Assembly: GCA_934130485.1 (NCBI GenBank)
Contig: CAKOYE010000002.1
Coordinates: 1 to 62,618, forward strand
Reading direction: 5' to 3'
Length of the DNA stretch: 62,618 nt
DNA from: an uncultured Bacilli bacterium
GTDB lineage: Bacteria; Bacillota_I; Bacilli_A; RF39; UBA660
This document shows positions 1 through 62,618 of the stretch, piece by piece (within the stretch, counting starts at the first letter, position 1; each line of letters opens with the position of its first letter). The notes beneath the pieces are model-generated. The model was not told the DNA's origin and searched no databases. It saw only the letters and a program-made list of their open reading frames with translations. Position numbers and translations under genes: made by a program.

Positions 1-75
1 TGATTTTCATCATCCCTTATAATCACAATTCATTTATCAAATTTATTGTTGACCAACACTATTTGACAAAGAACC

Positions 76-783
76 TTAATTTTCATCACTAAATTTTTCA
101 ATACCAATTGTAAATTCACCAACTAATTCATTAAATTTAATCAAATTATTTGCTAGTTCACTTTTATCACTTTCACACTGAATTTGATCTAATTTTAATT
201 GTTCTTTTTCTTCATTTAAATTTTCTCTTTCAAACTTTAATTCTTGTTCTAACTTCTCTAGTTGTAATTTTTTTTCTTTCATAAAATCAATATTTTTTTG
301 TCTTTCTTCCTTAATTTTTTCTATTTCTTGCTTACGCTTTTCTTGAAATGACAATTTTTCATTATTTAATTTTTCTTGTTGTTGCTTTAATTCATCGATA
401 CTCTTTTCAATAACTAATTTCTTTTGTTTTAATTTTTCATATGCATTTTTTTTATATTCTTTGATTTTTTCATATTCCAATTCTTTATTTTTTTCAAATG
501 CATCTTTTTCCAAATTAAATTTTTTGATTTTTTCTTCTAATTGCTGTTTTAAGATCAAATTCTTCTGAAAAATATTTGTTGCTTCCTTTACATTATTATT
601 AGCACGTTCAAAAATATTCCCAATATCTACAGATTCTTTTTTAGTATTACCACTACCATCTTTTTTTCTGCTAATATCACTAACATCAGAACTATAGTTT
701 AAACTATTATCGATAATAAAATCTTTATCTAAATCAATTTCATTATCGTTTGAAATTGTTTTTTCAACATTACTCAAAGACAT
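76..783 (-). CDS. Coiled-coil protein, K/E-rich, function unknown
   Basis: 235-aa ORF. The C-terminal two thirds is continuous K/E/Q/L heptad-like sequence. A 4-nt gap to the upstream ORF suggests co-transcription. Confidence 0.6.
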   Translation of the reverse strand: MSLSNVEKTISNDNEIDLDKDFIIDNSLNYSSDVSDISRKKDGSGNTKKESVDIGNIFERANNNVKEATNIFQKNLILKQQLEEKIKKFNLEKDAFEKNKELEYEKIKEYKKNAYEKLKQKKLVIEKSIDELKQQQEKLNNEKLSFQEKRKQEIEKIKEERQKNIDFMKEKKLQLEKLEQELKFERENLNEEKEQLKLDQIQCESDKSELANNLIKFNELVGEFTIGIEKFSDEN

Positions 784-787
784 TTAA

Positions 788-1924
788 TTATTCCTTATTA
801 TCATTAGGTAATTTTGCAAAACTTGTATTAAATTGAGAAACTAATGTTTTAAATCTAGCACAACTTTGAGCTAAATTTTTATTTTCTAACTCTAACTTTT
901 TCTCTTCAACTTCTTTATATTTAGAAAATTGTTCTTGTTTGAATGCTAATTCTTTTTGTGAATTTTCAAGTCCTTGACGAATCACACCTGTTTCTTTTTC
1001 AAATTGTTCTTTTTCTGAATCAATTTTAGATTGCTCCAAATCTTTATATTTAGCAAATTCTTGTTCTTTTGTTGATAATTCATCTTGTCTTTCTTTCAAA
1101 CTTTTTTGAGTTAATTCTCTTTCTTTTTCAAATTGACTTCTATCTGATTCCAGCTTATTCTTATCATTTCTAATTTTTTCTTCTTCAACTTTTTTATAAT
1201 CTTCAAATTGTTCCTTTTCAGTTTCTAATTGTTCTTTTGTAATATTTAATGATTGCTCTAGTAAATCAAGTTCTGTATTTTTTGCTAAAACATCTTCATT
1301 AAATTTTGCCTCTTCACTTTCGATTCTTTGACGTTGTGTAGCAACATATTCATCACATTGTTGTTTTTCTTTTTCAATTGCTTTCTTTTGTTCTGCAACA
1401 TATCTATCGAATTCTTCTTTTTCATGCTCAAACTTTTCTTTAACTTCTTCTAAAGATTTCTCATTTTTATTTAATGAAGATTTTTTTTCAATTAGATTTG
1501 AAATAAAGTTATTTGCGCCAACAACATCAGTATATAAATTATTAAATAAAGAGTCAAAGTCCGAAAGTGCATCAGTATTTTCAACATTTGAATTACTTTC
1601 AACAATTTGATTTTCAGGAACAGTTTCTTTTTTTAAATCAGTTTCCATACTTGCTTGTTCATTTTCATTTAAATTAGAAATTTGTCCATTGTTTTCAGCA
1701 GGAGCTATTGTTTCAAATTGTGCAGGTTTCAATTCCTCATCATTTTTAGAATCCACAAGTGACGAAAAGTTATCATCATTTAATTCTTCTCCAATAGAGT
1801 CAAAATCATCGTCCAACAAATTTTTACTATCATCAATATCCATTATTTCTTTGTCATAGAAATCATTATTATTCTCACTTAATACATTATCATTAGTATT
1901 CATAAACTCTAATCCATTATCCAT
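788..1924 (-). CDS. Acidic N-terminal region plus repeated coiled-coil protein, function unknown
   Basis: ORF 788..1966. I prefer the ATG at 1924 (MDNGLEF...) because GAGGGGA lies 7-8 nt upstream. The C-terminal half has roughly 45-aa periodic EQF..YK..E modules. Confidence 0.6.
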   Translation of the reverse strand: MDNGLEFMNTNDNVLSENNNDFYDKEIMDIDDSKNLLDDDFDSIGEELNDDNFSSLVDSKNDEELKPAQFETIAPAENNGQISNLNENEQASMETDLKKETVPENQIVESNSNVENTDALSDFDSLFNNLYTDVVGANNFISNLIEKKSSLNKNEKSLEEVKEKFEHEKEEFDRYVAEQKKAIEKEKQQCDEYVATQRQRIESEEAKFNEDVLAKNTELDLLEQSLNITKEQLETEKEQFEDYKKVEEEKIRNDKNKLESDRSQFEKERELTQKSLKERQDELSTKEQEFAKYKDLEQSKIDSEKEQFEKETGVIRQGLENSQKELAFKQEQFSKYKEVEEKKLELENKNLAQSCARFKTLVSQFNTSFAKLPNDNKE

Positions 1925-2043
1925 ATTATTTCCCCTCTTTACTCTACTATTAACTAGAATATTCATACTCTAGCATAAAATATCATATACAGTATATCAC
2001 AATTTTTTTAAAAGTAAAATACTTTTTTAAAATTAAAATTATT

Positions 2044-4566
2044 TTATATTTTAAAATCATCTAAAAAATCATCTATAGTCATTATTTTACTATCAATACT
2101 ATCTAAAACTGGTTTCTCATTTATTGTTACTTTTTCATCTTCCAAAATAGAATCTTTTGTTATTAACCTACTTTCTTTAAAAGCATCAATTATGCTGCTT
2201 TTGCATATATTTGTGCCAGTTGAATATCTATCTAAAATTGGTATTTCTGTTGATTTTACACTAAATATATCATCTTTTGTTTTTATACCTAGTGTATCTT
2301 TATTGGCAACTATGAAAGTTTTTAAAATATTATAAGGATTTGTTTTAACATCTCTTATAATTTGAATGCCTCTTTTAGCTCTACTGATATATTCAAATTC
2401 ACTTAAATGTATTCGTTTTGCAGTATTCTTATTTGTTATTAAAACTAAATATTCATTAATATTACTAGAAAAAACACAACCATTTACTACATAATCATCT
2501 TTTAAATTTATTGCTTTAACACCACTTGTTTTAAGACCTACAATAGGTACCTCTTCAAGTTTATATCTTAATCCATAACCTAGATATGTTGTAACTAATA
2601 TATCACCAGAATTATTTAAACAAACTGAAACTACTTTATCATCATCTTTTAACTTTATACAAGTTATTGATTTTGAATACCTTTGTACTTTAAAGTCGGA
2701 TAAACTAGTTCTCTTTACCATACCATTTTTAGTAAATATAGTTATATATTGCTTTGAATCAAAATTATATATTGGAAAGGCCTCAATAATATTTTCGTCT
2801 TCATTTAATTTAATTATGTTACTTATATGTTTTCCTAATTCTTTCCACTTTAAATCAGGCAATTCATAAACTGGTACGAATAGATAATTTCCTAAATCAG
2901 TAAAAATTAAAATTGTATCTAGTGTATTCATAGATGATTGGCATACCACATAGTCACCATCCTTTACAGTAACTACACCTTCTTCACTAGAATTAAAACT
3001 TCTTAATGATGTTCTTTTAACATAACCATAATGTGTTACAATAACAACACAATCTTCTTTTGGTAATAATTCTGTTGTATCAATTTTTATATCTGTTATT
3101 TCTTCTTTAATAACTGTTTTTCTATCCACACCATATTCTTCTTTTATTCTAATTAGTTCTTTTTTAATTACATCCGCTAACTTTTTACTACTTGCTAAAA
3201 TACTTTCTAAAGATTTAATAATTTTTTGTAAATTCTTTTGTTCTTCTAACAATTCAGTTACATCAGTATTACTCAATCTATATAATTGTAAATCCACAAT
3301 TGCGGTAGCCTGTTTTTCTGTAAAATCAAATTTTAAAACTAAGTTATTTATTGAATCACTTTTATTTTTACTTGATCTAATAATTGCAATTATCTCATCT
3401 AAAATAGATAGCGCTTTAATAAGACCTTCTACTATATGCATACGTGCCTTAGCATGTTCTAAATCAAATTTTGTTTTTTTAGTTACAACTTCTTTTTGAT
3501 GTTCGATATAAGCCTTTAATATATCGATAATTCCTAGTGTCATTGGACGATTGTTAACAATCGATACCATATTATAATTATATGATATTTGCATTTCTGT
3601 ATTTTTTAGTAAATAGTTTAATATTAAATCACAATTAGCATCTTTTTTTAAATCAATAACTATTGTTTCTGGATTGTCAAGATTCGATTCATCTCTAACC
3701 TCTACTATTCCATCTATTTTTTTATCAATTCTAATATCATCTATTTTTTTTACTAATGCAGCTTTATTAACATCAAAAGGAATTTCTGTAATAATTATTT
3801 GTTTTTTTCCTTTGTTTTGTCCAATTTCATATTTAGATTTGACAATTATTTTCCCACGACCACTTTTAAATGATTCTCTAATACCATTTATTCCCTCTAC
3901 TATTCCACCGGTTGGAAAATCAGGACCTTTAACAATATTCATAATATCATCTAAAGAAGCATCAGGATTATCCATTAAATAAATAGTCGCATCAATTATT
4001 TCTTTTAAATTATGTGGAGGGATATTTGTAGCATATCCTGCACTAATACCAGTTGAACCATTGACAAGTAAATTTGGAAATTTTGCTGGTAACACAGTTG
4101 GCTCTAGTAAAGTATCATCATAATTCCAAGTCCACAAAATTGTATCTTTATCAATATCCTTTAAAAGTTCATTACTAATTTTTGATAATCTTGCTTCTGT
4201 ATAACGCATAGCAGCAGCACTATCGCCATCCATAGAACCGTTATTTCCGTGCATATCAACAGTAATAGCATTTTGTTTCCACCACTGACTCATTCTAACC
4301 ATAGCTTCATATATTGAAGAATCACCATGTGGATGGTATTGTCCCATAACGTTACCAACAGTTTTTGCTGATTTTTTATAGGCTTTATCAAATGTATTTT
4401 TATCTCTATACATACCATATAAAATTCTTCTTTGGACTGGTTTTAAACCGTCACGAACATCAGGAAGTGCTCTTTCTTGAATAATAGACTTTGCATATTC
4501 GCCAAATCTAACTCCCATTATTTCTTCTAGTGAATAATCAAAAATTCGTTTAATTGCATCTTGCAT
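2044..4566 (-). CDS. parC: DNA topoisomerase IV subunit A
   Basis: 840 aa. N-terminus reads RALPDVRDGLKPVQRRILYGM...GQYHPHGDSSIYEAMVRMSQWW, with the active-site context AAMRYTEARL and PNLLVNGSTGISAGYATNIPPHNL. I saw no GyrA box (QRRGGKG) in the C-terminal domain, which favours ParC over GyrA. Confidence 0.88.
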   Translation of the reverse strand: MQDAIKRIFDYSLEEIMGVRFGEYAKSIIQERALPDVRDGLKPVQRRILYGMYRDKNTFDKAYKKSAKTVGNVMGQYHPHGDSSIYEAMVRMSQWWKQNAITVDMHGNNGSMDGDSAAAMRYTEARLSKISNELLKDIDKDTILWTWNYDDTLLEPTVLPAKFPNLLVNGSTGISAGYATNIPPHNLKEIIDATIYLMDNPDASLDDIMNIVKGPDFPTGGIVEGINGIRESFKSGRGKIIVKSKYEIGQNKGKKQIIITEIPFDVNKAALVKKIDDIRIDKKIDGIVEVRDESNLDNPETIVIDLKKDANCDLILNYLLKNTEMQISYNYNMVSIVNNRPMTLGIIDILKAYIEHQKEVVTKKTKFDLEHAKARMHIVEGLIKALSILDEIIAIIRSSKNKSDSINNLVLKFDFTEKQATAIVDLQLYRLSNTDVTELLEEQKNLQKIIKSLESILASSKKLADVIKKELIRIKEEYGVDRKTVIKEEITDIKIDTTELLPKEDCVVIVTHYGYVKRTSLRSFNSSEEGVVTVKDGDYVVCQSSMNTLDTILIFTDLGNYLFVPVYELPDLKWKELGKHISNIIKLNEDENIIEAFPIYNFDSKQYITIFTKNGMVKRTSLSDFKVQRYSKSITCIKLKDDDKVVSVCLNNSGDILVTTYLGYGLRYKLEEVPIVGLKTSGVKAINLKDDYVVNGCVFSSNINEYLVLITNKNTAKRIHLSEFEYISRAKRGIQIIRDVKTNPYNILKTFIVANKDTLGIKTKDDIFSVKSTEIPILDRYSTGTNICKSSIIDAFKESRLITKDSILEDEKVTINEKPVLDSIDSKIMTIDDFLDDFKI

Positions 4567-4634
4567 AATATCACCTTAGTTAATTATAAACAAAAAAAAT
4601 AAAAAAAGCAAATTTCTTTTTTTATTTTTAATCT

Positions 4635-6374
4635 TTATTCATTATTTAATTCATCTGGATTTTCATTAGTATCTGAATTATTAACACCACTCATTTCATT
4701 ATTAGTCGAATTATCATCATTTTTCTTAGTTGTAGTAGTTGTTGTCGTAGTTGTTGTTGGTTTAGCTGTTGTAACTGTAGTTGTGGTAGTACTAGTACTA
4801 GTTGTAGTACTAGTTGTAGTACTTGATGTAACTTGTGATGTTTGAGTAGTTGTTTTAGTAGTAGCTTTAACTGAATTATTTGTACCTTGATTTGGATTTG
4901 TTGTAGTACTCTTTAAATCTATTTGCTCACCATTCATAACTTTTTCAATAACATTATGTGCATAATCAACAGTTGTATAGTCTGGTTCCATAACATACAA
5001 TTTTTGAGTACCATAACTATATGTATAATTTTCTGAGTCACTACCATTTAAACTTACAGACGCAATATTCCACTTTGGCATCTTATCAATTTGAAATTTA
5101 GCAAGTTTTTGAATTTCAGTCATTCCCATATTTGTTTGAAATGAATCATTTAATGCGTCTAGAATGTTTGTATATTTATTTATTATTTTTGGACTCATAG
5201 CTTTATTTACAATTGCTGTTATAACAGCTTGTTGATTTTTAACACGTTGCCTATCACCATCTATAAAATTATATCTAGCCCTTGCAAAAGCAAGTGCATA
5301 TTCACCATTTACAGTATTATATCCTTCATAAAACTGATAACCATACGTGTTGAATGTATATTCAGAGTAAACATCAACGCCTTCTAAAACATCAACTAAT
5401 TTTATAAGTGAAGAAAAATTAACTCTCACATAGTAATTGATATCTATATCAAGTAAATTTTCAATTGTACCAATAGAACAATCTATTCCATACATACCTG
5501 CATGTGTTAATTTATCTTTTTCATTATAGCAAGAAAGATTTACATAATAATCTCTTGGAATGGATGTTAGTAAAACCTGTTTTGTAATTGGATTTATAGT
5601 AACAACCATATTAACATCACTTCTTGCTACCGAATCTATTTCACCATAGGTATCTATTCCACTTAAAAATATATTAAATGATTTTTTTGTTACATCAATT
5701 TCATCAGCTTCAACTTTAGATTCTTTTTTTATTGAAAATTTATAAAGAATTTTCACTTTTGAATCAAAATCTTCTATTTGTTCATCCAAAATACTTTTAT
5801 GATAATCAGCAAGTAAAATAGCATCAACTTCTTTTTTTATTAAAGAATTGCCTAATTCAAATATATTTTTACTTGTTACATTTTCAAATACAACTTCACC
5901 CTTTAATTTTTCTAAGGCCTCATTTGTTGTACCTAAATTATTAACATAACCCACTTTTTTATCAAGTAAATCAGATTCACTAGATAATTTACTATCTTTT
6001 AGAACCAAAACATAATAATTTTCAATCTTATAATTGCTAGTAGTTATAGTTTTTAAAAATGATATTGTTCTATCAATATAATGATTTGCAAAAAATAAAC
6101 ACGCACTTAAAATTATTAAGATAACAATACTTACTATCTTTATTTTCCACTTAATCTTTTTGTTTATGCATAAAATACCAAAAATAGCTAGAAATATAAT
6201 ATCTACTATAAAAATTAAAAATGTAAATTTAAAAGGAAGCATATTAAGTTTAAAAATATTAATTGTTAATAAAAGCGACATAATAAAGAAGCATATATAA
6301 GAAATCAAACTAAATATATAAATTACTTTTTTTGTCTTTGGATTTATTTTTTTATCTTTTTTCTTTTTTTTCAT
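4635..6374 (-). CDS. LytR-CpsA-Psr (LCP) family cell-wall polymer transferase with Thr-rich C-terminal tail
   Basis: Basic N-terminus plus TM segments. LCP core reads FNIFLSGIDTYGE..ARSDVNMVVTINP..LLTSIPRDYYV. The C-terminal ~90 aa is poly-Thr/Ser low complexity. Confidence 0.85.
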   Translation of the reverse strand: MKKKKKDKKINPKTKKVIYIFSLISYICFFIMSLLLTINIFKLNMLPFKFTFLIFIVDIIFLAIFGILCINKKIKWKIKIVSIVILIILSACLFFANHYIDRTISFLKTITTSNYKIENYYVLVLKDSKLSSESDLLDKKVGYVNNLGTTNEALEKLKGEVVFENVTSKNIFELGNSLIKKEVDAILLADYHKSILDEQIEDFDSKVKILYKFSIKKESKVEADEIDVTKKSFNIFLSGIDTYGEIDSVARSDVNMVVTINPITKQVLLTSIPRDYYVNLSCYNEKDKLTHAGMYGIDCSIGTIENLLDIDINYYVRVNFSSLIKLVDVLEGVDVYSEYTFNTYGYQFYEGYNTVNGEYALAFARARYNFIDGDRQRVKNQQAVITAIVNKAMSPKIINKYTNILDALNDSFQTNMGMTEIQKLAKFQIDKMPKWNIASVSLNGSDSENYTYSYGTQKLYVMEPDYTTVDYAHNVIEKVMNGEQIDLKSTTTNPNQGTNNSVKATTKTTTQTSQVTSSTTTSTTTSTSTTTTTVTTAKPTTTTTTTTTTKKNDDNSTNNEMSGVNNSDTNENPDELNNE

Positions 6375-6478
6375 TATAATACCTCTACCTCATATTAATT
6401 GTTATTTATTGTACTAGAAAATTATAACACTTTTTTTCATTATTAGCAAATTTAATTAAATAAAAAATATAAGCCATC

Positions 6479-7087
6479 TTAATGACTTATATTAATTTTT
6501 TCTTTTATTAAAACTTTTCCTTGAGCTAAATATTCATTTGAATCTTCTGGTGCCTTTTTAAAATTAGGATTCCAATAGTAATAAGATTTTTCATAAAACT
6601 TATCATAAGGTAATGTTTCATCAGGTATAAAAAATTCACTAGTTTTAAATATATCGCCTTCTATCTCTACTCTGTACAATTCCAAATTAGCTCTTCCAAA
6701 TTTTTTACTCCATTCCAAAATACCTTTCTCGTCTGTTAAATACATAGAATGTAATCTACTAGGATACATATAGTTATTATTTACACGAAAATTTTCTAAA
6801 GCTGATTCTCTTTTAAACTCATTAGCTCTAAAAGACACCTTATATGCCTCATCAATAATTTTCATAGCTATTTTTCCATTAATTTCACCAGATTCAAAAT
6901 AATAATTTATAACATCTTGCAAGTTTGCTTTATCTTTTGTAAAAGTAGATGACGCTGTTGTAAAATCACAAAATCTTTTATATGTTGAACTCTTAAAATC
7001 GTTTGAAACATTAATTGTATTTCCAACCTTCCAAAAATGATCATAACAGCCAGCTTTGTGAAAATGATATAATTCCTGTTTTTCCAT
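6479..7087 (-). CDS. Hypothetical protein
   Basis: 202-aa ORF, last of three co-directional genes (8947 down to 6479). I recognised no motif. Confidence 0.5.
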   Translation of the reverse strand: MEKQELYHFHKAGCYDHFWKVGNTINVSNDFKSSTYKRFCDFTTASSTFTKDKANLQDVINYYFESGEINGKIAMKIIDEAYKVSFRANEFKRESALENFRVNNNYMYPSRLHSMYLTDEKGILEWSKKFGRANLELYRVEIEGDIFKTSEFFIPDETLPYDKFYEKSYYYWNPNFKKAPEDSNEYLAQGKVLIKEKINISH

Positions 7088-7143
7088 ATAAAATTCCCCT
7101 CGGACTAGGTATTATAGCACAATTTTATATCTTTTTCAAATTT

Positions 7144-7632
7144 TTATTTTTTATAAATTTCCTTTGATATAATTTTAACCCTAATACCACTATTTAATAT
7201 AATAATATCATTTATGTTATGTTCATAAACTTTTGAAACAATCTCTGCAGAACTTTCTATATTAACACCAATTTCATAATTTTCTATTTCAGAGTCACCA
7301 TCAAATAGAACAGAAAAATGACCATAAAATGATAACATTGATTTTTTATTAAAATATAATGATTCAGCTGGTAAATCTTTCTTTAGACATTTCAAATATC
7401 TGTTTTCCGAACCAAAATCAATATTTATTTTAGGGTAATCTACCATATATGAAATTTTATTTCTTTTTAAATAATAAAGTACTTCATCAAGAAGATAAAT
7501 TGGAAAACCAGTCTTTACCTTGTCATTTCCAATATTCACTAACTTGTACTTCATAATATAAGAAATAATATATGCATCATTTTCATATACAGAATAGAAA
7601 TTACCCGTTTTTTTAATTTTAACGCTATTCAT
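7144..7632 (-). CDS. Small protein resembling MutS mismatch-binding domain I
   Basis: ORF 7144..7668. The ATG at 7632 (MNSVKIKK) avoids overlap with the upstream stop at 7643. KKTGNFYSVYENDAYIISYIMKYKL....KTGFPIYLLDEVLYYLKRNKISY parallels the MutS N-terminal pattern GDFYE-F..DA....L...LT....P..G-P......Y...L...G. Confidence 0.45.
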   Translation of the reverse strand: MNSVKIKKTGNFYSVYENDAYIISYIMKYKLVNIGNDKVKTGFPIYLLDEVLYYLKRNKISYMVDYPKINIDFGSENRYLKCLKKDLPAESLYFNKKSMLSFYGHFSVLFDGDSEIENYEIGVNIESSAEIVSKVYEHNINDIIILNSGIRVKIISKEIYKK

Positions 7633-7642
7633 ATCAACTACC

Positions 7643-8947
7643 CTAGTCTTTCCTCTCAAGCTCATCAAACATTTTTTTCATAGTTGGATTATTATTAGTT
7701 AATTTTTTTATAGTTAAGTCTTCTGCTTTATTATTTGCTAATCTCAAATTATTTTCACTTGATAATAATGCTTCTTTTGTTTTTTGTAAATGATCAATAG
7801 TTTTATCTATTTCATCAATTGCTTTATTAAATTTTTCAGATGCTAATCTGTAATTTCTAGAAAAACCTTCCTTAAATGCATTCATATTTTCTTCAAAATG
7901 GGAAATATCTATATTTTGATTTTGTATTTCTATTAATTGTTTTTTATATTTTAAAGTATTTATTGCTGCCCCTCTAATTAAAGTAATAATAGGAATAAAA
8001 AATTGTGGCCTTATTACATACATTTTTTCATATTTATAAGATACATCAACTATTCCATCATTATAATAATCATTATCTATTTCCAAAAGGGAAACCAAAA
8101 CAGCATATTCACAATTTTTTTCTTTTCTATCTTTATCTAATTCTTTGAAAAAGTCTTCATTTTTATGTTTAGTTGCAGTTTCATCTGCTTCATTTTTCAT
8201 TTCAAACATAATAGAAACAAACTCTTCATTTCCATCGCTATAATCTCTAAATATGAAATCACCTTTTGAACCAGTTTTGGCATCATTATCTTTTTCAAAA
8301 TATGCATTTTTAAATAAAGGTCTTAACTTATTAAATTCAGCATAACAATGGTTCTCTAATGATTCACCTATCATTTTAGTTGATTGCTTTGCTTTTAAAT
8401 CTTTATAATACGCAATCATTTCATCTTTAGTTTTCAATTTGTTTTCATAATTGTCCTTTAGAGATTGTTCTTTTAATTTATATTCTTTACCATCTAGTTC
8501 GATTTTATTTTTTAAATCAGTTATATTTTTTTCCTTTTGACTTACTATCTCATCTATTTTTGATTTATGAATAGTATCATTATATTTTATATCTTGTTCT
8601 AATTTTGAAATTGTCAAATTTAATTTATTTATTTCATCTTTATATTGATTTTCAGTATTAATTTTTGTATTTGTTAAAATTGATGATTGTAATTCATCTT
8701 TAGTTTTTAGTTCATTTTTTAATTTTAGAATTTCTAAGTTTAAACTATTTATTTTTTCATTCATAGTTTTATCTATTTCATTTTTTGCGATTGTAATAGC
8801 AGATTTTTTTTCATTTTCAAATTGTTGCTCACGATTTTTAAGTTCGCTATAAAACTCCTGATCTCTAATTTGTTTTAAAATTGAATTATAGTTTTGTTCA
8901 TCTATTTTAAACATTGAACCACATTTTGGACATTTAATTTCATTCAT
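7643..8947 (-). CDS. DUF2130-like protein: N-terminal zinc ribbon, long coiled coil, C-terminal PD-(D/E)xK-like domain
   Basis: 434 aa. Starts [17 protein letters not shown], followed by ~180 aa of coiled coil. GDFIFRD ... FEMKNE fits a D...ExK nuclease motif. Confidence 0.65.
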
Positions 8948-9059
8948 ATTTTACACCTCACATTTTAAAAATTATTTTTAACTTTATTATTTAAACTAAG
9001 AAAATTTTATCATTTTAATTTATTTTTAGCAATAAAAAAAGCCTTTATTGGCTTAAATT

Positions 9060-9643
9060 TTAATCTAATTTAATAACGCTTAATTTAGCATTAGTAGTAC
9101 CATCAAAAATTAAATCAGTTTCTTGCTCTGATGTTATTACCAATGTTACTTCATCACCTTCAGCAAGTGAAAATAAAAGAGAACCGGTTACACTGCTGAT
9201 AGAATTTACTTTCCCTTCACCCTTTATTGGGCTACCAGGCAATTTTGTGCCAGAAGCTTTAATACTAACAACATAATTAGTATCTACCGATGTTGCAGAA
9301 TTCAAAAAATAACTAATTTGATATAAACCACATTTTCTTATTTCAATCGCATAAGAACTGTCATACTCTGTAAAAATTGCAGTACCAGTTTTTTCAAGTG
9401 GAATAATTATATCTGTACCGGCTGTAATTTTAAATCTTTGAGTGGAATCTGAATATCTTACGCCATATGCTCCAACTCCATTAGGATCACCTTTAGCTCC
9501 TTGTATCCCTTGTGGTCCAGTTTCTCCTTTTGATCCGGTTTGACCTTGAATATAACAATATTTGATATTTTTATTGGCTTCCTCTATAATTTTTTTGCCT
9601 TTTCATAACTATTATTGCAAGAGCATTCATGTTCATTATTCAT
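9060..9643 (-). pseudogene. Collagen-like (G-X-Y) surface protein with BclA/C1q-like C-terminal domain, frameshifted at a poly(A)7 tract
   Basis: ATG at 9643 with GGGAGAG upstream gives MNNEHECSCNNSYEKAKKL then a stop. The +1 frame continues IIEEANKNIKYCYIQGQTGSKGETGPQGIQGAKGDPNGVGAYGV...KASGTKLPG... to 9060. The frames join at the T7 run at 9590..9596 (plus strand). Confidence 0.6.
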
Positions 9644-9931
9644 ATGTATTACTCTCCCAATATATTTATGTTAAATAAAAATTTTTTCTTCTACTTTTAA
9701 TAAATTTTGCCTTTTCATTTAAAATAAATCCTATAACTATAAATAACATAAACATATTTTTATATTTTTCAAAATTTTAATTTATGCTTATTTATTAGTA
9801 TTTTTACACTTAAAAAGTACTGAATTATATTATTACAGTACTTTTATTTAATATATAAAGTTTTCTATTTTTTATTATAATATATAATTAAAAAATTGTT
9901 TTGATTATTCTTTAACGATGACAACTAGCTA

Positions 9932-10171
9932 TCACATTAAAAAAAGTGATAATATCATTTTTTTCTCTTCTTCATCAACCCTAATATGTTTTGATATAAA
10001 TTTATTAATTGATTCTTTAATAGTCAAATCTTTATCAAAATATTTTTGATAAAGATTAATATCATATATTAATCCATTATTTTTTCTTTCTATTTCAAAA
10101 AACTCTATAATTTTTCTTAACAAATAAAAATCAATATCACTATTATTCATAAATAATAATTCATGTATCAA
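9932..10171 (-). CDS. C-terminal fragment of the kinase-like gene, or a separate small ORF
   Basis: 79-aa ORF in the same frame as 10211..10708. The two are separated by a single TAA and 13 open codons. Confidence 0.35.
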   Translation of the reverse strand: MIHELLFMNNSDIDFYLLRKIIEFFEIERKNNGLIYDINLYQKYFDKDLTIKESINKFISKHIRVDEEEKKMILSLFLM

Positions 10172-10210
10172 TTTGTTAATTTTATTATAATTCCAATTTA
10201 CAATAAGATT

Positions 10211-10708
10211 TTATTTTTCTTCATCATTTATTTCTTTATTTTTGAAAAGAATTAGTAAATCATTTATATCATTAATATAATAATTACCTGGATCGATTAA
10301 GTATAATTTACCATTATAAACAGTATTAGACTTATTTATATCTATTAGTCTTACACATAATTTATTAAGAATATCAATATCCTGTTTTATAATCATTAGT
10401 TCATTTAATAAATTTGCCATTTTATCGCTATAAATATCTTTTTCACCTTTTATATACATCATAGTATAACCAATTAATTCTTTATTACTAAATATTAGTG
10501 ATTCAGGCATTAAAATTCTTGATGTTTTTATAGATGATAAATATTTTAATTCTTTTGTGTTTTTATGTTCAAGTTTATAATCCTTTTTAAATGTTTTGTA
10601 AACATAATTTTCGTCGTTATATACAGTCATTTCAGAACCTTTTTGACTTAGTAGATGTAAAGATTGCATATCTATTAATTTTTTATCTTTCTCACAAATA
10701 ACTTCCAT
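10211..10708 (-). CDS. Protein-kinase-like / aminoglycoside-phosphotransferase-like fold protein (N-terminal part)
   Basis: 165 aa. YVYKTFKK provides a Lys in a beta3-like context. LIDINKSNTVY fits a D.N..N catalytic loop, and LYLIDPGNY is DFG-like. Confidence 0.45.
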   Translation of the reverse strand: MEVICEKDKKLIDMQSLHLLSQKGSEMTVYNDENYVYKTFKKDYKLEHKNTKELKYLSSIKTSRILMPESLIFSNKELIGYTMMYIKGEKDIYSDKMANLLNELMIIKQDIDILNKLCVRLIDINKSNTVYNGKLYLIDPGNYYINDINDLLILFKNKEINDEEK

Positions 10709-10713
10709 CTATA

Positions 10714-11322
10714 TTACCTCGATAAATATTGTTTAATATTACTTATTTTACTATATATGTCATACCAACTATAACATCTAATAATATTATTTCCAACACA
10801 ATTTTTGTTATATCCTGCGTGATAACATATAACTGGAATTTTCTTTGATATTTTGTTTATATTAGCAGGTTTATCTTCTATCATTATATCAATATTATTT
10901 TCTAGACATATACTAAGTTTATCTTCTGGACTAAATATTATTTTGTCATACTCAATTTCATTTCTTTTTAACCATTCTAAAACAATATTTCTATTTTCTT
11001 CTATACTCATCACACTAGCTGAATGAGATAAGAAGCTACCTCTTGCAGTAATAATATAAATTTCATTACCATCATGTTTTAATTTCTTTATTACTTCACT
11101 AGCAAATTTTCTCACATCAACATTTATGGAATAATCCTTAAAATAATAATTCCAAAACTCATCATCTAATTTACTATCAACTTTAAATATATCAGTTGTT
11201 TCATAACCTTCATTATTTATTATTTCTTTTCCATACCTTTCAAAGTAAAACTTACTTCCATAATCTAATTGCCACTGTTCTATATCTGTTAATACACCAT
11301 CTATATCTATTCCTATTCTCAT
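10714..11322 (-). CDS. HAD-superfamily 5'(3')-deoxyribonucleotidase-like hydrolase
   Basis: MRIGIDIDGVLTD carries HAD motif I (DxDxV). The 202-aa length fits the NT5C family. It is a paralogue of the N-terminus of the 59588..61018 product. Confidence 0.65.
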   Translation of the reverse strand: MRIGIDIDGVLTDIEQWQLDYGSKFYFERYGKEIINNEGYETTDIFKVDSKLDDEFWNYYFKDYSINVDVRKFASEVIKKLKHDGNEIYIITARGSFLSHSASVMSIEENRNIVLEWLKRNEIEYDKIIFSPEDKLSICLENNIDIMIEDKPANINKISKKIPVICYHAGYNKNCVGNNIIRCYSWYDIYSKISNIKQYLSR

Positions 11323-11429
11323 ATAACACCCCTTATCAGCAACTATATTGAGTATATCATAAAATTCTGTTTTATTTTCTTTAACTTGTATCTTTTTTGC
11401 TTATTCTTTCATTTTTTTATTTTTTTATT

Positions 11430-13253
11430 CTATCCAACTGTATGAATATTGCTAGTAAACGTAGAATCATATGTCCAATTTATTAAATCAGATGATATTA
11501 ATTTAACTTTCGTTGTTGATGAATCCCCCTGACTTAAAGTTATAATATATTCATTGTCTTTTTTTTCTATAAAATCTATATTACTAATATAAACCACTTC
11601 TTTGGGAATTTTATGTGCATATTCAACCCTTTCCCAAAAATTTCCTTTATCTTTTGTTATGTACATATATGGAAATTCATTTTCCTGGTTATTATTAAGT
11701 AAAACAATTCCATTGTTTTCATCATACATTATAAAATCTATCAATGTTTTATTTGTACAATTTTCAGGCAAATCAATACTTTCCCAATCCTTACCACTAT
11801 TTTTAGTCAAATATGCCTTTTTAAATTCACCACTTCCCATAGTCCAATCTGTACCTAATGCAACATATCCAAAATTTTGATCATTAAAACCAACAATTCT
11901 ATGTGTTATATCCTTATATATATCATTATTAATGATATCAAAGATTTTTTCACTCCAAGTAATACCATTATCAGTAGATATCTTTAACTTTGGCTGTTCC
12001 CCATAAAAATATGCGATAGGAATTAATTCATTTACAGAAATAAACCAACTACTGTTTTGAAGTGATATATCTCTATAAAAATTTAGTGTTTCTTTTACTT
12101 GATCAGATGACAAATCAGTTTCAATCCAATTATTTCCATAATCTCTCGTAAAAAGTAATTGATTTTTACCATTTATATAATAATCAGTTTCCATTGTATA
12201 ATCTATTCTTTTGATATCACCATCTACATTATCAAATATATATTTATACATTTCATCAGCAGTAACACTACTGCCATCACTAAGTGTAATAACCAAGTAA
12301 ATACCAGGTGTTATAGTACCACCTTTGCCTGCTTCATAATCATCTAAAGTCAATGCTTTAATTTTCTTATTATCTCTCATATCAAATACATTAGTTACTT
12401 CTGAAAATTTCTGATTAGATTGAATTGAAACTTCATAAAACCTTAAGTTACTTAATTTTATTTGTTCTCTAAAAGGAATTTTTTTAATTTGGTTACTTAA
12501 ATACTTAATGTTTAAACTTTTAAAGTATTCTCTAACTAACATTTTATTGATTGTGCAATCACTTACAGTTTTACAATTCTCTTTTCTTTCATAGCCAAAT
12601 TCTAAATTTTTATCTTTATAGTTATAATAACCGCTACCAACATAATTATAATCATTATCAAAATAATTAACTGCCATATCAATTCTTTTTATATTTCCTT
12701 TTTTGTTTAACTTAATACTTAAGAACACTATATTAGAGTTTAAATTTTTCACTTCTTCAGTCTTAGACATAATACTTATAAATTCGTCTAATCCATCTTT
12801 CTCTAAGTTAGAAGTACCAAATATTCCAATTTCATAATGATTATTTCCTTGTTTTATTATTGATGGATGATAATATTTATATCTTATGATAAGTACTAAA
12901 AACATAATTATAAAAATAGATATTGTTGTAATAGAGATTTTCTTTACTTTTCTTTTTGTTTCATTTTTCTTTTGTATTCTATTTTCTTCTATTATTGCAA
13001 TAGCCTTATCTATTTCCTCTTGAATATTTATTTTTTTATTTTTTCCTCGCTCTCCAAATAGTATTTCAGAAACATCAACATTAAGTTCCAATGCCAGTTT
13101 TTCTAAAATTTTAATATCTGGCAAACTAAGTCCACGTTCCCATTTACTTACTGCTTTATCAGTTACAAATAATCTTTCTCCAAGTTCTTGTTGAGTCAAT
13201 CCTTTTTCTTTTCTAAGAGACGCAATAAATTTACCAATTTTATTATTGTCCAT
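11430..13253 (-). CDS. Membrane-anchored XRE-family HTH regulator with extracytoplasmic BNR/Asp-box repeat domain
   Basis: The N-terminal segment LRKEKGLTQQELGERLFVTDKAVSKWERGLSLPD is a Cro/C1-type HTH. There is one TM (ISITTISIFIIMFLVLII). Four S/T-x-D-x-G-x-x-W boxes are present: TRDYGNNW, STDNGITW, TKNSGKDW, TKDKGNFW. Confidence 0.75.
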   Translation of the reverse strand: MDNNKIGKFIASLRKEKGLTQQELGERLFVTDKAVSKWERGLSLPDIKILEKLALELNVDVSEILFGERGKNKKINIQEEIDKAIAIIEENRIQKKNETKRKVKKISITTISIFIIMFLVLIIRYKYYHPSIIKQGNNHYEIGIFGTSNLEKDGLDEFISIMSKTEEVKNLNSNIVFLSIKLNKKGNIKRIDMAVNYFDNDYNYVGSGYYNYKDKNLEFGYERKENCKTVSDCTINKMLVREYFKSLNIKYLSNQIKKIPFREQIKLSNLRFYEVSIQSNQKFSEVTNVFDMRDNKKIKALTLDDYEAGKGGTITPGIYLVITLSDGSSVTADEMYKYIFDNVDGDIKRIDYTMETDYYINGKNQLLFTRDYGNNWIETDLSSDQVKETLNFYRDISLQNSSWFISVNELIPIAYFYGEQPKLKISTDNGITWSEKIFDIINNDIYKDITHRIVGFNDQNFGYVALGTDWTMGSGEFKKAYLTKNSGKDWESIDLPENCTNKTLIDFIMYDENNGIVLLNNNQENEFPYMYITKDKGNFWERVEYAHKIPKEVVYISNIDFIEKKDNEYIITLSQGDSSTTKVKLISSDLINWTYDSTFTSNIHTVG

Positions 13254-13565
13254 AATCTCTCACCTCACAATAATTATACTACAATATTACTAATTCAGTT
13301 CTCGACTAATAGTTTACCTATTATTTTTTTATTAAAAATTACTTTAGTTTTTATTTACATTATCTTAATATTGGCCACTTAAATAATGTATTATTTGTAT
13401 TGCATCTTTTCCCTATATTTTTTCAAATATTATTCTTAAAATTTTCTACACCTCATATTTTTGTAATACAATTTATTTCTATTTTTTCAATTCTACTTAC
13501 TATTAAAAAACACCTAATATCATTAAATATCCGGATGTTTGTAAAAGCGTACTTTTTCAAATATA

Positions 13566-13913
13566 TTATTTTTTATGCAATCCTAAATCATCACATATAA
13601 TGTTTTTAGAACCTTTAACTTTTTTACATGATAAGATAATTGCTTCGTCATACTTATCTTCTATCCTCAAATCATCGATGTTATAAGTGACATAATATGT
13701 AGTGTCTTTAATTGATTTGAAAAAGGCTGCTTTTCCATTTATACACAATGCGTCCTTTTCAATTTTATTATAATAACAACCATTAATTCCTAAAAAATTT
13801 ATTCCAATTGAACTAAACCAATTTAATTTATATCCAATAAGTAGAGGAACTGCAAGAAAAATAATTATTGATAAAACGCATGTTATAACACTATTATTAC
13901 TATTTTCTTCCAC
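13566..13913 (-). CDS. Small membrane-anchored hypothetical protein
   Basis: 115-aa ORF with a GTG start in the ORF track and one N-terminal TM segment. The start codon is uncertain. Confidence 0.4.
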   Translation of the reverse strand: MEENSNNSVITCVLSIIIFLAVPLLIGYKLNWFSSIGINFLGINGCYYNKIEKDALCINGKAAFFKSIKDTTYYVTYNIDDLRIEDKYDEAIILSCKKVKGSKNIICDDLGLHKK

Positions 13914-14247
13914 ATTTTTATCAGTTTGTTATATGTCAGTTACATCATCATACTTTATTTTCTCTTCTGATATACTGCTATCACCATTTATAATTTTTGA
14001 TACATCTCTTATTTTGTCATTACTTATGATTATTTTATCTTTTTTCCCATTATAAATAAAATTTAAAGTAGTTGACATTCCATTATTATCTTTCTTACTA
14101 ATATATTTAAATTAAAAATCTTTCATATTATCTACATAAATATAACAAATATTATATATATCATTAAAAAACTTTAATTAAGTTATCACTAAAAAATTAA
14201 AATGCCACATAGAGCATTTTCATTACCCAAAAAGTCCATAAAATAAA

Positions 14248-14279
14248 CAAAAATGAGAGCTTTCGCTCCCTTCAGGGGG
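14248..14279. repeat. Candidate attL core, also a minus-strand terminator hairpin
   Basis: The sequence is CAAAAATGAGAGC-tttc-GCTCCCTTCAGGGGG. It shares the 12-nt AAAAATGAGAGC and the CTTCAGGGGG block with 25596..25638. On the minus strand it forms a GNRA-looped hairpin followed by a T-run. Confidence 0.5.
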
Positions 14280-14384
14280 CTCGTCCTTTTATTCTTTGTA
14301 TGTGTTAATTCCTTTTAACTTCGGCCTTTTATGGAATTTTTATTTTAGTAATAACCTTATTAATTTGGTATTTATTAGTCTGTT

Positions 14385-14404
14385 GGTACCTAAATGGTAC
14401 CTAA
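14385..14404. promoter_or_regulatory. Tandem GGTACCTAA sites (candidate integrase arm-type sites, P' arm)
   Basis: GGTACCTAAATGGTACCTAA differs at one position from 25528..25547 (GGTACCTAATTGGTACCTAA). Confidence 0.45.
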
Positions 14405-14441
14405 AAATGGAAAACCCCAGATTAACTCCAGGGCATTTTTA

Positions 14442-14567
14442 CTACTTTCTTCTATTAGAAAGAGCACTTCCAGCTACACTTTTAGTTGCTTTTGTTGTAG
14501 CTTTACTTCTAAGTTGACTACTTGCCTTTTTTGCAACTGACTTAGAAGTCCTTATTTTATTTGCCAT
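14442..14567 (-). CDS. Small basic protein (41 aa)
   Basis: MANKIRTSKSVAKKASSQLRSKATTKATKSVAGSALSNRRK, preceded by GAAAGGAGAG 7 nt upstream. The longer 91-aa version in the ORF track has no SD. Confidence 0.4.
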   Translation of the reverse strand: MANKIRTSKSVAKKASSQLRSKATTKATKSVAGSALSNRRK

Positions 14568-14895
14568 TCCTAACTCTCCTTTCTTAGCCAAGATTTTCGT
14601 TTGACAATAAGAAAGGTTACTACAATAAAGACATCTTGCTATTAAGACAATAATCCTATATAATAGTATTGTAATAATAAGTTGTTTATTTATTGCTGTG
14701 CATTGGGTGTGGCACATAAATTAGCCTTTCTTTATTGTTCAAAGAATGGCTTTTTTTGTGCAAAAAACAACATTAAACCGTTGTATTTTTAGCACACCTT
14801 AATTATAGCATCTTATTGCTTATTTTACCATAATTAACTTGACTTTTTTTATTATTTAAGTGATTAATACTACAGCTTGAAAGGAGAATAAAAAT

Positions 14896-15141
14896 ATGAT
14901 TAATAATATAGTATTAACAGGATACTTCATTGGATTTGAAAATAATAATCTATTGCTAAAAATTGATAGTTGTGAAAATCATCAAATAGTAAAAATACTG
15001 ATTAACAAGTTAATAAGAAAGGAGATAAAGAAAAGATTCAAAGTTAATGATTTGATTGGTATAAAAGGATACATAGAAATTGATGATAATAATAAAGCAA
15101 TAATAATAGCAACTAATATTTCGTTTTTAAGTAATAAATAA
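14896..15141 (+). CDS. Small OB-fold/SSB-like protein (tentative)
   Basis: 81 aa with AAGGAGA upstream. The N-terminus MINNIVLTGYFIG resembles the SSB start (N-V-L-G-L). The protein is otherwise unassigned. Confidence 0.35.
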   Translation: MINNIVLTGYFIGFENNNLLLKIDSCENHQIVKILINKLIRKEIKKRFKVNDLIGIKGYIEIDDNNKAIIIATNISFLSNK

Positions 15142-15170
15142 AAAAGCCTAGATAAAATTCCAAGCTTCTT

Positions 15171-15920
15171 TTATTTGTAGTTATTAACTATATATGTTAA
15201 TCTATCTATTATTTTTTTGTCTAAAACTTCTTTATTCAAGCTATCAATCATCAACTTACCACTACACATATTCATTGACTTTATCATTTCTATAAATTGA
15301 GTTCTTGATAGATTAGTATTATTGTTTTCTTCAAAAGATTTTATATTATATAGAAAACTTCTTAATAAAAATCTATTATTAGAAAAATTACTACCAAATA
15401 AAGGAAAACCTTTACCATTAAAATCTTTTGATAAATATTCAGTTAATTCATAGTGATTATTCTCGTTAGTTTCATCGTAAGTTAATCTTCCAATCCACCA
15501 TAACCTAGCTAATCCATTAGTCATAAGTGACCTTTTTTCGCCATGCGCAAAGAAATAATTCTTCTTTATATATTTTGCTTTATCTGACGCCTTATCAACA
15601 GGCCATCTTTTTTGCATATAATTCCAAAATATATCATGACACAAGCCAGCCCATAACCTTTCATCGCTAGCTTGACTATCCGTTAATTTTTGCATATTTG
15701 AATATATGATTTTAATATTCTCTAAATCATCTTTTTCAGGATTATCTGAAATGATTAAATCAAAATCTGGAAATTCATATTTAAAATCAATAAAATTATT
15801 ATTATCACTTGTAACCTCTTTTATCCAAAGTGTATTAGCCGAAGAATAATTATCAACATTATCTTTAATTGAATCTTTTAAGATATACAATGAATCATTT
15901 TTCAAAAATCTTATTTTCAT
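15171..15920 (-). CDS. Hypothetical protein, last gene of the candidate defence operon
   Basis: 249 aa with an AGGAGG SD. Only 1 nt separates it from the upstream stop. Trp-rich conserved-looking blocks (ERLWAGLCHDIFWNYM, GLARLWWIGRL). I could not assign a family. Confidence 0.6.
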   Translation of the reverse strand: MKIRFLKNDSLYILKDSIKDNVDNYSSANTLWIKEVTSDNNNFIDFKYEFPDFDLIISDNPEKDDLENIKIIYSNMQKLTDSQASDERLWAGLCHDIFWNYMQKRWPVDKASDKAKYIKKNYFFAHGEKRSLMTNGLARLWWIGRLTYDETNENNHYELTEYLSKDFNGKGFPLFGSNFSNNRFLLRSFLYNIKSFEENNNTNLSRTQFIEMIKSMNMCSGKLMIDSLNKEVLDKKIIDRLTYIVNNYK

Positions 15921-15921
15921 A

Positions 15922-16791
15922 CTAATTACCTCCTATTGATAACAAATTCTTCAATGACATTTCCATTGGACATTCAATGATTTCTTGTGCTAGTGAAAAA
16001 GAATCTTGATTTTTTAATTCATCATAATCAAACTTTTTATTTAATGTATCAAATTTTTTTGATAATGCTTTAAACCATCTTTTATCTTCATATGTATAGA
16101 ATGTTTCTATATCACTTTTTAAAATATCAAAAACATGAGTCAAAGCAGGAATAATAATCATTGAATGGAGTATTGGTGTATAATCTGAAATTCCCCTACC
16201 TAATTCAGAATAGTTTTGATAATCATTTTTTTGAAGTCTTACCCTTATTTTATTATTATCATCCATATCAATATATATCTTGTGATCTGTTTCGCTGGTA
16301 TAAGGTACAATTGAAATTATTGAAGGAACGTTAGATAAATCATAAATGTTTTTTTCAACGGGAATATCTGGTTGATTTGAAATAGCTAAAACTGATCCTA
16401 TTTCAACATCGAATTTAGATGTTCCATAATCTGGATTAAATGATTTGGAATAATAACCTGATATATTTTCATTCGCCACAATGAATGCTACTATTTGTAA
16501 TTGTTCATTAATATCTGCATTAGGTATTTCGAAATCATTTTCTCCTATAATCAAATCTTTTATATATCTTAACTTTGTTTTCTGACATTCAAAATGACAA
16601 ACAATTTTAGCCTTATTAGTATCAATCAACGAAAGTAATTCATTGTTATTCAAATCACAATTGATATTAAGTAACAAGTTTTTTGTTTTCTTAAAAGCTT
16701 TTACTCTTATATTAAAACTACTATTTATATAATCATCATACATTGCAGACAGTACTGGATATGAATATAATCTACTGCTTTTAATTTTCAT
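15922..16791 (-). CDS. Hypothetical protein of the candidate defence operon
   Basis: 289 aa with a GGAGG SD. Its start overlaps the GHKL ATPase gene by 11 nt, suggesting translational coupling. Confidence 0.6.
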   Translation of the reverse strand: MKIKSSRLYSYPVLSAMYDDYINSSFNIRVKAFKKTKNLLLNINCDLNNNELLSLIDTNKAKIVCHFECQKTKLRYIKDLIIGENDFEIPNADINEQLQIVAFIVANENISGYYSKSFNPDYGTSKFDVEIGSVLAISNQPDIPVEKNIYDLSNVPSIISIVPYTSETDHKIYIDMDDNNKIRVRLQKNDYQNYSELGRGISDYTPILHSMIIIPALTHVFDILKSDIETFYTYEDKRWFKALSKKFDTLNKKFDYDELKNQDSFSLAQEIIECPMEMSLKNLLSIGGN

Positions 16792-18733
16792 ATACTTTTA
16801 CCTCCAATGCCCAATTTTCTGTTTCTTTTAAAGTAAATTGTATTCTTTTTGGTTCATTTTTATTTACCTTACCAACTTCTATTATATTTCCATTGAATTT
16901 TACACCTGAGCCAGAGAATAGTCTTCTTTCTCCACACGCTTCTATTATTTCTGGTTTATAATTTACTAATTCTCCTGCTATTTCTACTGTTATCTTAGCA
17001 TTTTGTAAATCTATTGGAGAAACAAACATAAACTCATATTTCCCATTTGTATACATACATCTACTCTTAGTTGTAAGGACATTTTTTCCTGAAGGAACAT
17101 TTATAGTTCCCTTATCATTATTTGCAGATCCAGGAGTACCTTTTCCACCATCACTTTCATTTGGATCTCCTTGGCCATAATTTCCCTCTTCTTCTCCATA
17201 AGCATACGCTTGTCCTCCAGCAGAATCATCATCTTGATTTTCATCTTCAATATTTATATTATCATTTTTTACAATTGGTTTTTCTTTTACTTCTATTTCT
17301 TCCAATATATCATCTACGATATTTTCAGTTGATTCATTATTTGATCCGTCATCAAATTCATCTGGCAGAAACTCTCCTACTCCCTCTGCATCCATTGATT
17401 CAGGTATAGAGCTTTCAACGTATTTTCTAATAGTAGCTCTAACAAAATCAAATAATTTATTATATTCTTTTCTCGCTGTCTTTTCATCATCCATCTTCGA
17501 AGGATACCATTCATCATGTTTTGGATTCTCCATTTGCCTAAAGTATGCATTTACTTCCTTACCTACTAATTTCAATACGCCGCAATAAAATGAAATCTGT
17601 GGAAGTTTATCTTTATCAAATATTTTCATTCCTGTCCCTTTAATAATACCAACTCTATTTTTAAAATTTGGATCAAAGGCTATATCAAAAGATACATCAT
17701 CAGGATCGAACATAGAAAATGTTTCGTGCTTTGTTTCATACTTATCACTAACTAATATATCAAAGTAGTCAATTGTATATTGATTAAACATATCAGAATT
17801 ATTACTATAAATATAACCAAATCTTTCAGAAATAGTTTTATTATTTAATTCCAAATCATTTATTTTAACAATAAGTTTTTTATCTAAAATTGAAACAAAA
17901 TAATTATCAATAATAGAAGCAGCTACATCAATAACCCATCCCTCATTGTCATCATCAGGTATTTCATTACTTTTATTTCTATCATCAAAACCTAAAATAT
18001 ATATATCTGTTCCAGATTCTTTTCTATCATCAAAAGATGGATCTATGAATAATTGTTCATTCATACTATCCAATCTAATTCCAAATTCTGTATTTTTTAT
18101 TACACCATAATATCCTGTCCCTTGGGTAATATTACCATCATCAAGCTCACAAGATGATAATTTTGAAACTCCCTGTGATGCAACAAGCCCTTTTTCATCT
18201 AAGGTACTATAAAATACTGTATGTAATTTGGAGCAGGCAAAAGCAGCATTTTTACCTATACCAAAAGAACCTCCTGATGTTGTTGGATTATCAGAAAAAC
18301 CCTCACTTTTAACTAATCTATCCCACTTTGAATCTATTTCTCTATCACTACCTGTTAATCCACTTGTATTAAAATCGCTAACGCGAAGACATAATAATTC
18401 ATCACTTTCTAAAAGTTTTTTTGCTTCTGAATAAAAATTAATTGGTGTCTTATCATTTTTATAATATTTCTTAGCATATTCAATTTCCTTATCAAGGATA
18501 TCCGAAAAAATTTTTTTACCCATAATTTCTTCTTTTTTTAAACGGAAACTTCTAAAAACAACGGTAACCGGATCATTATTTGTATCTTTCTTTGCATCTA
18601 ACGAATTTTGACATATTTCTCTAGCTAAAGACAATAACGTATCATCATTAAAGAATTGTATTCCTGATTCATTAAATCCTGTTTTCTTTCCACCACCTGT
18701 AGTAGGAAAAGACCAATTTACTTCATTATTCAT
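16781..18733 (-). CDS. GHKL-superfamily ATPase (sacsin/MORC-like HATPase) with acidic linker and C-terminal beta-rich domain
   Basis: 650 aa. N-box is AREICQNSLDA (E...N..DA). The G1-like motif is VSDFNTSGLTG. The G2 box GGSFGIGKNAAFACS resembles the sacsin-type GxFGxGF motif. An acidic low-complexity stretch spans about aa 455-540. An AGGGGG SD is present. Confidence 0.7.
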   Translation of the reverse strand: MNNEVNWSFPTTGGGKKTGFNESGIQFFNDDTLLSLAREICQNSLDAKKDTNNDPVTVVFRSFRLKKEEIMGKKIFSDILDKEIEYAKKYYKNDKTPINFYSEAKKLLESDELLCLRVSDFNTSGLTGSDREIDSKWDRLVKSEGFSDNPTTSGGSFGIGKNAAFACSKLHTVFYSTLDEKGLVASQGVSKLSSCELDDGNITQGTGYYGVIKNTEFGIRLDSMNEQLFIDPSFDDRKESGTDIYILGFDDRNKSNEIPDDDNEGWVIDVAASIIDNYFVSILDKKLIVKINDLELNNKTISERFGYIYSNNSDMFNQYTIDYFDILVSDKYETKHETFSMFDPDDVSFDIAFDPNFKNRVGIIKGTGMKIFDKDKLPQISFYCGVLKLVGKEVNAYFRQMENPKHDEWYPSKMDDEKTARKEYNKLFDFVRATIRKYVESSIPESMDAEGVGEFLPDEFDDGSNNESTENIVDDILEEIEVKEKPIVKNDNINIEDENQDDDSAGGQAYAYGEEEGNYGQGDPNESDGGKGTPGSANNDKGTINVPSGKNVLTTKSRCMYTNGKYEFMFVSPIDLQNAKITVEIAGELVNYKPEIIEACGERRLFSGSGVKFNGNIIEVGKVNKNEPKRIQFTLKETENWALEVKVYEN

Positions 18734-18737
18734 GGAA

Positions 18738-18962
18738 CTACCCCCTAAGTGAAAATTCTTTCTTTCTAGATTTAGCTTCAGAAAATTTCATTTTTGTATT
18801 TCTTAGTTCTTGTTCAATAGCGGAAAATATTTTTTTTACTTCCTCATCCGTATAATCATAATTTGATTTATTAGAACAATTTCCAAGCAATTTAAGTGTA
18901 CTTATTATCTTGTTAGTTCTATTCTCAGCTATCTTTATAAACCTTTCTCTTTTTTGATTCAT
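18738..18962 (-). CDS. Small helical protein (74 aa), first gene of the ATPase sub-operon
   Basis: MNQKRERFIKIAENRTNKII..., with GAGGTGA upstream. The stop lies 4 nt before the ATPase start. Confidence 0.5.
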   Translation of the reverse strand: MNQKRERFIKIAENRTNKIISTLKLLGNCSNKSNYDYTDEEVKKIFSAIEQELRNTKMKFSEAKSRKKEFSLRG

Positions 18963-19094
18963 AGAAATCACCTCGCATATAAAATAACACATTTTTGAAA
19001 TATTTGCAATATATTTCTCAAATATTGTTAATTATCTGTAATATATATTTAATACATTTTTCACATATTGTGTAAAAAGCAAATAAAAAGAGCA

Positions 19095-20255
19095 TTAAAT
19101 TGCTCCATTGTCGTCTGTTGTTTTAATTGATACTTTATATGATGTTGGTGTGATATCAAAAGTATCATATAAGCTTGCATCAACAACATAACCTTTTGTT
19201 TTTTTACCATTTTTATATATTCTGTATAGTTTATAATTATCAGGATGATTTTTTGCAAATTCCAATTCATTGCTAGACATTTCAAAGTCAGATGTTAAAG
19301 ATGAACTTGTGCTCTTTACTTCTATATATATTTCTTTTACACTACCATTTTCTATTTCAAATGATTGAATATCATATCCAAAGCCATCACCAGAATCTCT
19401 TGATATCCATTTTATTTTTTCGGCCAGATCTGATCTACCCAATTCAATAAGTTTGTTTTTCTCATATTCATATACTAAAGCCTCTCCAACATAACCATTA
19501 TCTAATTTCTTTTTATAATCATTAACATATGATTCAAAATCACTTTTTCTGATATACACCTTATCAGAATTATTCTTTCTCTTGGTTTTTGTAGGTATAT
19601 CGAAAGACATTTCTAATGAAACTTCCTCATCATCTATAGCTGGTTTTTCTGTTTCCTCTGTTAATATTTTAGATACTTTTTCTTCTTCTATATCTATTTC
19701 ATTTTTATTATTAGTTTCTTCAATTGTATCTTCTATAGGTTCATCATTATTTTTTAGATATAGTCTAGTAACTCCATCTGTAACAACAAAATTTATTTCG
19801 TCTTTATAACTGTCTTTATGTGAAACAAAATTTCTAATAATTTGTTCAATTTTCATTTCGCCTGGTCTTGTTTTACTTTCTAATTGATCTGCTTCCGTAA
19901 GTTTTCCATCTAAAATATTTAATAAGGATTTTTGAATTGTTGTAATATCAATACCTGGAAATTCTTTGATTAACTGAAAAACATACTCTTTTATCTCGCG
20001 TTCACCCGTAATCTTATTTCTCCAAAGGCCTGAATTAAATGATTGTGTTTCAAATAAATCTTCTTTGCCAAGATAGTTTTTATATTCCGAACAATGTTCT
20101 TGTAATCGAGCTCTAACTTGGGCTTCTAAAGCTTCATCTTGATCACAATTTCTGATTCTTGATACTTCTTCATATATCTCTGATAATTGTGCATATTTAG
20201 ATCCTTTTTTTGATGTAAGAATATTATTAATTGCAATAACTATATCATTTTTCAT
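19095..20255 (-). CDS. DUF3883-like PD-(D/E)xK nuclease-fold protein with N-terminal winged-helix-like regions
   Basis: 386 aa. The C-terminal segment reads GYVGEALVYEYEKNKL...GFGYDIQSFE...IYIEVKSTSS...FEMSSNELEFA...YKLYRIY, giving an E / D / ExK arrangement typical of DUF3883 (the NO VEIN C-terminal domain). An AGGAGG SD is present. Confidence 0.65.
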   Translation of the reverse strand: MKNDIVIAINNILTSKKGSKYAQLSEIYEEVSRIRNCDQDEALEAQVRARLQEHCSEYKNYLGKEDLFETQSFNSGLWRNKITGEREIKEYVFQLIKEFPGIDITTIQKSLLNILDGKLTEADQLESKTRPGEMKIEQIIRNFVSHKDSYKDEINFVVTDGVTRLYLKNNDEPIEDTIEETNNKNEIDIEEEKVSKILTEETEKPAIDDEEVSLEMSFDIPTKTKRKNNSDKVYIRKSDFESYVNDYKKKLDNGYVGEALVYEYEKNKLIELGRSDLAEKIKWISRDSGDGFGYDIQSFEIENGSVKEIYIEVKSTSSSLTSDFEMSSNELEFAKNHPDNYKLYRIYKNGKKTKGYVVDASLYDTFDITPTSYKVSIKTTDDNGAI

Positions 20256-20263
20256 AGTACCTC

Positions 20264-21382
20264 CTAAATATCATAATTTGTAATCAATAAGTGTTCTACT
20301 TTTTTATCATTTCTGTTCATAAAACTTACTAAATATTTCTTATCAAATGATCTAATGTTAAATCCACAATTTTTATACAACGAATAAATAAAATCCGTAT
20401 TTTTAATTACAAGCATAAATTTTGCTTTAGTATTTTTTAGATAATTTGCCAACCTTATTTGATCATCTTTATCAAAATCATTTTTTGCATAAGTAGAAAA
20501 TTCTGTATCATATGGAGGATCTAAAAACATAAAATCATTTTCTGTCAATTCAACTTTATCACAAAATTTTTCAAAATCATAACAATATATTTTTGTATTA
20601 CCCATGTAACTCTTTAAACTTTCAGATGATAAATATTCTATTTTTTTATTAAAGTCTTTTCTGTTATAGCTAATTCCGCCATATGGAACATTGAATTCTC
20701 CATTTGCATTATATCTAAACATTGCAGCATAGCAGTAATCTCTTATAAAATAAAAGACTGCGCAATAAAATTCATCACTTAATTTTAATTTTTTTCGGTT
20801 GTTATATAAATATCTAAAATACATATAATATGCGCTCTTAAATGCAGTTTCAATGTTAGCCATGATATCAGTATCAGACATCTTACCTTTTTGAGTTTCT
20901 ATTTTAAGCATTCTAGATATCTTTGACTTAAGGTTTTTATTAAATTCTATATTCAAATTATATAAATTAATATCAACTTCATCTCTTAATAGTTTATCAA
21001 ATTCTTTCGAGTGAGATTTCATAAAAACGTTTATCAGTTCATTTAGAGAGTCATTATCATTCTTGTACTTAGAATAAAGATTCAATAATTCATTATAATT
21101 TTTTTCGACTATTTCTTGAAGAAAAATCCAATTCTTATTAATTTCGTTTAACGATTTAAAAAATTCTGGACTACCTTTTTTTATTAATTTATATAAAAGA
21201 ATTAATTCATCAGATTTATCATTAATAACAGAATTAGAGCAATCAACATTTAAATAAACAGCTCCACCACCCACAAATGGTTCCACATATCTGCTAAATT
21301 CTTTAGGTAAATTTTCTTTTATAATTGGCCATTCTTTTTCTTTACCACCAGCCCATTTTATAAATGGTTTTCTATTTATCAT
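20264..21382 (-). CDS. Dam-family (D12 class) N6-adenine DNA methyltransferase with enlarged middle region
   Basis: Contains IKWAGGKEKEW, motif I EPFVGGGAVYL and motif IV FLDPPYDTEF. The 372-aa length exceeds the ~280 aa typical of Dam. An AGGAGGG SD is present. Confidence 0.85.
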   Translation of the reverse strand: MINRKPFIKWAGGKEKEWPIIKENLPKEFSRYVEPFVGGGAVYLNVDCSNSVINDKSDELILLYKLIKKGSPEFFKSLNEINKNWIFLQEIVEKNYNELLNLYSKYKNDNDSLNELINVFMKSHSKEFDKLLRDEVDINLYNLNIEFNKNLKSKISRMLKIETQKGKMSDTDIMANIETAFKSAYYMYFRYLYNNRKKLKLSDEFYCAVFYFIRDYCYAAMFRYNANGEFNVPYGGISYNRKDFNKKIEYLSSESLKSYMGNTKIYCYDFEKFCDKVELTENDFMFLDPPYDTEFSTYAKNDFDKDDQIRLANYLKNTKAKFMLVIKNTDFIYSLYKNCGFNIRSFDKKYLVSFMNRNDKKVEHLLITNYDI

Positions 21383-21532
21383 ATTTTGCCCTCCTGTTAA
21401 TAATCTTCTACTAATAATTATACCATTAAACTAACATTTTTCCTACAAAAGTAAACATAATTTGTTTATTTTTAATAACTACTTGTAATATTTTTGATAA
21501 AGAGTTATTAATACAACAGTTTGGAGGTAAAT

Positions 21533-21856
21533 ATGTTTAGGAAAACTGTTAACGGTGATATTACTGATGAAGATTTTAAAAAAATTCTTATTCCGTTTAA
21601 TGATAATTATGATGAATTTTTAGAAGATTATATTATGCCTGAAGTAATAGCTTTTTATATTGCAAATTCATTCTATCGTGATGCAATGTGGAAAGGTAGC
21701 TTTAAGCAACATTATAATTCTGCTGCTGATATAATTAACTACTTTGATGAAGATTATGAAAAAGTTAAAGTCGATGTTATCAATTTATTAAAAATAAAAT
21801 ATGCATTAGAAATAATTAGCGAAGATCCACTCATTCTTAAAACAACGAAATATTAG
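21533..21856 (+). CDS. Acidic hypothetical protein divergent from the methylase
   Basis: ORF 21521..21856. The ATG at 21533 follows GGAGGTAAAT. A palindromic terminator (TTAGCAATTGCTAA plus a T-run) lies downstream. Confidence 0.5.
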   Translation: MFRKTVNGDITDEDFKKILIPFNDNYDEFLEDYIMPEVIAFYIANSFYRDAMWKGSFKQHYNSAADIINYFDEDYEKVKVDVINLLKIKYALEIISEDPLILKTTKY

Positions 21857-22157
21857 CAATTGCTAATCTTTTTTATTGTAGTAGTAATAGTACAATAAAA
21901 TATATTCTTTATTCTTTTCTTATTCTTATCCATATCCTTATCCTTTATCCTTATCCTAGGAGGTCAATCATTTCGTTTGGTTTTGTTTTGATTTGAATTT
22001 GATTTAGAAATGATTTTGTCTTTGTTTAATATTGATTTTATTTTGATTATCTCTATTTTTTCCAAAAAACTCACGGAAAATTTATGATTGTGTGAATTTG
22101 GGTGGCTGGTCGGTCTTGAAATTAATCTTATAATTCTATCTTTCCATCCGGGGGTAT

Positions 22158-22412
22158 CTATTTATGTAATGCTAAAATATCTTTTAAATAATTTAGATCT
22201 ATACTAAAATATTTTAATACTTCCACCATAGGTACTAATCCTCTATTTCTAAGTTTTGTGTTATCACTGTATAATGCTAATGATATTTCACTTCTAATTG
22301 CATATGCCTTATTTCTTCCTACACTACCTAGCATCATTATATCTTTTGCAGTAGCCCATTGACTTGATGCAATTTCTAATATTTGTTCAGCATTTAATTT
22401 TTCACTATTCAT
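22158..22412 (-). CDS. Small DNA-binding protein, excisionase/DUF3173-like (tentative)
   Basis: 84 aa from the ATG at 22412, with AAGGGA upstream. The pattern TAKDIMMLGSVGRNKAYAIRSEI...LVPMVEVLKYFSID resembles small HTH proteins found next to ICE/IME integrases. It is divergent from int. Confidence 0.45.
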   Translation of the reverse strand: MNSEKLNAEQILEIASSQWATAKDIMMLGSVGRNKAYAIRSEISLALYSDNTKLRNRGLVPMVEVLKYFSIDLNYLKDILALHK

Positions 22413-22521
22413 TTTCTCATCCCTTTCTATTATTAATTTGAAGTGTGCTAAACTTTTAAAAAATAATTGTAATAAATATATACTGTAATTTTTTAAATAA
22501 TAAAAGTATATTTTATATATA

Positions 22522-22627
22522 ACTATAGTCACTATAGCATACTTTTAACTGTCATTTACTATCATCTTACTAGCAATTACTATCACTTAACTATCATTTA
22601 CTATCATTCTACTATCAATTACTATCA
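22522..22627. repeat. Array of ~10 ACTATCA-type 7-mers phased at 10-11 bp
   Basis: ACTATCA starts at 22558, 22579, 22590, 22600, 22611 and 22621. Degenerate copies are ACTATAG at 22522 and 22532, ACTGTCA at 22548, and ACTAGCA at 22569. Confidence 0.8.
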
Positions 22628-22894
22628 ACTTGCTCTTATTTGGTTGATTTTAGTTTTTTTTGTGATATATTGATTACAGTCAGATAGATACAAACTATTT
22701 GATTAAGTTTCTAAAGTATGCTAACATTACAACACACTTGTAAAAGCATATAAAAAGATCTACTGTTGGCGCAGCAGATCAAATAGAAACACAAATTAAA
22801 AGTTTAGCACAACTTTAACATTTTAATAATGTAATTGGGTTTCCATTTACATTATATCACTATGCTTTTATTCATACAAGGAGATGATGATATA

Positions 22895-24007
22895 ATGGGA
22901 GTTTATAAAGCAAAATCTGAAAAAACTAAAGATGGCCGTGTCTGGTTTTTTAGAGTCAGATATCAAGATATAGATGGTAGAAATGCACAGTATAAGTCTG
23001 GAAAATTTGCTACTAAAAAAGAAGCAGAAGATGCAGAACTTGAATTTAGGTTAAAAATACATAGACATGAGAATATGGATAAAATAACCTTAGATGAAAT
23101 GATTGATATATTCATCGAGAATAGAACTTCTACTATTGAGGTTAAGCCTACTACTCTATATAATTATGGTAATAAAAGAATCCATTTAAAAAGTTTATTA
23201 AATATCAAACTAAAAGATTTTAATATTAATCACTATGATAATTGGAAAAAGCAAATGAATGAAACTAATATTTCAACAAGATATAAAAATGACATATTAA
23301 AATTTCTAAAATCAGTATTAAACTTTGCTATGACTTGGTATGATTTTAATATTAATAAAGTTTATAATAAAATGACTAAGTTTAGTAATGCTTCTGATAT
23401 ACCAAAAGAAATGATGTATTTTACATATGATCAATGGAAACAATTTATTTCTGTTGAAACTAATTTACAAAGTAAAGTTATGTTTGAAATATTATATTAT
23501 TGTGGTTTAAGAAAAGGTGAACTTAGAGGATTGACTTGGAAAAATATTGATCTTGTTAATAAAACCTTATCTGTTAAAAAGCAAATTACAGATCGTGGTG
23601 GTTCAGTTAAAGAGTTCCAATTTTCCACTTCAAAGACTAAAAGTAGTATAAGAAGCCTGCCTCTTAACAAAGTACTCTTAAACGACCTTAAAATGCTCAA
23701 AAATGAGGTATCTAAAGAGTATGGATTCAATGATGATTACTTTGTTATTGGTGATGCTTTCCCTGTTGCAAGTAATACTATTACATCAAGAAAAAATCGC
23801 AACTGTAAATTAGCTAATGTACCTCAAATTAGGATCCATGATTTCAGACACTCCTGTGCATCCCTACTTGTTAATAACGAGGCTAATATAACTGTTGTAG
23901 CTAAATATCTAGGTCACACTAAAATAGAAGAAACATTAAATACTTATACACATCTATTCAATTCTACATTAAATGAAGTTGTCGATTTAATTGATAAGTT
24001 AGAGTAA
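22895..24007 (+). CDS. Tyrosine-type site-specific integrase with N-terminal arm-binding (AP2-like) domain
   Basis: ATG at 22895 follows AAGGAGA. The N-terminus is MGVYKAKSEKTKDGRVWFFRVRYQD. The catalytic region has GLRKGELRGLTW, IRIHDFRHSCASLL and LGHTKIEETLNTYTH (R..HxxR..H..Y). Confidence 0.85.
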   Translation: MGVYKAKSEKTKDGRVWFFRVRYQDIDGRNAQYKSGKFATKKEAEDAELEFRLKIHRHENMDKITLDEMIDIFIENRTSTIEVKPTTLYNYGNKRIHLKSLLNIKLKDFNINHYDNWKKQMNETNISTRYKNDILKFLKSVLNFAMTWYDFNINKVYNKMTKFSNASDIPKEMMYFTYDQWKQFISVETNLQSKVMFEILYYCGLRKGELRGLTWKNIDLVNKTLSVKKQITDRGGSVKEFQFSTSKTKSSIRSLPLNKVLLNDLKMLKNEVSKEYGFNDDYFVIGDAFPVASNTITSRKNRNCKLANVPQIRIHDFRHSCASLLVNNEANITVVAKYLGHTKIEETLNTYTHLFNSTLNEVVDLIDKLE

Positions 24008-24067
24008 AATAAAAGCTAGGAAAATACCCCAGCTATTTTGCTTATTTAAAATATAAAAGATCACCAA

Positions 24068-25045
24068 TTATATAGATTCAATATCAAAAGCATAATCATA
24101 ACTAATTTTATCAAAAAATTCTGGAGACATAAACGCTTTCTCTTTATGAGAAAAATCTACTATATCTTTTGAACCAAATTTTTTAAATTTTTCTTTAACT
24201 TGTTTCAAAATTTTTAATTCTTCTTCATCAAATATTGACGGATCAAATTCTTTATTTGCACTTATATTATGGCTTTCATATTGATTATTATATTCTATTT
24301 TATACTCAATCAAGTTTTCTTTTGAACATTCATTTAAAATAGATTCAAATTGATCTGGAACTGGCCCAAATTGTAATTTTGCATACTCTAGTCCTGTTAT
24401 TGATTTGCACGTATTTTTATAATACAAAAAATCAGTATAGAACATTTCCTTTAATAATTTTGTTTTTAATACAGTTTGATTTGCAAAATATAGAATCATG
24501 TTATAAATTTTTTCTTTTGAGAGTTTTGAATATCCGTTATACTCATTTGGAATATATTCACTATCGAAAATCAATTGTTTAGTATTATTTGGTAAAAAAG
24601 CAGCTATTTTTTCATTTATTTTATTAAATTCTTTTTCAGTAAATTGTTCTTTGTTTGCATCAATTATTGTTTTTATAGTTTCTGGCTTTGATAACAAACT
24701 TCTTAATATTATTAAATAACTATCGTTTGGAATTGATTTACCTTTTTCATAACTTATCAGTGTTTTTTTTGCACACCCTATTATTTTAGCAAATAATTCT
24801 TGTGATAAATTAAATCTATTTCTTAAATCTACAATCTCTTCTTTTGTAATTCCATACTCCTCATTATATTTATGAATTGCAATCTCAGACGCTCTATTAT
24901 CTAAATCAGAATCATATACTAAGCTATTACATGATTTACAAAAACGTCTTTTTGCAATAAATGAAATATTCTTACCTTTAATATTATAATTATGCTCATA
25001 ATCTTTTATATAAGTTTCTTGACTTTTACAAATATCACATCTCAT
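24068..25045 (-). CDS. Composite antitoxin: MqsA-like zinc-ribbon plus XRE HTH fused to a SocA/Panacea (DUF4065)-like domain
   Basis: ATG at 25045 follows AAGGAGAG. The CDIC...CKSC zinc ribbon is followed by the HTH LSQELFAKIIGCAKKTLISYEKG. The C-terminal segment LLKEMFYTDFLYYK..TGLEYAKLQFGPVP fits the DUF4065 pattern. Confidence 0.65.
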   Translation of the reverse strand: MRCDICKSQETYIKDYEHNYNIKGKNISFIAKRRFCKSCNSLVYDSDLDNRASEIAIHKYNEEYGITKEEIVDLRNRFNLSQELFAKIIGCAKKTLISYEKGKSIPNDSYLIILRSLLSKPETIKTIIDANKEQFTEKEFNKINEKIAAFLPNNTKQLIFDSEYIPNEYNGYSKLSKEKIYNMILYFANQTVLKTKLLKEMFYTDFLYYKNTCKSITGLEYAKLQFGPVPDQFESILNECSKENLIEYKIEYNNQYESHNISANKEFDPSIFDEEELKILKQVKEKFKKFGSKDIVDFSHKEKAFMSPEFFDKISYDYAFDIESI

Positions 25046-25058
25046 AATCACACTCTCC

Positions 25059-25415
25059 TTAATTGTGATCAATATGGAAAGATAAACATACTGTTGCGTC
25101 ATTATTATTATATTCTTCTATTTTTATCTTTATATACACTTTACACCCATTTATCATTTTTTTGAATGTAAGCGCATCATCTGAACGTTTTGCATAAAAT
25201 GGTTTATAATCATGTACATAATTTTGAGCAGATAAAGTAAGTATCTCACTCCAAGCCATTTCTTCAGTTATTCCAATATCTAATAATTCTTGGATATAAT
25301 CACGATCTTTTCGACTAGCGAATCTTTTATATCCTTGATTGATTAATTTTTTCATTCTTGATAATTGTTTTAATTGTTCGCTCATCATCATCATCATTAA
25401 GCTGTCACCACTCAT
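25059..25415 (-). CDS. MqsR-like type II toxin (tentative)
   Basis: About 108-118 aa; the start is ambiguous within a run of ATGs. The C-terminus ...GCKVYIKIKIEEYNNNDATVCLSFHIDHN resembles the MqsR-family terminal beta strands. It lies 13 nt upstream of the MqsA-like antitoxin. Confidence 0.5.
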   Translation of the reverse strand: MSGDSLMMMMMSEQLKQLSRMKKLINQGYKRFASRKDRDYIQELLDIGITEEMAWSEILTLSAQNYVHDYKPFYAKRSDDALTFKKMINGCKVYIKIKIEEYNNNDATVCLSFHIDHN

Positions 25416-25527
25416 TTCTAATTACGCAATTCTCTTTTCCATTTAATCCTTTCATTCATTTAAATGGTAACATATGTAACCTATTTTGTCAATATACTTT
25501 AAATACATTTTCTGATTTTTAGAAAAT

Positions 25528-25547
25528 GGTACCTAATTGGTACCTAA
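25528..25547. promoter_or_regulatory. Tandem GGTACCTAA sites (candidate integrase arm-type sites, P arm)
   Basis: GGTACCTAATTGGTACCTAA lies 50 nt inside the right-end repeat. Confidence 0.45.
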
Positions 25548-25595
25548 TCCTATTTTTAGATAATTATCAAATCAGGAAAACCTTTATATTCCCTA

Positions 25596-25638
25596 CAAAA
25601 AATGAGAGCGACATAAGTTAATCGCTCTCTTCAGGGGG
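25596..25638. repeat. Candidate attR core, overlapping the recG terminator
   Basis: The sequence is CAAAAAATGAGAGC-gacataagttaatc-GCTCTCTTCAGGGGG. Confidence 0.5.
25597..25629 (-). terminator. Rho-independent terminator downstream of recG
   Basis: On the minus strand, GAGAGCGA-ttaacttatg-TCGCTCTC forms an 8-bp stem followed by ATTTTTT. Confidence 0.6.
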
Positions 25639-25745
25639 TTTGGTTATACTCTCACATTAAAAACCGTAAGAGCAATCGCGTGAACTACTATCACGCTATA
25701 GTAATAATACACTAAAAATCATTAAAAGTCAACTTTATAATTTTA

Positions 25746-27743
25746 TTAATCAAGTCCATTAGAACTATATAGTAATTCTTTTAATTTATTTGTTTTTATA
25801 TCAGAATATAAATCAATATTTTTTAAATATTCATCACTATCACTTTTTGCCCTTAGCAAAATATCATAATCATTTTTAATATTTGCCAATTTAAAATTCA
25901 TATCACCACTTTGTCTAACACCAAATAAGTCACCACTACCACGGAGTTTAAAATCCTCCTCACTGATTTTAAATCCGTCATTAGTTTCAGTTAAAATTTT
26001 TAATCTTTCTGTATTCTTATTACTAATTAAAATACAATATGATTGTAAACTATTTCTTCCCACTCTACCACGAAGTTGATGAATAGCTGACAACCCAAAT
26101 CTATAACTATCAAAAATAACCATCATAGTTGCATTTTTTACATCTACTCCAACTTCAATTACAGTAGTACTAACTAAAATTTGAACAATATTTTTTTCAA
26201 ATTTTTCCATTACTTCTTCTTTTTCCTGTGCAGTCATTTTTCCATGTAACATACCAACATTATATATTTTACCAAAAGCCTTATTCATTTTTTCATACAA
26301 TTCATTAATATTTTCTAAACTAATTTTATCACTTTCTTCAATTAGAGGCGCTATCACATATACTTGATGACCATCTTTTAATTGTTCATACATCATATTT
26401 AAAACTTCTTTTATTTGATTATCATTTTTTAAATATGTAATAATTTCTTTTCTACCAGATGGTAATGTTTTTATACTTGAGATATCCATATCACCATATA
26501 TAGTAAGTGCGTATGTTCTTGGAATTGGTGTTGCACTCATATATAAAACATCAGGAACAAATCCTTTGTTTTTTAAACTTGCTCGTTGATTAACGCCAAA
26601 TCTATGCTGTTCATCAGTAATAACTAATCCTAGATTATTATATTTTACATCATCTGTAAATAAGGCATGTGTACCTATAACTACATCAATTTCACCATTT
26701 TGTAATTTTTCATAAATTATTTTTTTATCTTTTGATTTTAGTTTTCCAGTAAGTAAAGATACATTAATATTGTATTTTTCAAATAGCTTTTTAACATTTT
26801 CAAAATGTTGAGTAGCTAATATTTCAGTTGGTGCCATTAAAGCACTTTGATATCCACCTAAGTAATTTATATACATAGAAATTATTGCTAATATAGTTTT
26901 ACCACTTCCAACATCACCTTGTATAAGTCTATTCATTCTTTTTTCACTAATTAAATCATTATATATTTCATCAACGCATTTTTCTTGATCAGGTGTTAGT
27001 TTAAAGCTTAGATTTGAAATAAATTCATTAATCTTATTTTTATCTACAATTCTTTTTAACCCAAATTGAAAATTATTTTTTAGTTTTAAGTAATTAATCT
27101 TTAACATAAACAAAAATAATTCTTCATACTTAAGTCTATATAAGGCACGCTTTAACGCATCAATATTATTGGGTATATGGCATATTTTAATCGCATCATT
27201 TTTATTTATTAAATTATATTTTTTTATATATTCATCGGGTACATAATCAAATATAAAAATATTATTTTTTAATGATTCCAAAATATAACTATGTATTTTA
27301 TTAGAACTAATGCTATAATTTGCGTGATATATTGGTTCAATTTGTGGAGTGTCAGGTAATTTACAAAATTTTATGTCACTAGCTATTATAGTATTATGCT
27401 TCAAATCAAATTTTCCTATAATGGTTATATCTCCACCTACCAAAATATTCTTTTTTAAAAAGCCTCGATTATATATAATAACTGTGATAATTTTATTTCC
27501 AATATTAATTTTAAATGTCATTTTATCACGTCTTTTTCCAAAGAAAAAAACAGTTGGAATACTATAAACAGTTCCATCTAATACTACATTATCACCATTC
27601 TGTATTAAAGATAAATCACTTCTTTTTAAAATATTATATCTAAAAGGATAATATGAAATCAAAGATTCCATATCATATATTCCTAATTTGTTTAAATATG
27701 TAATAGTTTTTGGACCAATACCACTAATTTTATCTAATTCCAT
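25746..27743 (-). CDS. recG: ATP-dependent DNA helicase RecG
   Basis: Start MELDKISGIGPKT...YYPFRY after AGGTGGA; an alternative ATG lies at 27761. Walker A is GDVGSGKT, DEAH-type box is ITDEQHRFG, and motif VI is QLRGRVGR. The wedge-domain spacing is typical of RecG. Confidence 0.9.
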   Translation of the reverse strand: MELDKISGIGPKTITYLNKLGIYDMESLISYYPFRYNILKRSDLSLIQNGDNVVLDGTVYSIPTVFFFGKRRDKMTFKINIGNKIITVIIYNRGFLKKNILVGGDITIIGKFDLKHNTIIASDIKFCKLPDTPQIEPIYHANYSISSNKIHSYILESLKNNIFIFDYVPDEYIKKYNLINKNDAIKICHIPNNIDALKRALYRLKYEELFLFMLKINYLKLKNNFQFGLKRIVDKNKINEFISNLSFKLTPDQEKCVDEIYNDLISEKRMNRLIQGDVGSGKTILAIISMYINYLGGYQSALMAPTEILATQHFENVKKLFEKYNINVSLLTGKLKSKDKKIIYEKLQNGEIDVVIGTHALFTDDVKYNNLGLVITDEQHRFGVNQRASLKNKGFVPDVLYMSATPIPRTYALTIYGDMDISSIKTLPSGRKEIITYLKNDNQIKEVLNMMYEQLKDGHQVYVIAPLIEESDKISLENINELYEKMNKAFGKIYNVGMLHGKMTAQEKEEVMEKFEKNIVQILVSTTVIEVGVDVKNATMMVIFDSYRFGLSAIHQLRGRVGRNSLQSYCILISNKNTERLKILTETNDGFKISEEDFKLRGSGDLFGVRQSGDMNFKLANIKNDYDILLRAKSDSDEYLKNIDLYSDIKTNKLKELLYSSNGLD

Positions 27744-27868
27744 ATATCCACCTACAATCATTTATATTTTAGCAAACTTTTGTTCGATAATCAATATTTT
27801 TTAAAATTATTTAATTTTTTTATCAAAAAAATATTGACTTTTTTCGCATTTTCGATTAGTATATACAG

Positions 27869-27962
27869 TACCAATTCGATTTAGACGAATTGGAGCTAGT
27901 ATCACACTAGCCAACCCCTTTTTATTCTTTTTTGGAACTGTTAATCCGGCAGTTCCTTTTTT
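27869..27962 (+). ncRNA. Candidate orphan small RNA (~95 nt) with its own promoter and terminator
   Basis: TTGACT at 27834..27839 with TAGTAT 17 nt downstream. Hairpins are at 27871..27893 (CCAATTCG/CGAATTGG) and 27895..27911 (GCTAGT/ACTAGC). A single-stranded AACCCCUUUUUU follows. The terminator is GGAACTG-9 nt-CAGTTCC plus T6 (27934..27962). There is no ATG-initiated ORF and no downstream plus-strand gene. Confidence 0.45.
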
Positions 27963-28025
27963 GTGAAATTAATTAACGTGCTATTTTTAATATACAAAAA
28001 AAGGATATCAAAATCCTTTAATAAT

Positions 28026-28970
28026 TTAATTTTTTTTATTTTTTGTTGTAATAACTTCTTTAGCAATATAAATTGGTCTTTTTTTATTTTCAATATAAGT
28101 ACGAGCTAAATATTCACCAATTATACCTAAAGATAATAACTGAATACCACCTAGTAATAAAGCAATTCCAATTAAGGAAGCATATCCAGGTACATCAATA
28201 CCACAAATAAACGTTTGAACAATCACTATAATAAAGTAAATGAATGAACCGAAAGAAATTAAAAGACCTAATATTGTCGCAATTCTAAGTGGCGTTGTCG
28301 TAAATGAAACAATACCATCAATCGCATATTTAAACAACTTCCAAAATGACCATTTACTTGTTCCGTTCGCCCTTTCAGAAACTTGATATGGCATATAATA
28401 GGTGTTAAACCCTACCCAACTAAATATTCCCTTAGAAAAACGATAATACTCCTGCATACTTAGTATTGCGTCAACCATATTTCTTCTAAACATTCTAAAA
28501 TCGCTTGCACCATTGACAAATTCAACCTCAGAAATTTTGTTTATTAACTTGTAGAACATTCTCTTAAAAGCTGATAAAACTTTACCTTCTTTTCTGACCT
28601 CTTGATAAGCCGCTACACTATCAAAAGAAGGATCATTTTCTAATATTCCAAGCATTTTTAATACAAGAGAAGGATTTTGTTGCATATCGGCATCAATTAT
28701 AGTTACATAATCTCCACTTGACTCTTTTAATCCCGCATACATTGCTGCTTCCTTACCAAAATTTCTAGAAAAATTTACAACCTTAATATTTGCCTCATCT
28801 TTTTCAACTAATTTTTTTAACTCTAATATAGTATTATCTTTTGAACCGTCATTTACAAAAATCATTTCATAAGATATTTTTTTATTATAGAGCATTTTAA
28901 CAATTGTATTATGAATAATTTCGACATTCTTTTCCTCATTATAACAAGGAATTACAATAGATAACTTCAT
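28026..28970 (-). CDS. GT2 polyprenyl-phosphate glycosyltransferase (GtrB/CsbB-like)
   Basis: MKLSIVIPCYNEEKN...IFVNDGSKDNT...IDADMQ, plus two C-terminal TM helices. The 314-aa length fits the family. Confidence 0.8.
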   Translation of the reverse strand: MKLSIVIPCYNEEKNVEIIHNTIVKMLYNKKISYEMIFVNDGSKDNTILELKKLVEKDEANIKVVNFSRNFGKEAAMYAGLKESSGDYVTIIDADMQQNPSLVLKMLGILENDPSFDSVAAYQEVRKEGKVLSAFKRMFYKLINKISEVEFVNGASDFRMFRRNMVDAILSMQEYYRFSKGIFSWVGFNTYYMPYQVSERANGTSKWSFWKLFKYAIDGIVSFTTTPLRIATILGLLISFGSFIYFIIVIVQTFICGIDVPGYASLIGIALLLGGIQLLSLGIIGEYLARTYIENKKRPIYIAKEVITTKNKKN

Positions 28971-28979
28971 TTTAACCTC

Positions 28980-30467
28980 CTAATCACTGATAGAATCTAA
29001 ATAAACTAATTTAACACTTTTTTCTGCTGGTATATTATAATACTCTTTAAATGTAAACATATGCCAATCATTCCAAGCATTAGCATTCCATAAATAAAAT
29101 TCCGGCAAAATTATAATTTCAATTTCAGATTTATTTTCACTCAACTGTTTTTTTATGTATTCTTCACGTTTTAAATCCAAATTATAACAATATATATAAT
29201 GCTTAATAAATAAACCCATTAAAGTAATACAAAATAAGCCACTTATAATTAGAATTTTATTATTACAAAATAATTTAATATTTAAATTATCTAAAAGTAT
29301 TATAACACAAATATAAAGCATTATGGTAGATAAAAAAGAAGTTCTTCCTCCTGCAAGTGGAGAAATTAACATAGCAGCATTATTTATAAGTGCGATTAAG
29401 AAGAAAAATAAAATTTTATAATTATCATTTTTATTAAATTTTATTACAAAATAAATTAAAAGTACTAAAAATAAAACCCAATAAATAAATATAAAAATAG
29501 AAGAACAATCAATAAAAACCATTAATCTATTTATATATCTATCAAATATAACATAATAAGTATTTGCTAATACAGTTATTAAAGGAATAACACTTACAAA
29601 TAGCATTAGTAAAATTTTCTTTATACCTTTATAATTTTTAAAAATATTATATATTAAATAAACTAATACTAAACAAATAAAGAAACTATTTTTTATAAAC
29701 ACATAATTCATTTGTCTTGGAAATGATATAAGTAGTTTTGAAAATAAACTGAGTGATGAAAAAGATTCCATATCATCAATTCTATTTTTCGTACCAGGAC
29801 TATTTAACATCAAGTATAAACCTATCATAGAACTTAATAAAGAAAATATTAAAGGATAATTAATTTTTTTATATTTTTTATAATCATATATCAAAATTAA
29901 TATAATCGTTGTAATAATACCAACACTTACATTTTCAACAAACATACTAAATACAAAACTTAAAATTGGTAAAACAATTAACCAAATTTTATTATATTTA
30001 AAATTAGTGTTTTTTTCTTCAAATATGTCTCTATTTATATAAATAATAAATATCATAAATAAAAAAGGAATAAAATAAGTAGTATTTCCTGTTATCCAGA
30101 CATATATTTGTGAAAAAGTTTCTCTATCAACCAATAATAAACAAAGAAATGTGAGTAAAAACATAAAAATTTTATTACTTTTAATTGATACTTTAGTCAT
30201 AAAATAATATAAAAATACCATTCCAAAAGCATTTATAATAACCCAAAGTGGCTTATAATAATTAAACAAAAATACAAAAATTCTACTAAAAAATCTTCCT
30301 TCAAATGAATTATAATTAAAAATTGCAGATTGAATTATAAATTTTAAATTACCATTATGATTAATTAAATTATTCCAGTCGTCACCTGTATAAGGAATCA
30401 AAAAACCAATACTCAAAAAAAATACAAAAATTATTAATAATATAATTTTTAAATACTTCTTATTCAT
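28980..30467 (-). CDS. Polytopic membrane protein, probable GT-C type glycosyltransferase (DUF6056-like)
   Basis: 495 aa with more than 10 TM segments. The N-terminal loop YTGDDWNN...EGRFFSR is shared with its paralogue at 30962..32425. Confidence 0.55.
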   Translation of the reverse strand: MNKKYLKIILLIIFVFFLSIGFLIPYTGDDWNNLINHNGNLKFIIQSAIFNYNSFEGRFFSRIFVFLFNYYKPLWVIINAFGMVFLYYFMTKVSIKSNKIFMFLLTFLCLLLVDRETFSQIYVWITGNTTYFIPFLFMIFIIYINRDIFEEKNTNFKYNKIWLIVLPILSFVFSMFVENVSVGIITTIILILIYDYKKYKKINYPLIFSLLSSMIGLYLMLNSPGTKNRIDDMESFSSLSLFSKLLISFPRQMNYVFIKNSFFICLVLVYLIYNIFKNYKGIKKILLMLFVSVIPLITVLANTYYVIFDRYINRLMVFIDCSSIFIFIYWVLFLVLLIYFVIKFNKNDNYKILFFFLIALINNAAMLISPLAGGRTSFLSTIMLYICVIILLDNLNIKLFCNNKILIISGLFCITLMGLFIKHYIYCYNLDLKREEYIKKQLSENKSEIEIIILPEFYLWNANAWNDWHMFTFKEYYNIPAEKSVKLVYLDSISD

Positions 30468-30943
30468 AAATTTTCAATGCACTCTACTATTGTATTTCTA
30501 AAATTTTCAACATTACTTTTATATTTTTTAGGTTCAAAATTAACAGATTTTTCTATTAAATCACCAAGTAAATCAAAATTATCTAGTTTCATTATATAAC
30601 CGCTTGCTGAAAAATTATCAATTATTTGTAATTGATGGTCATTAATATGCTCTTTATACTTTTTTAATCTTGCAGCAGCAATTACTTTTTTATTATTTTT
30701 AAGTCCTGCTATAATACTTCCAACACCACCATGAGTAATTAATAAATCACATTGTTTTATAAGTTTATCAAAATCGTCCATCGGAATTAAGTCGAAAATT
30801 TCCATATCTTTAGATTCAAATTTAGTGCAACCAGCTTGTACTACTACTTTATCTTTAATTATACCTAAATCGATTTGTTTTTGAATTGCGATAAGCAATC
30901 TTGAAAAAGATTTATCTTGAGTACCTAATGTAACTAAAATCAT
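30464..30943 (-). CDS. PssE/Cps14G-like (Alg13-like) glycosyltransferase subunit
   Basis: 159 aa. MILVTLGTQ...LLITHGGVGSIIAGL is characteristic of a GT28 C-terminal domain. Confidence 0.75.
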   Translation of the reverse strand: MILVTLGTQDKSFSRLLIAIQKQIDLGIIKDKVVVQAGCTKFESKDMEIFDLIPMDDFDKLIKQCDLLITHGGVGSIIAGLKNNKKVIAAARLKKYKEHINDHQLQIIDNFSASGYIMKLDNFDLLGDLIEKSVNFEPKKYKSNVENFRNTIVECIENL

Positions 30944-30961
30944 AATTCAATCCTCCTAAAA

Positions 30962-32425
30962 TTATTTAAAAATAATATTTGTATTTTCATCTAAATCATA
31001 ATAATCTAAAAAATATTTATATGTGAACCAATCTTTAGTAGGTTCATTTATATCAATATGATAGTTGCCATATTTTTCTGGTATTTTAGTTAATATTAAA
31101 TCACCATTACGAGTATTTTTATATTCTTCAATTTCTTTTAATCTTTCAGAATAATAATTGCCTATTTTAGTATATACATAGATTTCATTACCACATAAAG
31201 TTAAAAATGGTAATAAAATTATTATAATAAATATACGGTTTTCCTTAAATTTATTTAATATGTCTAAATAATTTAGAGTATATACAAAATAAAAAATCAT
31301 ATATAAATAAAAGTAATAATTTGGTCTTGCCGCATAATACAATGGTGTTAAAATATTAAAAAATATAACAGCGTACATAGCTAAACTAAGATTTAAAAAT
31401 TCTGTTTTATTATTTTTGATATGACAATAAAATTCACCATTAACTAATAATAAAGTAAGGGTAAAATATAACCAATTATTATTAACAAAGTAAATCAAAA
31501 CTATATTAATAATTATAATTAAAATAGAAATATTTGAATATTTTGTGTTTAATTTACGTAAATTAGCAATAACCGAGAAAATAAATATATATGGTAAAAT
31601 ATTATATATATTAGTTAAATTAAATAGATTTTTAGAAACAACCGGTATTGAAGTTAAAAGTTTTTGAATTAAACTTAAACTACTCCATCCCTCATCACTT
31701 CCCATTCTTAATGCTGTTGAAGGAGATAAAAGTAAAACTAAACTTCCTAAAAATCCTAAAAAATAAATAAAATACGAATAATCAATTTTTTTATTTTTTA
31801 TAATTGATAATACAAAGTTGCAAATTACAAAGCAAATTGTAAATACCATCGTACATTCACAAATGGCGCACAATATCGCAATAATAATAGTATTTACTAT
31901 TTTATATTTACAAAATCCGTATTTATAAAACAAATATAAAATAATTGACAAAAATGTAAATACCCACACATAATTAATAGATCCTGCTACCCAATATATG
32001 ACCCATTTATAATTTATCATTAAAAGAAAACAACTTATAAATATAATTACTGATAAAAAATTATTAAAATTTTTAGTTTTTAATTTTATAATTTTAAGTA
32101 ACATTACTATACTAATTACTATCATTAAAGAATTTAAAATAGACCATAAACTTTTACCAAATATTAAAACACTTTGTAATATACAATGAACAAAAAATCT
32201 AGCATTCAAATTTTTATAATCGGCAAGTTGATTCGCTAGTACTTGTCCTAAACTAGTAATTCTATCGCTTCCCCTATAAAGAAAAGAATAAGGTAAGTCA
32301 TCATTAGCAACAAAAGTATTAAAATGTGTATATACTAAAATTAAAAATAAAAAAAAGGCAACAATGTAAATACTTTTATTTTCTCTAACTTCTTTCTTAA
32401 TAAAATTTATCATTAGTAAATCCAT
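30962..32425 (-). CDS. Polytopic membrane protein, paralogue of 28980..30467 (DUF6056-like)
   Basis: 487 aa, multi-TM. It has the VANDDLPY...NARFFVH loop equivalent. Confidence 0.55.
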   Translation of the reverse strand: MDLLMINFIKKEVRENKSIYIVAFFLFLILVYTHFNTFVANDDLPYSFLYRGSDRITSLGQVLANQLADYKNLNARFFVHCILQSVLIFGKSLWSILNSLMIVISIVMLLKIIKLKTKNFNNFLSVIIFISCFLLMINYKWVIYWVAGSINYVWVFTFLSIILYLFYKYGFCKYKIVNTIIIAILCAICECTMVFTICFVICNFVLSIIKNKKIDYSYFIYFLGFLGSLVLLLSPSTALRMGSDEGWSSLSLIQKLLTSIPVVSKNLFNLTNIYNILPYIFIFSVIANLRKLNTKYSNISILIIIINIVLIYFVNNNWLYFTLTLLLVNGEFYCHIKNNKTEFLNLSLAMYAVIFFNILTPLYYAARPNYYFYLYMIFYFVYTLNYLDILNKFKENRIFIIIILLPFLTLCGNEIYVYTKIGNYYSERLKEIEEYKNTRNGDLILTKIPEKYGNYHIDINEPTKDWFTYKYFLDYYDLDENTNIIFK

Positions 32426-32892
32426 CCTCCGTAAATTGCATTAGGATAAAATTCTAACATACCTTCCCACTGTACAATAAATTTATCTGCGATAGGATAA
32501 ACCATTTTACCTGATTTAGTAGGGCCTTCGCTGTTAGCAAAAGTTTCAATAAAAATAACTTTTTTCTTAAATATGTGGGCTATATAACACATAGGAACAG
32601 TGTTATGTGCACCAGTTGTAATTACAACATCAGGTTTTATTTTAAGAAAAAAATATAAAGATTTAATACAATTACCAATAAATTTAAAAGGATAAATTAT
32701 TTTTGAAGCAAATGCTGTATAAGTTCCAGGAATTAAATAAAAAACTCTCCCAGGATGTTTACTCTTAAGTCCCATATTACTTTTTGTTTTTTCAGTAATT
32801 AATGTATAATCATAATTTTTAAAAATAGGACTTAGTTGTAATAATTCACTCAAATGTCCACCAGTACTGGCAATAAACATAACTTTTTTCAT
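32413..32892 (-). CDS. PssD/Cps14F-like (Alg14-like) glycosyltransferase subunit
   Basis: 159 aa, starting MKKVMFIASTGGHLSELLQL. Confidence 0.75.
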   Translation of the reverse strand: MKKVMFIASTGGHLSELLQLSPIFKNYDYTLITEKTKSNMGLKSKHPGRVFYLIPGTYTAFASKIIYPFKFIGNCIKSLYFFLKIKPDVVITTGAHNTVPMCYIAHIFKKKVIFIETFANSEGPTKSGKMVYPIADKFIVQWEGMLEFYPNAIYGGWIY

Positions 32893-32905
32893 AATTCACT
32901 TCCTT

Positions 32906-34009
32906 TTAATTTAAAATCTCTAACCATTTTTCTTTAATAATATCTATACTATATTTTAAACTCTTCTTAATCGCATTATTACCCATAACAATACGTCTAT
33001 TCTCATTTTTAATTAAATCTATTATTTTTTTTGCCATCTTTTCTTTATCAAGATTATCAATTAAATATCCGTCCCAGTTATTACTAATAATTTCTCTAGC
33101 GCCTGGAGAGGCAGAAAAAGCAACACATGGTAATCCATACGAAAACGCTTCTAAAATTGGCATACCAAAAGCATCAGTTAAAGAACTCGCTACATAAATT
33201 GAAGATTTTTCTAACATTTTATTGATAAATTTTTTATCTTTAAATCCGTGTAAAATAACATTATTTTCTAACTTATATACTTTTATTCTATCTAAGATAT
33301 TATCTCTTTCAATCCCATCTCCAATAACATTTAATTGCCAATCAGGACATTTTAAACTTACATATTTAAAAATTTCAATTAAATCTACATATCCTTTTTC
33401 TTTAGAAAGTTTACCAATTGTAACAATACTTTTGTTATCCTTTTTAAGGGTACTATCAGGAATACTTTCTAGGGCATTTGGAATATATATACATCTACAC
33501 TTATTATTATGAATTTTTTCTAAATAAAATTCCTGTAAATATTTAGAAACTAATACAAAATAATCTAGATTTTTAACGGATTTTATAACATTTTTTATAT
33601 ATTTTTTATTACTTTCAGGATCAGTATGTTCCCAAAATATCTTAGTAATATTTTTAGTACAAAACTTATTCATAGAATTATTATATTTTAAATTTGTAGA
33701 AATAATAATATCACTATCACATTTCTTCATATGTTTTTTTACTAATTTTTTCTCAATTATAGTATCATATATTTTATAAAATAATTTTTTAATTGGATTT
33801 TTTTCGTGTCTAAATTTCATATCTGCGTGATTGATTAAATATGTTAATTTAATATTTTTATCCAATTTAAAAACTGGTGAATCAGTTCTTTTATAAACAG
33901 ATACAATTTCAACTTCATAATTGTTAGTTAAACTATTAGATAATGTTGTTAGAGCATTTTCAACTCCTCCATAACCTAAATGTAAAGTAATAAAAGTGAT
34001 TTTTTTCAT
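32906..34009 (-). CDS. GT4-family (GT-B) glycosyltransferase
   Basis: 367 aa. The C-terminal segment has the typical E-x7-E region: SLTDAFGMPILEAFSYGLPCVA. Confidence 0.75.
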   Translation of the reverse strand: MKKITFITLHLGYGGVENALTTLSNSLTNNYEVEIVSVYKRTDSPVFKLDKNIKLTYLINHADMKFRHEKNPIKKLFYKIYDTIIEKKLVKKHMKKCDSDIIISTNLKYNNSMNKFCTKNITKIFWEHTDPESNKKYIKNVIKSVKNLDYFVLVSKYLQEFYLEKIHNNKCRCIYIPNALESIPDSTLKKDNKSIVTIGKLSKEKGYVDLIEIFKYVSLKCPDWQLNVIGDGIERDNILDRIKVYKLENNVILHGFKDKKFINKMLEKSSIYVASSLTDAFGMPILEAFSYGLPCVAFSASPGAREIISNNWDGYLIDNLDKEKMAKKIIDLIKNENRRIVMGNNAIKKSLKYSIDIIKEKWLEILN

Positions 34010-34072
34010 ATAGTCACCTACCTAATACTACAATAATTATACAATAAATTCATAATATAGTAAAGAAATATA

Positions 34073-35113
34073 TTAATTCCTTTTTATTAAAGGGTTTATA
34101 AATTTTGTATAAATTATATCTATGAGATAAGATAGGAAAAAAGAAAGCATAAAAATAAGTGGAACAACTATAATGCCATAAACAAATTTTTCATCAAACG
34201 TAGAAAAAATACTATTAAATTTATCATAAAATACTTTATCAACTATAAATGAAAATAAATACATTCCAAAGGATATTTCAGACGTTTTAATTACAAATTT
34301 TTTTATTTTTGTTGGTACTTTTTTAGTATTTAAGTTAAGTACTATAACAAAGAATAAAACTGAACAAATAAATGTAACCGGTCCCCTATAGTCATTAAAA
34401 TCTCTAGTTACAAAAATCTTATCATAACTTATGAAAATATAGAAAATTGAGCTAATTAAATTAAGTAAAATAAACGCTATTACTAAATATGAATTTTTAA
34501 TATTTATTTTATATTCAGATAAATATGCACCTATAAAATAATAAGTAATAGGATAAACTGGTCCCCACCAATCAGGAATAATTGTAATATGTTTTATATT
34601 TAAAGAAGAAAGAGATGTTAAAAATAATAATGTTAAAATTAAAACTTGTTTTTCTTTTTTGGATTTTAAATTATGATATATTAAGTTAAAAAAAGGTATC
34701 AAAAGAAATAGTCCAAAATACATATTTACATACCAAGAATAATCATTATAATAAACAAGATCACTATAACTAAAAATATGTCTTAAAATAGTTGCAAAAC
34801 TATCTATTTCATGAAAATAAAAATGATCAACCAATAAATAAACTATTTTAGCACTAAAAAATACAAATACAACTTTAACAATTCCTAAATAATATTTTTT
34901 TGATAACTGTTTCTTATTCATCAAATAACCAGTTAAAAGTAAAAATAAAGGCACACATATCTCAAGTACAGTTCTAAAAAAAACTGCAAGCGATAAACTA
35001 AATCCAGTTATATTTACTGCATAAAAGCCTATATTTCTAATAAAATGAATTGCAATAACGCTAAATATAGCTGCAAAGCGAATTAAGTCTAAATTAAAAT
35101 TACGTTCTTTCAT
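34073..35113 (-). CDS. Acyltransferase family 3 (O-acetyltransferase) membrane protein
   Basis: 346 aa with ~10 TM segments. The N-terminal segment NLDLIRFAAIFSVIAIHF is typical of this family. Confidence 0.7.
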   Translation of the reverse strand: MKERNFNLDLIRFAAIFSVIAIHFIRNIGFYAVNITGFSLSLAVFFRTVLEICVPLFLLLTGYLMNKKQLSKKYYLGIVKVVFVFFSAKIVYLLVDHFYFHEIDSFATILRHIFSYSDLVYYNDYSWYVNMYFGLFLLIPFFNLIYHNLKSKKEKQVLILTLLFLTSLSSLNIKHITIIPDWWGPVYPITYYFIGAYLSEYKINIKNSYLVIAFILLNLISSIFYIFISYDKIFVTRDFNDYRGPVTFICSVLFFVIVLNLNTKKVPTKIKKFVIKTSEISFGMYLFSFIVDKVFYDKFNSIFSTFDEKFVYGIIVVPLIFMLSFFLSYLIDIIYTKFINPLIKRN

Positions 35114-35135
35114 TATACCACCATATAAATTATAA

Positions 35136-36290
35136 CACGTATAATACTGATTAGTAAATGAATTAGATTTAAGAAATTTGATTATTTCTTCATTTACTAT
35201 ATAATAATTTTACATTCATTTTATAAAATGAATGTAAAATTCACGATTGAGTTTAGGCAGATTATACCAGGGGTTATAAGATCCATTTTTATGACGGCTT
35301 AGCTCTTTTCTTTTTATTGTTCTAGTTTTAGAATGTGAGGATTTAGTCCTATATAACAAGCGTGATGAGAAAATATGAAGTACAAAAGGGTTCAATCGTG
35401 TGAGAGGAAGTATGCTTTTAGCTATAGATGTAGCTAAAGGTAAAAGTATGGTAACTTTAATTAGTTCTAGTGGTGAAGTTCTAATTAATCCATATGAAAT
35501 TAATCATTCTATTAATGATTTTTCTAATTTACTTAATAGAATTAATAATCTAAAATTAGAAAATATTTCTGTAATAATAGAATCAACAGGCATATATCAT
35601 AAACCTATAGAAAGATTCTTTTTAGAAAATAATTTTAAAGTTTATACAATAAATGCTTTATCTTTTATAAGCAATTATCCACATGCAAATATAATTTCTA
35701 ATACAAGAATAGATTGCTTACAAAACTATTTTAAAAATAATAACTTTAGGTATTGGAGAAGAAAAGCTACTTTAATTAAAGAAATAGCCAAATTATCTTA
35801 TCCATCTGTATCAAAAAATGATGAACTTGTTGATATAAATAGATTTAATAACATTAAAGAAACAACTGCTTACTGTGGACTCAATCCTTCAATTAAACAA
35901 TCAGGTAAATCAATTGATATTCACGGTTCAATATCAAAATTTGGAAATAAATATATGAGAAAATTATTATTTATCAGTTTCTTAAATATTGTTAGATTAT
36001 CTTCTAAATGTCATATTGAAAATGATATTGAAATTTATTACAGAAAAAAACGTAATGAAGGTAAACATCATTACGCCGCAATCATTGCTTGCACACTAAA
36101 CTTCTACGTCAAATATTAGCTTTGTGCAAACAATTAGATAATTAGTAATCAACACCACTTGATTACTACTATAGTATATACTAAATAACACATTATTATC
36201 AAATTTTTTAAAAAATTGATAATTTCGTGTCTTTTTAGTGTGTCTATAATACCATAAAAATTTATAGTTGACAAATCTTATTTTTTTATA
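35136..36290 (+). mobile_element. Degenerate IS110-family element, copy 1 (right boundary uncertain)
   Basis: A structured ~275-nt 5' non-coding region precedes a short DEDD/Ser recombinase ORF. No terminal inverted repeats are present, as expected for IS110. Confidence 0.55.
35412..36119 (+). CDS. IS110-family transposase/recombinase, shortened (235 aa)
   Basis: MLLAIDVAKGKS and IIESTGIYH are DEDD RuvC-like motifs. The C-terminal segment is GLNPSIKQSGKSIDIHGSISKFGNKYMRKLL (Transposase_20 Ser motif). About 100 aa of the usual middle region is absent. Confidence 0.7.
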   Translation: MLLAIDVAKGKSMVTLISSSGEVLINPYEINHSINDFSNLLNRINNLKLENISVIIESTGIYHKPIERFFLENNFKVYTINALSFISNYPHANIISNTRIDCLQNYFKNNNFRYWRRKATLIKEIAKLSYPSVSKNDELVDINRFNNIKETTAYCGLNPSIKQSGKSIDIHGSISKFGNKYMRKLLFISFLNIVRLSSKCHIENDIEIYYRKKRNEGKHHYAAIIACTLNFYVKY

Positions 36291-37244
36291 TTAAATACTT
36301 CTTGATTTTAATTTTTCTTTTTCCTCTTTAAGAAGTTGTTTTACTTTATCATTAGCAGGAGTTGGATTATGACCAAATTCTTTATATGATTCAAAAAATG
36401 CATTAACGCCCTCTTGATTATAAATTAATTGAAATTTTTCCCATCTATCCGGAATCATTTTCTTTCCAATAAATTTATATAATTGTTCAGTTTCCTCTGG
36501 TTTTAAAAATGGTGAATCACATACTTTATCTTCTTGATATAAAGGATCATTTATATCTTGTAATCCCATATAATAAAATTGCTTGATTTTCTTAAATTCT
36601 TCTATTTTTTCATTAGTAATTTCATCAACATTTCCACAACCTATAGGATAAAGAAGTTTTTCCCCATTTATTTCTTTTAAAGGTAAAATACCAGTCCCAC
36701 TGCATGCACCTGATATTATTAATCTAACAATTTCTGGATGTAAAATTGAAAATCTATTTGCAAATTTTGCAGAAGCAGAAAAACCATCTATAATTATTTT
36801 TTCATCGACAATGCATCCTAATTCTTTTAATTTTGATTTACAATCATCTATCATACTCATTAATTGTAAATCGATTCTTTTTAATCCATATTTATTATAT
36901 TCTAGTGATTTAGAAGTCAACATATGTGTATAAATTCCACCTAATTCTTCGTCATAAATTCTTGGAAAGCAAGGTGTCAAAATAGGAAAATTGGTTTCAT
37001 TATTAAAATCAATAATTTTTCTATTCATGCATGCTTCAATTACATCTTCAACACCTTCCTTAATTGTGTTACTTGATTTGTTAGCATTTGCTCCCTCAAC
37101 TATTAAAATTGTACTACTATCTATATTACTAGGAATAAATAAAGTATATGGAAAATTAAACCCATTTGATTCATTAGATTCAACTAAATATAAAGATCCA
37201 GATACATTAATACTTTTATAATCAATATCTTCTATTTTTTTCAT
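36291..37244 (-). CDS. Alpha/beta-hydrolase-like protein (tentative)
   Basis: 317 aa. IIIDGFSASAKFANRF fits a nucleophile-elbow-like G-x-S-x-S. Identical to the copy at 45519..46472. Confidence 0.4.
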   Translation of the reverse strand: MKKIEDIDYKSINVSGSLYLVESNESNGFNFPYTLFIPSNIDSSTILIVEGANANKSSNTIKEGVEDVIEACMNRKIIDFNNETNFPILTPCFPRIYDEELGGIYTHMLTSKSLEYNKYGLKRIDLQLMSMIDDCKSKLKELGCIVDEKIIIDGFSASAKFANRFSILHPEIVRLIISGACSGTGILPLKEINGEKLLYPIGCGNVDEITNEKIEEFKKIKQFYYMGLQDINDPLYQEDKVCDSPFLKPEETEQLYKFIGKKMIPDRWEKFQLIYNQEGVNAFFESYKEFGHNPTPANDKVKQLLKEEKEKLKSRSI

Positions 37245-37380
37245 AAAAAATCTCCTTAATAATTTCTTTTATTATACCACAATTTTAATAAAAAAATTAA
37301 TTTAAATTACCAAGGTATTTTGCTTTTAATTTGTTAATTCTCAAAAATTTGTATTTTTTTAATATTTATTATTAATAAGA

Positions 37381-38082
37381 TTATTTTCTACTATAGTTAT
37401 TTGTGTTTTCTTCAACTAAATCACTTTTTATTCCATATTTATAATTATAATAATTTATAGATTTATTTAATAAATTTTCTTTAATAACTTTTAGTTCTAT
37501 TTTTTCTCTTAATAATACAATAAAGTTGTTTTTACCTAATGTTTCAATTAAATAGTTAACCATTAAATATGCATAATCGTAACTATCATAACTATGCATA
37601 CCAAATTCATTTTCGATTTCACTTTGACTGGGAATTGGATTATTATTTATATAGTTATCTAACAGACATTTAACACCTTTAGAATATGTACCATCTAAAT
37701 ATTTTGCAATACCTTCACTTAGCCATTCTGGTAAATATCCAAATAAATTATATTGTACAGCGTGTATTAATTCATGATAAATAACATTTTTATATTCTTC
37801 TTTAGACCATTCTTGTAGGCTAGGATTATCTTTTGGTTCAAAAAAATTTAAAGAATTGTCCTCATCTTTAAAACAAGCACACATATAATCAGGAAAATCT
37901 TTAAATCCCCTATTTTTTAATCCATCTATTAAAGATTCAATACTATCATATATGTATATAGTGCATTGTAAATCAGTTTCTTTTGCATTAAAAAAATTAA
38001 ATATTTCTTTTTTTCTATCATTTATAATTTTTAAAATAATATCTTTATAATCAGATTTACTGTTTTCAATAATAAAATTCAT
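37381..38082 (-). CDS. Peptidase-MA-like HExxH protein
   Basis: 233 aa. YHELIHAVQ...PEWLSEGIAKY fits the HExxH...EG-A arrangement. Confidence 0.55.
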   Translation of the reverse strand: MNFIIENSKSDYKDIILKIINDRKKEIFNFFNAKETDLQCTIYIYDSIESLIDGLKNRGFKDFPDYMCACFKDEDNSLNFFEPKDNPSLQEWSKEEYKNVIYHELIHAVQYNLFGYLPEWLSEGIAKYLDGTYSKGVKCLLDNYINNNPIPSQSEIENEFGMHSYDSYDYAYLMVNYLIETLGKNNFIVLLREKIELKVIKENLLNKSINYYNYKYGIKSDLVEENTNNYSRK

Positions 38083-38103
38083 CTAATCGCCCCAATCTAT
38101 AAC

Positions 38104-38832
38104 TTAATTAAATTTATCTCTTATATCCTTACCAATATAATGTATAAATTTTGAATCATTATTTAATATTAATTTTGCGATATCTATATTATTTTTTACT
38201 AAATCTGATGCATTTATATATTTATAAATATCTTTTTCAAGATAATCTCTAGATTGTTCATACAATAAATTATTGATTTCTTTGTTATTTCGATAAAAAG
38301 TAGATGTTTGATATAGATTATTATTTTTATTATGCATACCCAGAAATATTTCAGTTACTAAATTATTTTTCTTCATTTGATTTAACACTAATTCTTCTGT
38401 TAAATATTTTACATCCATAAGTAATATCACTTTTTCATTTAGATTTAATAATTCTAACTGCTTATCTTTATCCTTTATATATTTAACTAGTTTATAATTA
38501 TCTTTTATATGTTGTTTAACTAATTCATAATCAAAATATAATGGAGTATTATCTAGGTATTCAACCATTTGTTTTCTTATCTTATTATTTTTATATTCTT
38601 CTACTTGTTCTATATAAAATATTTCAGTTTTATCTATTTTTGAAATCATTTCTAATAATTCATTGTTTAATCCATCCTTAAATATCTCATTTAGTCTATT
38701 ACTAAATATGCCCAAATTATTATCATAATCCTCTGACATGATAACATCATCAATATCAAAATAATCAAATAATTCTTCTATTGTATTTATAAGTTCTATT
38801 ATCTTTTCTTGATTTTGCATTTTATCACACAT
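38104..38832 (-). CDS. Hypothetical protein
   Basis: 242-aa ORF. I could not assign a family. Confidence 0.45.
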   Translation of the reverse strand: MCDKMQNQEKIIELINTIEELFDYFDIDDVIMSEDYDNNLGIFSNRLNEIFKDGLNNELLEMISKIDKTEIFYIEQVEEYKNNKIRKQMVEYLDNTPLYFDYELVKQHIKDNYKLVKYIKDKDKQLELLNLNEKVILLMDVKYLTEELVLNQMKKNNLVTEIFLGMHNKNNNLYQTSTFYRNNKEINNLLYEQSRDYLEKDIYKYINASDLVKNNIDIAKLILNNDSKFIHYIGKDIRDKFN

Positions 38833-38917
38833 ATATATTTATTACCTTTCTAAAACTTACATTAAATAAAAATGTATCGTGTCATAAATAGTATTTATTT
38901 TTAAATGTTCTTCAATA

Positions 38918-40207
38918 CTAATCCAGCTTATTTCTTAATTCACTAATATTACTTATAACTTTTACATTACACTCGAGTTCATCAGGAATTATCACTTTTT
39001 CTGATTTAATAACATTACCTAATTCTAGTGTACCATTTATATATTTTGGAAATGTTACATTTTTTATAGTTGTTAAAGAGTTCAATAATAAATCTTCACC
39101 TATGCTATCCGGAAAAATAGTATTTTCCACTATATTTAAATTAATTGCCGAAAGTGTTCCCTCAATTTTTCTAGGAAAAGTAACATTTTTCATTTCAGTA
39201 AGATTATTTATCCTAATGTTTGCTCCAATAAATTTCGGAAGTTCTACATCCTCTAATGATTTTAATTCTGTCAAACTAAGTGTTACACCTATGGATTTTG
39301 GAAGTTTTGTTTCCTTAAGACTAGTAATACTATCCAAGCTAAGATACCTACCTACAACAGTAGGTAACTTTATATTTTTAAAACTTTCCATGCTATTTAA
39401 ATAAAGACTTCCACCTACATACTCTGGAAAAATAATATTCTCAGCGCTTTTAATATTTCCTAAATCAATGTCACATAATACATAAGATGGAAGGATGTTA
39501 TTTTTAAAGCTTTTTAAATTACTTAAATAAAGATTTCCTAATATATATTTAGGAAGTTTTATATCAGTAATATCATCTAAATCGCTTAAATCCAGATTAC
39601 CAAAATGTGCAATAATATCACCTTTTAAAGCCTCTTCTCTTGTTAAAGAGATTTGTTCAATATCGCAATCAAATATTTTTGATAAATCCTTTTTTATATC
39701 TCTAGTATTAATAATCTCATTTATTCTATCATCATTTTTATATCCTATAAAATTTATTTTATGCTCTAATTCGTACAAGAATTTTAAATCGTTTTTATTT
39801 AAATCCTCTTTGTTAGTCCATTTAGAATAAATTTTAGTGAAATTCTGTAGTTCCCTTATTATTTTTTTATATTCTTCGTTATATGGAAATTCATCGATTT
39901 TTTTCTCTAATATCATTTCCATTTCTGATTCTATATTTCCATAAGGTGCTGCACCTGAAATTCTAGATATTTCACCATTTTTAGTTAGAATTGATATTCT
40001 TGGACATGTATATCTATTATCTCTATCCTTAGTATAATAAATATATATTTTTTCTTTATTTAATCCATGATTTTTTATAAATGAACTATTTTCTATTGCC
40101 CAGAACGAATTATGTTCAAATAAACTTTCAAGCAGTTTTTTCAAATCACTTTCATTTGTATATGTTATCCATTTTCCTTCTTCACACACATATTTATCTT
40201 TTATCAT
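38918..40207 (-). CDS. Leucine-rich-repeat (BspA-like, ~23-aa repeats) protein
   Basis: 429 aa. The C-terminal ~220 aa consists of repeats of the form LP.-IgG-L-L-.L-S-K-I-FP. Confidence 0.6.
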   Translation of the reverse strand: MIKDKYVCEEGKWITYTNESDLKKLLESLFEHNSFWAIENSSFIKNHGLNKEKIYIYYTKDRDNRYTCPRISILTKNGEISRISGAAPYGNIESEMEMILEKKIDEFPYNEEYKKIIRELQNFTKIYSKWTNKEDLNKNDLKFLYELEHKINFIGYKNDDRINEIINTRDIKKDLSKIFDCDIEQISLTREEALKGDIIAHFGNLDLSDLDDITDIKLPKYILGNLYLSNLKSFKNNILPSYVLCDIDLGNIKSAENIIFPEYVGGSLYLNSMESFKNIKLPTVVGRYLSLDSITSLKETKLPKSIGVTLSLTELKSLEDVELPKFIGANIRINNLTEMKNVTFPRKIEGTLSAINLNIVENTIFPDSIGEDLLLNSLTTIKNVTFPKYINGTLELGNVIKSEKVIIPDELECNVKVISNISELRNKLD

Positions 40208-40238
40208 ACTTTTTCTCCTAATAATCCGTTTAATGCTT

Positions 40239-40811
40239 TTATTTCACTTTACTTTTATATAATTTATAATAATCATCTTTTGACATTATATTTCTATATT
40301 CTATACTTTCGTTACCTAGAAAATTTCTAACTTTTATATGTTCGTATGGCTTAAATCCTAGTTTTTCACAATTTCTTTTTGATTTGATATTTCCTTCATA
40401 ATATCCATATATAATATTGTCAAAACCTAACGAATAAATATATTCCATCGCACTTATAAGTGCTTCTTTTACGTATCCATTTCCCCAGTAATTTGGATGT
40501 ATATAACATGATATTTCTAAACAATTTAGTTCTTCATTATATCTATCAAATCCTATATCTCCAATTGGTTCTAGTGTATCTTTTAAATATATAATAAATT
40601 CATAGCTTTTATCTTTTTCTAATCTTTTATAATGTTCTTCCATACTAGAATCATTAGCAAACCAACTTCTTACTTCATCTGGATCTCTTTTTACATATTT
40701 AAAGTTACCATCTATATCTTCTAAATAATTGAAATCAAATTCATGGACTTTTACATAGTCTTCAATTTCTCCATGTTTAATTATTAATCTTTCTGTTTCT
40801 ATTGGTGTCAT
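40239..40811 (-). CDS. GNAT-family N-acetyltransferase (RimJ/RimL-like)
   Basis: 190 aa. Starts TPIETERLIIKH and contains WGNGYVKEALISAMEYI. Confidence 0.7.
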   Translation of the reverse strand: MTPIETERLIIKHGEIEDYVKVHEFDFNYLEDIDGNFKYVKRDPDEVRSWFANDSSMEEHYKRLEKDKSYEFIIYLKDTLEPIGDIGFDRYNEELNCLEISCYIHPNYWGNGYVKEALISAMEYIYSLGFDNIIYGYYEGNIKSKRNCEKLGFKPYEHIKVRNFLGNESIEYRNIMSKDDYYKLYKSKVK

Positions 40812-40827
40812 ATTTTTCCTTTCTAAA

Positions 40828-41484
40828 TTATTTTATTATTAATTGTTCCTTTACCCAAACTTTTGCTTCTTCAAATATTTTTTCTGATCTTTCTCTTAAA
40901 TAATCAGGATTCTTATATAGCATAGTAATCTCTTCATCTGAATAGTTGTTTAAAATATAATTCCCAAGTGCATATGAATAATTATAATTACCTTTGTAAT
41001 GCCTAAAATCAGTTCGTAATTTGTCAAAATCACATTCATCAAGATTTTTAAGTTCATAATCTTGATTTGAAATATTTGTTGCAAGTCCTTCAGCAAACCA
41101 TGTTGTCTGCCTATAATCATTATGATATAGATGATGACATTGATGAACAATTTCATGAAGTACTGTTCCTTTTATTCTTTCAACACTAGCATTTTTATGA
41201 GTTGTATATCTCATTTGATCTGCTACATTTAGTATTCTAATTGTATTTGTCTTTGAATCAGAATCTCCTGAAACATAATCCTGTATTTCACCATACTTCG
41301 AAACTACAAATTCTTTAAAATGTTCATAACTAAGAATCATTATTTTAACTTTATTTGGGAGTTTATCTAGTTTAAAAAAATCTAATATTCTCTTTTCATT
41401 TTCTTTAATATGATTAACAACTTCGTCAAAATAATCAAGTTCTATATCACTTTCTATAATAAAATTATCTAGTTCTTTTCTCAT
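40828..41484 (-). CDS. Peptidase-MA-like HExxH protein (paralogue)
   Basis: 218 aa, with VLHEIVHQCHH...TWFAEGLATNIS. Confidence 0.55.
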   Translation of the reverse strand: MRKELDNFIIESDIELDYFDEVVNHIKENEKRILDFFKLDKLPNKVKIMILSYEHFKEFVVSKYGEIQDYVSGDSDSKTNTIRILNVADQMRYTTHKNASVERIKGTVLHEIVHQCHHLYHNDYRQTTWFAEGLATNISNQDYELKNLDECDFDKLRTDFRHYKGNYNYSYALGNYILNNYSDEEITMLYKNPDYLRERSEKIFEEAKVWVKEQLIIK

Positions 41485-41498
41485 CTATAACACACATC

Positions 41499-42113
41499 CT
41501 ATTTTATTTTTCTTTTTTTATAGTATTCTTCAAGAGTTAAATCTTCCTCATATAATTTTCTCGCCATCTCTTTTCCAACATATCTAATATGCCATGGTTC
41601 ATATTGCATTCCTGTAACTTCTTGCTTATGTTTTGGGTATCTTAATATAAATCCAAAATTATGAAGAATACTATGAATATATTTTGTTTCAGGATTATCA
41701 TCGCTACAAATACCTGCCCAATCATCATTTTTAAAATAATCACAATCTATAGCAAGTCCTGTATGATGTTCTGAGTATCCTGGAAGACACATTCTTCTTT
41801 TTGTTAATTCTAAACCATTTCTTTTTAGAAATGAATTATATTTATATTGTTGATTTTCTAATGATAAAAATCCTGAACATATATCAAATTCTATACCTTG
41901 ATTTACTAAAAACTGTTTTAGTTGATACCAAGATTTAGCTGTTTCTTTTTCTAAAAAAATTCTTTTATCCACGATATTATGACTCTCAAATATATCATCA
42001 TTATCACGAGTAAATTCTATTTCTACTAAAGATGGTTCAATAACTTCTTTTAAATATTTTATATCTATAGGATTTTCTTTATTAATTAATATTTCATAAT
42101 TCATTTTTATCAC
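41499..42113 (-). CDS. M15-family D-alanyl-D-alanine carboxypeptidase (VanY-like)
   Basis: 204 aa, with PGYSEHHTGLAIDC and EPWHIRYVG zinc-ligand motifs. Confidence 0.8.
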   Translation of the reverse strand: MIKMNYEILINKENPIDIKYLKEVIEPSLVEIEFTRDNDDIFESHNIVDKRIFLEKETAKSWYQLKQFLVNQGIEFDICSGFLSLENQQYKYNSFLKRNGLELTKRRMCLPGYSEHHTGLAIDCDYFKNDDWAGICSDDNPETKYIHSILHNFGFILRYPKHKQEVTGMQYEPWHIRYVGKEMARKLYEEDLTLEEYYKKRKIK

Positions 42114-42122
42114 CTACATATA

Positions 42123-44330
42123 CTATCTTAAATTAGTTTTATTTAATTCTTTTATATCAAATTGATTTACATATTCATTTAATTCTTTAAAAGTTAAATG
42201 ATTAGGTATATCATCAATTTCAGTAAGCTGTCTTTCATTTTTATTCCATTTACTTGTTATCCAATTTAATGCTTCTTCGATAGAATCATATTTATGGATA
42301 CCTTTGATTGGTGTCATAGAATGTTCAAAATGATACCAATAACCATCTTTCTTAAATAGAACAAAACAATGCATCTTTACAGTTTGATCAAAATTTTCTT
42401 CTGTTTCATATGCTCTATGGCAATATAATTTAGTTTCATATCCAAGCCTATCAAGACAAAATTTAATTAGTTTAGCATCCTCAGCACATGTTACAAGTCC
42501 TGTCTCAAATATTTCTTCTATAGTACTTGTCCTATAATTTTCTCTAACATGATTTAAAGTATTAATATATTTTTTTCCGGTTTTATCTACCCAACCGTAA
42601 GAAATATTTTTATCTAAAAACTCCATCAATTCTTCTGGTGTTTTAATTTTAAGAAATTGTTCTTTTCTATCATCTTTCATTCTTGTGTTTAAAAATAGTA
42701 ATGCTGAATCAAGTTGTCTATCATATTCGTTCTTATAATCTTCTATACTATTTTCAACATAGTAATCTGGTTTAAATATTTGTGGTTCAAAATAAATTTG
42801 GTTTTCGGGATTATTTTTGAACTTAATAAATTCTTCTTTTTCTTTTACTTGACTCATTGCTTTTGTTTCTTCATCATAATAAAAGTATTTATGTGCTACT
42901 GGTAGTATATATTTAGATATTGTTTGTCTTGATACATTTCCAAAACAATTTAAAGTTGTCCCTATTTCAGTTCCTATAAAAATACTTCCTATATTTTTCA
43001 AGTCAATAAGTGCCCATCTTCCTCCTGAGAATATATAGTTATTAGTTAATGTTACTATTTTTTTACCTTTTAAGAATTCTATTAATGGTTTTATATAATC
43101 TGCATTTCCACCCATATTTCCTCTTAAATCAATAACAAAATTATCAATATTTTTTTCTTCCGATATTTGTTTTATTTCATTAACTAAGTCTAACATTTGA
43201 CCAACGTACTCTTCACTACATGAATTATATACTATGTATATTGCATTATCCATTACTTCATATGAATAATTTCTTTTCATTTTATTTATATCTATTAGAT
43301 CTTTATTTTGTTTTTTTAATTTTCTTTTTATTATATGATTATCAATTAATATTTCATATTCAAACTCGCTTATATTACTATCTATTGATGGTAATGATTT
43401 TAGTTTTACTCCATTATATAGTATTGTTTCTATTTTAATTTGTAAAAAGCCGTCTGTTGAGTATGCAGTCATATTTTTAATTTCCTCAATCAATTTTTCT
43501 ATTTCAATATTATTAATTTTTAATATTTGACCATATAATAAATCTCTATTATCTTCATCTGTTCTTATGATATATAATTTATTATCTATATATTTTAATC
43601 TGATTGGTAAATTAAAATCAGCATCATTCCATATTAAATATGTATGTGAGTCAAATCTTCCAAATATTTTCTTTACAATTACATTTACAATATAATATAA
43701 GTCATATTTATCTTTTAATTCGTATTTAGCTAATAATTCTTCAACATAATTATTTAATTCTTCTTTTGTTATATTAAAGTACATATCTATATGTTTTTCC
43801 TCAATAATTGAAAGTATTTTTTCTAATTCTTTTTTATATCTATATTTATCCATTTCTTCATAACTAATATGATATGGATATTTGATTTGTTCAAATATTT
43901 CTATTTTATTTAGTTCTTGTTCTGTTATATCATTTTGAACAATAAATTTATGTTTAATGTCTTCTATTAATTCTTCATATGTATTATATTCATGAATTCC
44001 TCTTTCATCATACCAAGCGTTTTCAAACCAATAATATTTATCATTTTCTTTATAAATTAAGAATTGGTGTCCAGGTGCAGAATCTTCTCTTTCTATTTGT
44101 ATCACCATTACTTTATGTTCATAATTATTTTTAGAAAACCAATCTCTTTCAAATTCGGATTGGTCAACACAAATTCCTTTTTTATACTTTAATACTTCTC
44201 CTGGTGACATTAGGGAATAGTTTTCATACATATCTTCTGTGAATTCTTCATGAAAATCACCTTGTTTATCCATCCATGAATATTCAAACTGACTCATAAA
44301 TTCCAACAATTTCTGTGGTGTTTTTATCAT
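42123..44330 (-). CDS. Three-domain protein: transglutaminase-like Cys-protease fold, S41 peptidase domain, second transglutaminase-like fold
   Basis: ATG at 44330 follows GGAGGTATACT; the ORF track starts at 44357. The N-terminal domain has KKGICVDQSEF...GHQFLIY. The middle domain has VIDLRGNMGGN (S41). The C-terminal domain has GLVTCAEDAKL...MHCFVLF. Confidence 0.6.
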   Translation of the reverse strand: MIKTPQKLLEFMSQFEYSWMDKQGDFHEEFTEDMYENYSLMSPGEVLKYKKGICVDQSEFERDWFSKNNYEHKVMVIQIEREDSAPGHQFLIYKENDKYYWFENAWYDERGIHEYNTYEELIEDIKHKFIVQNDITEQELNKIEIFEQIKYPYHISYEEMDKYRYKKELEKILSIIEEKHIDMYFNITKEELNNYVEELLAKYELKDKYDLYYIVNVIVKKIFGRFDSHTYLIWNDADFNLPIRLKYIDNKLYIIRTDEDNRDLLYGQILKINNIEIEKLIEEIKNMTAYSTDGFLQIKIETILYNGVKLKSLPSIDSNISEFEYEILIDNHIIKRKLKKQNKDLIDINKMKRNYSYEVMDNAIYIVYNSCSEEYVGQMLDLVNEIKQISEEKNIDNFVIDLRGNMGGNADYIKPLIEFLKGKKIVTLTNNYIFSGGRWALIDLKNIGSIFIGTEIGTTLNCFGNVSRQTISKYILPVAHKYFYYDEETKAMSQVKEKEEFIKFKNNPENQIYFEPQIFKPDYYVENSIEDYKNEYDRQLDSALLFLNTRMKDDRKEQFLKIKTPEELMEFLDKNISYGWVDKTGKKYINTLNHVRENYRTSTIEEIFETGLVTCAEDAKLIKFCLDRLGYETKLYCHRAYETEENFDQTVKMHCFVLFKKDGYWYHFEHSMTPIKGIHKYDSIEEALNWITSKWNKNERQLTEIDDIPNHLTFKELNEYVNQFDIKELNKTNLR

Positions 44331-44365
44331 AGTATACCTCCAACATTTATATACCATTATTATAT

Positions 44366-45518
44366 CACGTATAATACTGATTAGTAAATGAATTAGATTT
44401 AAGAAATTTGATTATTTCTTCATTTACTATATAATATTTTTACATTCATTTTATAAAATGAATGTAAAATTCACGATTGAGTTTATGCAGATTATACCAG
44501 GGGTTATAAGATCCATTTTTATGACGGCTTAGCTCTTTTTTTTATTGTTCTAGTTTTAGAATGTGAGGATTTAGTCCTATATAACATGCGTGATGAGAAA
44601 ATATGAAGTACAAAAGAATTCAATCGTTTGAAAAGAAGTATGCTTTTAGCTATAGATGTAGCTAAAGGTAAAAGTATGGTAACTTTAATTAGTTCTAGTG
44701 GTGAAGTTCTAATTAATCCATATGAAATTAATCATTCTATTAATGATTTTTCTAATTTACTTAATAGAATTAATAATCTAAAATTAGAAAATATTTCTGT
44801 AATAATAGAATCAACAGGCATATATCATAAACCTATAGAAAGATTCTTTTTAGAAAATAATTTTAAAGTTTATACAATAAATGCTTTATCTTTTATAAGC
44901 AATTATCCACATGCAAATATAATTTCTAATACAAGAATAGATTGCTTACAAAACTATTTTAAAAATAATAACTTTAGGTATTGGAGAAGAAAAGCTACTT
45001 TAATTAAAGAAATAGCCAAATTATCTTATCCATCTGTATCAAAAAATGATGAACTTGTTGATATAAATAGATTTAATAACATTAAAGAAACAACTGCTTA
45101 CTGTGGACTCAATCCTTCAATTAAACAATCAGGTAAATCAATTGATATTCACGGTTCAATATCAAAATTTGGAAATAAATATATGAGAAAATTATTATTT
45201 ATCAGTTTCTTAAATATTGTTAGATTATCTTCTAAATGTCATATTGAAAATGATATTGAAATTTATTACAGAAAAAAACGTAATGAAGGTAAACATCATT
45301 ACGCCGCAATCATTGCTTGCACACTAAACTTCTACGTCAAATATTAGCTTTGTGCAAACAATTAGATAATTAGTAATCAACACCACTTGATTACTACTAT
45401 AGTATATACTAAATAACACATTATTATCAAATTTTTTAAAAAATTGATAATTTCGTGTCTTTTTAGTGTGTCTATAATACCATAAAAATTTATAGTTGAC
45501 AAATCTTATTTTTTTATA
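44366..45518 (+). mobile_element. Degenerate IS110-family element, copy 2 (right boundary uncertain)
   Basis: Same structure as copy 1. The SD upstream of the recombinase ATG is degraded (AAAAGAAGT versus GAGAGGAAGT). Confidence 0.55.
44640..45347 (+). CDS. IS110-family transposase/recombinase, shortened (copy 2)
   Basis: Identical to the 35412..36119 product. Confidence 0.65.
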   Translation: MLLAIDVAKGKSMVTLISSSGEVLINPYEINHSINDFSNLLNRINNLKLENISVIIESTGIYHKPIERFFLENNFKVYTINALSFISNYPHANIISNTRIDCLQNYFKNNNFRYWRRKATLIKEIAKLSYPSVSKNDELVDINRFNNIKETTAYCGLNPSIKQSGKSIDIHGSISKFGNKYMRKLLFISFLNIVRLSSKCHIENDIEIYYRKKRNEGKHHYAAIIACTLNFYVKY

Positions 45519-46472
45519 TTAAATACTTCTTGATTTTAATTTTTCTTTTTCCTCTTTAAGAAGTTGTTTTACTTTATCATTAGCAGGAGTTGGATTATGA
45601 CCAAATTCTTTATATGATTCAAAAAATGCATTAACGCCCTCTTGATTATAAATTAATTGAAATTTTTCCCATCTATCCGGAATCATTTTCTTTCCAATAA
45701 ATTTATATAATTGTTCAGTTTCCTCTGGTTTTAAAAATGGTGAATCACATACTTTATCTTCTTGATATAAAGGATCATTTATATCTTGTAATCCCATATA
45801 ATAAAATTGCTTGATTTTCTTAAATTCTTCTATTTTTTCATTAGTAATTTCATCAACATTTCCACAACCTATAGGATAAAGAAGTTTTTCCCCATTTATT
45901 TCTTTTAAAGGTAAAATACCAGTCCCACTGCATGCACCTGATATTATTAATCTAACAATTTCTGGATGTAAAATTGAAAATCTATTTGCAAATTTTGCAG
46001 AAGCAGAAAAACCATCTATAATTATTTTTTCATCGACAATGCATCCTAATTCTTTTAATTTTGATTTACAATCATCTATCATACTCATTAATTGTAAATC
46101 GATTCTTTTTAATCCATATTTATTATATTCTAGTGATTTAGAAGTCAACATATGTGTATAAATTCCACCTAATTCTTCGTCATAAATTCTTGGAAAGCAA
46201 GGTGTCAAAATAGGAAAATTGGTTTCATTATTAAAATCAATAATTTTTCTATTCATGCATGCTTCAATTACATCTTCAACACCTTCCTTAATTGTGTTAC
46301 TTGATTTGTTAGCATTTGCTCCCTCAACTATTAAAATTGTACTACTATCTATATTACTAGGAATAAATAAAGTATATGGAAAATTAAACCCATTTGATTC
46401 ATTAGATTCAACTAAATATAAAGATCCAGATACATTAATACTTTTATAATCAATATCTTCTATTTTTTTCAT
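45519..46472 (-). CDS. Alpha/beta-hydrolase-like protein (copy 2)
   Basis: Identical to the 36291..37244 product. Confidence 0.4.
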   Translation of the reverse strand: MKKIEDIDYKSINVSGSLYLVESNESNGFNFPYTLFIPSNIDSSTILIVEGANANKSSNTIKEGVEDVIEACMNRKIIDFNNETNFPILTPCFPRIYDEELGGIYTHMLTSKSLEYNKYGLKRIDLQLMSMIDDCKSKLKELGCIVDEKIIIDGFSASAKFANRFSILHPEIVRLIISGACSGTGILPLKEINGEKLLYPIGCGNVDEITNEKIEEFKKIKQFYYMGLQDINDPLYQEDKVCDSPFLKPEETEQLYKFIGKKMIPDRWEKFQLIYNQEGVNAFFESYKEFGHNPTPANDKVKQLLKEEKEKLKSRSI

Positions 46473-46608
46473 AAAAAATCTCCTTAATAATTTCTTTTAT
46501 TATACCACAATTTTAATAAAAAAATTAATTTAAATTACCAAGGTATTTTGCTTTTAATTTGTTAATTCTCAAAAATTTGTATTTTTTTAATATTTATTAT
46601 TAATAAGA

Positions 46609-47310
46609 TTATTTTCTACTATAGTTATTTGTGTTTTCTTCAACTAAATCACTTTTTATTCCATATTTATAATTATAATAATTTATAGATTTATTTAATA
46701 AATTTTCTTTAATAACTTTTAGTTCTATTTTTTCTCTTAATAATACAATAAAGTTGTTTTTACCTAATGTTTCAATTAAATAGTTAACCATTAAATATGC
46801 ATAATCGTAACTATCATAACTATGCATACCAAATTCATTTTCGATTTCACTTTGACTGGGAATTGGATTATTATTTATATAGTTATCTAACAGACATTTA
46901 ACACCTTTAGAATATGTACCATCTAAATATTTTGCAATACCTTCACTTAGCCATTCTGGTAAATATCCAAATAAATTATATTGTACAGCGTGTATTAATT
47001 CATGATAAATAACATTTTTATATTCTTCTTTAGACCATTCTTGTAGGCTAGGATTATCTTTTGGTTCAAAAAAATTTAAAGAATTGTCCTCATCTTTAAA
47101 ACAAGCACACATATAATCAGGAAAATCTTTAAATCCCCTATTTTTTAATCCATCTATTAAAGATTCAATACTATCATATATGTATATAGTGCATTGTAAA
47201 TCAGTTTCTTTTGCATTAAAAAAATTAAATATTTTTTCTTTATTTTGATTTATAATTTTTTTAATTTCTTCTCCATAATTGGAATTGTTGTTTTGAATTA
47301 TATACTTCAT
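46609..47310 (-). CDS. Peptidase-MA-like HExxH protein (copy 2, divergent N-terminus)
   Basis: Identical to the 37381..38082 product from residue ~27 onward. The first ~26 residues are diverged. Confidence 0.55.
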   Translation of the reverse strand: MKYIIQNNNSNYGEEIKKIINQNKEKIFNFFNAKETDLQCTIYIYDSIESLIDGLKNRGFKDFPDYMCACFKDEDNSLNFFEPKDNPSLQEWSKEEYKNVIYHELIHAVQYNLFGYLPEWLSEGIAKYLDGTYSKGVKCLLDNYINNNPIPSQSEIENEFGMHSYDSYDYAYLMVNYLIETLGKNNFIVLLREKIELKVIKENLLNKSINYYNYKYGIKSDLVEENTNNYSRK

Positions 47311-47405
47311 AAAAATATCATTCCTTTTAATTAGTTATATTTTATCATAAATTAAGCCTTTATGTATATTCTATTATACTATAAAAAAAAGCAAATTTTT
47401 GCTTT

Positions 47406-49910
47406 TTATTTATTTTTAGTTTTAAAAAATACATTTGCAAATTTTAAACTGAAATTTCTTAAATATATATTCTTTAAAGTAATTTTTTTTAAATACTTAT
47501 TTTTTTTGTAATTCGGAAAATTTTCACTAACTTTAGAAATTGCTAAGTTAACTCCTCTTTCAAATTCATCATTATCATTCATTTTAGATAAACTCTTAAC
47601 AAAAGTTGCAAATAAATATCTGGTACAAGAATATTCAAGTTCATCTCTATATTCATCAAACAGATTATTTGATTTATAATAATCGATAATTGAATTCCAA
47701 TCAGTTATATAATCATATACTCTTTTATCAAATGTTTTTGTAATTGCGCCTTCTCTTTGAACATAATTAATTAGCGCTTCATTAACTACACCAACACTTT
47801 TAATACTTGGTATTAAACGATATATAAATTCAACATCTTCAAACCAAATTCCTTTTTTAAATCTTATTCCATTATCAAACAAACTTTTTTTATAAATTTT
47901 ATTCCATACAGCTGGATAAAAATCTACCATCATTTTTTTTATGTCTTCCTTTTTAAATAAATCTTCATTTATTTTAGAAGAACAAAATTTCTTTTTTGTT
48001 TCATAATCATATAGTGTATCGCAAACTACAACATCAAAATTTTTGCTCACTGCTTTCTTATATAGTTTCTCATACATATCATAATTTACATAATCATCAC
48101 TATCTAAAAAAGCTATATATTCACCACTACATTTTTCAATTCCAAAGTTTCTGGCATCACTTAATCCACCATTTTCTTTAACATAACTTTTTATTAAGTT
48201 TGGATATTTAGTTTCGTATTTTTCAATAATTTTACTACTATTATCAGGGCTTCCATCATTTACTACAATAATTTCAATGTTTTTTAAAGTTTGATTTACC
48301 AAACTATTTAAACATTTATCTATATATTTTTCTACATTATAAACAGGAACTACAACACTTACTGCAATATTATCACATTTATTCAAATAAACCACATCCC
48401 AATCTTTTTTTGCATTCATATTATAAAGTAATTGACCACATATAAAACTTAGAAAAATATTTACACCAAAGAAATCAAATATATTACCACCTATAATTGC
48501 AATAGAAACTAATATTCCAATTGTCAATATATAGGTTACATTTTCTAGAGTTAATTTTTCTTTTAAATTAGTTAAAACTTTTATAATTGAATAAATTAAA
48601 ATAGCGTAATAAGGAATAATAAATAAGATTAATCCAAATATTCCTAAAGTATAAAAATGATATACAAAATCTCTTTCTAAGACAACACCATCATTAAAAT
48701 TTTGTGAATATCCATATCCTAAAATCATATCTAATTTGTTATTATTATGTTCATATATATGTTTATATAAATATAATTCAAAATCACGAGTATTATTTTG
48801 ATTTTTATATGATTCTTCAAAATAATTCATCCAAAATATTAAATAATCTTCATATAAATATTTATCAGGTGCTAAATCATCATTAATGGAAAAATATTTA
48901 TAATTTTCTTTAATAAATTTATTTATTTCTTCTTCCTCTTCTTTTGATACTCCTTTTTCAATTTTTTCTCTGTAATTATTAACTACAGTTAAAAGTTTAT
49001 TTTCGGTAGCATAATTAGCCTCACTTTCTGAGGTTTTTCTATCAGAAGAAAACATTATAGGTGCATTAATAAAAAATGGTATTAATAAAATTATTAATAA
49101 GATATTCAAAGTTAATGTCTTTGTGTTATCTATTTTAAGTTTAAATAAACTAGATAAAACTAGGTAAATAATTAACATAACAACTAATATAATTATTGTC
49201 ATATATGAAGAAATTCTAGTTCCAACTATTAACATAGAAATAAGAAATAAATAAATTATTAAAAATTTCTTTAAATTACTTTTTTTATAAAAACTATATA
49301 AAAGTATTGGTAAAATAAGACACATTAATCCTGATAATGGATTAGCATACCCAAATAATCCTTTAGTTGCTAGGTTATAGTAACCATTATCTATTTTAGA
49401 TAAGAACATCCAATCAAAAAAATTACCGTTTATAGATTGTGTTTGTGAATAACTAGGATACGAGATACCTAATAAGTTTGTAACAGTGATTATACTAGAT
49501 ATTATAAGTGCAACAATAAAAAATAATTTGCTTATTTTATTAAATTCAACTTTATAATTGTAACTAAACAAAATAAACATCATAGGTATTGCTAATCTGA
49601 TTAAATAAATAACTTCACTTGGTATAGAATATTTTCCCAAAATATTTATATAATTGTTATTAGCGTTTATTAAATGTAAGATAGAATATATAAAGAATAA
49701 AACAAAATATATGATTGGTAATTTAAGTCTTTTTTTGTTAAAAATAAATAACAAAAATAATATAGCAAAAAATATAAGTCTAATTATAGTTGGAATTGTA
49801 ACACCTAAAATTTCATAATCATAAAATACTTTTATATCAAGTATTGGCTGAATTAATAAAAATATAAATGTTAACTTTATAATGAAATCATTTGTTACTA
49901 CTTTTTTCAT
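47406..49910 (-). CDS. Fusion protein: polytopic O-antigen polymerase/ligase-like membrane domain plus C-terminal GT2 glycosyltransferase
   Basis: 834 aa with ~12 TM segments in the first 500 aa. The following domain is VSVVVPVYNVEKYIDKCLNSLVNQT..IIVVNDGSPDNS...FLDSDD. Confidence 0.7.
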   Translation of the reverse strand: MKKVVTNDFIIKLTFIFLLIQPILDIKVFYDYEILGVTIPTIIRLIFFAILFLLFIFNKKRLKLPIIYFVLFFIYSILHLINANNNYINILGKYSIPSEVIYLIRLAIPMMFILFSYNYKVEFNKISKLFFIVALIISSIITVTNLLGISYPSYSQTQSINGNFFDWMFLSKIDNGYYNLATKGLFGYANPLSGLMCLILPILLYSFYKKSNLKKFLIIYLFLISMLIVGTRISSYMTIIILVVMLIIYLVLSSLFKLKIDNTKTLTLNILLIILLIPFFINAPIMFSSDRKTSESEANYATENKLLTVVNNYREKIEKGVSKEEEEEINKFIKENYKYFSINDDLAPDKYLYEDYLIFWMNYFEESYKNQNNTRDFELYLYKHIYEHNNNKLDMILGYGYSQNFNDGVVLERDFVYHFYTLGIFGLILFIIPYYAILIYSIIKVLTNLKEKLTLENVTYILTIGILVSIAIIGGNIFDFFGVNIFLSFICGQLLYNMNAKKDWDVVYLNKCDNIAVSVVVPVYNVEKYIDKCLNSLVNQTLKNIEIIVVNDGSPDNSSKIIEKYETKYPNLIKSYVKENGGLSDARNFGIEKCSGEYIAFLDSDDYVNYDMYEKLYKKAVSKNFDVVVCDTLYDYETKKKFCSSKINEDLFKKEDIKKMMVDFYPAVWNKIYKKSLFDNGIRFKKGIWFEDVEFIYRLIPSIKSVGVVNEALINYVQREGAITKTFDKRVYDYITDWNSIIDYYKSNNLFDEYRDELEYSCTRYLFATFVKSLSKMNDNDEFERGVNLAISKVSENFPNYKKNKYLKKITLKNIYLRNFSLKFANVFFKTKNK

Positions 49911-49917
49911 AAATCAC

Positions 49918-51081
49918 CTAATCTAATATTTGTTTAATTTTATTTAATTGCTCATTATTATCATAAAAATAATTAGTTAAATTATTCTTATATTTTTTTA
50001 ATATTTCCTTATTTTCAATTATTTTTTTTAAACCTGAATATAATCCATCTAAACTATTTTCAACTATTAATCCATTATAATCGTTTGAAATTAATTTATC
50101 TGTAGCTGAATTTAACGTAGCAAGAACAGGAACACCTAAGGTAAGTGATTCTACTATAACAAGACCAAATGGTTCATAAATAGATGATAAAATGAATAAA
50201 TCAGAATTTTTTATGTATTTGTAAGGATTCATTACACTACCCATTAAAAATATATCATTTGTTAATTCTAAGTCAGAAATTTTTTGATTTAATGTTTCAA
50301 AAAGAGGTCCATCACCATATATTCTTAACTTAACATTATCAAATATTCCATCACTTTTAAGTTTGTAAATTGTGTCAATTAGTCTATCATAACCCTTCAT
50401 TTCATGAAGTCTTCCAACAGAAACAAGGTTTAATTCATTGCTATTTAGTAAAACGTTACTTTCTTCTTTTGATAATTCAATTATTTTTTCTCCGTTAACA
50501 ACATTATAAATAACAATCACTTTATCATCTAAGTGATATATGTCATTAAAGCATTTTTTTACATTATCTGATACTGCAACAATTTTATCAAATGTAGGTA
50601 AAATTCTCTTGAATAATTTATCATATTTTCCATTAGGATTTGTCTTTTTATATTCATAATGTAACCAGTGAATTTTTCTTTTACTATCACCAAAAGCGGT
50701 AAATAAGGCAGTAAATCCATCTTTAAAAGCTATTTCAACATCATATTTTTTTGTTAATATTTTTTTTCTTTCTTTTTTTATGACATTTTCAATATGACCT
50801 GTTTTCATATCTAATACTACCTTGATTTTCTTTAATAACAATTTTATACTTTTTTTCTTTATTATTTCCTTCATAGTATAATCAATTGCTTCAAAATAAG
50901 AAGAACCATAAATAATATTAATACCACTAGGTAGATTTTTAAACATTTCGCCATTATTATGTAAAACTAATAGATCGATATTATAATTGCTAATATCCAT
51001 TAATGAAATAATAGTTTCAAATAAAACTGATACTCCACCCATTCTTTTTTCATCAACAACAAATAAAATATTTTTTTTCAC
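49918..51081 (-). CDS. GT4-family glycosyltransferase
   Basis: 387 aa, with SIYEPFGLVIVESLTLGVPVLA (the EX7E region). Confidence 0.75.
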   Translation of the reverse strand: MKKNILFVVDEKRMGGVSVLFETIISLMDISNYNIDLLVLHNNGEMFKNLPSGINIIYGSSYFEAIDYTMKEIIKKKSIKLLLKKIKVVLDMKTGHIENVIKKERKKILTKKYDVEIAFKDGFTALFTAFGDSKRKIHWLHYEYKKTNPNGKYDKLFKRILPTFDKIVAVSDNVKKCFNDIYHLDDKVIVIYNVVNGEKIIELSKEESNVLLNSNELNLVSVGRLHEMKGYDRLIDTIYKLKSDGIFDNVKLRIYGDGPLFETLNQKISDLELTNDIFLMGSVMNPYKYIKNSDLFILSSIYEPFGLVIVESLTLGVPVLATLNSATDKLISNDYNGLIVENSLDGLYSGLKKIIENKEILKKYKNNLTNYFYDNNEQLNKIKQILD

Positions 51082-51088
51082 TATATCA

Positions 51089-52045
51089 CTATCCTTTTAA
51101 AATAAGTTTTAAAATATTATATTTTTTCTTATAAAATAAACTGCACACTATTTTATGTTTTAAATCTTTCTTCTTATAATAAATATTACCTTTCCATTTT
51201 GGAAATTCATCACGCATTATTTTAACAATCTTAGAAAGTTCATCATACTTTTCAAATTTAAAAAACCTTAATGAAGCAGCGTGAAGTAAATGTTCTATGT
51301 AAATATATTCAAGTTCGTTATAATATTTTTTATATGCCTTGTTCTTTTTAAAAATGTTACTAAGATACTCAAGAGAATCAAATATATCTTCTAATGATTT
51401 ATTGTAAGTAACCTGCTTCATTGTTGAACCATTTCTAATTAAATAATAATATAAATTTTCATTCAAATAAGATATATTTCTTGTAAATAGACAAAGAGAT
51501 GGAATTACTGCAATATCTTCATAAAAATGATGTTCTAAAAAGTATAAATTATTATCAACAATTATACTTCTTTTTATTAGTTGTCCCCAACAAGCTCCCT
51601 CGCAAGATACAATATAATTCTTTTTTAAGTCTTTTGAATAATTACCAAAAAGTTGATAAGGTAATATTTTGTCATTTTGAACACTATAGGCATTGCAAAT
51701 GACAATATCTGAATTAGTATTAATAGCTCTATTATATAATTTTTCTACAATCGTTTTATCAACCCAGTCATCTGAATCAACAAACAAAATGTATTCACCA
51801 TTAGCCTTACTTAAACCAAGATTTCTAGCACTTGCTTGTCCACCATTTTCCTTCTTTAAACTTTTTATTAAATCAGGATATTTTTTAGCGTACTCCTCAA
51901 TAATTAAATCACTATTATCAGGACTTCCGTCATTAATAACTAAAATTTCATAGTTATCAAACGTTTGATTTACTAAACTATCTAAACATTTTCTTAGATA
52001 TTCTTGTACATTCCAAACAGGAACAATAATACTTACATCTTTCAT
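51089..52045 (-). CDS. GT2-family glycosyltransferase
   Basis: 318 aa, with VSIIVPVWNVQEYLRKCLDSLVNQT...VINDGSPDNS...FVDSDD. Confidence 0.8.
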   Translation of the reverse strand: MKDVSIIVPVWNVQEYLRKCLDSLVNQTFDNYEILVINDGSPDNSDLIIEEYAKKYPDLIKSLKKENGGQASARNLGLSKANGEYILFVDSDDWVDKTIVEKLYNRAINTNSDIVICNAYSVQNDKILPYQLFGNYSKDLKKNYIVSCEGACWGQLIKRSIIVDNNLYFLEHHFYEDIAVIPSLCLFTRNISYLNENLYYYLIRNGSTMKQVTYNKSLEDIFDSLEYLSNIFKKNKAYKKYYNELEYIYIEHLLHAASLRFFKFEKYDELSKIVKIMRDEFPKWKGNIYYKKKDLKHKIVCSLFYKKKYNILKLILKG

Positions 52046-53547
52046 AATTTGATTTTTCCTTTCAATTTAACTGGAATAATTCTATTTAAAAAATCCAATT
52101 TTTTGATTAATTTATAATATATAAATGTTATTAGTAAATTGCAAACAAATATAATACCACTAAATATTACCCAATTAAATAAATTGCTTACAATTAAAAT
52201 ATTTTTAGCAAAATATACTAAACATAAATTTATGATAATTATTATAAAATATATAAAACAATCCTTATAGTATATAGATATTTTATTTTTAAATACATTT
52301 TTGTTTATAATGCTAGGTTTTAATATATATTCACTTACAACATAAGCAATAGAAGTTGCTAAAATAACTCCTGTTATTCCTAAATATTTAATTAGTATTA
52401 ATGATAAAACTAAATTTATAGAAACTTCAATATAAACACAAATTATAGTTTCTTTAAATAAACCTGCAGCATTAACAAAAATATTAAATATAGTTCTAAT
52501 AATATTATAAAAAACTAAAAATATAAATAATAAACAAGTAAAATTATTAACTACATAACTACTACCATAAAAAATTGATACAAACGACGAAATCGCATAA
52601 TAAAGTGGAACACAAATTATAGTAGCCAGAAAAAATACAAAAGAGTTATACTCTAGAAATTTATCATAAGCTTTTTCAGGCTCTGTTGCAAGCAAATTAC
52701 CAATTCCTGACGATGTTGCCGTAGATAATTTAGAAAATATCGTTACTAGAGTATTTATTATATACATATAAGAAGTATATGTTACTACTTGCGCTAAACC
52801 AATATATTTAGAAATTATAACAACATCTATATTATTAGCTACAAGGGTTCCTACTTTGTGAGGTATCAACTCTTTAGTTTTTTGCCAAAAGCATAAATCT
52901 TTCTTTACATTTAATTTTAAATCTGGATGTTTTTTTCTAGATATTTTAACTATTATAATATTTTGAATAATAGATGCTACTACTCCTAATATTAATATTG
53001 ATAAAATATTTTTAAATACTGTTATAAATACTAATTCTAATATTGTTTTAATTAATAATAAAACTTGGGTATATTTAATATATTGATATTTATTTTGTTC
53101 AGCATCAAATAAGATTGTATGACTTGCGACAAAATAAGTTATGATATTGGAAATAACCATTAAAAAGAAACAAATTTGAATAAAAATCAAAGATAAATTA
53201 GTTTCCTTTATAAAAAATCCAATACCTAATGTAAGTATAATACCAACAATAAACATTATAACTGTAATAATATTAAAAACATATTTTGCTCCACTTAAGA
53301 TACCATTTATTTTATCATTGTCTTTTTTTGCAATTGGCAAGTATAAACTATAACAAACTGCACTTGTAAGACCAAAGTCAACAAATGTTATATAAGCAAT
53401 TAGTTGACCAAATAATTGATATACACCTAAAACATCTTCTCCCATATTGCTTAAAATAAGCTTAAACCTAAAAAAACCTAATAATGAAATAATAAGTTGT
53501 GGTAAAGCATCATAAATAAAATTAAGGATTGCTTTTTTAGTTCTCAT
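52042..53547 (-). CDS. Wzx-like polysaccharide flippase (MOP superfamily)
   Basis: 501 aa with ~14 TM segments. Its position is typical of a polysaccharide locus. A 4-nt overlap links it to the downstream GT2 gene. Confidence 0.65.
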   Translation of the reverse strand: MRTKKAILNFIYDALPQLIISLLGFFRFKLILSNMGEDVLGVYQLFGQLIAYITFVDFGLTSAVCYSLYLPIAKKDNDKINGILSGAKYVFNIITVIMFIVGIILTLGIGFFIKETNLSLIFIQICFFLMVISNIITYFVASHTILFDAEQNKYQYIKYTQVLLLIKTILELVFITVFKNILSILILGVVASIIQNIIIVKISRKKHPDLKLNVKKDLCFWQKTKELIPHKVGTLVANNIDVVIISKYIGLAQVVTYTSYMYIINTLVTIFSKLSTATSSGIGNLLATEPEKAYDKFLEYNSFVFFLATIICVPLYYAISSFVSIFYGSSYVVNNFTCLLFIFLVFYNIIRTIFNIFVNAAGLFKETIICVYIEVSINLVLSLILIKYLGITGVILATSIAYVVSEYILKPSIINKNVFKNKISIYYKDCFIYFIIIIINLCLVYFAKNILIVSNLFNWVIFSGIIFVCNLLITFIYYKLIKKLDFLNRIIPVKLKGKIKL

Positions 53548-53633
53548 TTAAACACCTCATCATCAAAAATCATTATATCAAAAATATATAAAAAAAAGAA
53601 GAAAAAATCCTCTTTTCACATAATTAGTGTAAA

Positions 53634-54905
53634 CTATTTATTTAAAATGGTTTTTAAATAATTTACAGAAGAATCACTTAAAAGTGTAAATCTTGGAATT
53701 CTATATTTATCTGCTCCTACTGTCATTTTATATTGTCCACCAGCATATTCACCAGCAAACGCCATAGTATATCCAGCCTCTTTTAAAACGCTTATTGCAT
53801 AGTCATTATATTCATAAAATGGATAACAGAAAACTGTAGAATTTAAAGTTTTCTCACTACTAGTTTTTAAGTCTGCTAATAAAACACTTTTATCTAAACA
53901 TTTTATTCCCCCGCCTTGACCACCAGGACAAACCCCTTGTTTATGCAAATTATCTCCGTGAGAATGAACCTCAACATAATCTGTAACTAGAGGTTTAGGA
54001 TCATATATTGAAGTAATAACAAAAATAGTAGCGTTCATTTTATTGTTAGTGAATATATCTCTTGCATTTCCAGAATACCATCCATCATCAACTGTTATCA
54101 TAACGCTTTTAGGTAATTGCAATTTGCCATCAATATACATTTCAAATTCCTTCATAGTTGGTGTAAAATAATTTTCACTTTTCAAATAATCAATATGACT
54201 TTGAATTTGAGTTGTTGAATTACATATTATTTGGTCACAAGGATCTACTCCTTCAGTATAAACAAAATGATAAACGAGTGTTGGAATTCCATCAATATTT
54301 GTTTTATCGGTATTATGGTTATAGGTAATAGAATCAATTTCACTTTTTAAAACATAGAATAAAGCATCTTGATATTCAACATATATTTTATCATCATCTT
54401 TAATAATAATTGGTAGGCTTAAAGATTCTGGTAATTCATAAACAAGACTATCATCTTTATATAATTTTGTTACATCCTTAGTAATAACATTTTCATTAAA
54501 TGGAATATAATTTTTATATCGTTCTTCTTTTTCTCCCTTTGTAGAAAGCTCATCTATAGGAGTTACTGTATTAAATAAAACATAATAATCAGAATCAAAG
54601 TTATTTATTTTAAAATATTCACTATTTTCATCTATTTCTATATCATCTAAAATTAGTTCTACATTACCTAATTTACCAACACTTTTATATTCATCATTTT
54701 CTAGCACATATAAATCTGTTTCTGATATAGTTTTTACATACTTATTATAATGACTTTTAATATTTGAAATTTTTTCCTCTTTTAATTGTTCATTTTCTAT
54801 TTCCTTATTTATTTCATTATTTTTATAATTAAAAATTATCAAAATTAAACAAATAATACTTATTAGTGAAATTATAACAATTTTTATTCCATCATTTTTT
54901 TCCAC
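53634..54905 (-). CDS. Membrane-anchored polysaccharide deacetylase (NodB-homology) protein
   Basis: 423 aa with an N-terminal TM. It carries the NodB-like motifs MITVDDGW and VHSHGDNLH. Confidence 0.65.
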   Translation of the reverse strand: MEKNDGIKIVIISLISIICLILIIFNYKNNEINKEIENEQLKEEKISNIKSHYNKYVKTISETDLYVLENDEYKSVGKLGNVELILDDIEIDENSEYFKINNFDSDYYVLFNTVTPIDELSTKGEKEERYKNYIPFNENVITKDVTKLYKDDSLVYELPESLSLPIIIKDDDKIYVEYQDALFYVLKSEIDSITYNHNTDKTNIDGIPTLVYHFVYTEGVDPCDQIICNSTTQIQSHIDYLKSENYFTPTMKEFEMYIDGKLQLPKSVMITVDDGWYSGNARDIFTNNKMNATIFVITSIYDPKPLVTDYVEVHSHGDNLHKQGVCPGGQGGGIKCLDKSVLLADLKTSSEKTLNSTVFCYPFYEYNDYAISVLKEAGYTMAFAGEYAGGQYKMTVGADKYRIPRFTLLSDSSVNYLKTILNK

Positions 54906-55059
54906 TTTATCGCCCCTAATATATCATATAATATATTATCAAATATTTTATGAAAAAATTCAAGATAAAATATTATTTTTGTTGTCAAATTTCGATATTT
55001 TTTATATAATGAAATAAAGTTATTTATTATTTGGGAGGGAAATTTAATAATATTTAATT

Positions 55060-55200
55060 AGCGCCAGGGCCTATTGGTCGACGAGGATAGCAGTTATCGA
55101 TTATTCGGCGGATGCTGTTACGGAAGTGTAACCGTTAGATATAAACAAAAAGTAAAATCAATATTACAACAAATTTTATATCACACACAAAAAACATATA
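55060..55200 (+). ncRNA. glmS ribozyme/riboswitch
   Basis: AGCGCCAGGGC...GTCGACGAGGATAGCAGTTATCGATTATTCGGCGGATGCTGTTACGG matches the conserved glmS core blocks AGCGCCAG, GACGAGGA, GUUAUCGA and UUCGGCGGAUGC. It lies directly upstream of glmS. The 3' limit is approximate. Confidence 0.85.
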
Positions 55201-55217
55201 TATAGGAGGATTTTTTT

Positions 55218-57056
55218 ATGTGTGGAATTGTTGGGTACGTAGGAAAAAATAAAAAAGCCCAAGAAGTTTTATTAAATGGTTTAAAATCATTAGAATATAG
55301 AGGATATGATTCAGCTGGAATCGCATTCGTTAAAGATAATGATTTAGTTATTACTAAAGAAAAGGGAAAAATTGCTAATCTAGAAAAATTAATTGAATTT
55401 ACTGATTCAAATTTAGGTATCGGACATACTAGATGGGCTACTCACGGAGTTGCTAATAGGACAAATAGTCATCCTCATAAACAAGGAAAAATTACTATTG
55501 TTCATAATGGTATTATTGAAAACTATGCTGAACTAAAAGAAAAATTAATAAATGAGGGTGTTAAATTTAATTCAACAACTGATACAGAAGTAGCTGCTGC
55601 ATTATTAAATAAAATTTATAATGAAACAAATGATATGAATAAAACTATTGTTGAATTTGAAAAACAAGTAAAAGGTGCTTATGCATTAGGAATTATTTGT
55701 GATGATGATTACGAAACATTATATACAGCAAGAATGGATAGTCCTTTAATTATTGCCTTAGGTGATAACGAAAATTATATCGCATCAGATGTTCCTGCTG
55801 TTATTGAATATACAAATAAATATATGGAACTAAATAATGGCGACTTTGCAAAAATAACTGCAGATAAAGTTGAATGTTTTAACAAAAATGGAGAAAAAAT
55901 AGAAAAAGAAAAACATACATTTCCTAAAAAGGATTATGCTATAGGTAAAAATGGGTATGATCATATTATGCTAAAAGAAATTCACGAACAACCTGATGTA
56001 GTAAGAAATACTATTTCACCATATTTTGAAAATGGTATTGACTCACTTTTAGAAAAAATGCCTGATTTTTCAAATTACAACAAAATAGTAATTGTAGCTT
56101 GTGGTAGTGCAATGCACGCAGGATTAGTTGGAAAAAATATGATTGAAGAATTTGCAGACATTCCTGTTGAGGTTAAAATTGCCAGTGAATTTAGATATGA
56201 TGAAAAAGTTTTTATTGACAACAAAACATTAGTTATTGGTGTATCACAATCAGGTGAAACAGCTGATACTAAAAAAGCAATTGAAAGAGCAAAAAATGAG
56301 GGTGCAGATACCCTTGGAATAATAAGTAAAGAAGGTAGTACTATAGCAAGAAATGTAGATTTCTTATTATATACAAACTCAGGACTTGAAATTGCAGTTG
56401 CTACTACAAAAGCATATTCAGCACAAATTGCCCTACTTTCTTTAATCGCATTAAACATTGCTAATCATAAAAATAATATTTCTAATGAAGAAATTAAAAA
56501 TGTACTTAAATCAATAAAAGAATTACCTGTTCAAATTGATAAATTATTAAATCAACAATATTGTGAGCAATATAAAGAAATAGCTGAAACACTTTATGAT
56601 AAAAATGATATATTCTTTATAGGACGTGGAATTGATTATGCATTATGTATGGAAGGATCTTTAAAATTAAAAGAAATTTCTTATATTCATAGTGAAGCTT
56701 ATGCTGCTGGCGAATTAAAACACGGTACTATTTCTTTAATAGAACCTGGAACACCTGTTATAGGAGTTATTACAGACGAAAGAAGAGCGGATAAAACTTT
56801 AAGTAACATCGAAGAAACTGGTTCAAGAGGTTCAGATAATTATATGATTATTACTGATGAGTTAGATAATATTTATAGTAAATCAAATGAAAATTATAAT
56901 AAATATAAGAAAATAGTAATTCCAAAAACTCATAAATTATTTCAACCATTATTAACTGTTGTACCACTTCAAATGATTGCTTATGAAACTGCAAAATTAA
57001 AGGGTGAAGAAATAGATACACCTAGAAATTTAGCAAAAGCTGTTACAGTTGAATAA
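55218..57056 (+). CDS. glmS: Glutamine--fructose-6-phosphate aminotransferase
   Basis: 612 aa. It starts MCGIVGYVG (catalytic Cys2), has two SIS domains (GVSQSGETADT), and ends KAVTVE. Confidence 0.95.
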   Translation: MCGIVGYVGKNKKAQEVLLNGLKSLEYRGYDSAGIAFVKDNDLVITKEKGKIANLEKLIEFTDSNLGIGHTRWATHGVANRTNSHPHKQGKITIVHNGIIENYAELKEKLINEGVKFNSTTDTEVAAALLNKIYNETNDMNKTIVEFEKQVKGAYALGIICDDDYETLYTARMDSPLIIALGDNENYIASDVPAVIEYTNKYMELNNGDFAKITADKVECFNKNGEKIEKEKHTFPKKDYAIGKNGYDHIMLKEIHEQPDVVRNTISPYFENGIDSLLEKMPDFSNYNKIVIVACGSAMHAGLVGKNMIEEFADIPVEVKIASEFRYDEKVFIDNKTLVIGVSQSGETADTKKAIERAKNEGADTLGIISKEGSTIARNVDFLLYTNSGLEIAVATTKAYSAQIALLSLIALNIANHKNNISNEEIKNVLKSIKELPVQIDKLLNQQYCEQYKEIAETLYDKNDIFFIGRGIDYALCMEGSLKLKEISYIHSEAYAAGELKHGTISLIEPGTPVIGVITDERRADKTLSNIEETGSRGSDNYMIITDELDNIYSKSNENYNKYKKIVIPKTHKLFQPLLTVVPLQMIAYETAKLKGEEIDTPRNLAKAVTVE

Positions 57057-57063
57057 AAAATAA

Positions 57064-57090
57064 AAAAGGCATATTATGTCTTTTTTATTT
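57064..57090 (+). terminator. Probable terminator after glmS
   Basis: AAAAGGCAT-att-ATGTCTTTT forms a stem with one G-U pair, followed by a T-rich run. Confidence 0.35.
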
Positions 57091-57726
57091 GCAATATAAA
57101 AAAATTAGAAAAAAATGAAATAATGAACCAGCTAAACAAAAGAAATGAAAAACAGAATGCATATATTTTTTTGTCGCACCAATTTTATATAAAAAAGCTC
57201 CTATGGAATATAAAATTCCACCACCAAATAAAAAGATAATTCCTTTAATATCTAATATAATTAATATTTTTTTTAATAATAAAACAACCGACCAACCAAT
57301 CAATAAGTGTAAAAATAAAGAAAACATTTGATATTTATCTACATTTACAATATTTAGAATTATACCAATAATAGTTATAAGCCAAATTATAACAAAATAT
57401 ATAAATCCTTCTACTCCACCAATTAATAATAAACATATAGGGGTAAAAGTGCCTGCTTCTAGTAAAAAAACATTACAATGATCAATTACTCTAAAAAATT
57501 TTTTTAATTTTAAATAAGGTGGAATAGCGTGATAAACACAAGATATTAAATATAGAAGTATTAATGACATACCATAAATAAAATATGATGTGAATGTAAT
57601 CTTATTTTGAACGTTTATTAACATAATAATTAATCCTACTATAGAGAGTATGCCTCCAACTCCGTGAGATATTGAGTTAATCATTTCTTCTGAAAAGGAA
57701 TAATTGGGAATTTTAACTTTATTCAT
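57085..57726 (-). CDS. Hemolysin III / PAQR-family membrane protein
   Basis: 213 aa with 7 TM segments. It has the N-terminal motif EEMINSISHGVG and the C-terminal motif HSVFHFF. Confidence 0.8.
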   Translation of the reverse strand: MNKVKIPNYSFSEEMINSISHGVGGILSIVGLIIMLINVQNKITFTSYFIYGMSLILLYLISCVYHAIPPYLKLKKFFRVIDHCNVFLLEAGTFTPICLLLIGGVEGFIYFVIIWLITIIGIILNIVNVDKYQMFSLFLHLLIGWSVVLLLKKILIILDIKGIIFLFGGGILYSIGAFLYKIGATKKYMHSVFHFFCLAGSLFHFFLIFLYCK

Positions 57727-57805
57727 ATAGTCACCAACTTTCTAATGTGATTATATGAAATAATTTAATTATTATTAAAAAAAATAGTTATCTAATAACC
57801 ATTTA

Positions 57806-58276
57806 TTAATATTCGAATATATTTATAAAATTGCTAACTATATCATCAGTTATATATTTTTTATTTTGATTTCTTGTATCTTTTACACAAATAAAGGAAA
57901 AATCATAATAAACACCATTATCTTTATCATAAATGCAATAAAAAACTTTATTATCTTCACCACTCAAATTATTTTTATCTATTCTATTTATTTTTCCAGT
58001 AATACCTATTCCATAATTACTATTAGCATATAAAGAAATATTGTAAGCCATTTCTCGTGCTACTTCTTTACTATATACAGAATACTTATCAATTATCTCA
58101 CTACTAACTCCCATTTTTATTTTATATTCATTTGAATATGTAATAGCGCTAAATTTTAAAACGTCACTAGCGCCCTCTATATCAGTTATAGAACTTGCTA
58201 CATATCCACCAGTACAAGATTCCATAGTTGCTACTGTTTTATTTAATAATTTTAATTTGCTTACTACATTGTTCAT
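57806..58276 (-). CDS. CinA C-terminal domain / nicotinamide-nucleotide amidohydrolase (PncC-like)
   Basis: 156 aa, with TVATMESCTGGYVASSITDIEGAS. Confidence 0.75.
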   Translation of the reverse strand: MNNVVSKLKLLNKTVATMESCTGGYVASSITDIEGASDVLKFSAITYSNEYKIKMGVSSEIIDKYSVYSKEVAREMAYNISLYANSNYGIGITGKINRIDKNNLSGEDNKVFYCIYDKDNGVYYDFSFICVKDTRNQNKKYITDDIVSNFINIFEY

Positions 58277-58427
58277 ATATTATTCACCTTTTCCCATAAT
58301 TTACAAAAATATATCTACACTTTTAAATGTTTTTAATTTCTATATTATTTTTTATATTTTATATTTTAATATTTAAACATTATATTCATTTTTTATTAAT
58401 AATAATTAAATTATAATATCATATTTT

Positions 58428-59048
58428 TTATAAATTTTCTTTTATTTCTTGAAACAAATCATAAATATTATAATTTAATAAGTTGTCAAAATATTTTTTT
58501 AATTTTACAGTTTGTTCTATATGATAATGTGTTTTGTCAAATACACCATGTCTTAATAATAAATCTATCATTCTTTTTTCAACAGTTAATATTTTAGTAG
58601 TACACATCAAATCACATAAATTTATTATTTTTTCTTCCAAACTATATTCATTCTTTATATATCCTTTCACAAAATCATAATGTGGATTATATTTATCAGT
58701 TTCATCTCTATTATTTGCTATACAATCTATATCATTGTTAAGAAAAGAATGCTTAATACAAATTCCTGCATATTCTTCATCATATCCAAAACTCTTTATA
58801 TAGTTATAACCATTTATGGCATGAGGAAATACATCTCCATGTTCATTAAAACTTTTACCGATATCATGAATATAGCCAAATGATATTACTTTATCAACAT
58901 CTACATCATATCCTTTTTCATTCAATGCATTTGCAATAACACCGGCACAATTTCCAACACATATACAATGATCAATCCATCTATCATCTTGTACAGTTTT
59001 TCTTATATTTTCTAATATTTCTTTTGCTTTTAAACTTGTTAATTTCAT
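58428..59048 (-). CDS. HD/HDIG-domain phosphohydrolase
   Basis: 206 aa, with H...GYIHDIGK. Confidence 0.7.
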   Translation of the reverse strand: MKLTSLKAKEILENIRKTVQDDRWIDHCICVGNCAGVIANALNEKGYDVDVDKVISFGYIHDIGKSFNEHGDVFPHAINGYNYIKSFGYDEEYAGICIKHSFLNNDIDCIANNRDETDKYNPHYDFVKGYIKNEYSLEEKIINLCDLMCTTKILTVEKRMIDLLLRHGVFDKTHYHIEQTVKLKKYFDNLLNYNIYDLFQEIKENL

Positions 59049-59578
59049 AATTTATACTCCTTCACTCCACAATTATCTGAACCAAAGGGTTCTAACATCC
59101 CATCTTCTGGTATTTCATGAAAATAGAAATATATCCCCCTTGCAACTCCACCATGAGTAACAAGTAAAATATTTTTATTTTTATACTTTTCCTTTATTTC
59201 ATCTAAAAAATTAGCTACTCTATCAAATAATTCTTGTATTGTTTCTAATCCATCAATCCTTTTATTTGAGTAATAATTCCAATAATCAGTATAATAAAAT
59301 TCTCCTAATTTTTCACCTGTTAACTTTCCACAATCTCTTTCTTCTATTCTTTTATCAAAAATTATTGGTATATTGTTTACATTAACAATATTACAAGTAT
59401 GCTTTGCTCTCAATAATGGTGAACATATTATTAAATCAATATTTAGTTTTTTTATATCTTCTTGTACTAATTTTGCTTGTTGTATTCCAATTTCATTAAT
59501 ATCTTCATTTAATTTTCCATTGTATTTATTTTCCTTATTACAATTTGTTTGCCCATGTCTAATTACATATAAATTCAT
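59045..59578 (-). CDS. Histidine phosphatase (phosphoglycerate-mutase family) protein
   Basis: MNLYVIRHGQTNCN carries the RHG motif. I prefer the ATG at 59578 (GAGGTGA 10 nt upstream) over 59587. The C-terminal segment has LLVTHGG. Confidence 0.75.
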   Translation of the reverse strand: MNLYVIRHGQTNCNKENKYNGKLNEDINEIGIQQAKLVQEDIKKLNIDLIICSPLLRAKHTCNIVNVNNIPIIFDKRIEERDCGKLTGEKLGEFYYTDYWNYYSNKRIDGLETIQELFDRVANFLDEIKEKYKNKNILLVTHGGVARGIYFYFHEIPEDGMLEPFGSDNCGVKEYKL

Positions 59579-59587
59579 AATAATCAT

Positions 59588-61018
59588 TCACCTCACGCCT
59601 AATTTATTAAATAAATCACTATATATTTTATCTTTATCTAACTCTGTTACAAAAGTTATACTATGCTGATTTTCTGTTAATTCATAGGAACCATCAGAAT
59701 TTATATTGGGACAGCTTATTTTTTTTGAATCAAACCAATTTTTATTTATCATATATGCAATAACTGATATATCCCAAATTACTCTTGATTCTTTTATTCC
59801 ATGATATCCATCATCATAAAATCTATCTATCAAATAATTGCACAATTGTGACTTATTATTTAAATTATTTCTTAAAGTATTTATATCTATTCTAAGTTCA
59901 GATACAACGTTCTTACAAGGTAATATAGTTAATTTCACCTTAGAATTAAATAGAATTTTAACTGCTTCTATATCTTGTCTAAAATTATATTCTAGATTAT
60001 TTTTATATCCTATCTCATTTCCGCCTAACCATATAATTTCTAGTCTATCAATTATTTTAGGTTCTTTTTTTAAAGCTAGCGCAATATTAGTAATAGCACC
60101 AATAGCTAATATATAAGTTTTATCTTTTTTTAAAGCCACATCTATAATTTTATTTACTGCATCATTATTTTCATTATAACCATTTTGTATGTAATCAATT
60201 GAACCTTTAAATACCTTATTATTTGTATCAAAATTTAACCAATTACATATTTTCAAAATTTCGTTATAGCTCAATGTTTGTCCATCACTAACTGAAACGT
60301 TTTTTGTCTTGTGAGAATATGGTGCTACTGTAATTGCCTCTATATTAAATTTATTCTGAGATTTAATTAAATATGATAATGCAAATTGGTCATCACATTC
60401 ATTATAAGTATCAGTATCTAATATTACATTAATTTTACTATTTTCATGATTTGAAACATATTCATAAAATTCTTTCCAATTTTTAATTCTTTTTATATTT
60501 GCTGATTTATTATAAGGTGTATCCATTAAAACAGTAATAATTCCATTTTCAATACAATCATTGCATGTTTGAATTGAGTCATCAATCATAATATCAATTC
60601 CATGTTCTAAACATTTTTCTGTTTTTGCATGTTTGTCATAAGCATTTGTTAAAATTAAATTATCATAATAAATATTATTTTTATCAAGCCACTCCCTTGT
60701 CATATTATAAGGATCTGTATATTCTCCATTATCTCTTCCCGTAATAATAAAAATAAAATGACCATCTTTATGGAGTTTATCTATATATTCTTTGGCACCA
60801 TCAATGACACCTAATTTCTTTGCTATTCTTTCTATATTATTTTTATAAAATAATTTGTCTTCATCATCTGTCCAATCAAACATACCAGTTCTTATATATT
60901 TTGCTTGTTTATTAACAATACCCGTATTTCTTAACTCTTTGTCATGTAATAAATACTCATTTAATAAAGTATCATTAAAGTTTGATATTACATTATCTAT
61001 ATCTATACCTAATCTCAC
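59588..61018 (-). CDS. Fusion protein: HAD 5'-nucleotidase-like domain plus inosine/uridine-preferring nucleoside hydrolase domain
   Basis: 476 aa. The N-terminal domain is MRLGIDIDNVISN...MIDDS (HAD). From about aa 195, VILDTDTYNECDDQFALSYL matches the IUNH DxDxxxDD signature. Confidence 0.7.
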   Translation of the reverse strand: MRLGIDIDNVISNFNDTLLNEYLLHDKELRNTGIVNKQAKYIRTGMFDWTDDEDKLFYKNNIERIAKKLGVIDGAKEYIDKLHKDGHFIFIITGRDNGEYTDPYNMTREWLDKNNIYYDNLILTNAYDKHAKTEKCLEHGIDIMIDDSIQTCNDCIENGIITVLMDTPYNKSANIKRIKNWKEFYEYVSNHENSKINVILDTDTYNECDDQFALSYLIKSQNKFNIEAITVAPYSHKTKNVSVSDGQTLSYNEILKICNWLNFDTNNKVFKGSIDYIQNGYNENNDAVNKIIDVALKKDKTYILAIGAITNIALALKKEPKIIDRLEIIWLGGNEIGYKNNLEYNFRQDIEAVKILFNSKVKLTILPCKNVVSELRIDINTLRNNLNNKSQLCNYLIDRFYDDGYHGIKESRVIWDISVIAYMINKNWFDSKKISCPNINSDGSYELTENQHSITFVTELDKDKIYSDLFNKLGVR

Positions 61019-61135
61019 CTTTTATTACCTCCATAGTTGATTTTTTTTATTAGAGTAATTATTTATTATCTAAAAAAATTATACCATAATCTATGAAACA
61101 ATAAAAGAAAAACAAACTAAAGTGTTTGTTTAAAA

Positions 61136-61918
61136 TTAATAAGTATGTCCACCATCTACTCCTAAATTTTGAGCAGTAATATTGTTTGCGTCTTCACTAC
61201 ACAAGAATAAAACTGCCTTAGCTATATCAGCAGGTTCCTGTGGTCTTCCCATTGGAATATCTTTTGTAAAGTTTGCAAAAACAGAATCTTTTTTGGAAAC
61301 ATCTCCATTAGTCATTTCATCTAATGCTTTTTCCCATAATGGTGTCCTAATAATACCAGGTAATACGCAGTTTATATTAATATTATCCTTTGCATATTCA
61401 CGAGCTAAACAAGCAGTAAGTTCTAATACGCCAGCTTTAGTTGCAGAATAAATTGCAGCGCCAACACCTCCTAATTTTGCAGCAATACTTGAAATATTAA
61501 CAACTTTACCATAGTGTTTTTGTTTCATAATTGGTAAAACTGCTCTGCATCCATATACAGTACCATTTAAATTTACACTAATTAATTTATCCATTTTTGA
61601 CGTGTCCATATCGTTAAACATTTCTGCTATAAATATTCCTGCATTATTTACTAGAATATCTATAGATCCAAATTTATTAACAACATAATTTGTTAAATCA
61701 ACAAATTCATCATACCTAGAAACATCTATTTTATAAGCCTCAACTTTTGTTCCATAGCTTTCTAATTTTTCTTTTGCCTTCAAAGCTTCATCAATATTTA
61801 TATCAGCAATTATAACATTAGCTTTTGCTTTAACAAATTCCAAAGCAATTGCGTATCCAAGTCCCATACTTGCTCCAGTTACAATTACATTTTTATCTTT
61901 AAAATCATAATTTATCAT
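61136..61918 (-). CDS. SDR-family oxidoreductase (FabG-like)
   Basis: ATG at 61918 follows AGGAGAG. It has VTGASMGLGYAIA (TGxxxGxG), NNAG and YSATKAG (YxxxK). Confidence 0.85.
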   Translation of the reverse strand: MINYDFKDKNVIVTGASMGLGYAIALEFVKAKANVIIADINIDEALKAKEKLESYGTKVEAYKIDVSRYDEFVDLTNYVVNKFGSIDILVNNAGIFIAEMFNDMDTSKMDKLISVNLNGTVYGCRAVLPIMKQKHYGKVVNISSIAAKLGGVGAAIYSATKAGVLELTACLAREYAKDNININCVLPGIIRTPLWEKALDEMTNGDVSKKDSVFANFTKDIPMGRPQEPADIAKAVLFLCSEDANNITAQNLGVDGGHTY

Positions 61919-62015
61919 ATCATCTCTCCTATCTATTATTATTTTACCACAAACTAAATAAATATAATTAAATTTTACATTTATTAACAAAAAAAGCTTA
62001 TTAAATTTTAAGCTT

Positions 62016-62618
62016 TTATTTTTCTAAATATTTTTTCATTATTTTATTTAATTCTTCAACATCAATTGGTTTTGATAAATAATCATTAAATCCAGAACTT
62101 AAATATTTTTCTTTTACACCAACTATTGCATCAGCAGTTAATACTACTACTGGTGTATTGAAATCTTTATTTTCTTTTAATTTATTTAAAGTTTCAACGC
62201 CATCCATCTCGGGCATCATTTGATCTAATAAAATTAAATCATAGTTATTTCCTGATTCAATATCGTTAATACATTCTCTTCCACTAGTTAATAATGTACA
62301 TAAAACTTTATAAGGCTTTAATAGTTTTTCTGCAACTTTTAAATTTAATTTGTTATCATCAACAATTAAAACTTTTTTACCACTTGCATCAAAACTATTT
62401 GCTTTCCTTTTTTGAATCTTTATTAAATCAATATCACCAATAGCTTTTTCATCTATGATTTTTTGCTCAATTACAATTGTAAAAATAGATCCTTCATTAA
62501 CTTTACTTTCAGCAGTAATTGATCCATTTAATAAGTCAATTAATTTCTTTGAAATAGAAAGTCCCATACCACCTATGTAATCTTCATCATTTGATTCAGT
62601 TTTCTTTTTGTCATCAAA
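62016..62618 (-). CDS. Hybrid sensor histidine kinase, 3' part (HATPase_c end plus receiver domain); 5' end lies outside the window
   Basis: GGMGLSISKKLIDLLNGSI is the G2 box region. The receiver domain has KVLIVDDNKLN...LILLDQMMPEMDG...DYLSKP. The frame is open to the window edge. Confidence 0.8.
   Translation of the reverse strand, partial: FDDKKKTESNDEDYIGGMGLSISKKLIDLLNGSITAESKVNEGSIFTIVIEQKIIDEKAIGDIDLIKIQKRKANSFDASGKKVLIVDDNKLNLKVAEKLLKPYKVLCTLLTSGRECINDIESGNNYDLILLDQMMPEMDGVETLNKLKENKDFNTPVVVLTADAIVGVKEKYLSSGFNDYLSKPIDVEELNKIMKKYLEK

Follow-up and report, generated by a model that had tools for sequence, protein, structure and literature searches.

Elements with lambda-type (arm-binding) integrases insert in the 3' ends of tRNA and tmRNA genes and restore the ends that they interrupt, and anti-phage systems are reportedly gathered in defence islands and integration hotspots (Makarova 2011; Hochhauser 2023). 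The integration of tyrosine-integrase elements in the 3' end of tRNA and tmRNA genes is attributed to Williams 2002 in the part of PMC3603311 that cites it, and prophages also integrate in enterobacterial sRNA genes, including the ryeB/SdsR locus in Salmonella and ryeE/CyaR in E. coli (PMC3603311). Integrative mobilisable elements (IMEs), cis-mobilisable elements (CIMEs) and tandem accretion have been described in Firmicutes (PMC5704250).

The locus analysed here lies in a window of 62,618 nucleotides (positions 1 to 62,618 of contig CAKOYE010000002.1) from an uncultured low-GC gut Bacilli. Sequence comparison indicates that positions 14280-25628 (11.35 kb) are very probably a site-specific integrative island of the lambda-integrase type, inserted at the 3' end of an RNA gene, carrying anti-phage and addiction cargo and occupying a hotspot. 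The island resembles the elements of tRNA and tmRNA genes in its integrase, which has an arm-binding N-terminal domain and a catalytic domain, in the short identical core duplicated at its ends with arm-type repeats inside both, in bringing a substitute for the 3' portion of the RNA gene and in sharing one RNA gene with many other element types. Unlike these elements, it has a target that is neither tRNA nor tmRNA and belongs to no described RNA family, and it restores a terminator only, with no part of the mature RNA body. The enterobacterial prophages offer a parallel, in that a small RNA gene other than a tRNA gene, ending in a hairpin, acts as attB and hotspot. They differ in that the host here belongs to another phylum, the RNA is unrelated and most of the occupants are small defence islands or mobilisable elements instead of full prophages. 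As in defence islands and hotspots, the defence cargo of a single locus varies from strain to strain; here, however, the mechanism of the hotspot is visible at base resolution, as one 10-bp core with matching arm repeats for each type of integrase.

Both junctions of the island were placed to the base by comparison with 50 related loci (given as L numbers). On the recG side, the match of L001, L032-L041 and L051 to the window, at 98-99%, extends to 25629 and is lost beyond it, and similarity to same-species loci with other elements ends at the RNA-proximal copy of the core, which reads CCCCCTGAAG on the minus strand. On the distal side, a left flank common to eight same-species contigs, which hold four other element types, begins at 14279-14280. 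The direct repeats of the core coincide at both junctions with the limits of strain-variable DNA, as seen from other elements and flanks, bearing out the proposal in the preliminary description that this is an integrative island, site-specific and with direct repeats of att type.

That description had read the ends as sharing two halves of a split repeat. The left end (14248-14279) reads CAAAAATGAGAGC-tttc-GCTCCCTTCAGGGGG and the right end (25596-25638) reads CAAAAAATGAGAGC-gacataagttaatc-GCTCTCTTCAGGGGG; the hairpin repeats and the tandem pairs inside them are present as described and occur nowhere else in the window. The direct repeats are real, but only the 10-bp CTTCAGGGGG half appears to be the recombination core, and the AAAAATGAGAGC half corresponds to the 3' sides of two distinct terminators that simply happen to be similar. 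With up to one mismatch allowed, CTTCAGGGGG occurs in the 62.6 kb only at the two island ends (0.22 copies expected; two copies in 0 of 100 shuffles). AAAAATGAGAGC is also confined to the two ends in the window, yet 18 of 100 shuffles reach two copies, which makes it weak by itself. All four exact copies of GGTACCTAA in the window fall within the two tandem pairs.

Both end hairpins score as minus-strand intrinsic terminators (14270-14255 and 25629-25604). The right one, described earlier as the terminator ~100 nt after the recG stop, is island-borne, and by comparison between elements it probably now ends both RNA-1 transcription and recG read-through, RNA-1 being the predicted small RNA gene at the target. 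The native terminator is the left hairpin, apparently displaced by 11.35 kb through the insertion. The idea that a terminator is rebuilt on insertion was correct, and every element type has its own terminator immediately 3' of CCCCCTGAA. Coordinates are given in Table 1.

Table 1. Features of the island and of its predicted target, in window positions and ordered from the recG side
Feature	Position	Strand	Remarks
Small RNA gene promoter (predicted)	25704..25732	-	TTGACT-17 nt-TATTAT; score 10/12
RNA-1 body (predicted)	25629..25697	-	stem P1 (GCGUGA/UCACGC), stem P2 (~9-10 bp), single-stranded tail AACCAAACCCCCUGAAG
RNA-proximal core copy CCCCCTGAAG	25629..25638	-	last 10 nt of RNA body; chromosome/island junction
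Island-borne intrinsic terminator	25597..25628	-	AGAGCGA-ttaacttatg-TCGCTCT + U-run; different in every element type at the site
Proximal putative arm-type tandem repeat	25528..25547	-	TTAGGTACCA x2, 11-bp period, read on minus strand
Promoter-like site upstream of MqsR-like toxin gene	25492-25464
MqsR-like toxin gene	25059..25415	-	below Pfam cut-off
Antitoxin-like gene	24068..25102	-	MqsA zinc-ribbon, HTH_3 and SocA/Panacea domains
Tyrosine integrase	22895..24007	+	370 aa from ATG 22895; ORF opens 22835; Arm-DNA-bind_4 N-terminal and PF00589 catalytic domains
84-aa backbone protein	22158..22412	-	earlier 'xis-like' gene
Backbone protein, 107-111 aa	21521..21856	+	107-108-aa gene called at equivalent position in sibling elements
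Dam-type N6-adenine methyltransferase	20264-21382	-
NOV_C-domain protein	19095-20255	-	PDC-S36 / PD-T4-1-like
PDC-M33 A/B/C candidate defence operon	15171..18733	-	A 16781-18733; B 15922-16791; C/DUF6339 15171-15920
Distal putative arm-type tandem repeat	14385..14404	-	TTAGGTACCA x2, 11-bp period, minus-strand reading; ~106 bp inside distal core
Distal core copy CCCCCTGAAG	14270..14279	-	island/chromosome junction
Native RNA-1 terminator (predicted)	14248..14270	-	GGGAGC-gaaa-GCUCUC + U-run; identical behind every element type in the species

No fewer than seven further elements of this species lie between the same two junctions, rather than having junctions elsewhere. Integrase type, terminator right behind the core and tandem 11-12-bp repeat are particular to each of them; the repeat is placed 46-100 nt past the proximal core and about 100-140 nt before the distal core. 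The repeats match between both ends of one type in the window, L038/L014, L051/L021, the L045 mini-element and L003 unit 1, and their sequence follows the N-terminal arm-binding domain of the integrase: L015, with a frameshifted integrase of the window type, has the same repeat as the window, L001 and L033, in which the N-terminal 75 aa of the integrase are 92% identical, have the repeat AGATACCA in common, and integrases of 50% identity or less go with different repeats. This comparison backs the earlier reading of the GGTACCTAA pairs as putative arm-type sites. One contig (L038 plus L014) spans a whole alternative island of ~17.5 kb between the same two cores.

The elements at the site differ in their gene content. 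An integrase is accompanied by a Mob_Pre relaxase and an AAA_25 protein in L001, L033, L035, L036, L039, L040 and L051, which resemble IMEs in this respect, while L032, L038 and L046 carry a CI-like repressor, accompanied in L032 and L038 by phage replication-organiser genes. With att flanks but no integrase, the L045 mini-element and L003 unit 1 fit the definition of a CIME, and both loci hold tandem arrays sharing an internal att site, which agrees with the described pattern of CIMEs and accretion (PMC5704250). Cargo across strains includes PDC-M33, type I and type II RM, GmrSD, nSTAND3, HEPN, AbiE, radical-SAM and toxin-antitoxin genes. The site is a hotspot, where many unrelated or distant elements of the same core specificity replace one another or stack.

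The window integrase is full length, with a catalytic domain (PF00589, E=3.3e-27; phrog_1, E=4e-68) in which the R...HxxR...H...Y motifs are present by eye (GLRKGE, HDFRHS, LGHTK, TYTH) and an N-terminal Arm-DNA-bind_4 domain (PF14657, 33.4 bits against a cut-off of 22.3). The island is not a CIME, because this integrase is present and intact. No relaxase families were found among its ORFs (Pfam, PADLOC, PHROGs), it has no recognisable oriT, leaving a cryptic oriT possible, and its DNA has no similarity to that of a Mob_Pre sibling except in int. It is therefore not demonstrably an IME, and the earlier suggestion that it is possibly mobilisable is unsupported here, although sibling elements at this site have Mob_Pre relaxases. 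A prophage or PICI-like phage satellite was rejected, as the island contains no structural or packaging genes and no repressor with a replication/primase module.

The remaining gene content was largely as first described, with an arm-binding integrase, a toxin-antitoxin pair, a candidate defence operon and no phage structural or conjugation genes among the island ORFs scanned. The operon matches the PDC-M33 profiles M33A, M33B and M33C (E=9e-169, 1.9e-83 and 4.3e-80) in three adjacent genes, each full length (PADLOC), and with all three genes present it qualifies as a candidate defence system in PADLOC; a literature search gave no paper naming PDC-M33. The position of the MqsA-HTH-SocA module holds other cargo in the sibling island L011. 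The small gene at 22158, previously called 'xis-like', encodes a protein with 39% identity to a small one encoded at the corresponding position in the mobilisable element L001. That label found no confirmation: the protein had no match in Pfam, PHROGs or a PDB sequence search, and a fold search with its low-confidence AlphaFold model (pLDDT 64) returned only meaningless matches. No recombination directionality factor was identifiable in the island by Pfam, PHROGs, PDB sequence or fold searches. The region of the 107-111-aa backbone gene has 71.6-73.5% DNA similarity to L038 and L032, and small genes of like size were called in L012, L015, L032, L038 and L051; outside L038 and L032, size and position suggest that these counterparts are homologous.

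What the island targets is the 3' end of an RNA gene in its own right, ~100 nt long, conserved in 10 species and located just downstream of recG. The recG terminator, named as target in the preliminary description, is indeed the first terminator after recG, but the RNA gene sits between recG and this hairpin and provides the actual target. The -35 hexamer of its promoter begins 14 nt past the recG stop codon, and an equivalent TTGACw-N17-TAtaAT promoter lies at a fixed distance in 10 of 10 species. A covariance model matches the window with 82 bits, finding a single copy per locus and nothing else, and the fold has a z-score of -6.8. Stem P2 is 98% paired with four double-compensated pairs, a level reached by 0 of 500 shuffles, and slid controls gave 24-61%. 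A tRNA or tmRNA gene as attB is ruled out, since ARAGORN found neither in the window. In Rfam 15 the RNA-1 region has no match at the gathering threshold, nor does RNA-1 in four other species; at E<=10 nothing overlaps it, and 25500-25800 holds only a chance-level rli38 match (25500-25576). On this evidence RNA-1 appears to be an independent, separately promoted, unannotated small RNA gene, presumably expressed and functional. A second unannotated sRNA-like unit lies upstream of recG in divergent orientation, and the loop of its terminator (CUUCAGGGGG or UCUCAGGGGG) is complementary to the RNA-1 tail in five species.

The insertion would have involved recombination of attP with chromosomal attB, the integrase catalytic domain acting on the core and the N-terminal domain presumably binding the TTAGGTACCA tandem pairs of both arms. 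Strand exchange would have taken place inside the 10-bp CCCCCTGAAG, which in attB forms the last 10 nt of the RNA body downstream of recG. The uninterrupted site would read ...AACCAAA-CCCCCTGAAG joined to GGAGCGAAAGCTCTCATTTTTG, and insertion would part the RNA body from its native terminator. The island would bring a substitute directly after the core, keeping the RNA gene and recG read-through terminated, much as tRNA-targeting elements restore the tRNA 3' end. Its cargo would serve anti-phage defence and addiction, through PDC-M33 A/B/C, the methyltransferase and NOV_C pair and the MqsR/MqsA-SocA pair, and the island may still be mobile. Of the checks that had been proposed, a search for an empty site gave no unoccupied attB in at least 14 sampled contexts of this species, and the predicted attP or circular junction was absent from viral contigs. 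Neither a same-species empty site nor an excised circle was found, and the boundaries rest instead on replacement polymorphism.

The conserved stretch between recG and the core could instead act as DNA, in recombination or regulation, or in cis as a leader or attenuator of what follows downstream. Stem P1 never varies and shows no covariation, and the absence of an Rfam family also suits such a reading, which is nevertheless unlikely given the consensus promoter at a fixed distance in all 10 species and the P2 pairing kept through compensatory changes. The downstream genes are unrelated between species and the elements always bring a terminator directly after the tail, both of which are more in keeping with an independent, terminated transcript than with a leader.

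The island itself might be a fixed, immobile remnant with a relic integrase. In that case the diversity at the locus would stem from transformation or transduction followed by homologous recombination in the conserved flanks, which consist of recG and the RNA at one end and of the 115-aa and 607-aa genes at the other. The missing empty site and circle agree with this, as do the decayed variants (the frameshifted integrase of L015, the L033-type end of L037 with no integrase within the ~7.6 kb fetched downstream, and L034 and L041, which retain a ~1-kb AbiE remnant beside a deletion reaching window position 9040 and are not clean empty sites), the IS110 insertion in L018/L030 and the cargo modules swapped within an otherwise identical backbone in L011 and L015. 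A remnant is nonetheless the less probable state for an island with a full-length, two-domain integrase, although it deserves some weight. The many unrelated elements with junctions at the 10-bp core, cognate repeats at both ends and their own terminators require independent site-specific insertions at some point in the past. Site-specific integration and homologous recombination are not mutually exclusive, and recombination in the conserved flanks could replace islands without current integrase activity. A larger mobile unit, in which all of 9041-25628 is variable and either 9041-14248 is an older, decayed stacked element or the chromosomal flank starts at 9040, would explain why L034 and L041 lack window 9041-25628, with similarity resuming at 9040, and would suit the tandem stacking in L003 and L045. 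It is quite improbable, as neither a core nor a tandem repeat nor an integrase lies near 9040 and as 9041-14248 is intact beside at least four other element types, whose end lies at 14279, while the single core of L034 and L041 fits a deletion that took the distal junction. Finally, the hairpins could be dispersed REP-like or terminator copies that stand at both ends by coincidence, a danger the preliminary description had itself raised. Both do look like ordinary intrinsic terminators with similar stems, and the AAAAATGAGAGC half alone is statistically not unusual, yet the core occurs only twice in 62.6 kb, the covariance model gives one RNA per locus and nothing more, and the junctions of many different elements land exactly on the core. 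Core rarity and element junctions effectively refute this reading, which has almost no chance of being right.

The preferred reading, a lambda-type integrative island in an RNA-gene hotspot, is of a known kind and brings no conceptual novelty as far as the island goes; its interest lies mainly in the unannotated RNA target. The single-stranded tail CCCCCUGAAG is invariant, and a bolder, rather doubtful proposal is that RNA-1 represents a new sRNA family with an important function in this uncultured gut Bacilli lineage, in which this tail would be both functional seed and integrase crossover and the upstream unit its pairing partner, so that recG would be bracketed by an interacting sRNA pair and the elements would have converged on the most constrained 10 nt.

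The locus shows at base resolution how a hotspot for defence islands is put together in a little-studied, uncultured gut lineage. Many integrase types, each with its own arm repeats and replacement terminator, use a single 10-bp core where a small RNA gene ends, and the site also holds derivatives without an integrase and tandemly stacked elements. Several matched sets of integrase, arm site and attB are candidate orthogonal recombination tools for low-GC Firmicutes, and the two conserved, unannotated small RNAs predicted to flank recG are worth seeking in transcriptomes.

The boundaries of the island were set by comparison with same-species loci. A same-species MAG (L001), about 98% identical across recG, matched the window only up to 25629 and continued into another terminator, other short repeats, a different integrase and a Mob_Pre relaxase. 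About 30 further same-species contigs were sampled, on the recG side through an adjacent glycosyltransferase gene and through the common recG allele, and on the far side through two left-flank proteins. Similarity to the window stopped at 25629 on the recG side in all sampled same-species contigs except those of the window's own element type, L011 and, more distantly, L032, in which similarity continued to 25595. On the far side, eight contigs carried four other gene sets, and seven of them had the window's left flank in common from 14279-14280, where the distal core begins; L015 stood apart, its similarity extending past the core to include the window-type arm. Two loci, L038 and L014, belong to a single contig with a complete alternative island of about 17.5 kb bounded by these two cores, and the extent of the window island therefore follows as listed below, flanked by a 10-bp direct repeat. 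Samples in which the window island occurs include ERZ28613649, ERZ27318505 and ERR7366242. Composition was uninformative as an island signal because GC is ~25% throughout the window.

The direct repeat, CTTCAGGGGG, occurred with at most one mismatch only at the two junctions in the 62.6-kb window (0.22 occurrences expected; none of 100 shuffles reached two). The end sequences quoted in the preliminary description were all found in the window at the coordinates it gave, and the att-like character it gave them holds for this 10-bp core, present at both junctions, but not for the AAAAATGAGAGC half, which reflects the resemblance of two terminators and lies outside the crossover; AAAAATGAGAGC occurs only at the two island ends in the window but is weak alone (18 of 100 shuffles reached two). 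At the proximal junction CCCCCTGAAA was left behind by some elements, and distal junctions had nothing in common upstream of the C-run, which argues that strand exchange must fall inside CCCCCTGAA(G). Together with the first half of the next terminator stem, the core makes up a small dyad, called as a plus-strand hairpin by the terminator scan at both ends; it could be a pair of core-type integrase-binding half-sites, and its element side is not conserved in all element types.

Features of the window and of compared loci
Feature	Position	Strand	Description
Strain-variable left flank	9041-14248		Collagen-like fragment, kinase-like gene, NT5C, 607-aa HTH membrane protein, 115-aa gene
Island	14280-25628		11,349 bp
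Core, distal	14270-14279		CTTCAGGGGG
Core, proximal	25629-25638		CTTCAGGGGG
Core dyad	14265-14280; 25624-25639	+	GCCCCC-TGAA-GGGAGC (minus-strand reading)
Terminator, distal	14270-14255	-	Intrinsic
Terminator, proximal	25629-25604	-	Intrinsic
Tandem pair, distal	14385-14404		GGTACCTAA, exact
Tandem pair, proximal	25528-25547		GGTACCTAA, exact
Tyrosine integrase	22895-24007	+	PF00589 + Arm-DNA-bind_4
MqsR-like gene and MqsA/HTH/SocA gene	Island interior
Dam-type methyltransferase and NOV_C protein	Island interior
PDC-M33 A/B/C	Island interior		Complete PADLOC candidate trio
Post-terminator motif	~25575-25590	-
RNA-1 (putative RNA gene)	25697-~25597	-	~100 nt
RNA-1 promoter	25732-25704	-	TTGACT-17-TATTAT
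recG	25746-27761	-
Second sRNA-like unit	~27834-27962	+	Promoter TTGACT-17-TAGTAT (27834-27862); predicted ~95-nt transcript, ~27868-27962
Variable, partly duplicated segment	~35138-46510		Within cell-wall glycosyltransferase cluster
glmS ribozyme/riboswitch	55049-55192	+	81 bits; gathering score 37 (Rfam)
IS110-family transposase	L018:7568-8821; L030:4977-6230		In window-type island
Miniature unit	L045:5135-6698		1.6 kb
First stacked unit	L003:12548-16262		att-flanked; tyrS at 14818-16119

The recG stop and the hairpin are separated by 110 nt that are more than spacer. A promoter starts 14 nt past the stop, followed by AGCGUGAUAGUAGUUCACGC...CUCUUACGGUUUUUAAUGUGAGAG...AACCAAACCCCCUGAAG and then the hairpin, and the same unit lies 3' of recG in L002, L003, L004, L005, L042, L043, L045, L048 and L050 (RecG 60-77% identical), with a consensus promoter at equal distance in each. 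In a 10-species alignment, stem P1 (GCGUGA/UCACGC) was essentially invariant, and pairing in stem P2 was kept by compensatory changes, with 98% of cells paired, both-side changes in four pairs and observed values reached by none of 500 shuffles; slid-partner controls gave only 24-61% pairing. The whole transcript folded with z = -6.8, and a covariance model from the alignment found a single copy at each locus (64-82 bits) and no other match in 472 kb. From promoter, conserved unit and covarying stem, the region is read as a separately promoted RNA gene, RNA-1, whose final 10 nt ahead of the terminator are the core. The target had been described as the recG terminator; the hairpin is indeed also the first terminator 3' of recG, since recG has none of its own before RNA-1, but a separate promoter and RNA-1 lie in between.

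Divergent from recG, on its upstream side, lies the second conserved sRNA-like unit, also present in L002, L004, L006, L042, L043, L045, L048 and L050 and without an Rfam entry. Its promoter is followed by two hairpins, the first of which covaries, a C-rich CAACCCCUUUUUAUUC and a terminator whose loop is UUAAUCCGG in the window's species, CUUCAGGGGG in L004, L006 and L048, and UCUCAGGGGG in L045 and L050; the latter two both complement the CCCCCUGAAG tail/att core of RNA-1. A functional partnership between the two RNAs seems unlikely. Elsewhere in the window, 35853-37782 and 45081-47010 share one 2-kb match in L001, and 37283-38082 matches a stretch of L032, L034 and L037 to which ~46.5-47.3 kb aligns as well; an IS110-family transposase sits in this glycosyltransferase cluster in several strains.

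Both end hairpins score as intrinsic terminators. On the proximal side each element type brings its own directly after the core, and the distal hairpin, GGGAGC-gaaa-GCUCUC, is identical behind all element types, a constancy indicating that the left hairpin is the native RNA-1 terminator and the right one island-borne, in agreement with the earlier proposal that insertion rebuilds a terminator. A motif, TTATAAGG(G/A)TTT or ATATAAAGGTTTT, recurs 10-30 nt past the island-borne proximal terminators in most element types (for example in the window, L001, L032, L033, L038, L043 and L050, the last otherwise unoccupied-looking) and could be a core-proximal protein-binding site.

Each element type also carries a tandem repeat of 11-12-bp period, 46-100 nt past the proximal core at one end and ~100-140 nt ahead of the distal core at the other. 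The window has four exact GGTACCTAA copies, arranged in the two tandem pairs previously reported, and sibling elements have pairs other than the window-type TTAGGTACCA, among them AGATACCA, GGTCCAA and CTACCCATCA. Repeat sequence tracks the N-terminal 75 residues of the integrase: L001 and L033, 92% identical over these residues, have their repeat in common, L015, with a frameshifted window-type integrase, retains the window repeat, and repeats differ where integrases are at most 50% identical. The tandem repeats thus behave as expected of arm-type sites, the role first suggested for them.

Putative arm repeats, island-borne terminators and far-side gene sets of element types at the site
Element	Arm repeat	Terminator after core	Far-side gene set
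Window, L011	TTAGGTACCA x2	AGAGCGA...TCGCTCT
L015	TTAGGTACCA x2		DpnII RM + AAA_22
L032	TTAGGTACAA x2	AGAGCA...TGCTCT
L001	AGATACCA x3	TTCCCTC-gaaa-GAGGGAA
L033	AGATACCA x3	TTCCCCTC-gaga-GAGGGGAA
L038 (proximal), L014 (distal)	TGGTCCAA x2 and GGTCTCA / GGTCTGA	GAGCC-gaaa-GGCTC (L038)	Type I RM + nSTAND3 (L014, L016, L025, L031)
L051 (proximal), L021 (distal)	CTACCCAKCA x2		UvrD-like set (L021)
L024	TTAGGTACGTAA / TTAGATGCGTAA		Type I RM + GmrSD (L024, L027, L029)
L003	TAGTACCTAA / TTAGGTACTAA
L045 mini-element (both ends)	TTAGGTGGCA x2
L046	TTACATACGAA x2

In this species the site has received at least seven repeat/integrase types and holds one decayed remnant. The window-type backbone of integrase, 84-aa gene and 107-aa gene recurs with other cargo, including a swapped-out toxin-antitoxin module in L011 and, in L015, a DpnII RM and AAA_22 protein in place of PDC-M33. 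The IS110-family insertions in L018 and L030, both from one sample, fall in the stretch that separates the DUF6339 gene from the distal arm region. L001, L033, L035, L036, L039, L040 and L051 qualify as true integrative mobilisable elements (IMEs) by their Mob_Pre relaxases and AAA_25 proteins; a CI-like repressor is present in L032, L038 and L046, and phage replication-organiser genes also in L032 and L038. Two att-flanked units have no integrase. The miniature unit of L045, with both cores, holds a single 415-aa gene without a Pfam match and is stacked ahead of a TTACATACGAA-repeat (L046-type) element. In L003 two units are stacked; the first has window-like repeats and encodes a 587-aa protein without an assigned function together with a full-length tyrosyl-tRNA synthetase, so that an aminoacyl-tRNA synthetase is carried by a CIME-like element. 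Both cases match what has been described for Firmicutes elements as cis-mobilisable elements and tandem accretion (PMC5704250).

Several other readings of the target and the island were weighed. A tRNA gene as target was ruled out, as ARAGORN found no tRNA or tmRNA in the window, and so was a known RNA family, no Rfam 15 match overlapping RNA-1 at the gathering threshold or at E<=10; the sole sub-threshold match nearby, rli38 (E=2.8, 25500-25576), lies outside it. Dispersed repeats could also place similar hairpins at both ends, an origin excluded by motif counts and the covariance-model search, with the core twice in the window and one RNA copy per locus. L034 and L041, in which window 9041-25628 is absent, might pass for an empty site, having one core and similarity to the window that resumes at 9040, where no att-like features were seen. 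Their different terminator, AbiEi and truncated AbiEii genes, missing second core and deletion reaching 9040 led to rejection of that reading and point to a remnant with a deletion. The empty site that the preliminary description had proposed to look for was not found in the window's species by a single metagenome scan that used the 3' portion of the RNA (one locus, occupied) or by exact-protein look-ups that started from left-flank genes, from the gene upstream of recG and from the common recG allele; every sampled context was occupied or a remnant. Unoccupied-looking sites occur in other species (L002, L004, L043 and L050), where the available 0.4-2.9 kb contain neither a tandem repeat nor a second core nor an integrase. 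The viral contigs searched contained neither the attP junction of an excised circle, also proposed as a check, nor extra copies of RNA-1.

As to the island itself, Pfam and PADLOC recovered the integrase, toxin-antitoxin pair and candidate defence operon reported earlier; a literature search on PDC-M33 gave no paper. The 84-aa protein had been labelled xis-like, a label that drew no support from Pfam (E<=1), PHROGs or a PDB sequence search, or from Foldseek with a single-sequence AlphaFold model (pLDDT 64), which returned only non-significant EF-hand matches that were disregarded. The island is not an IME, since no relaxase was found, nor a CIME, since an integrase is present, and its classification as a prophage or satellite was rejected; integrative defence island is the most fitting name for it.

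The best-supported and very probable explanation of the observed junctions, core, repeats, RNA gene with promoter and covarying stem, and gene content is that a lambda-type integrase inserted the island site-specifically into the 3' end of an RNA gene, which upholds the preliminary interpretation in its essentials and revises details. By analogy with established arm-binding tyrosine integrases, the enzyme would bridge arm and core sites and exchange strands inside the identical core, giving a predicted attP junction of ...AATAAAAGGACGAG-CCCCCTGAAG-AGAGCGATTAACTTATGTCGCTCTCATTTTTTGTAGGG and a predicted repaired attB of ...GAGAGTATAACCAAA-CCCCCTGAAG-GGAGCGAAAGCTCTCATTTTTGTTTATTTTATGG. Insertion at the RNA-1 3' end follows the same logic as tRNA/tmRNA targeting, and the non-tRNA sRNA genes ryeB and ryeE are phage targets in enterobacteria (PMC3603311); stacking and decay at this site follow the patterns of IMEs and CIMEs (PMC5704250). 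A literature search on integrases, attB and small-RNA genes found no report of RNA-1 or its attachment site. New here are the specific target, whose RNA family Rfam lacks, and the clarity with which the hotspot is resolved.
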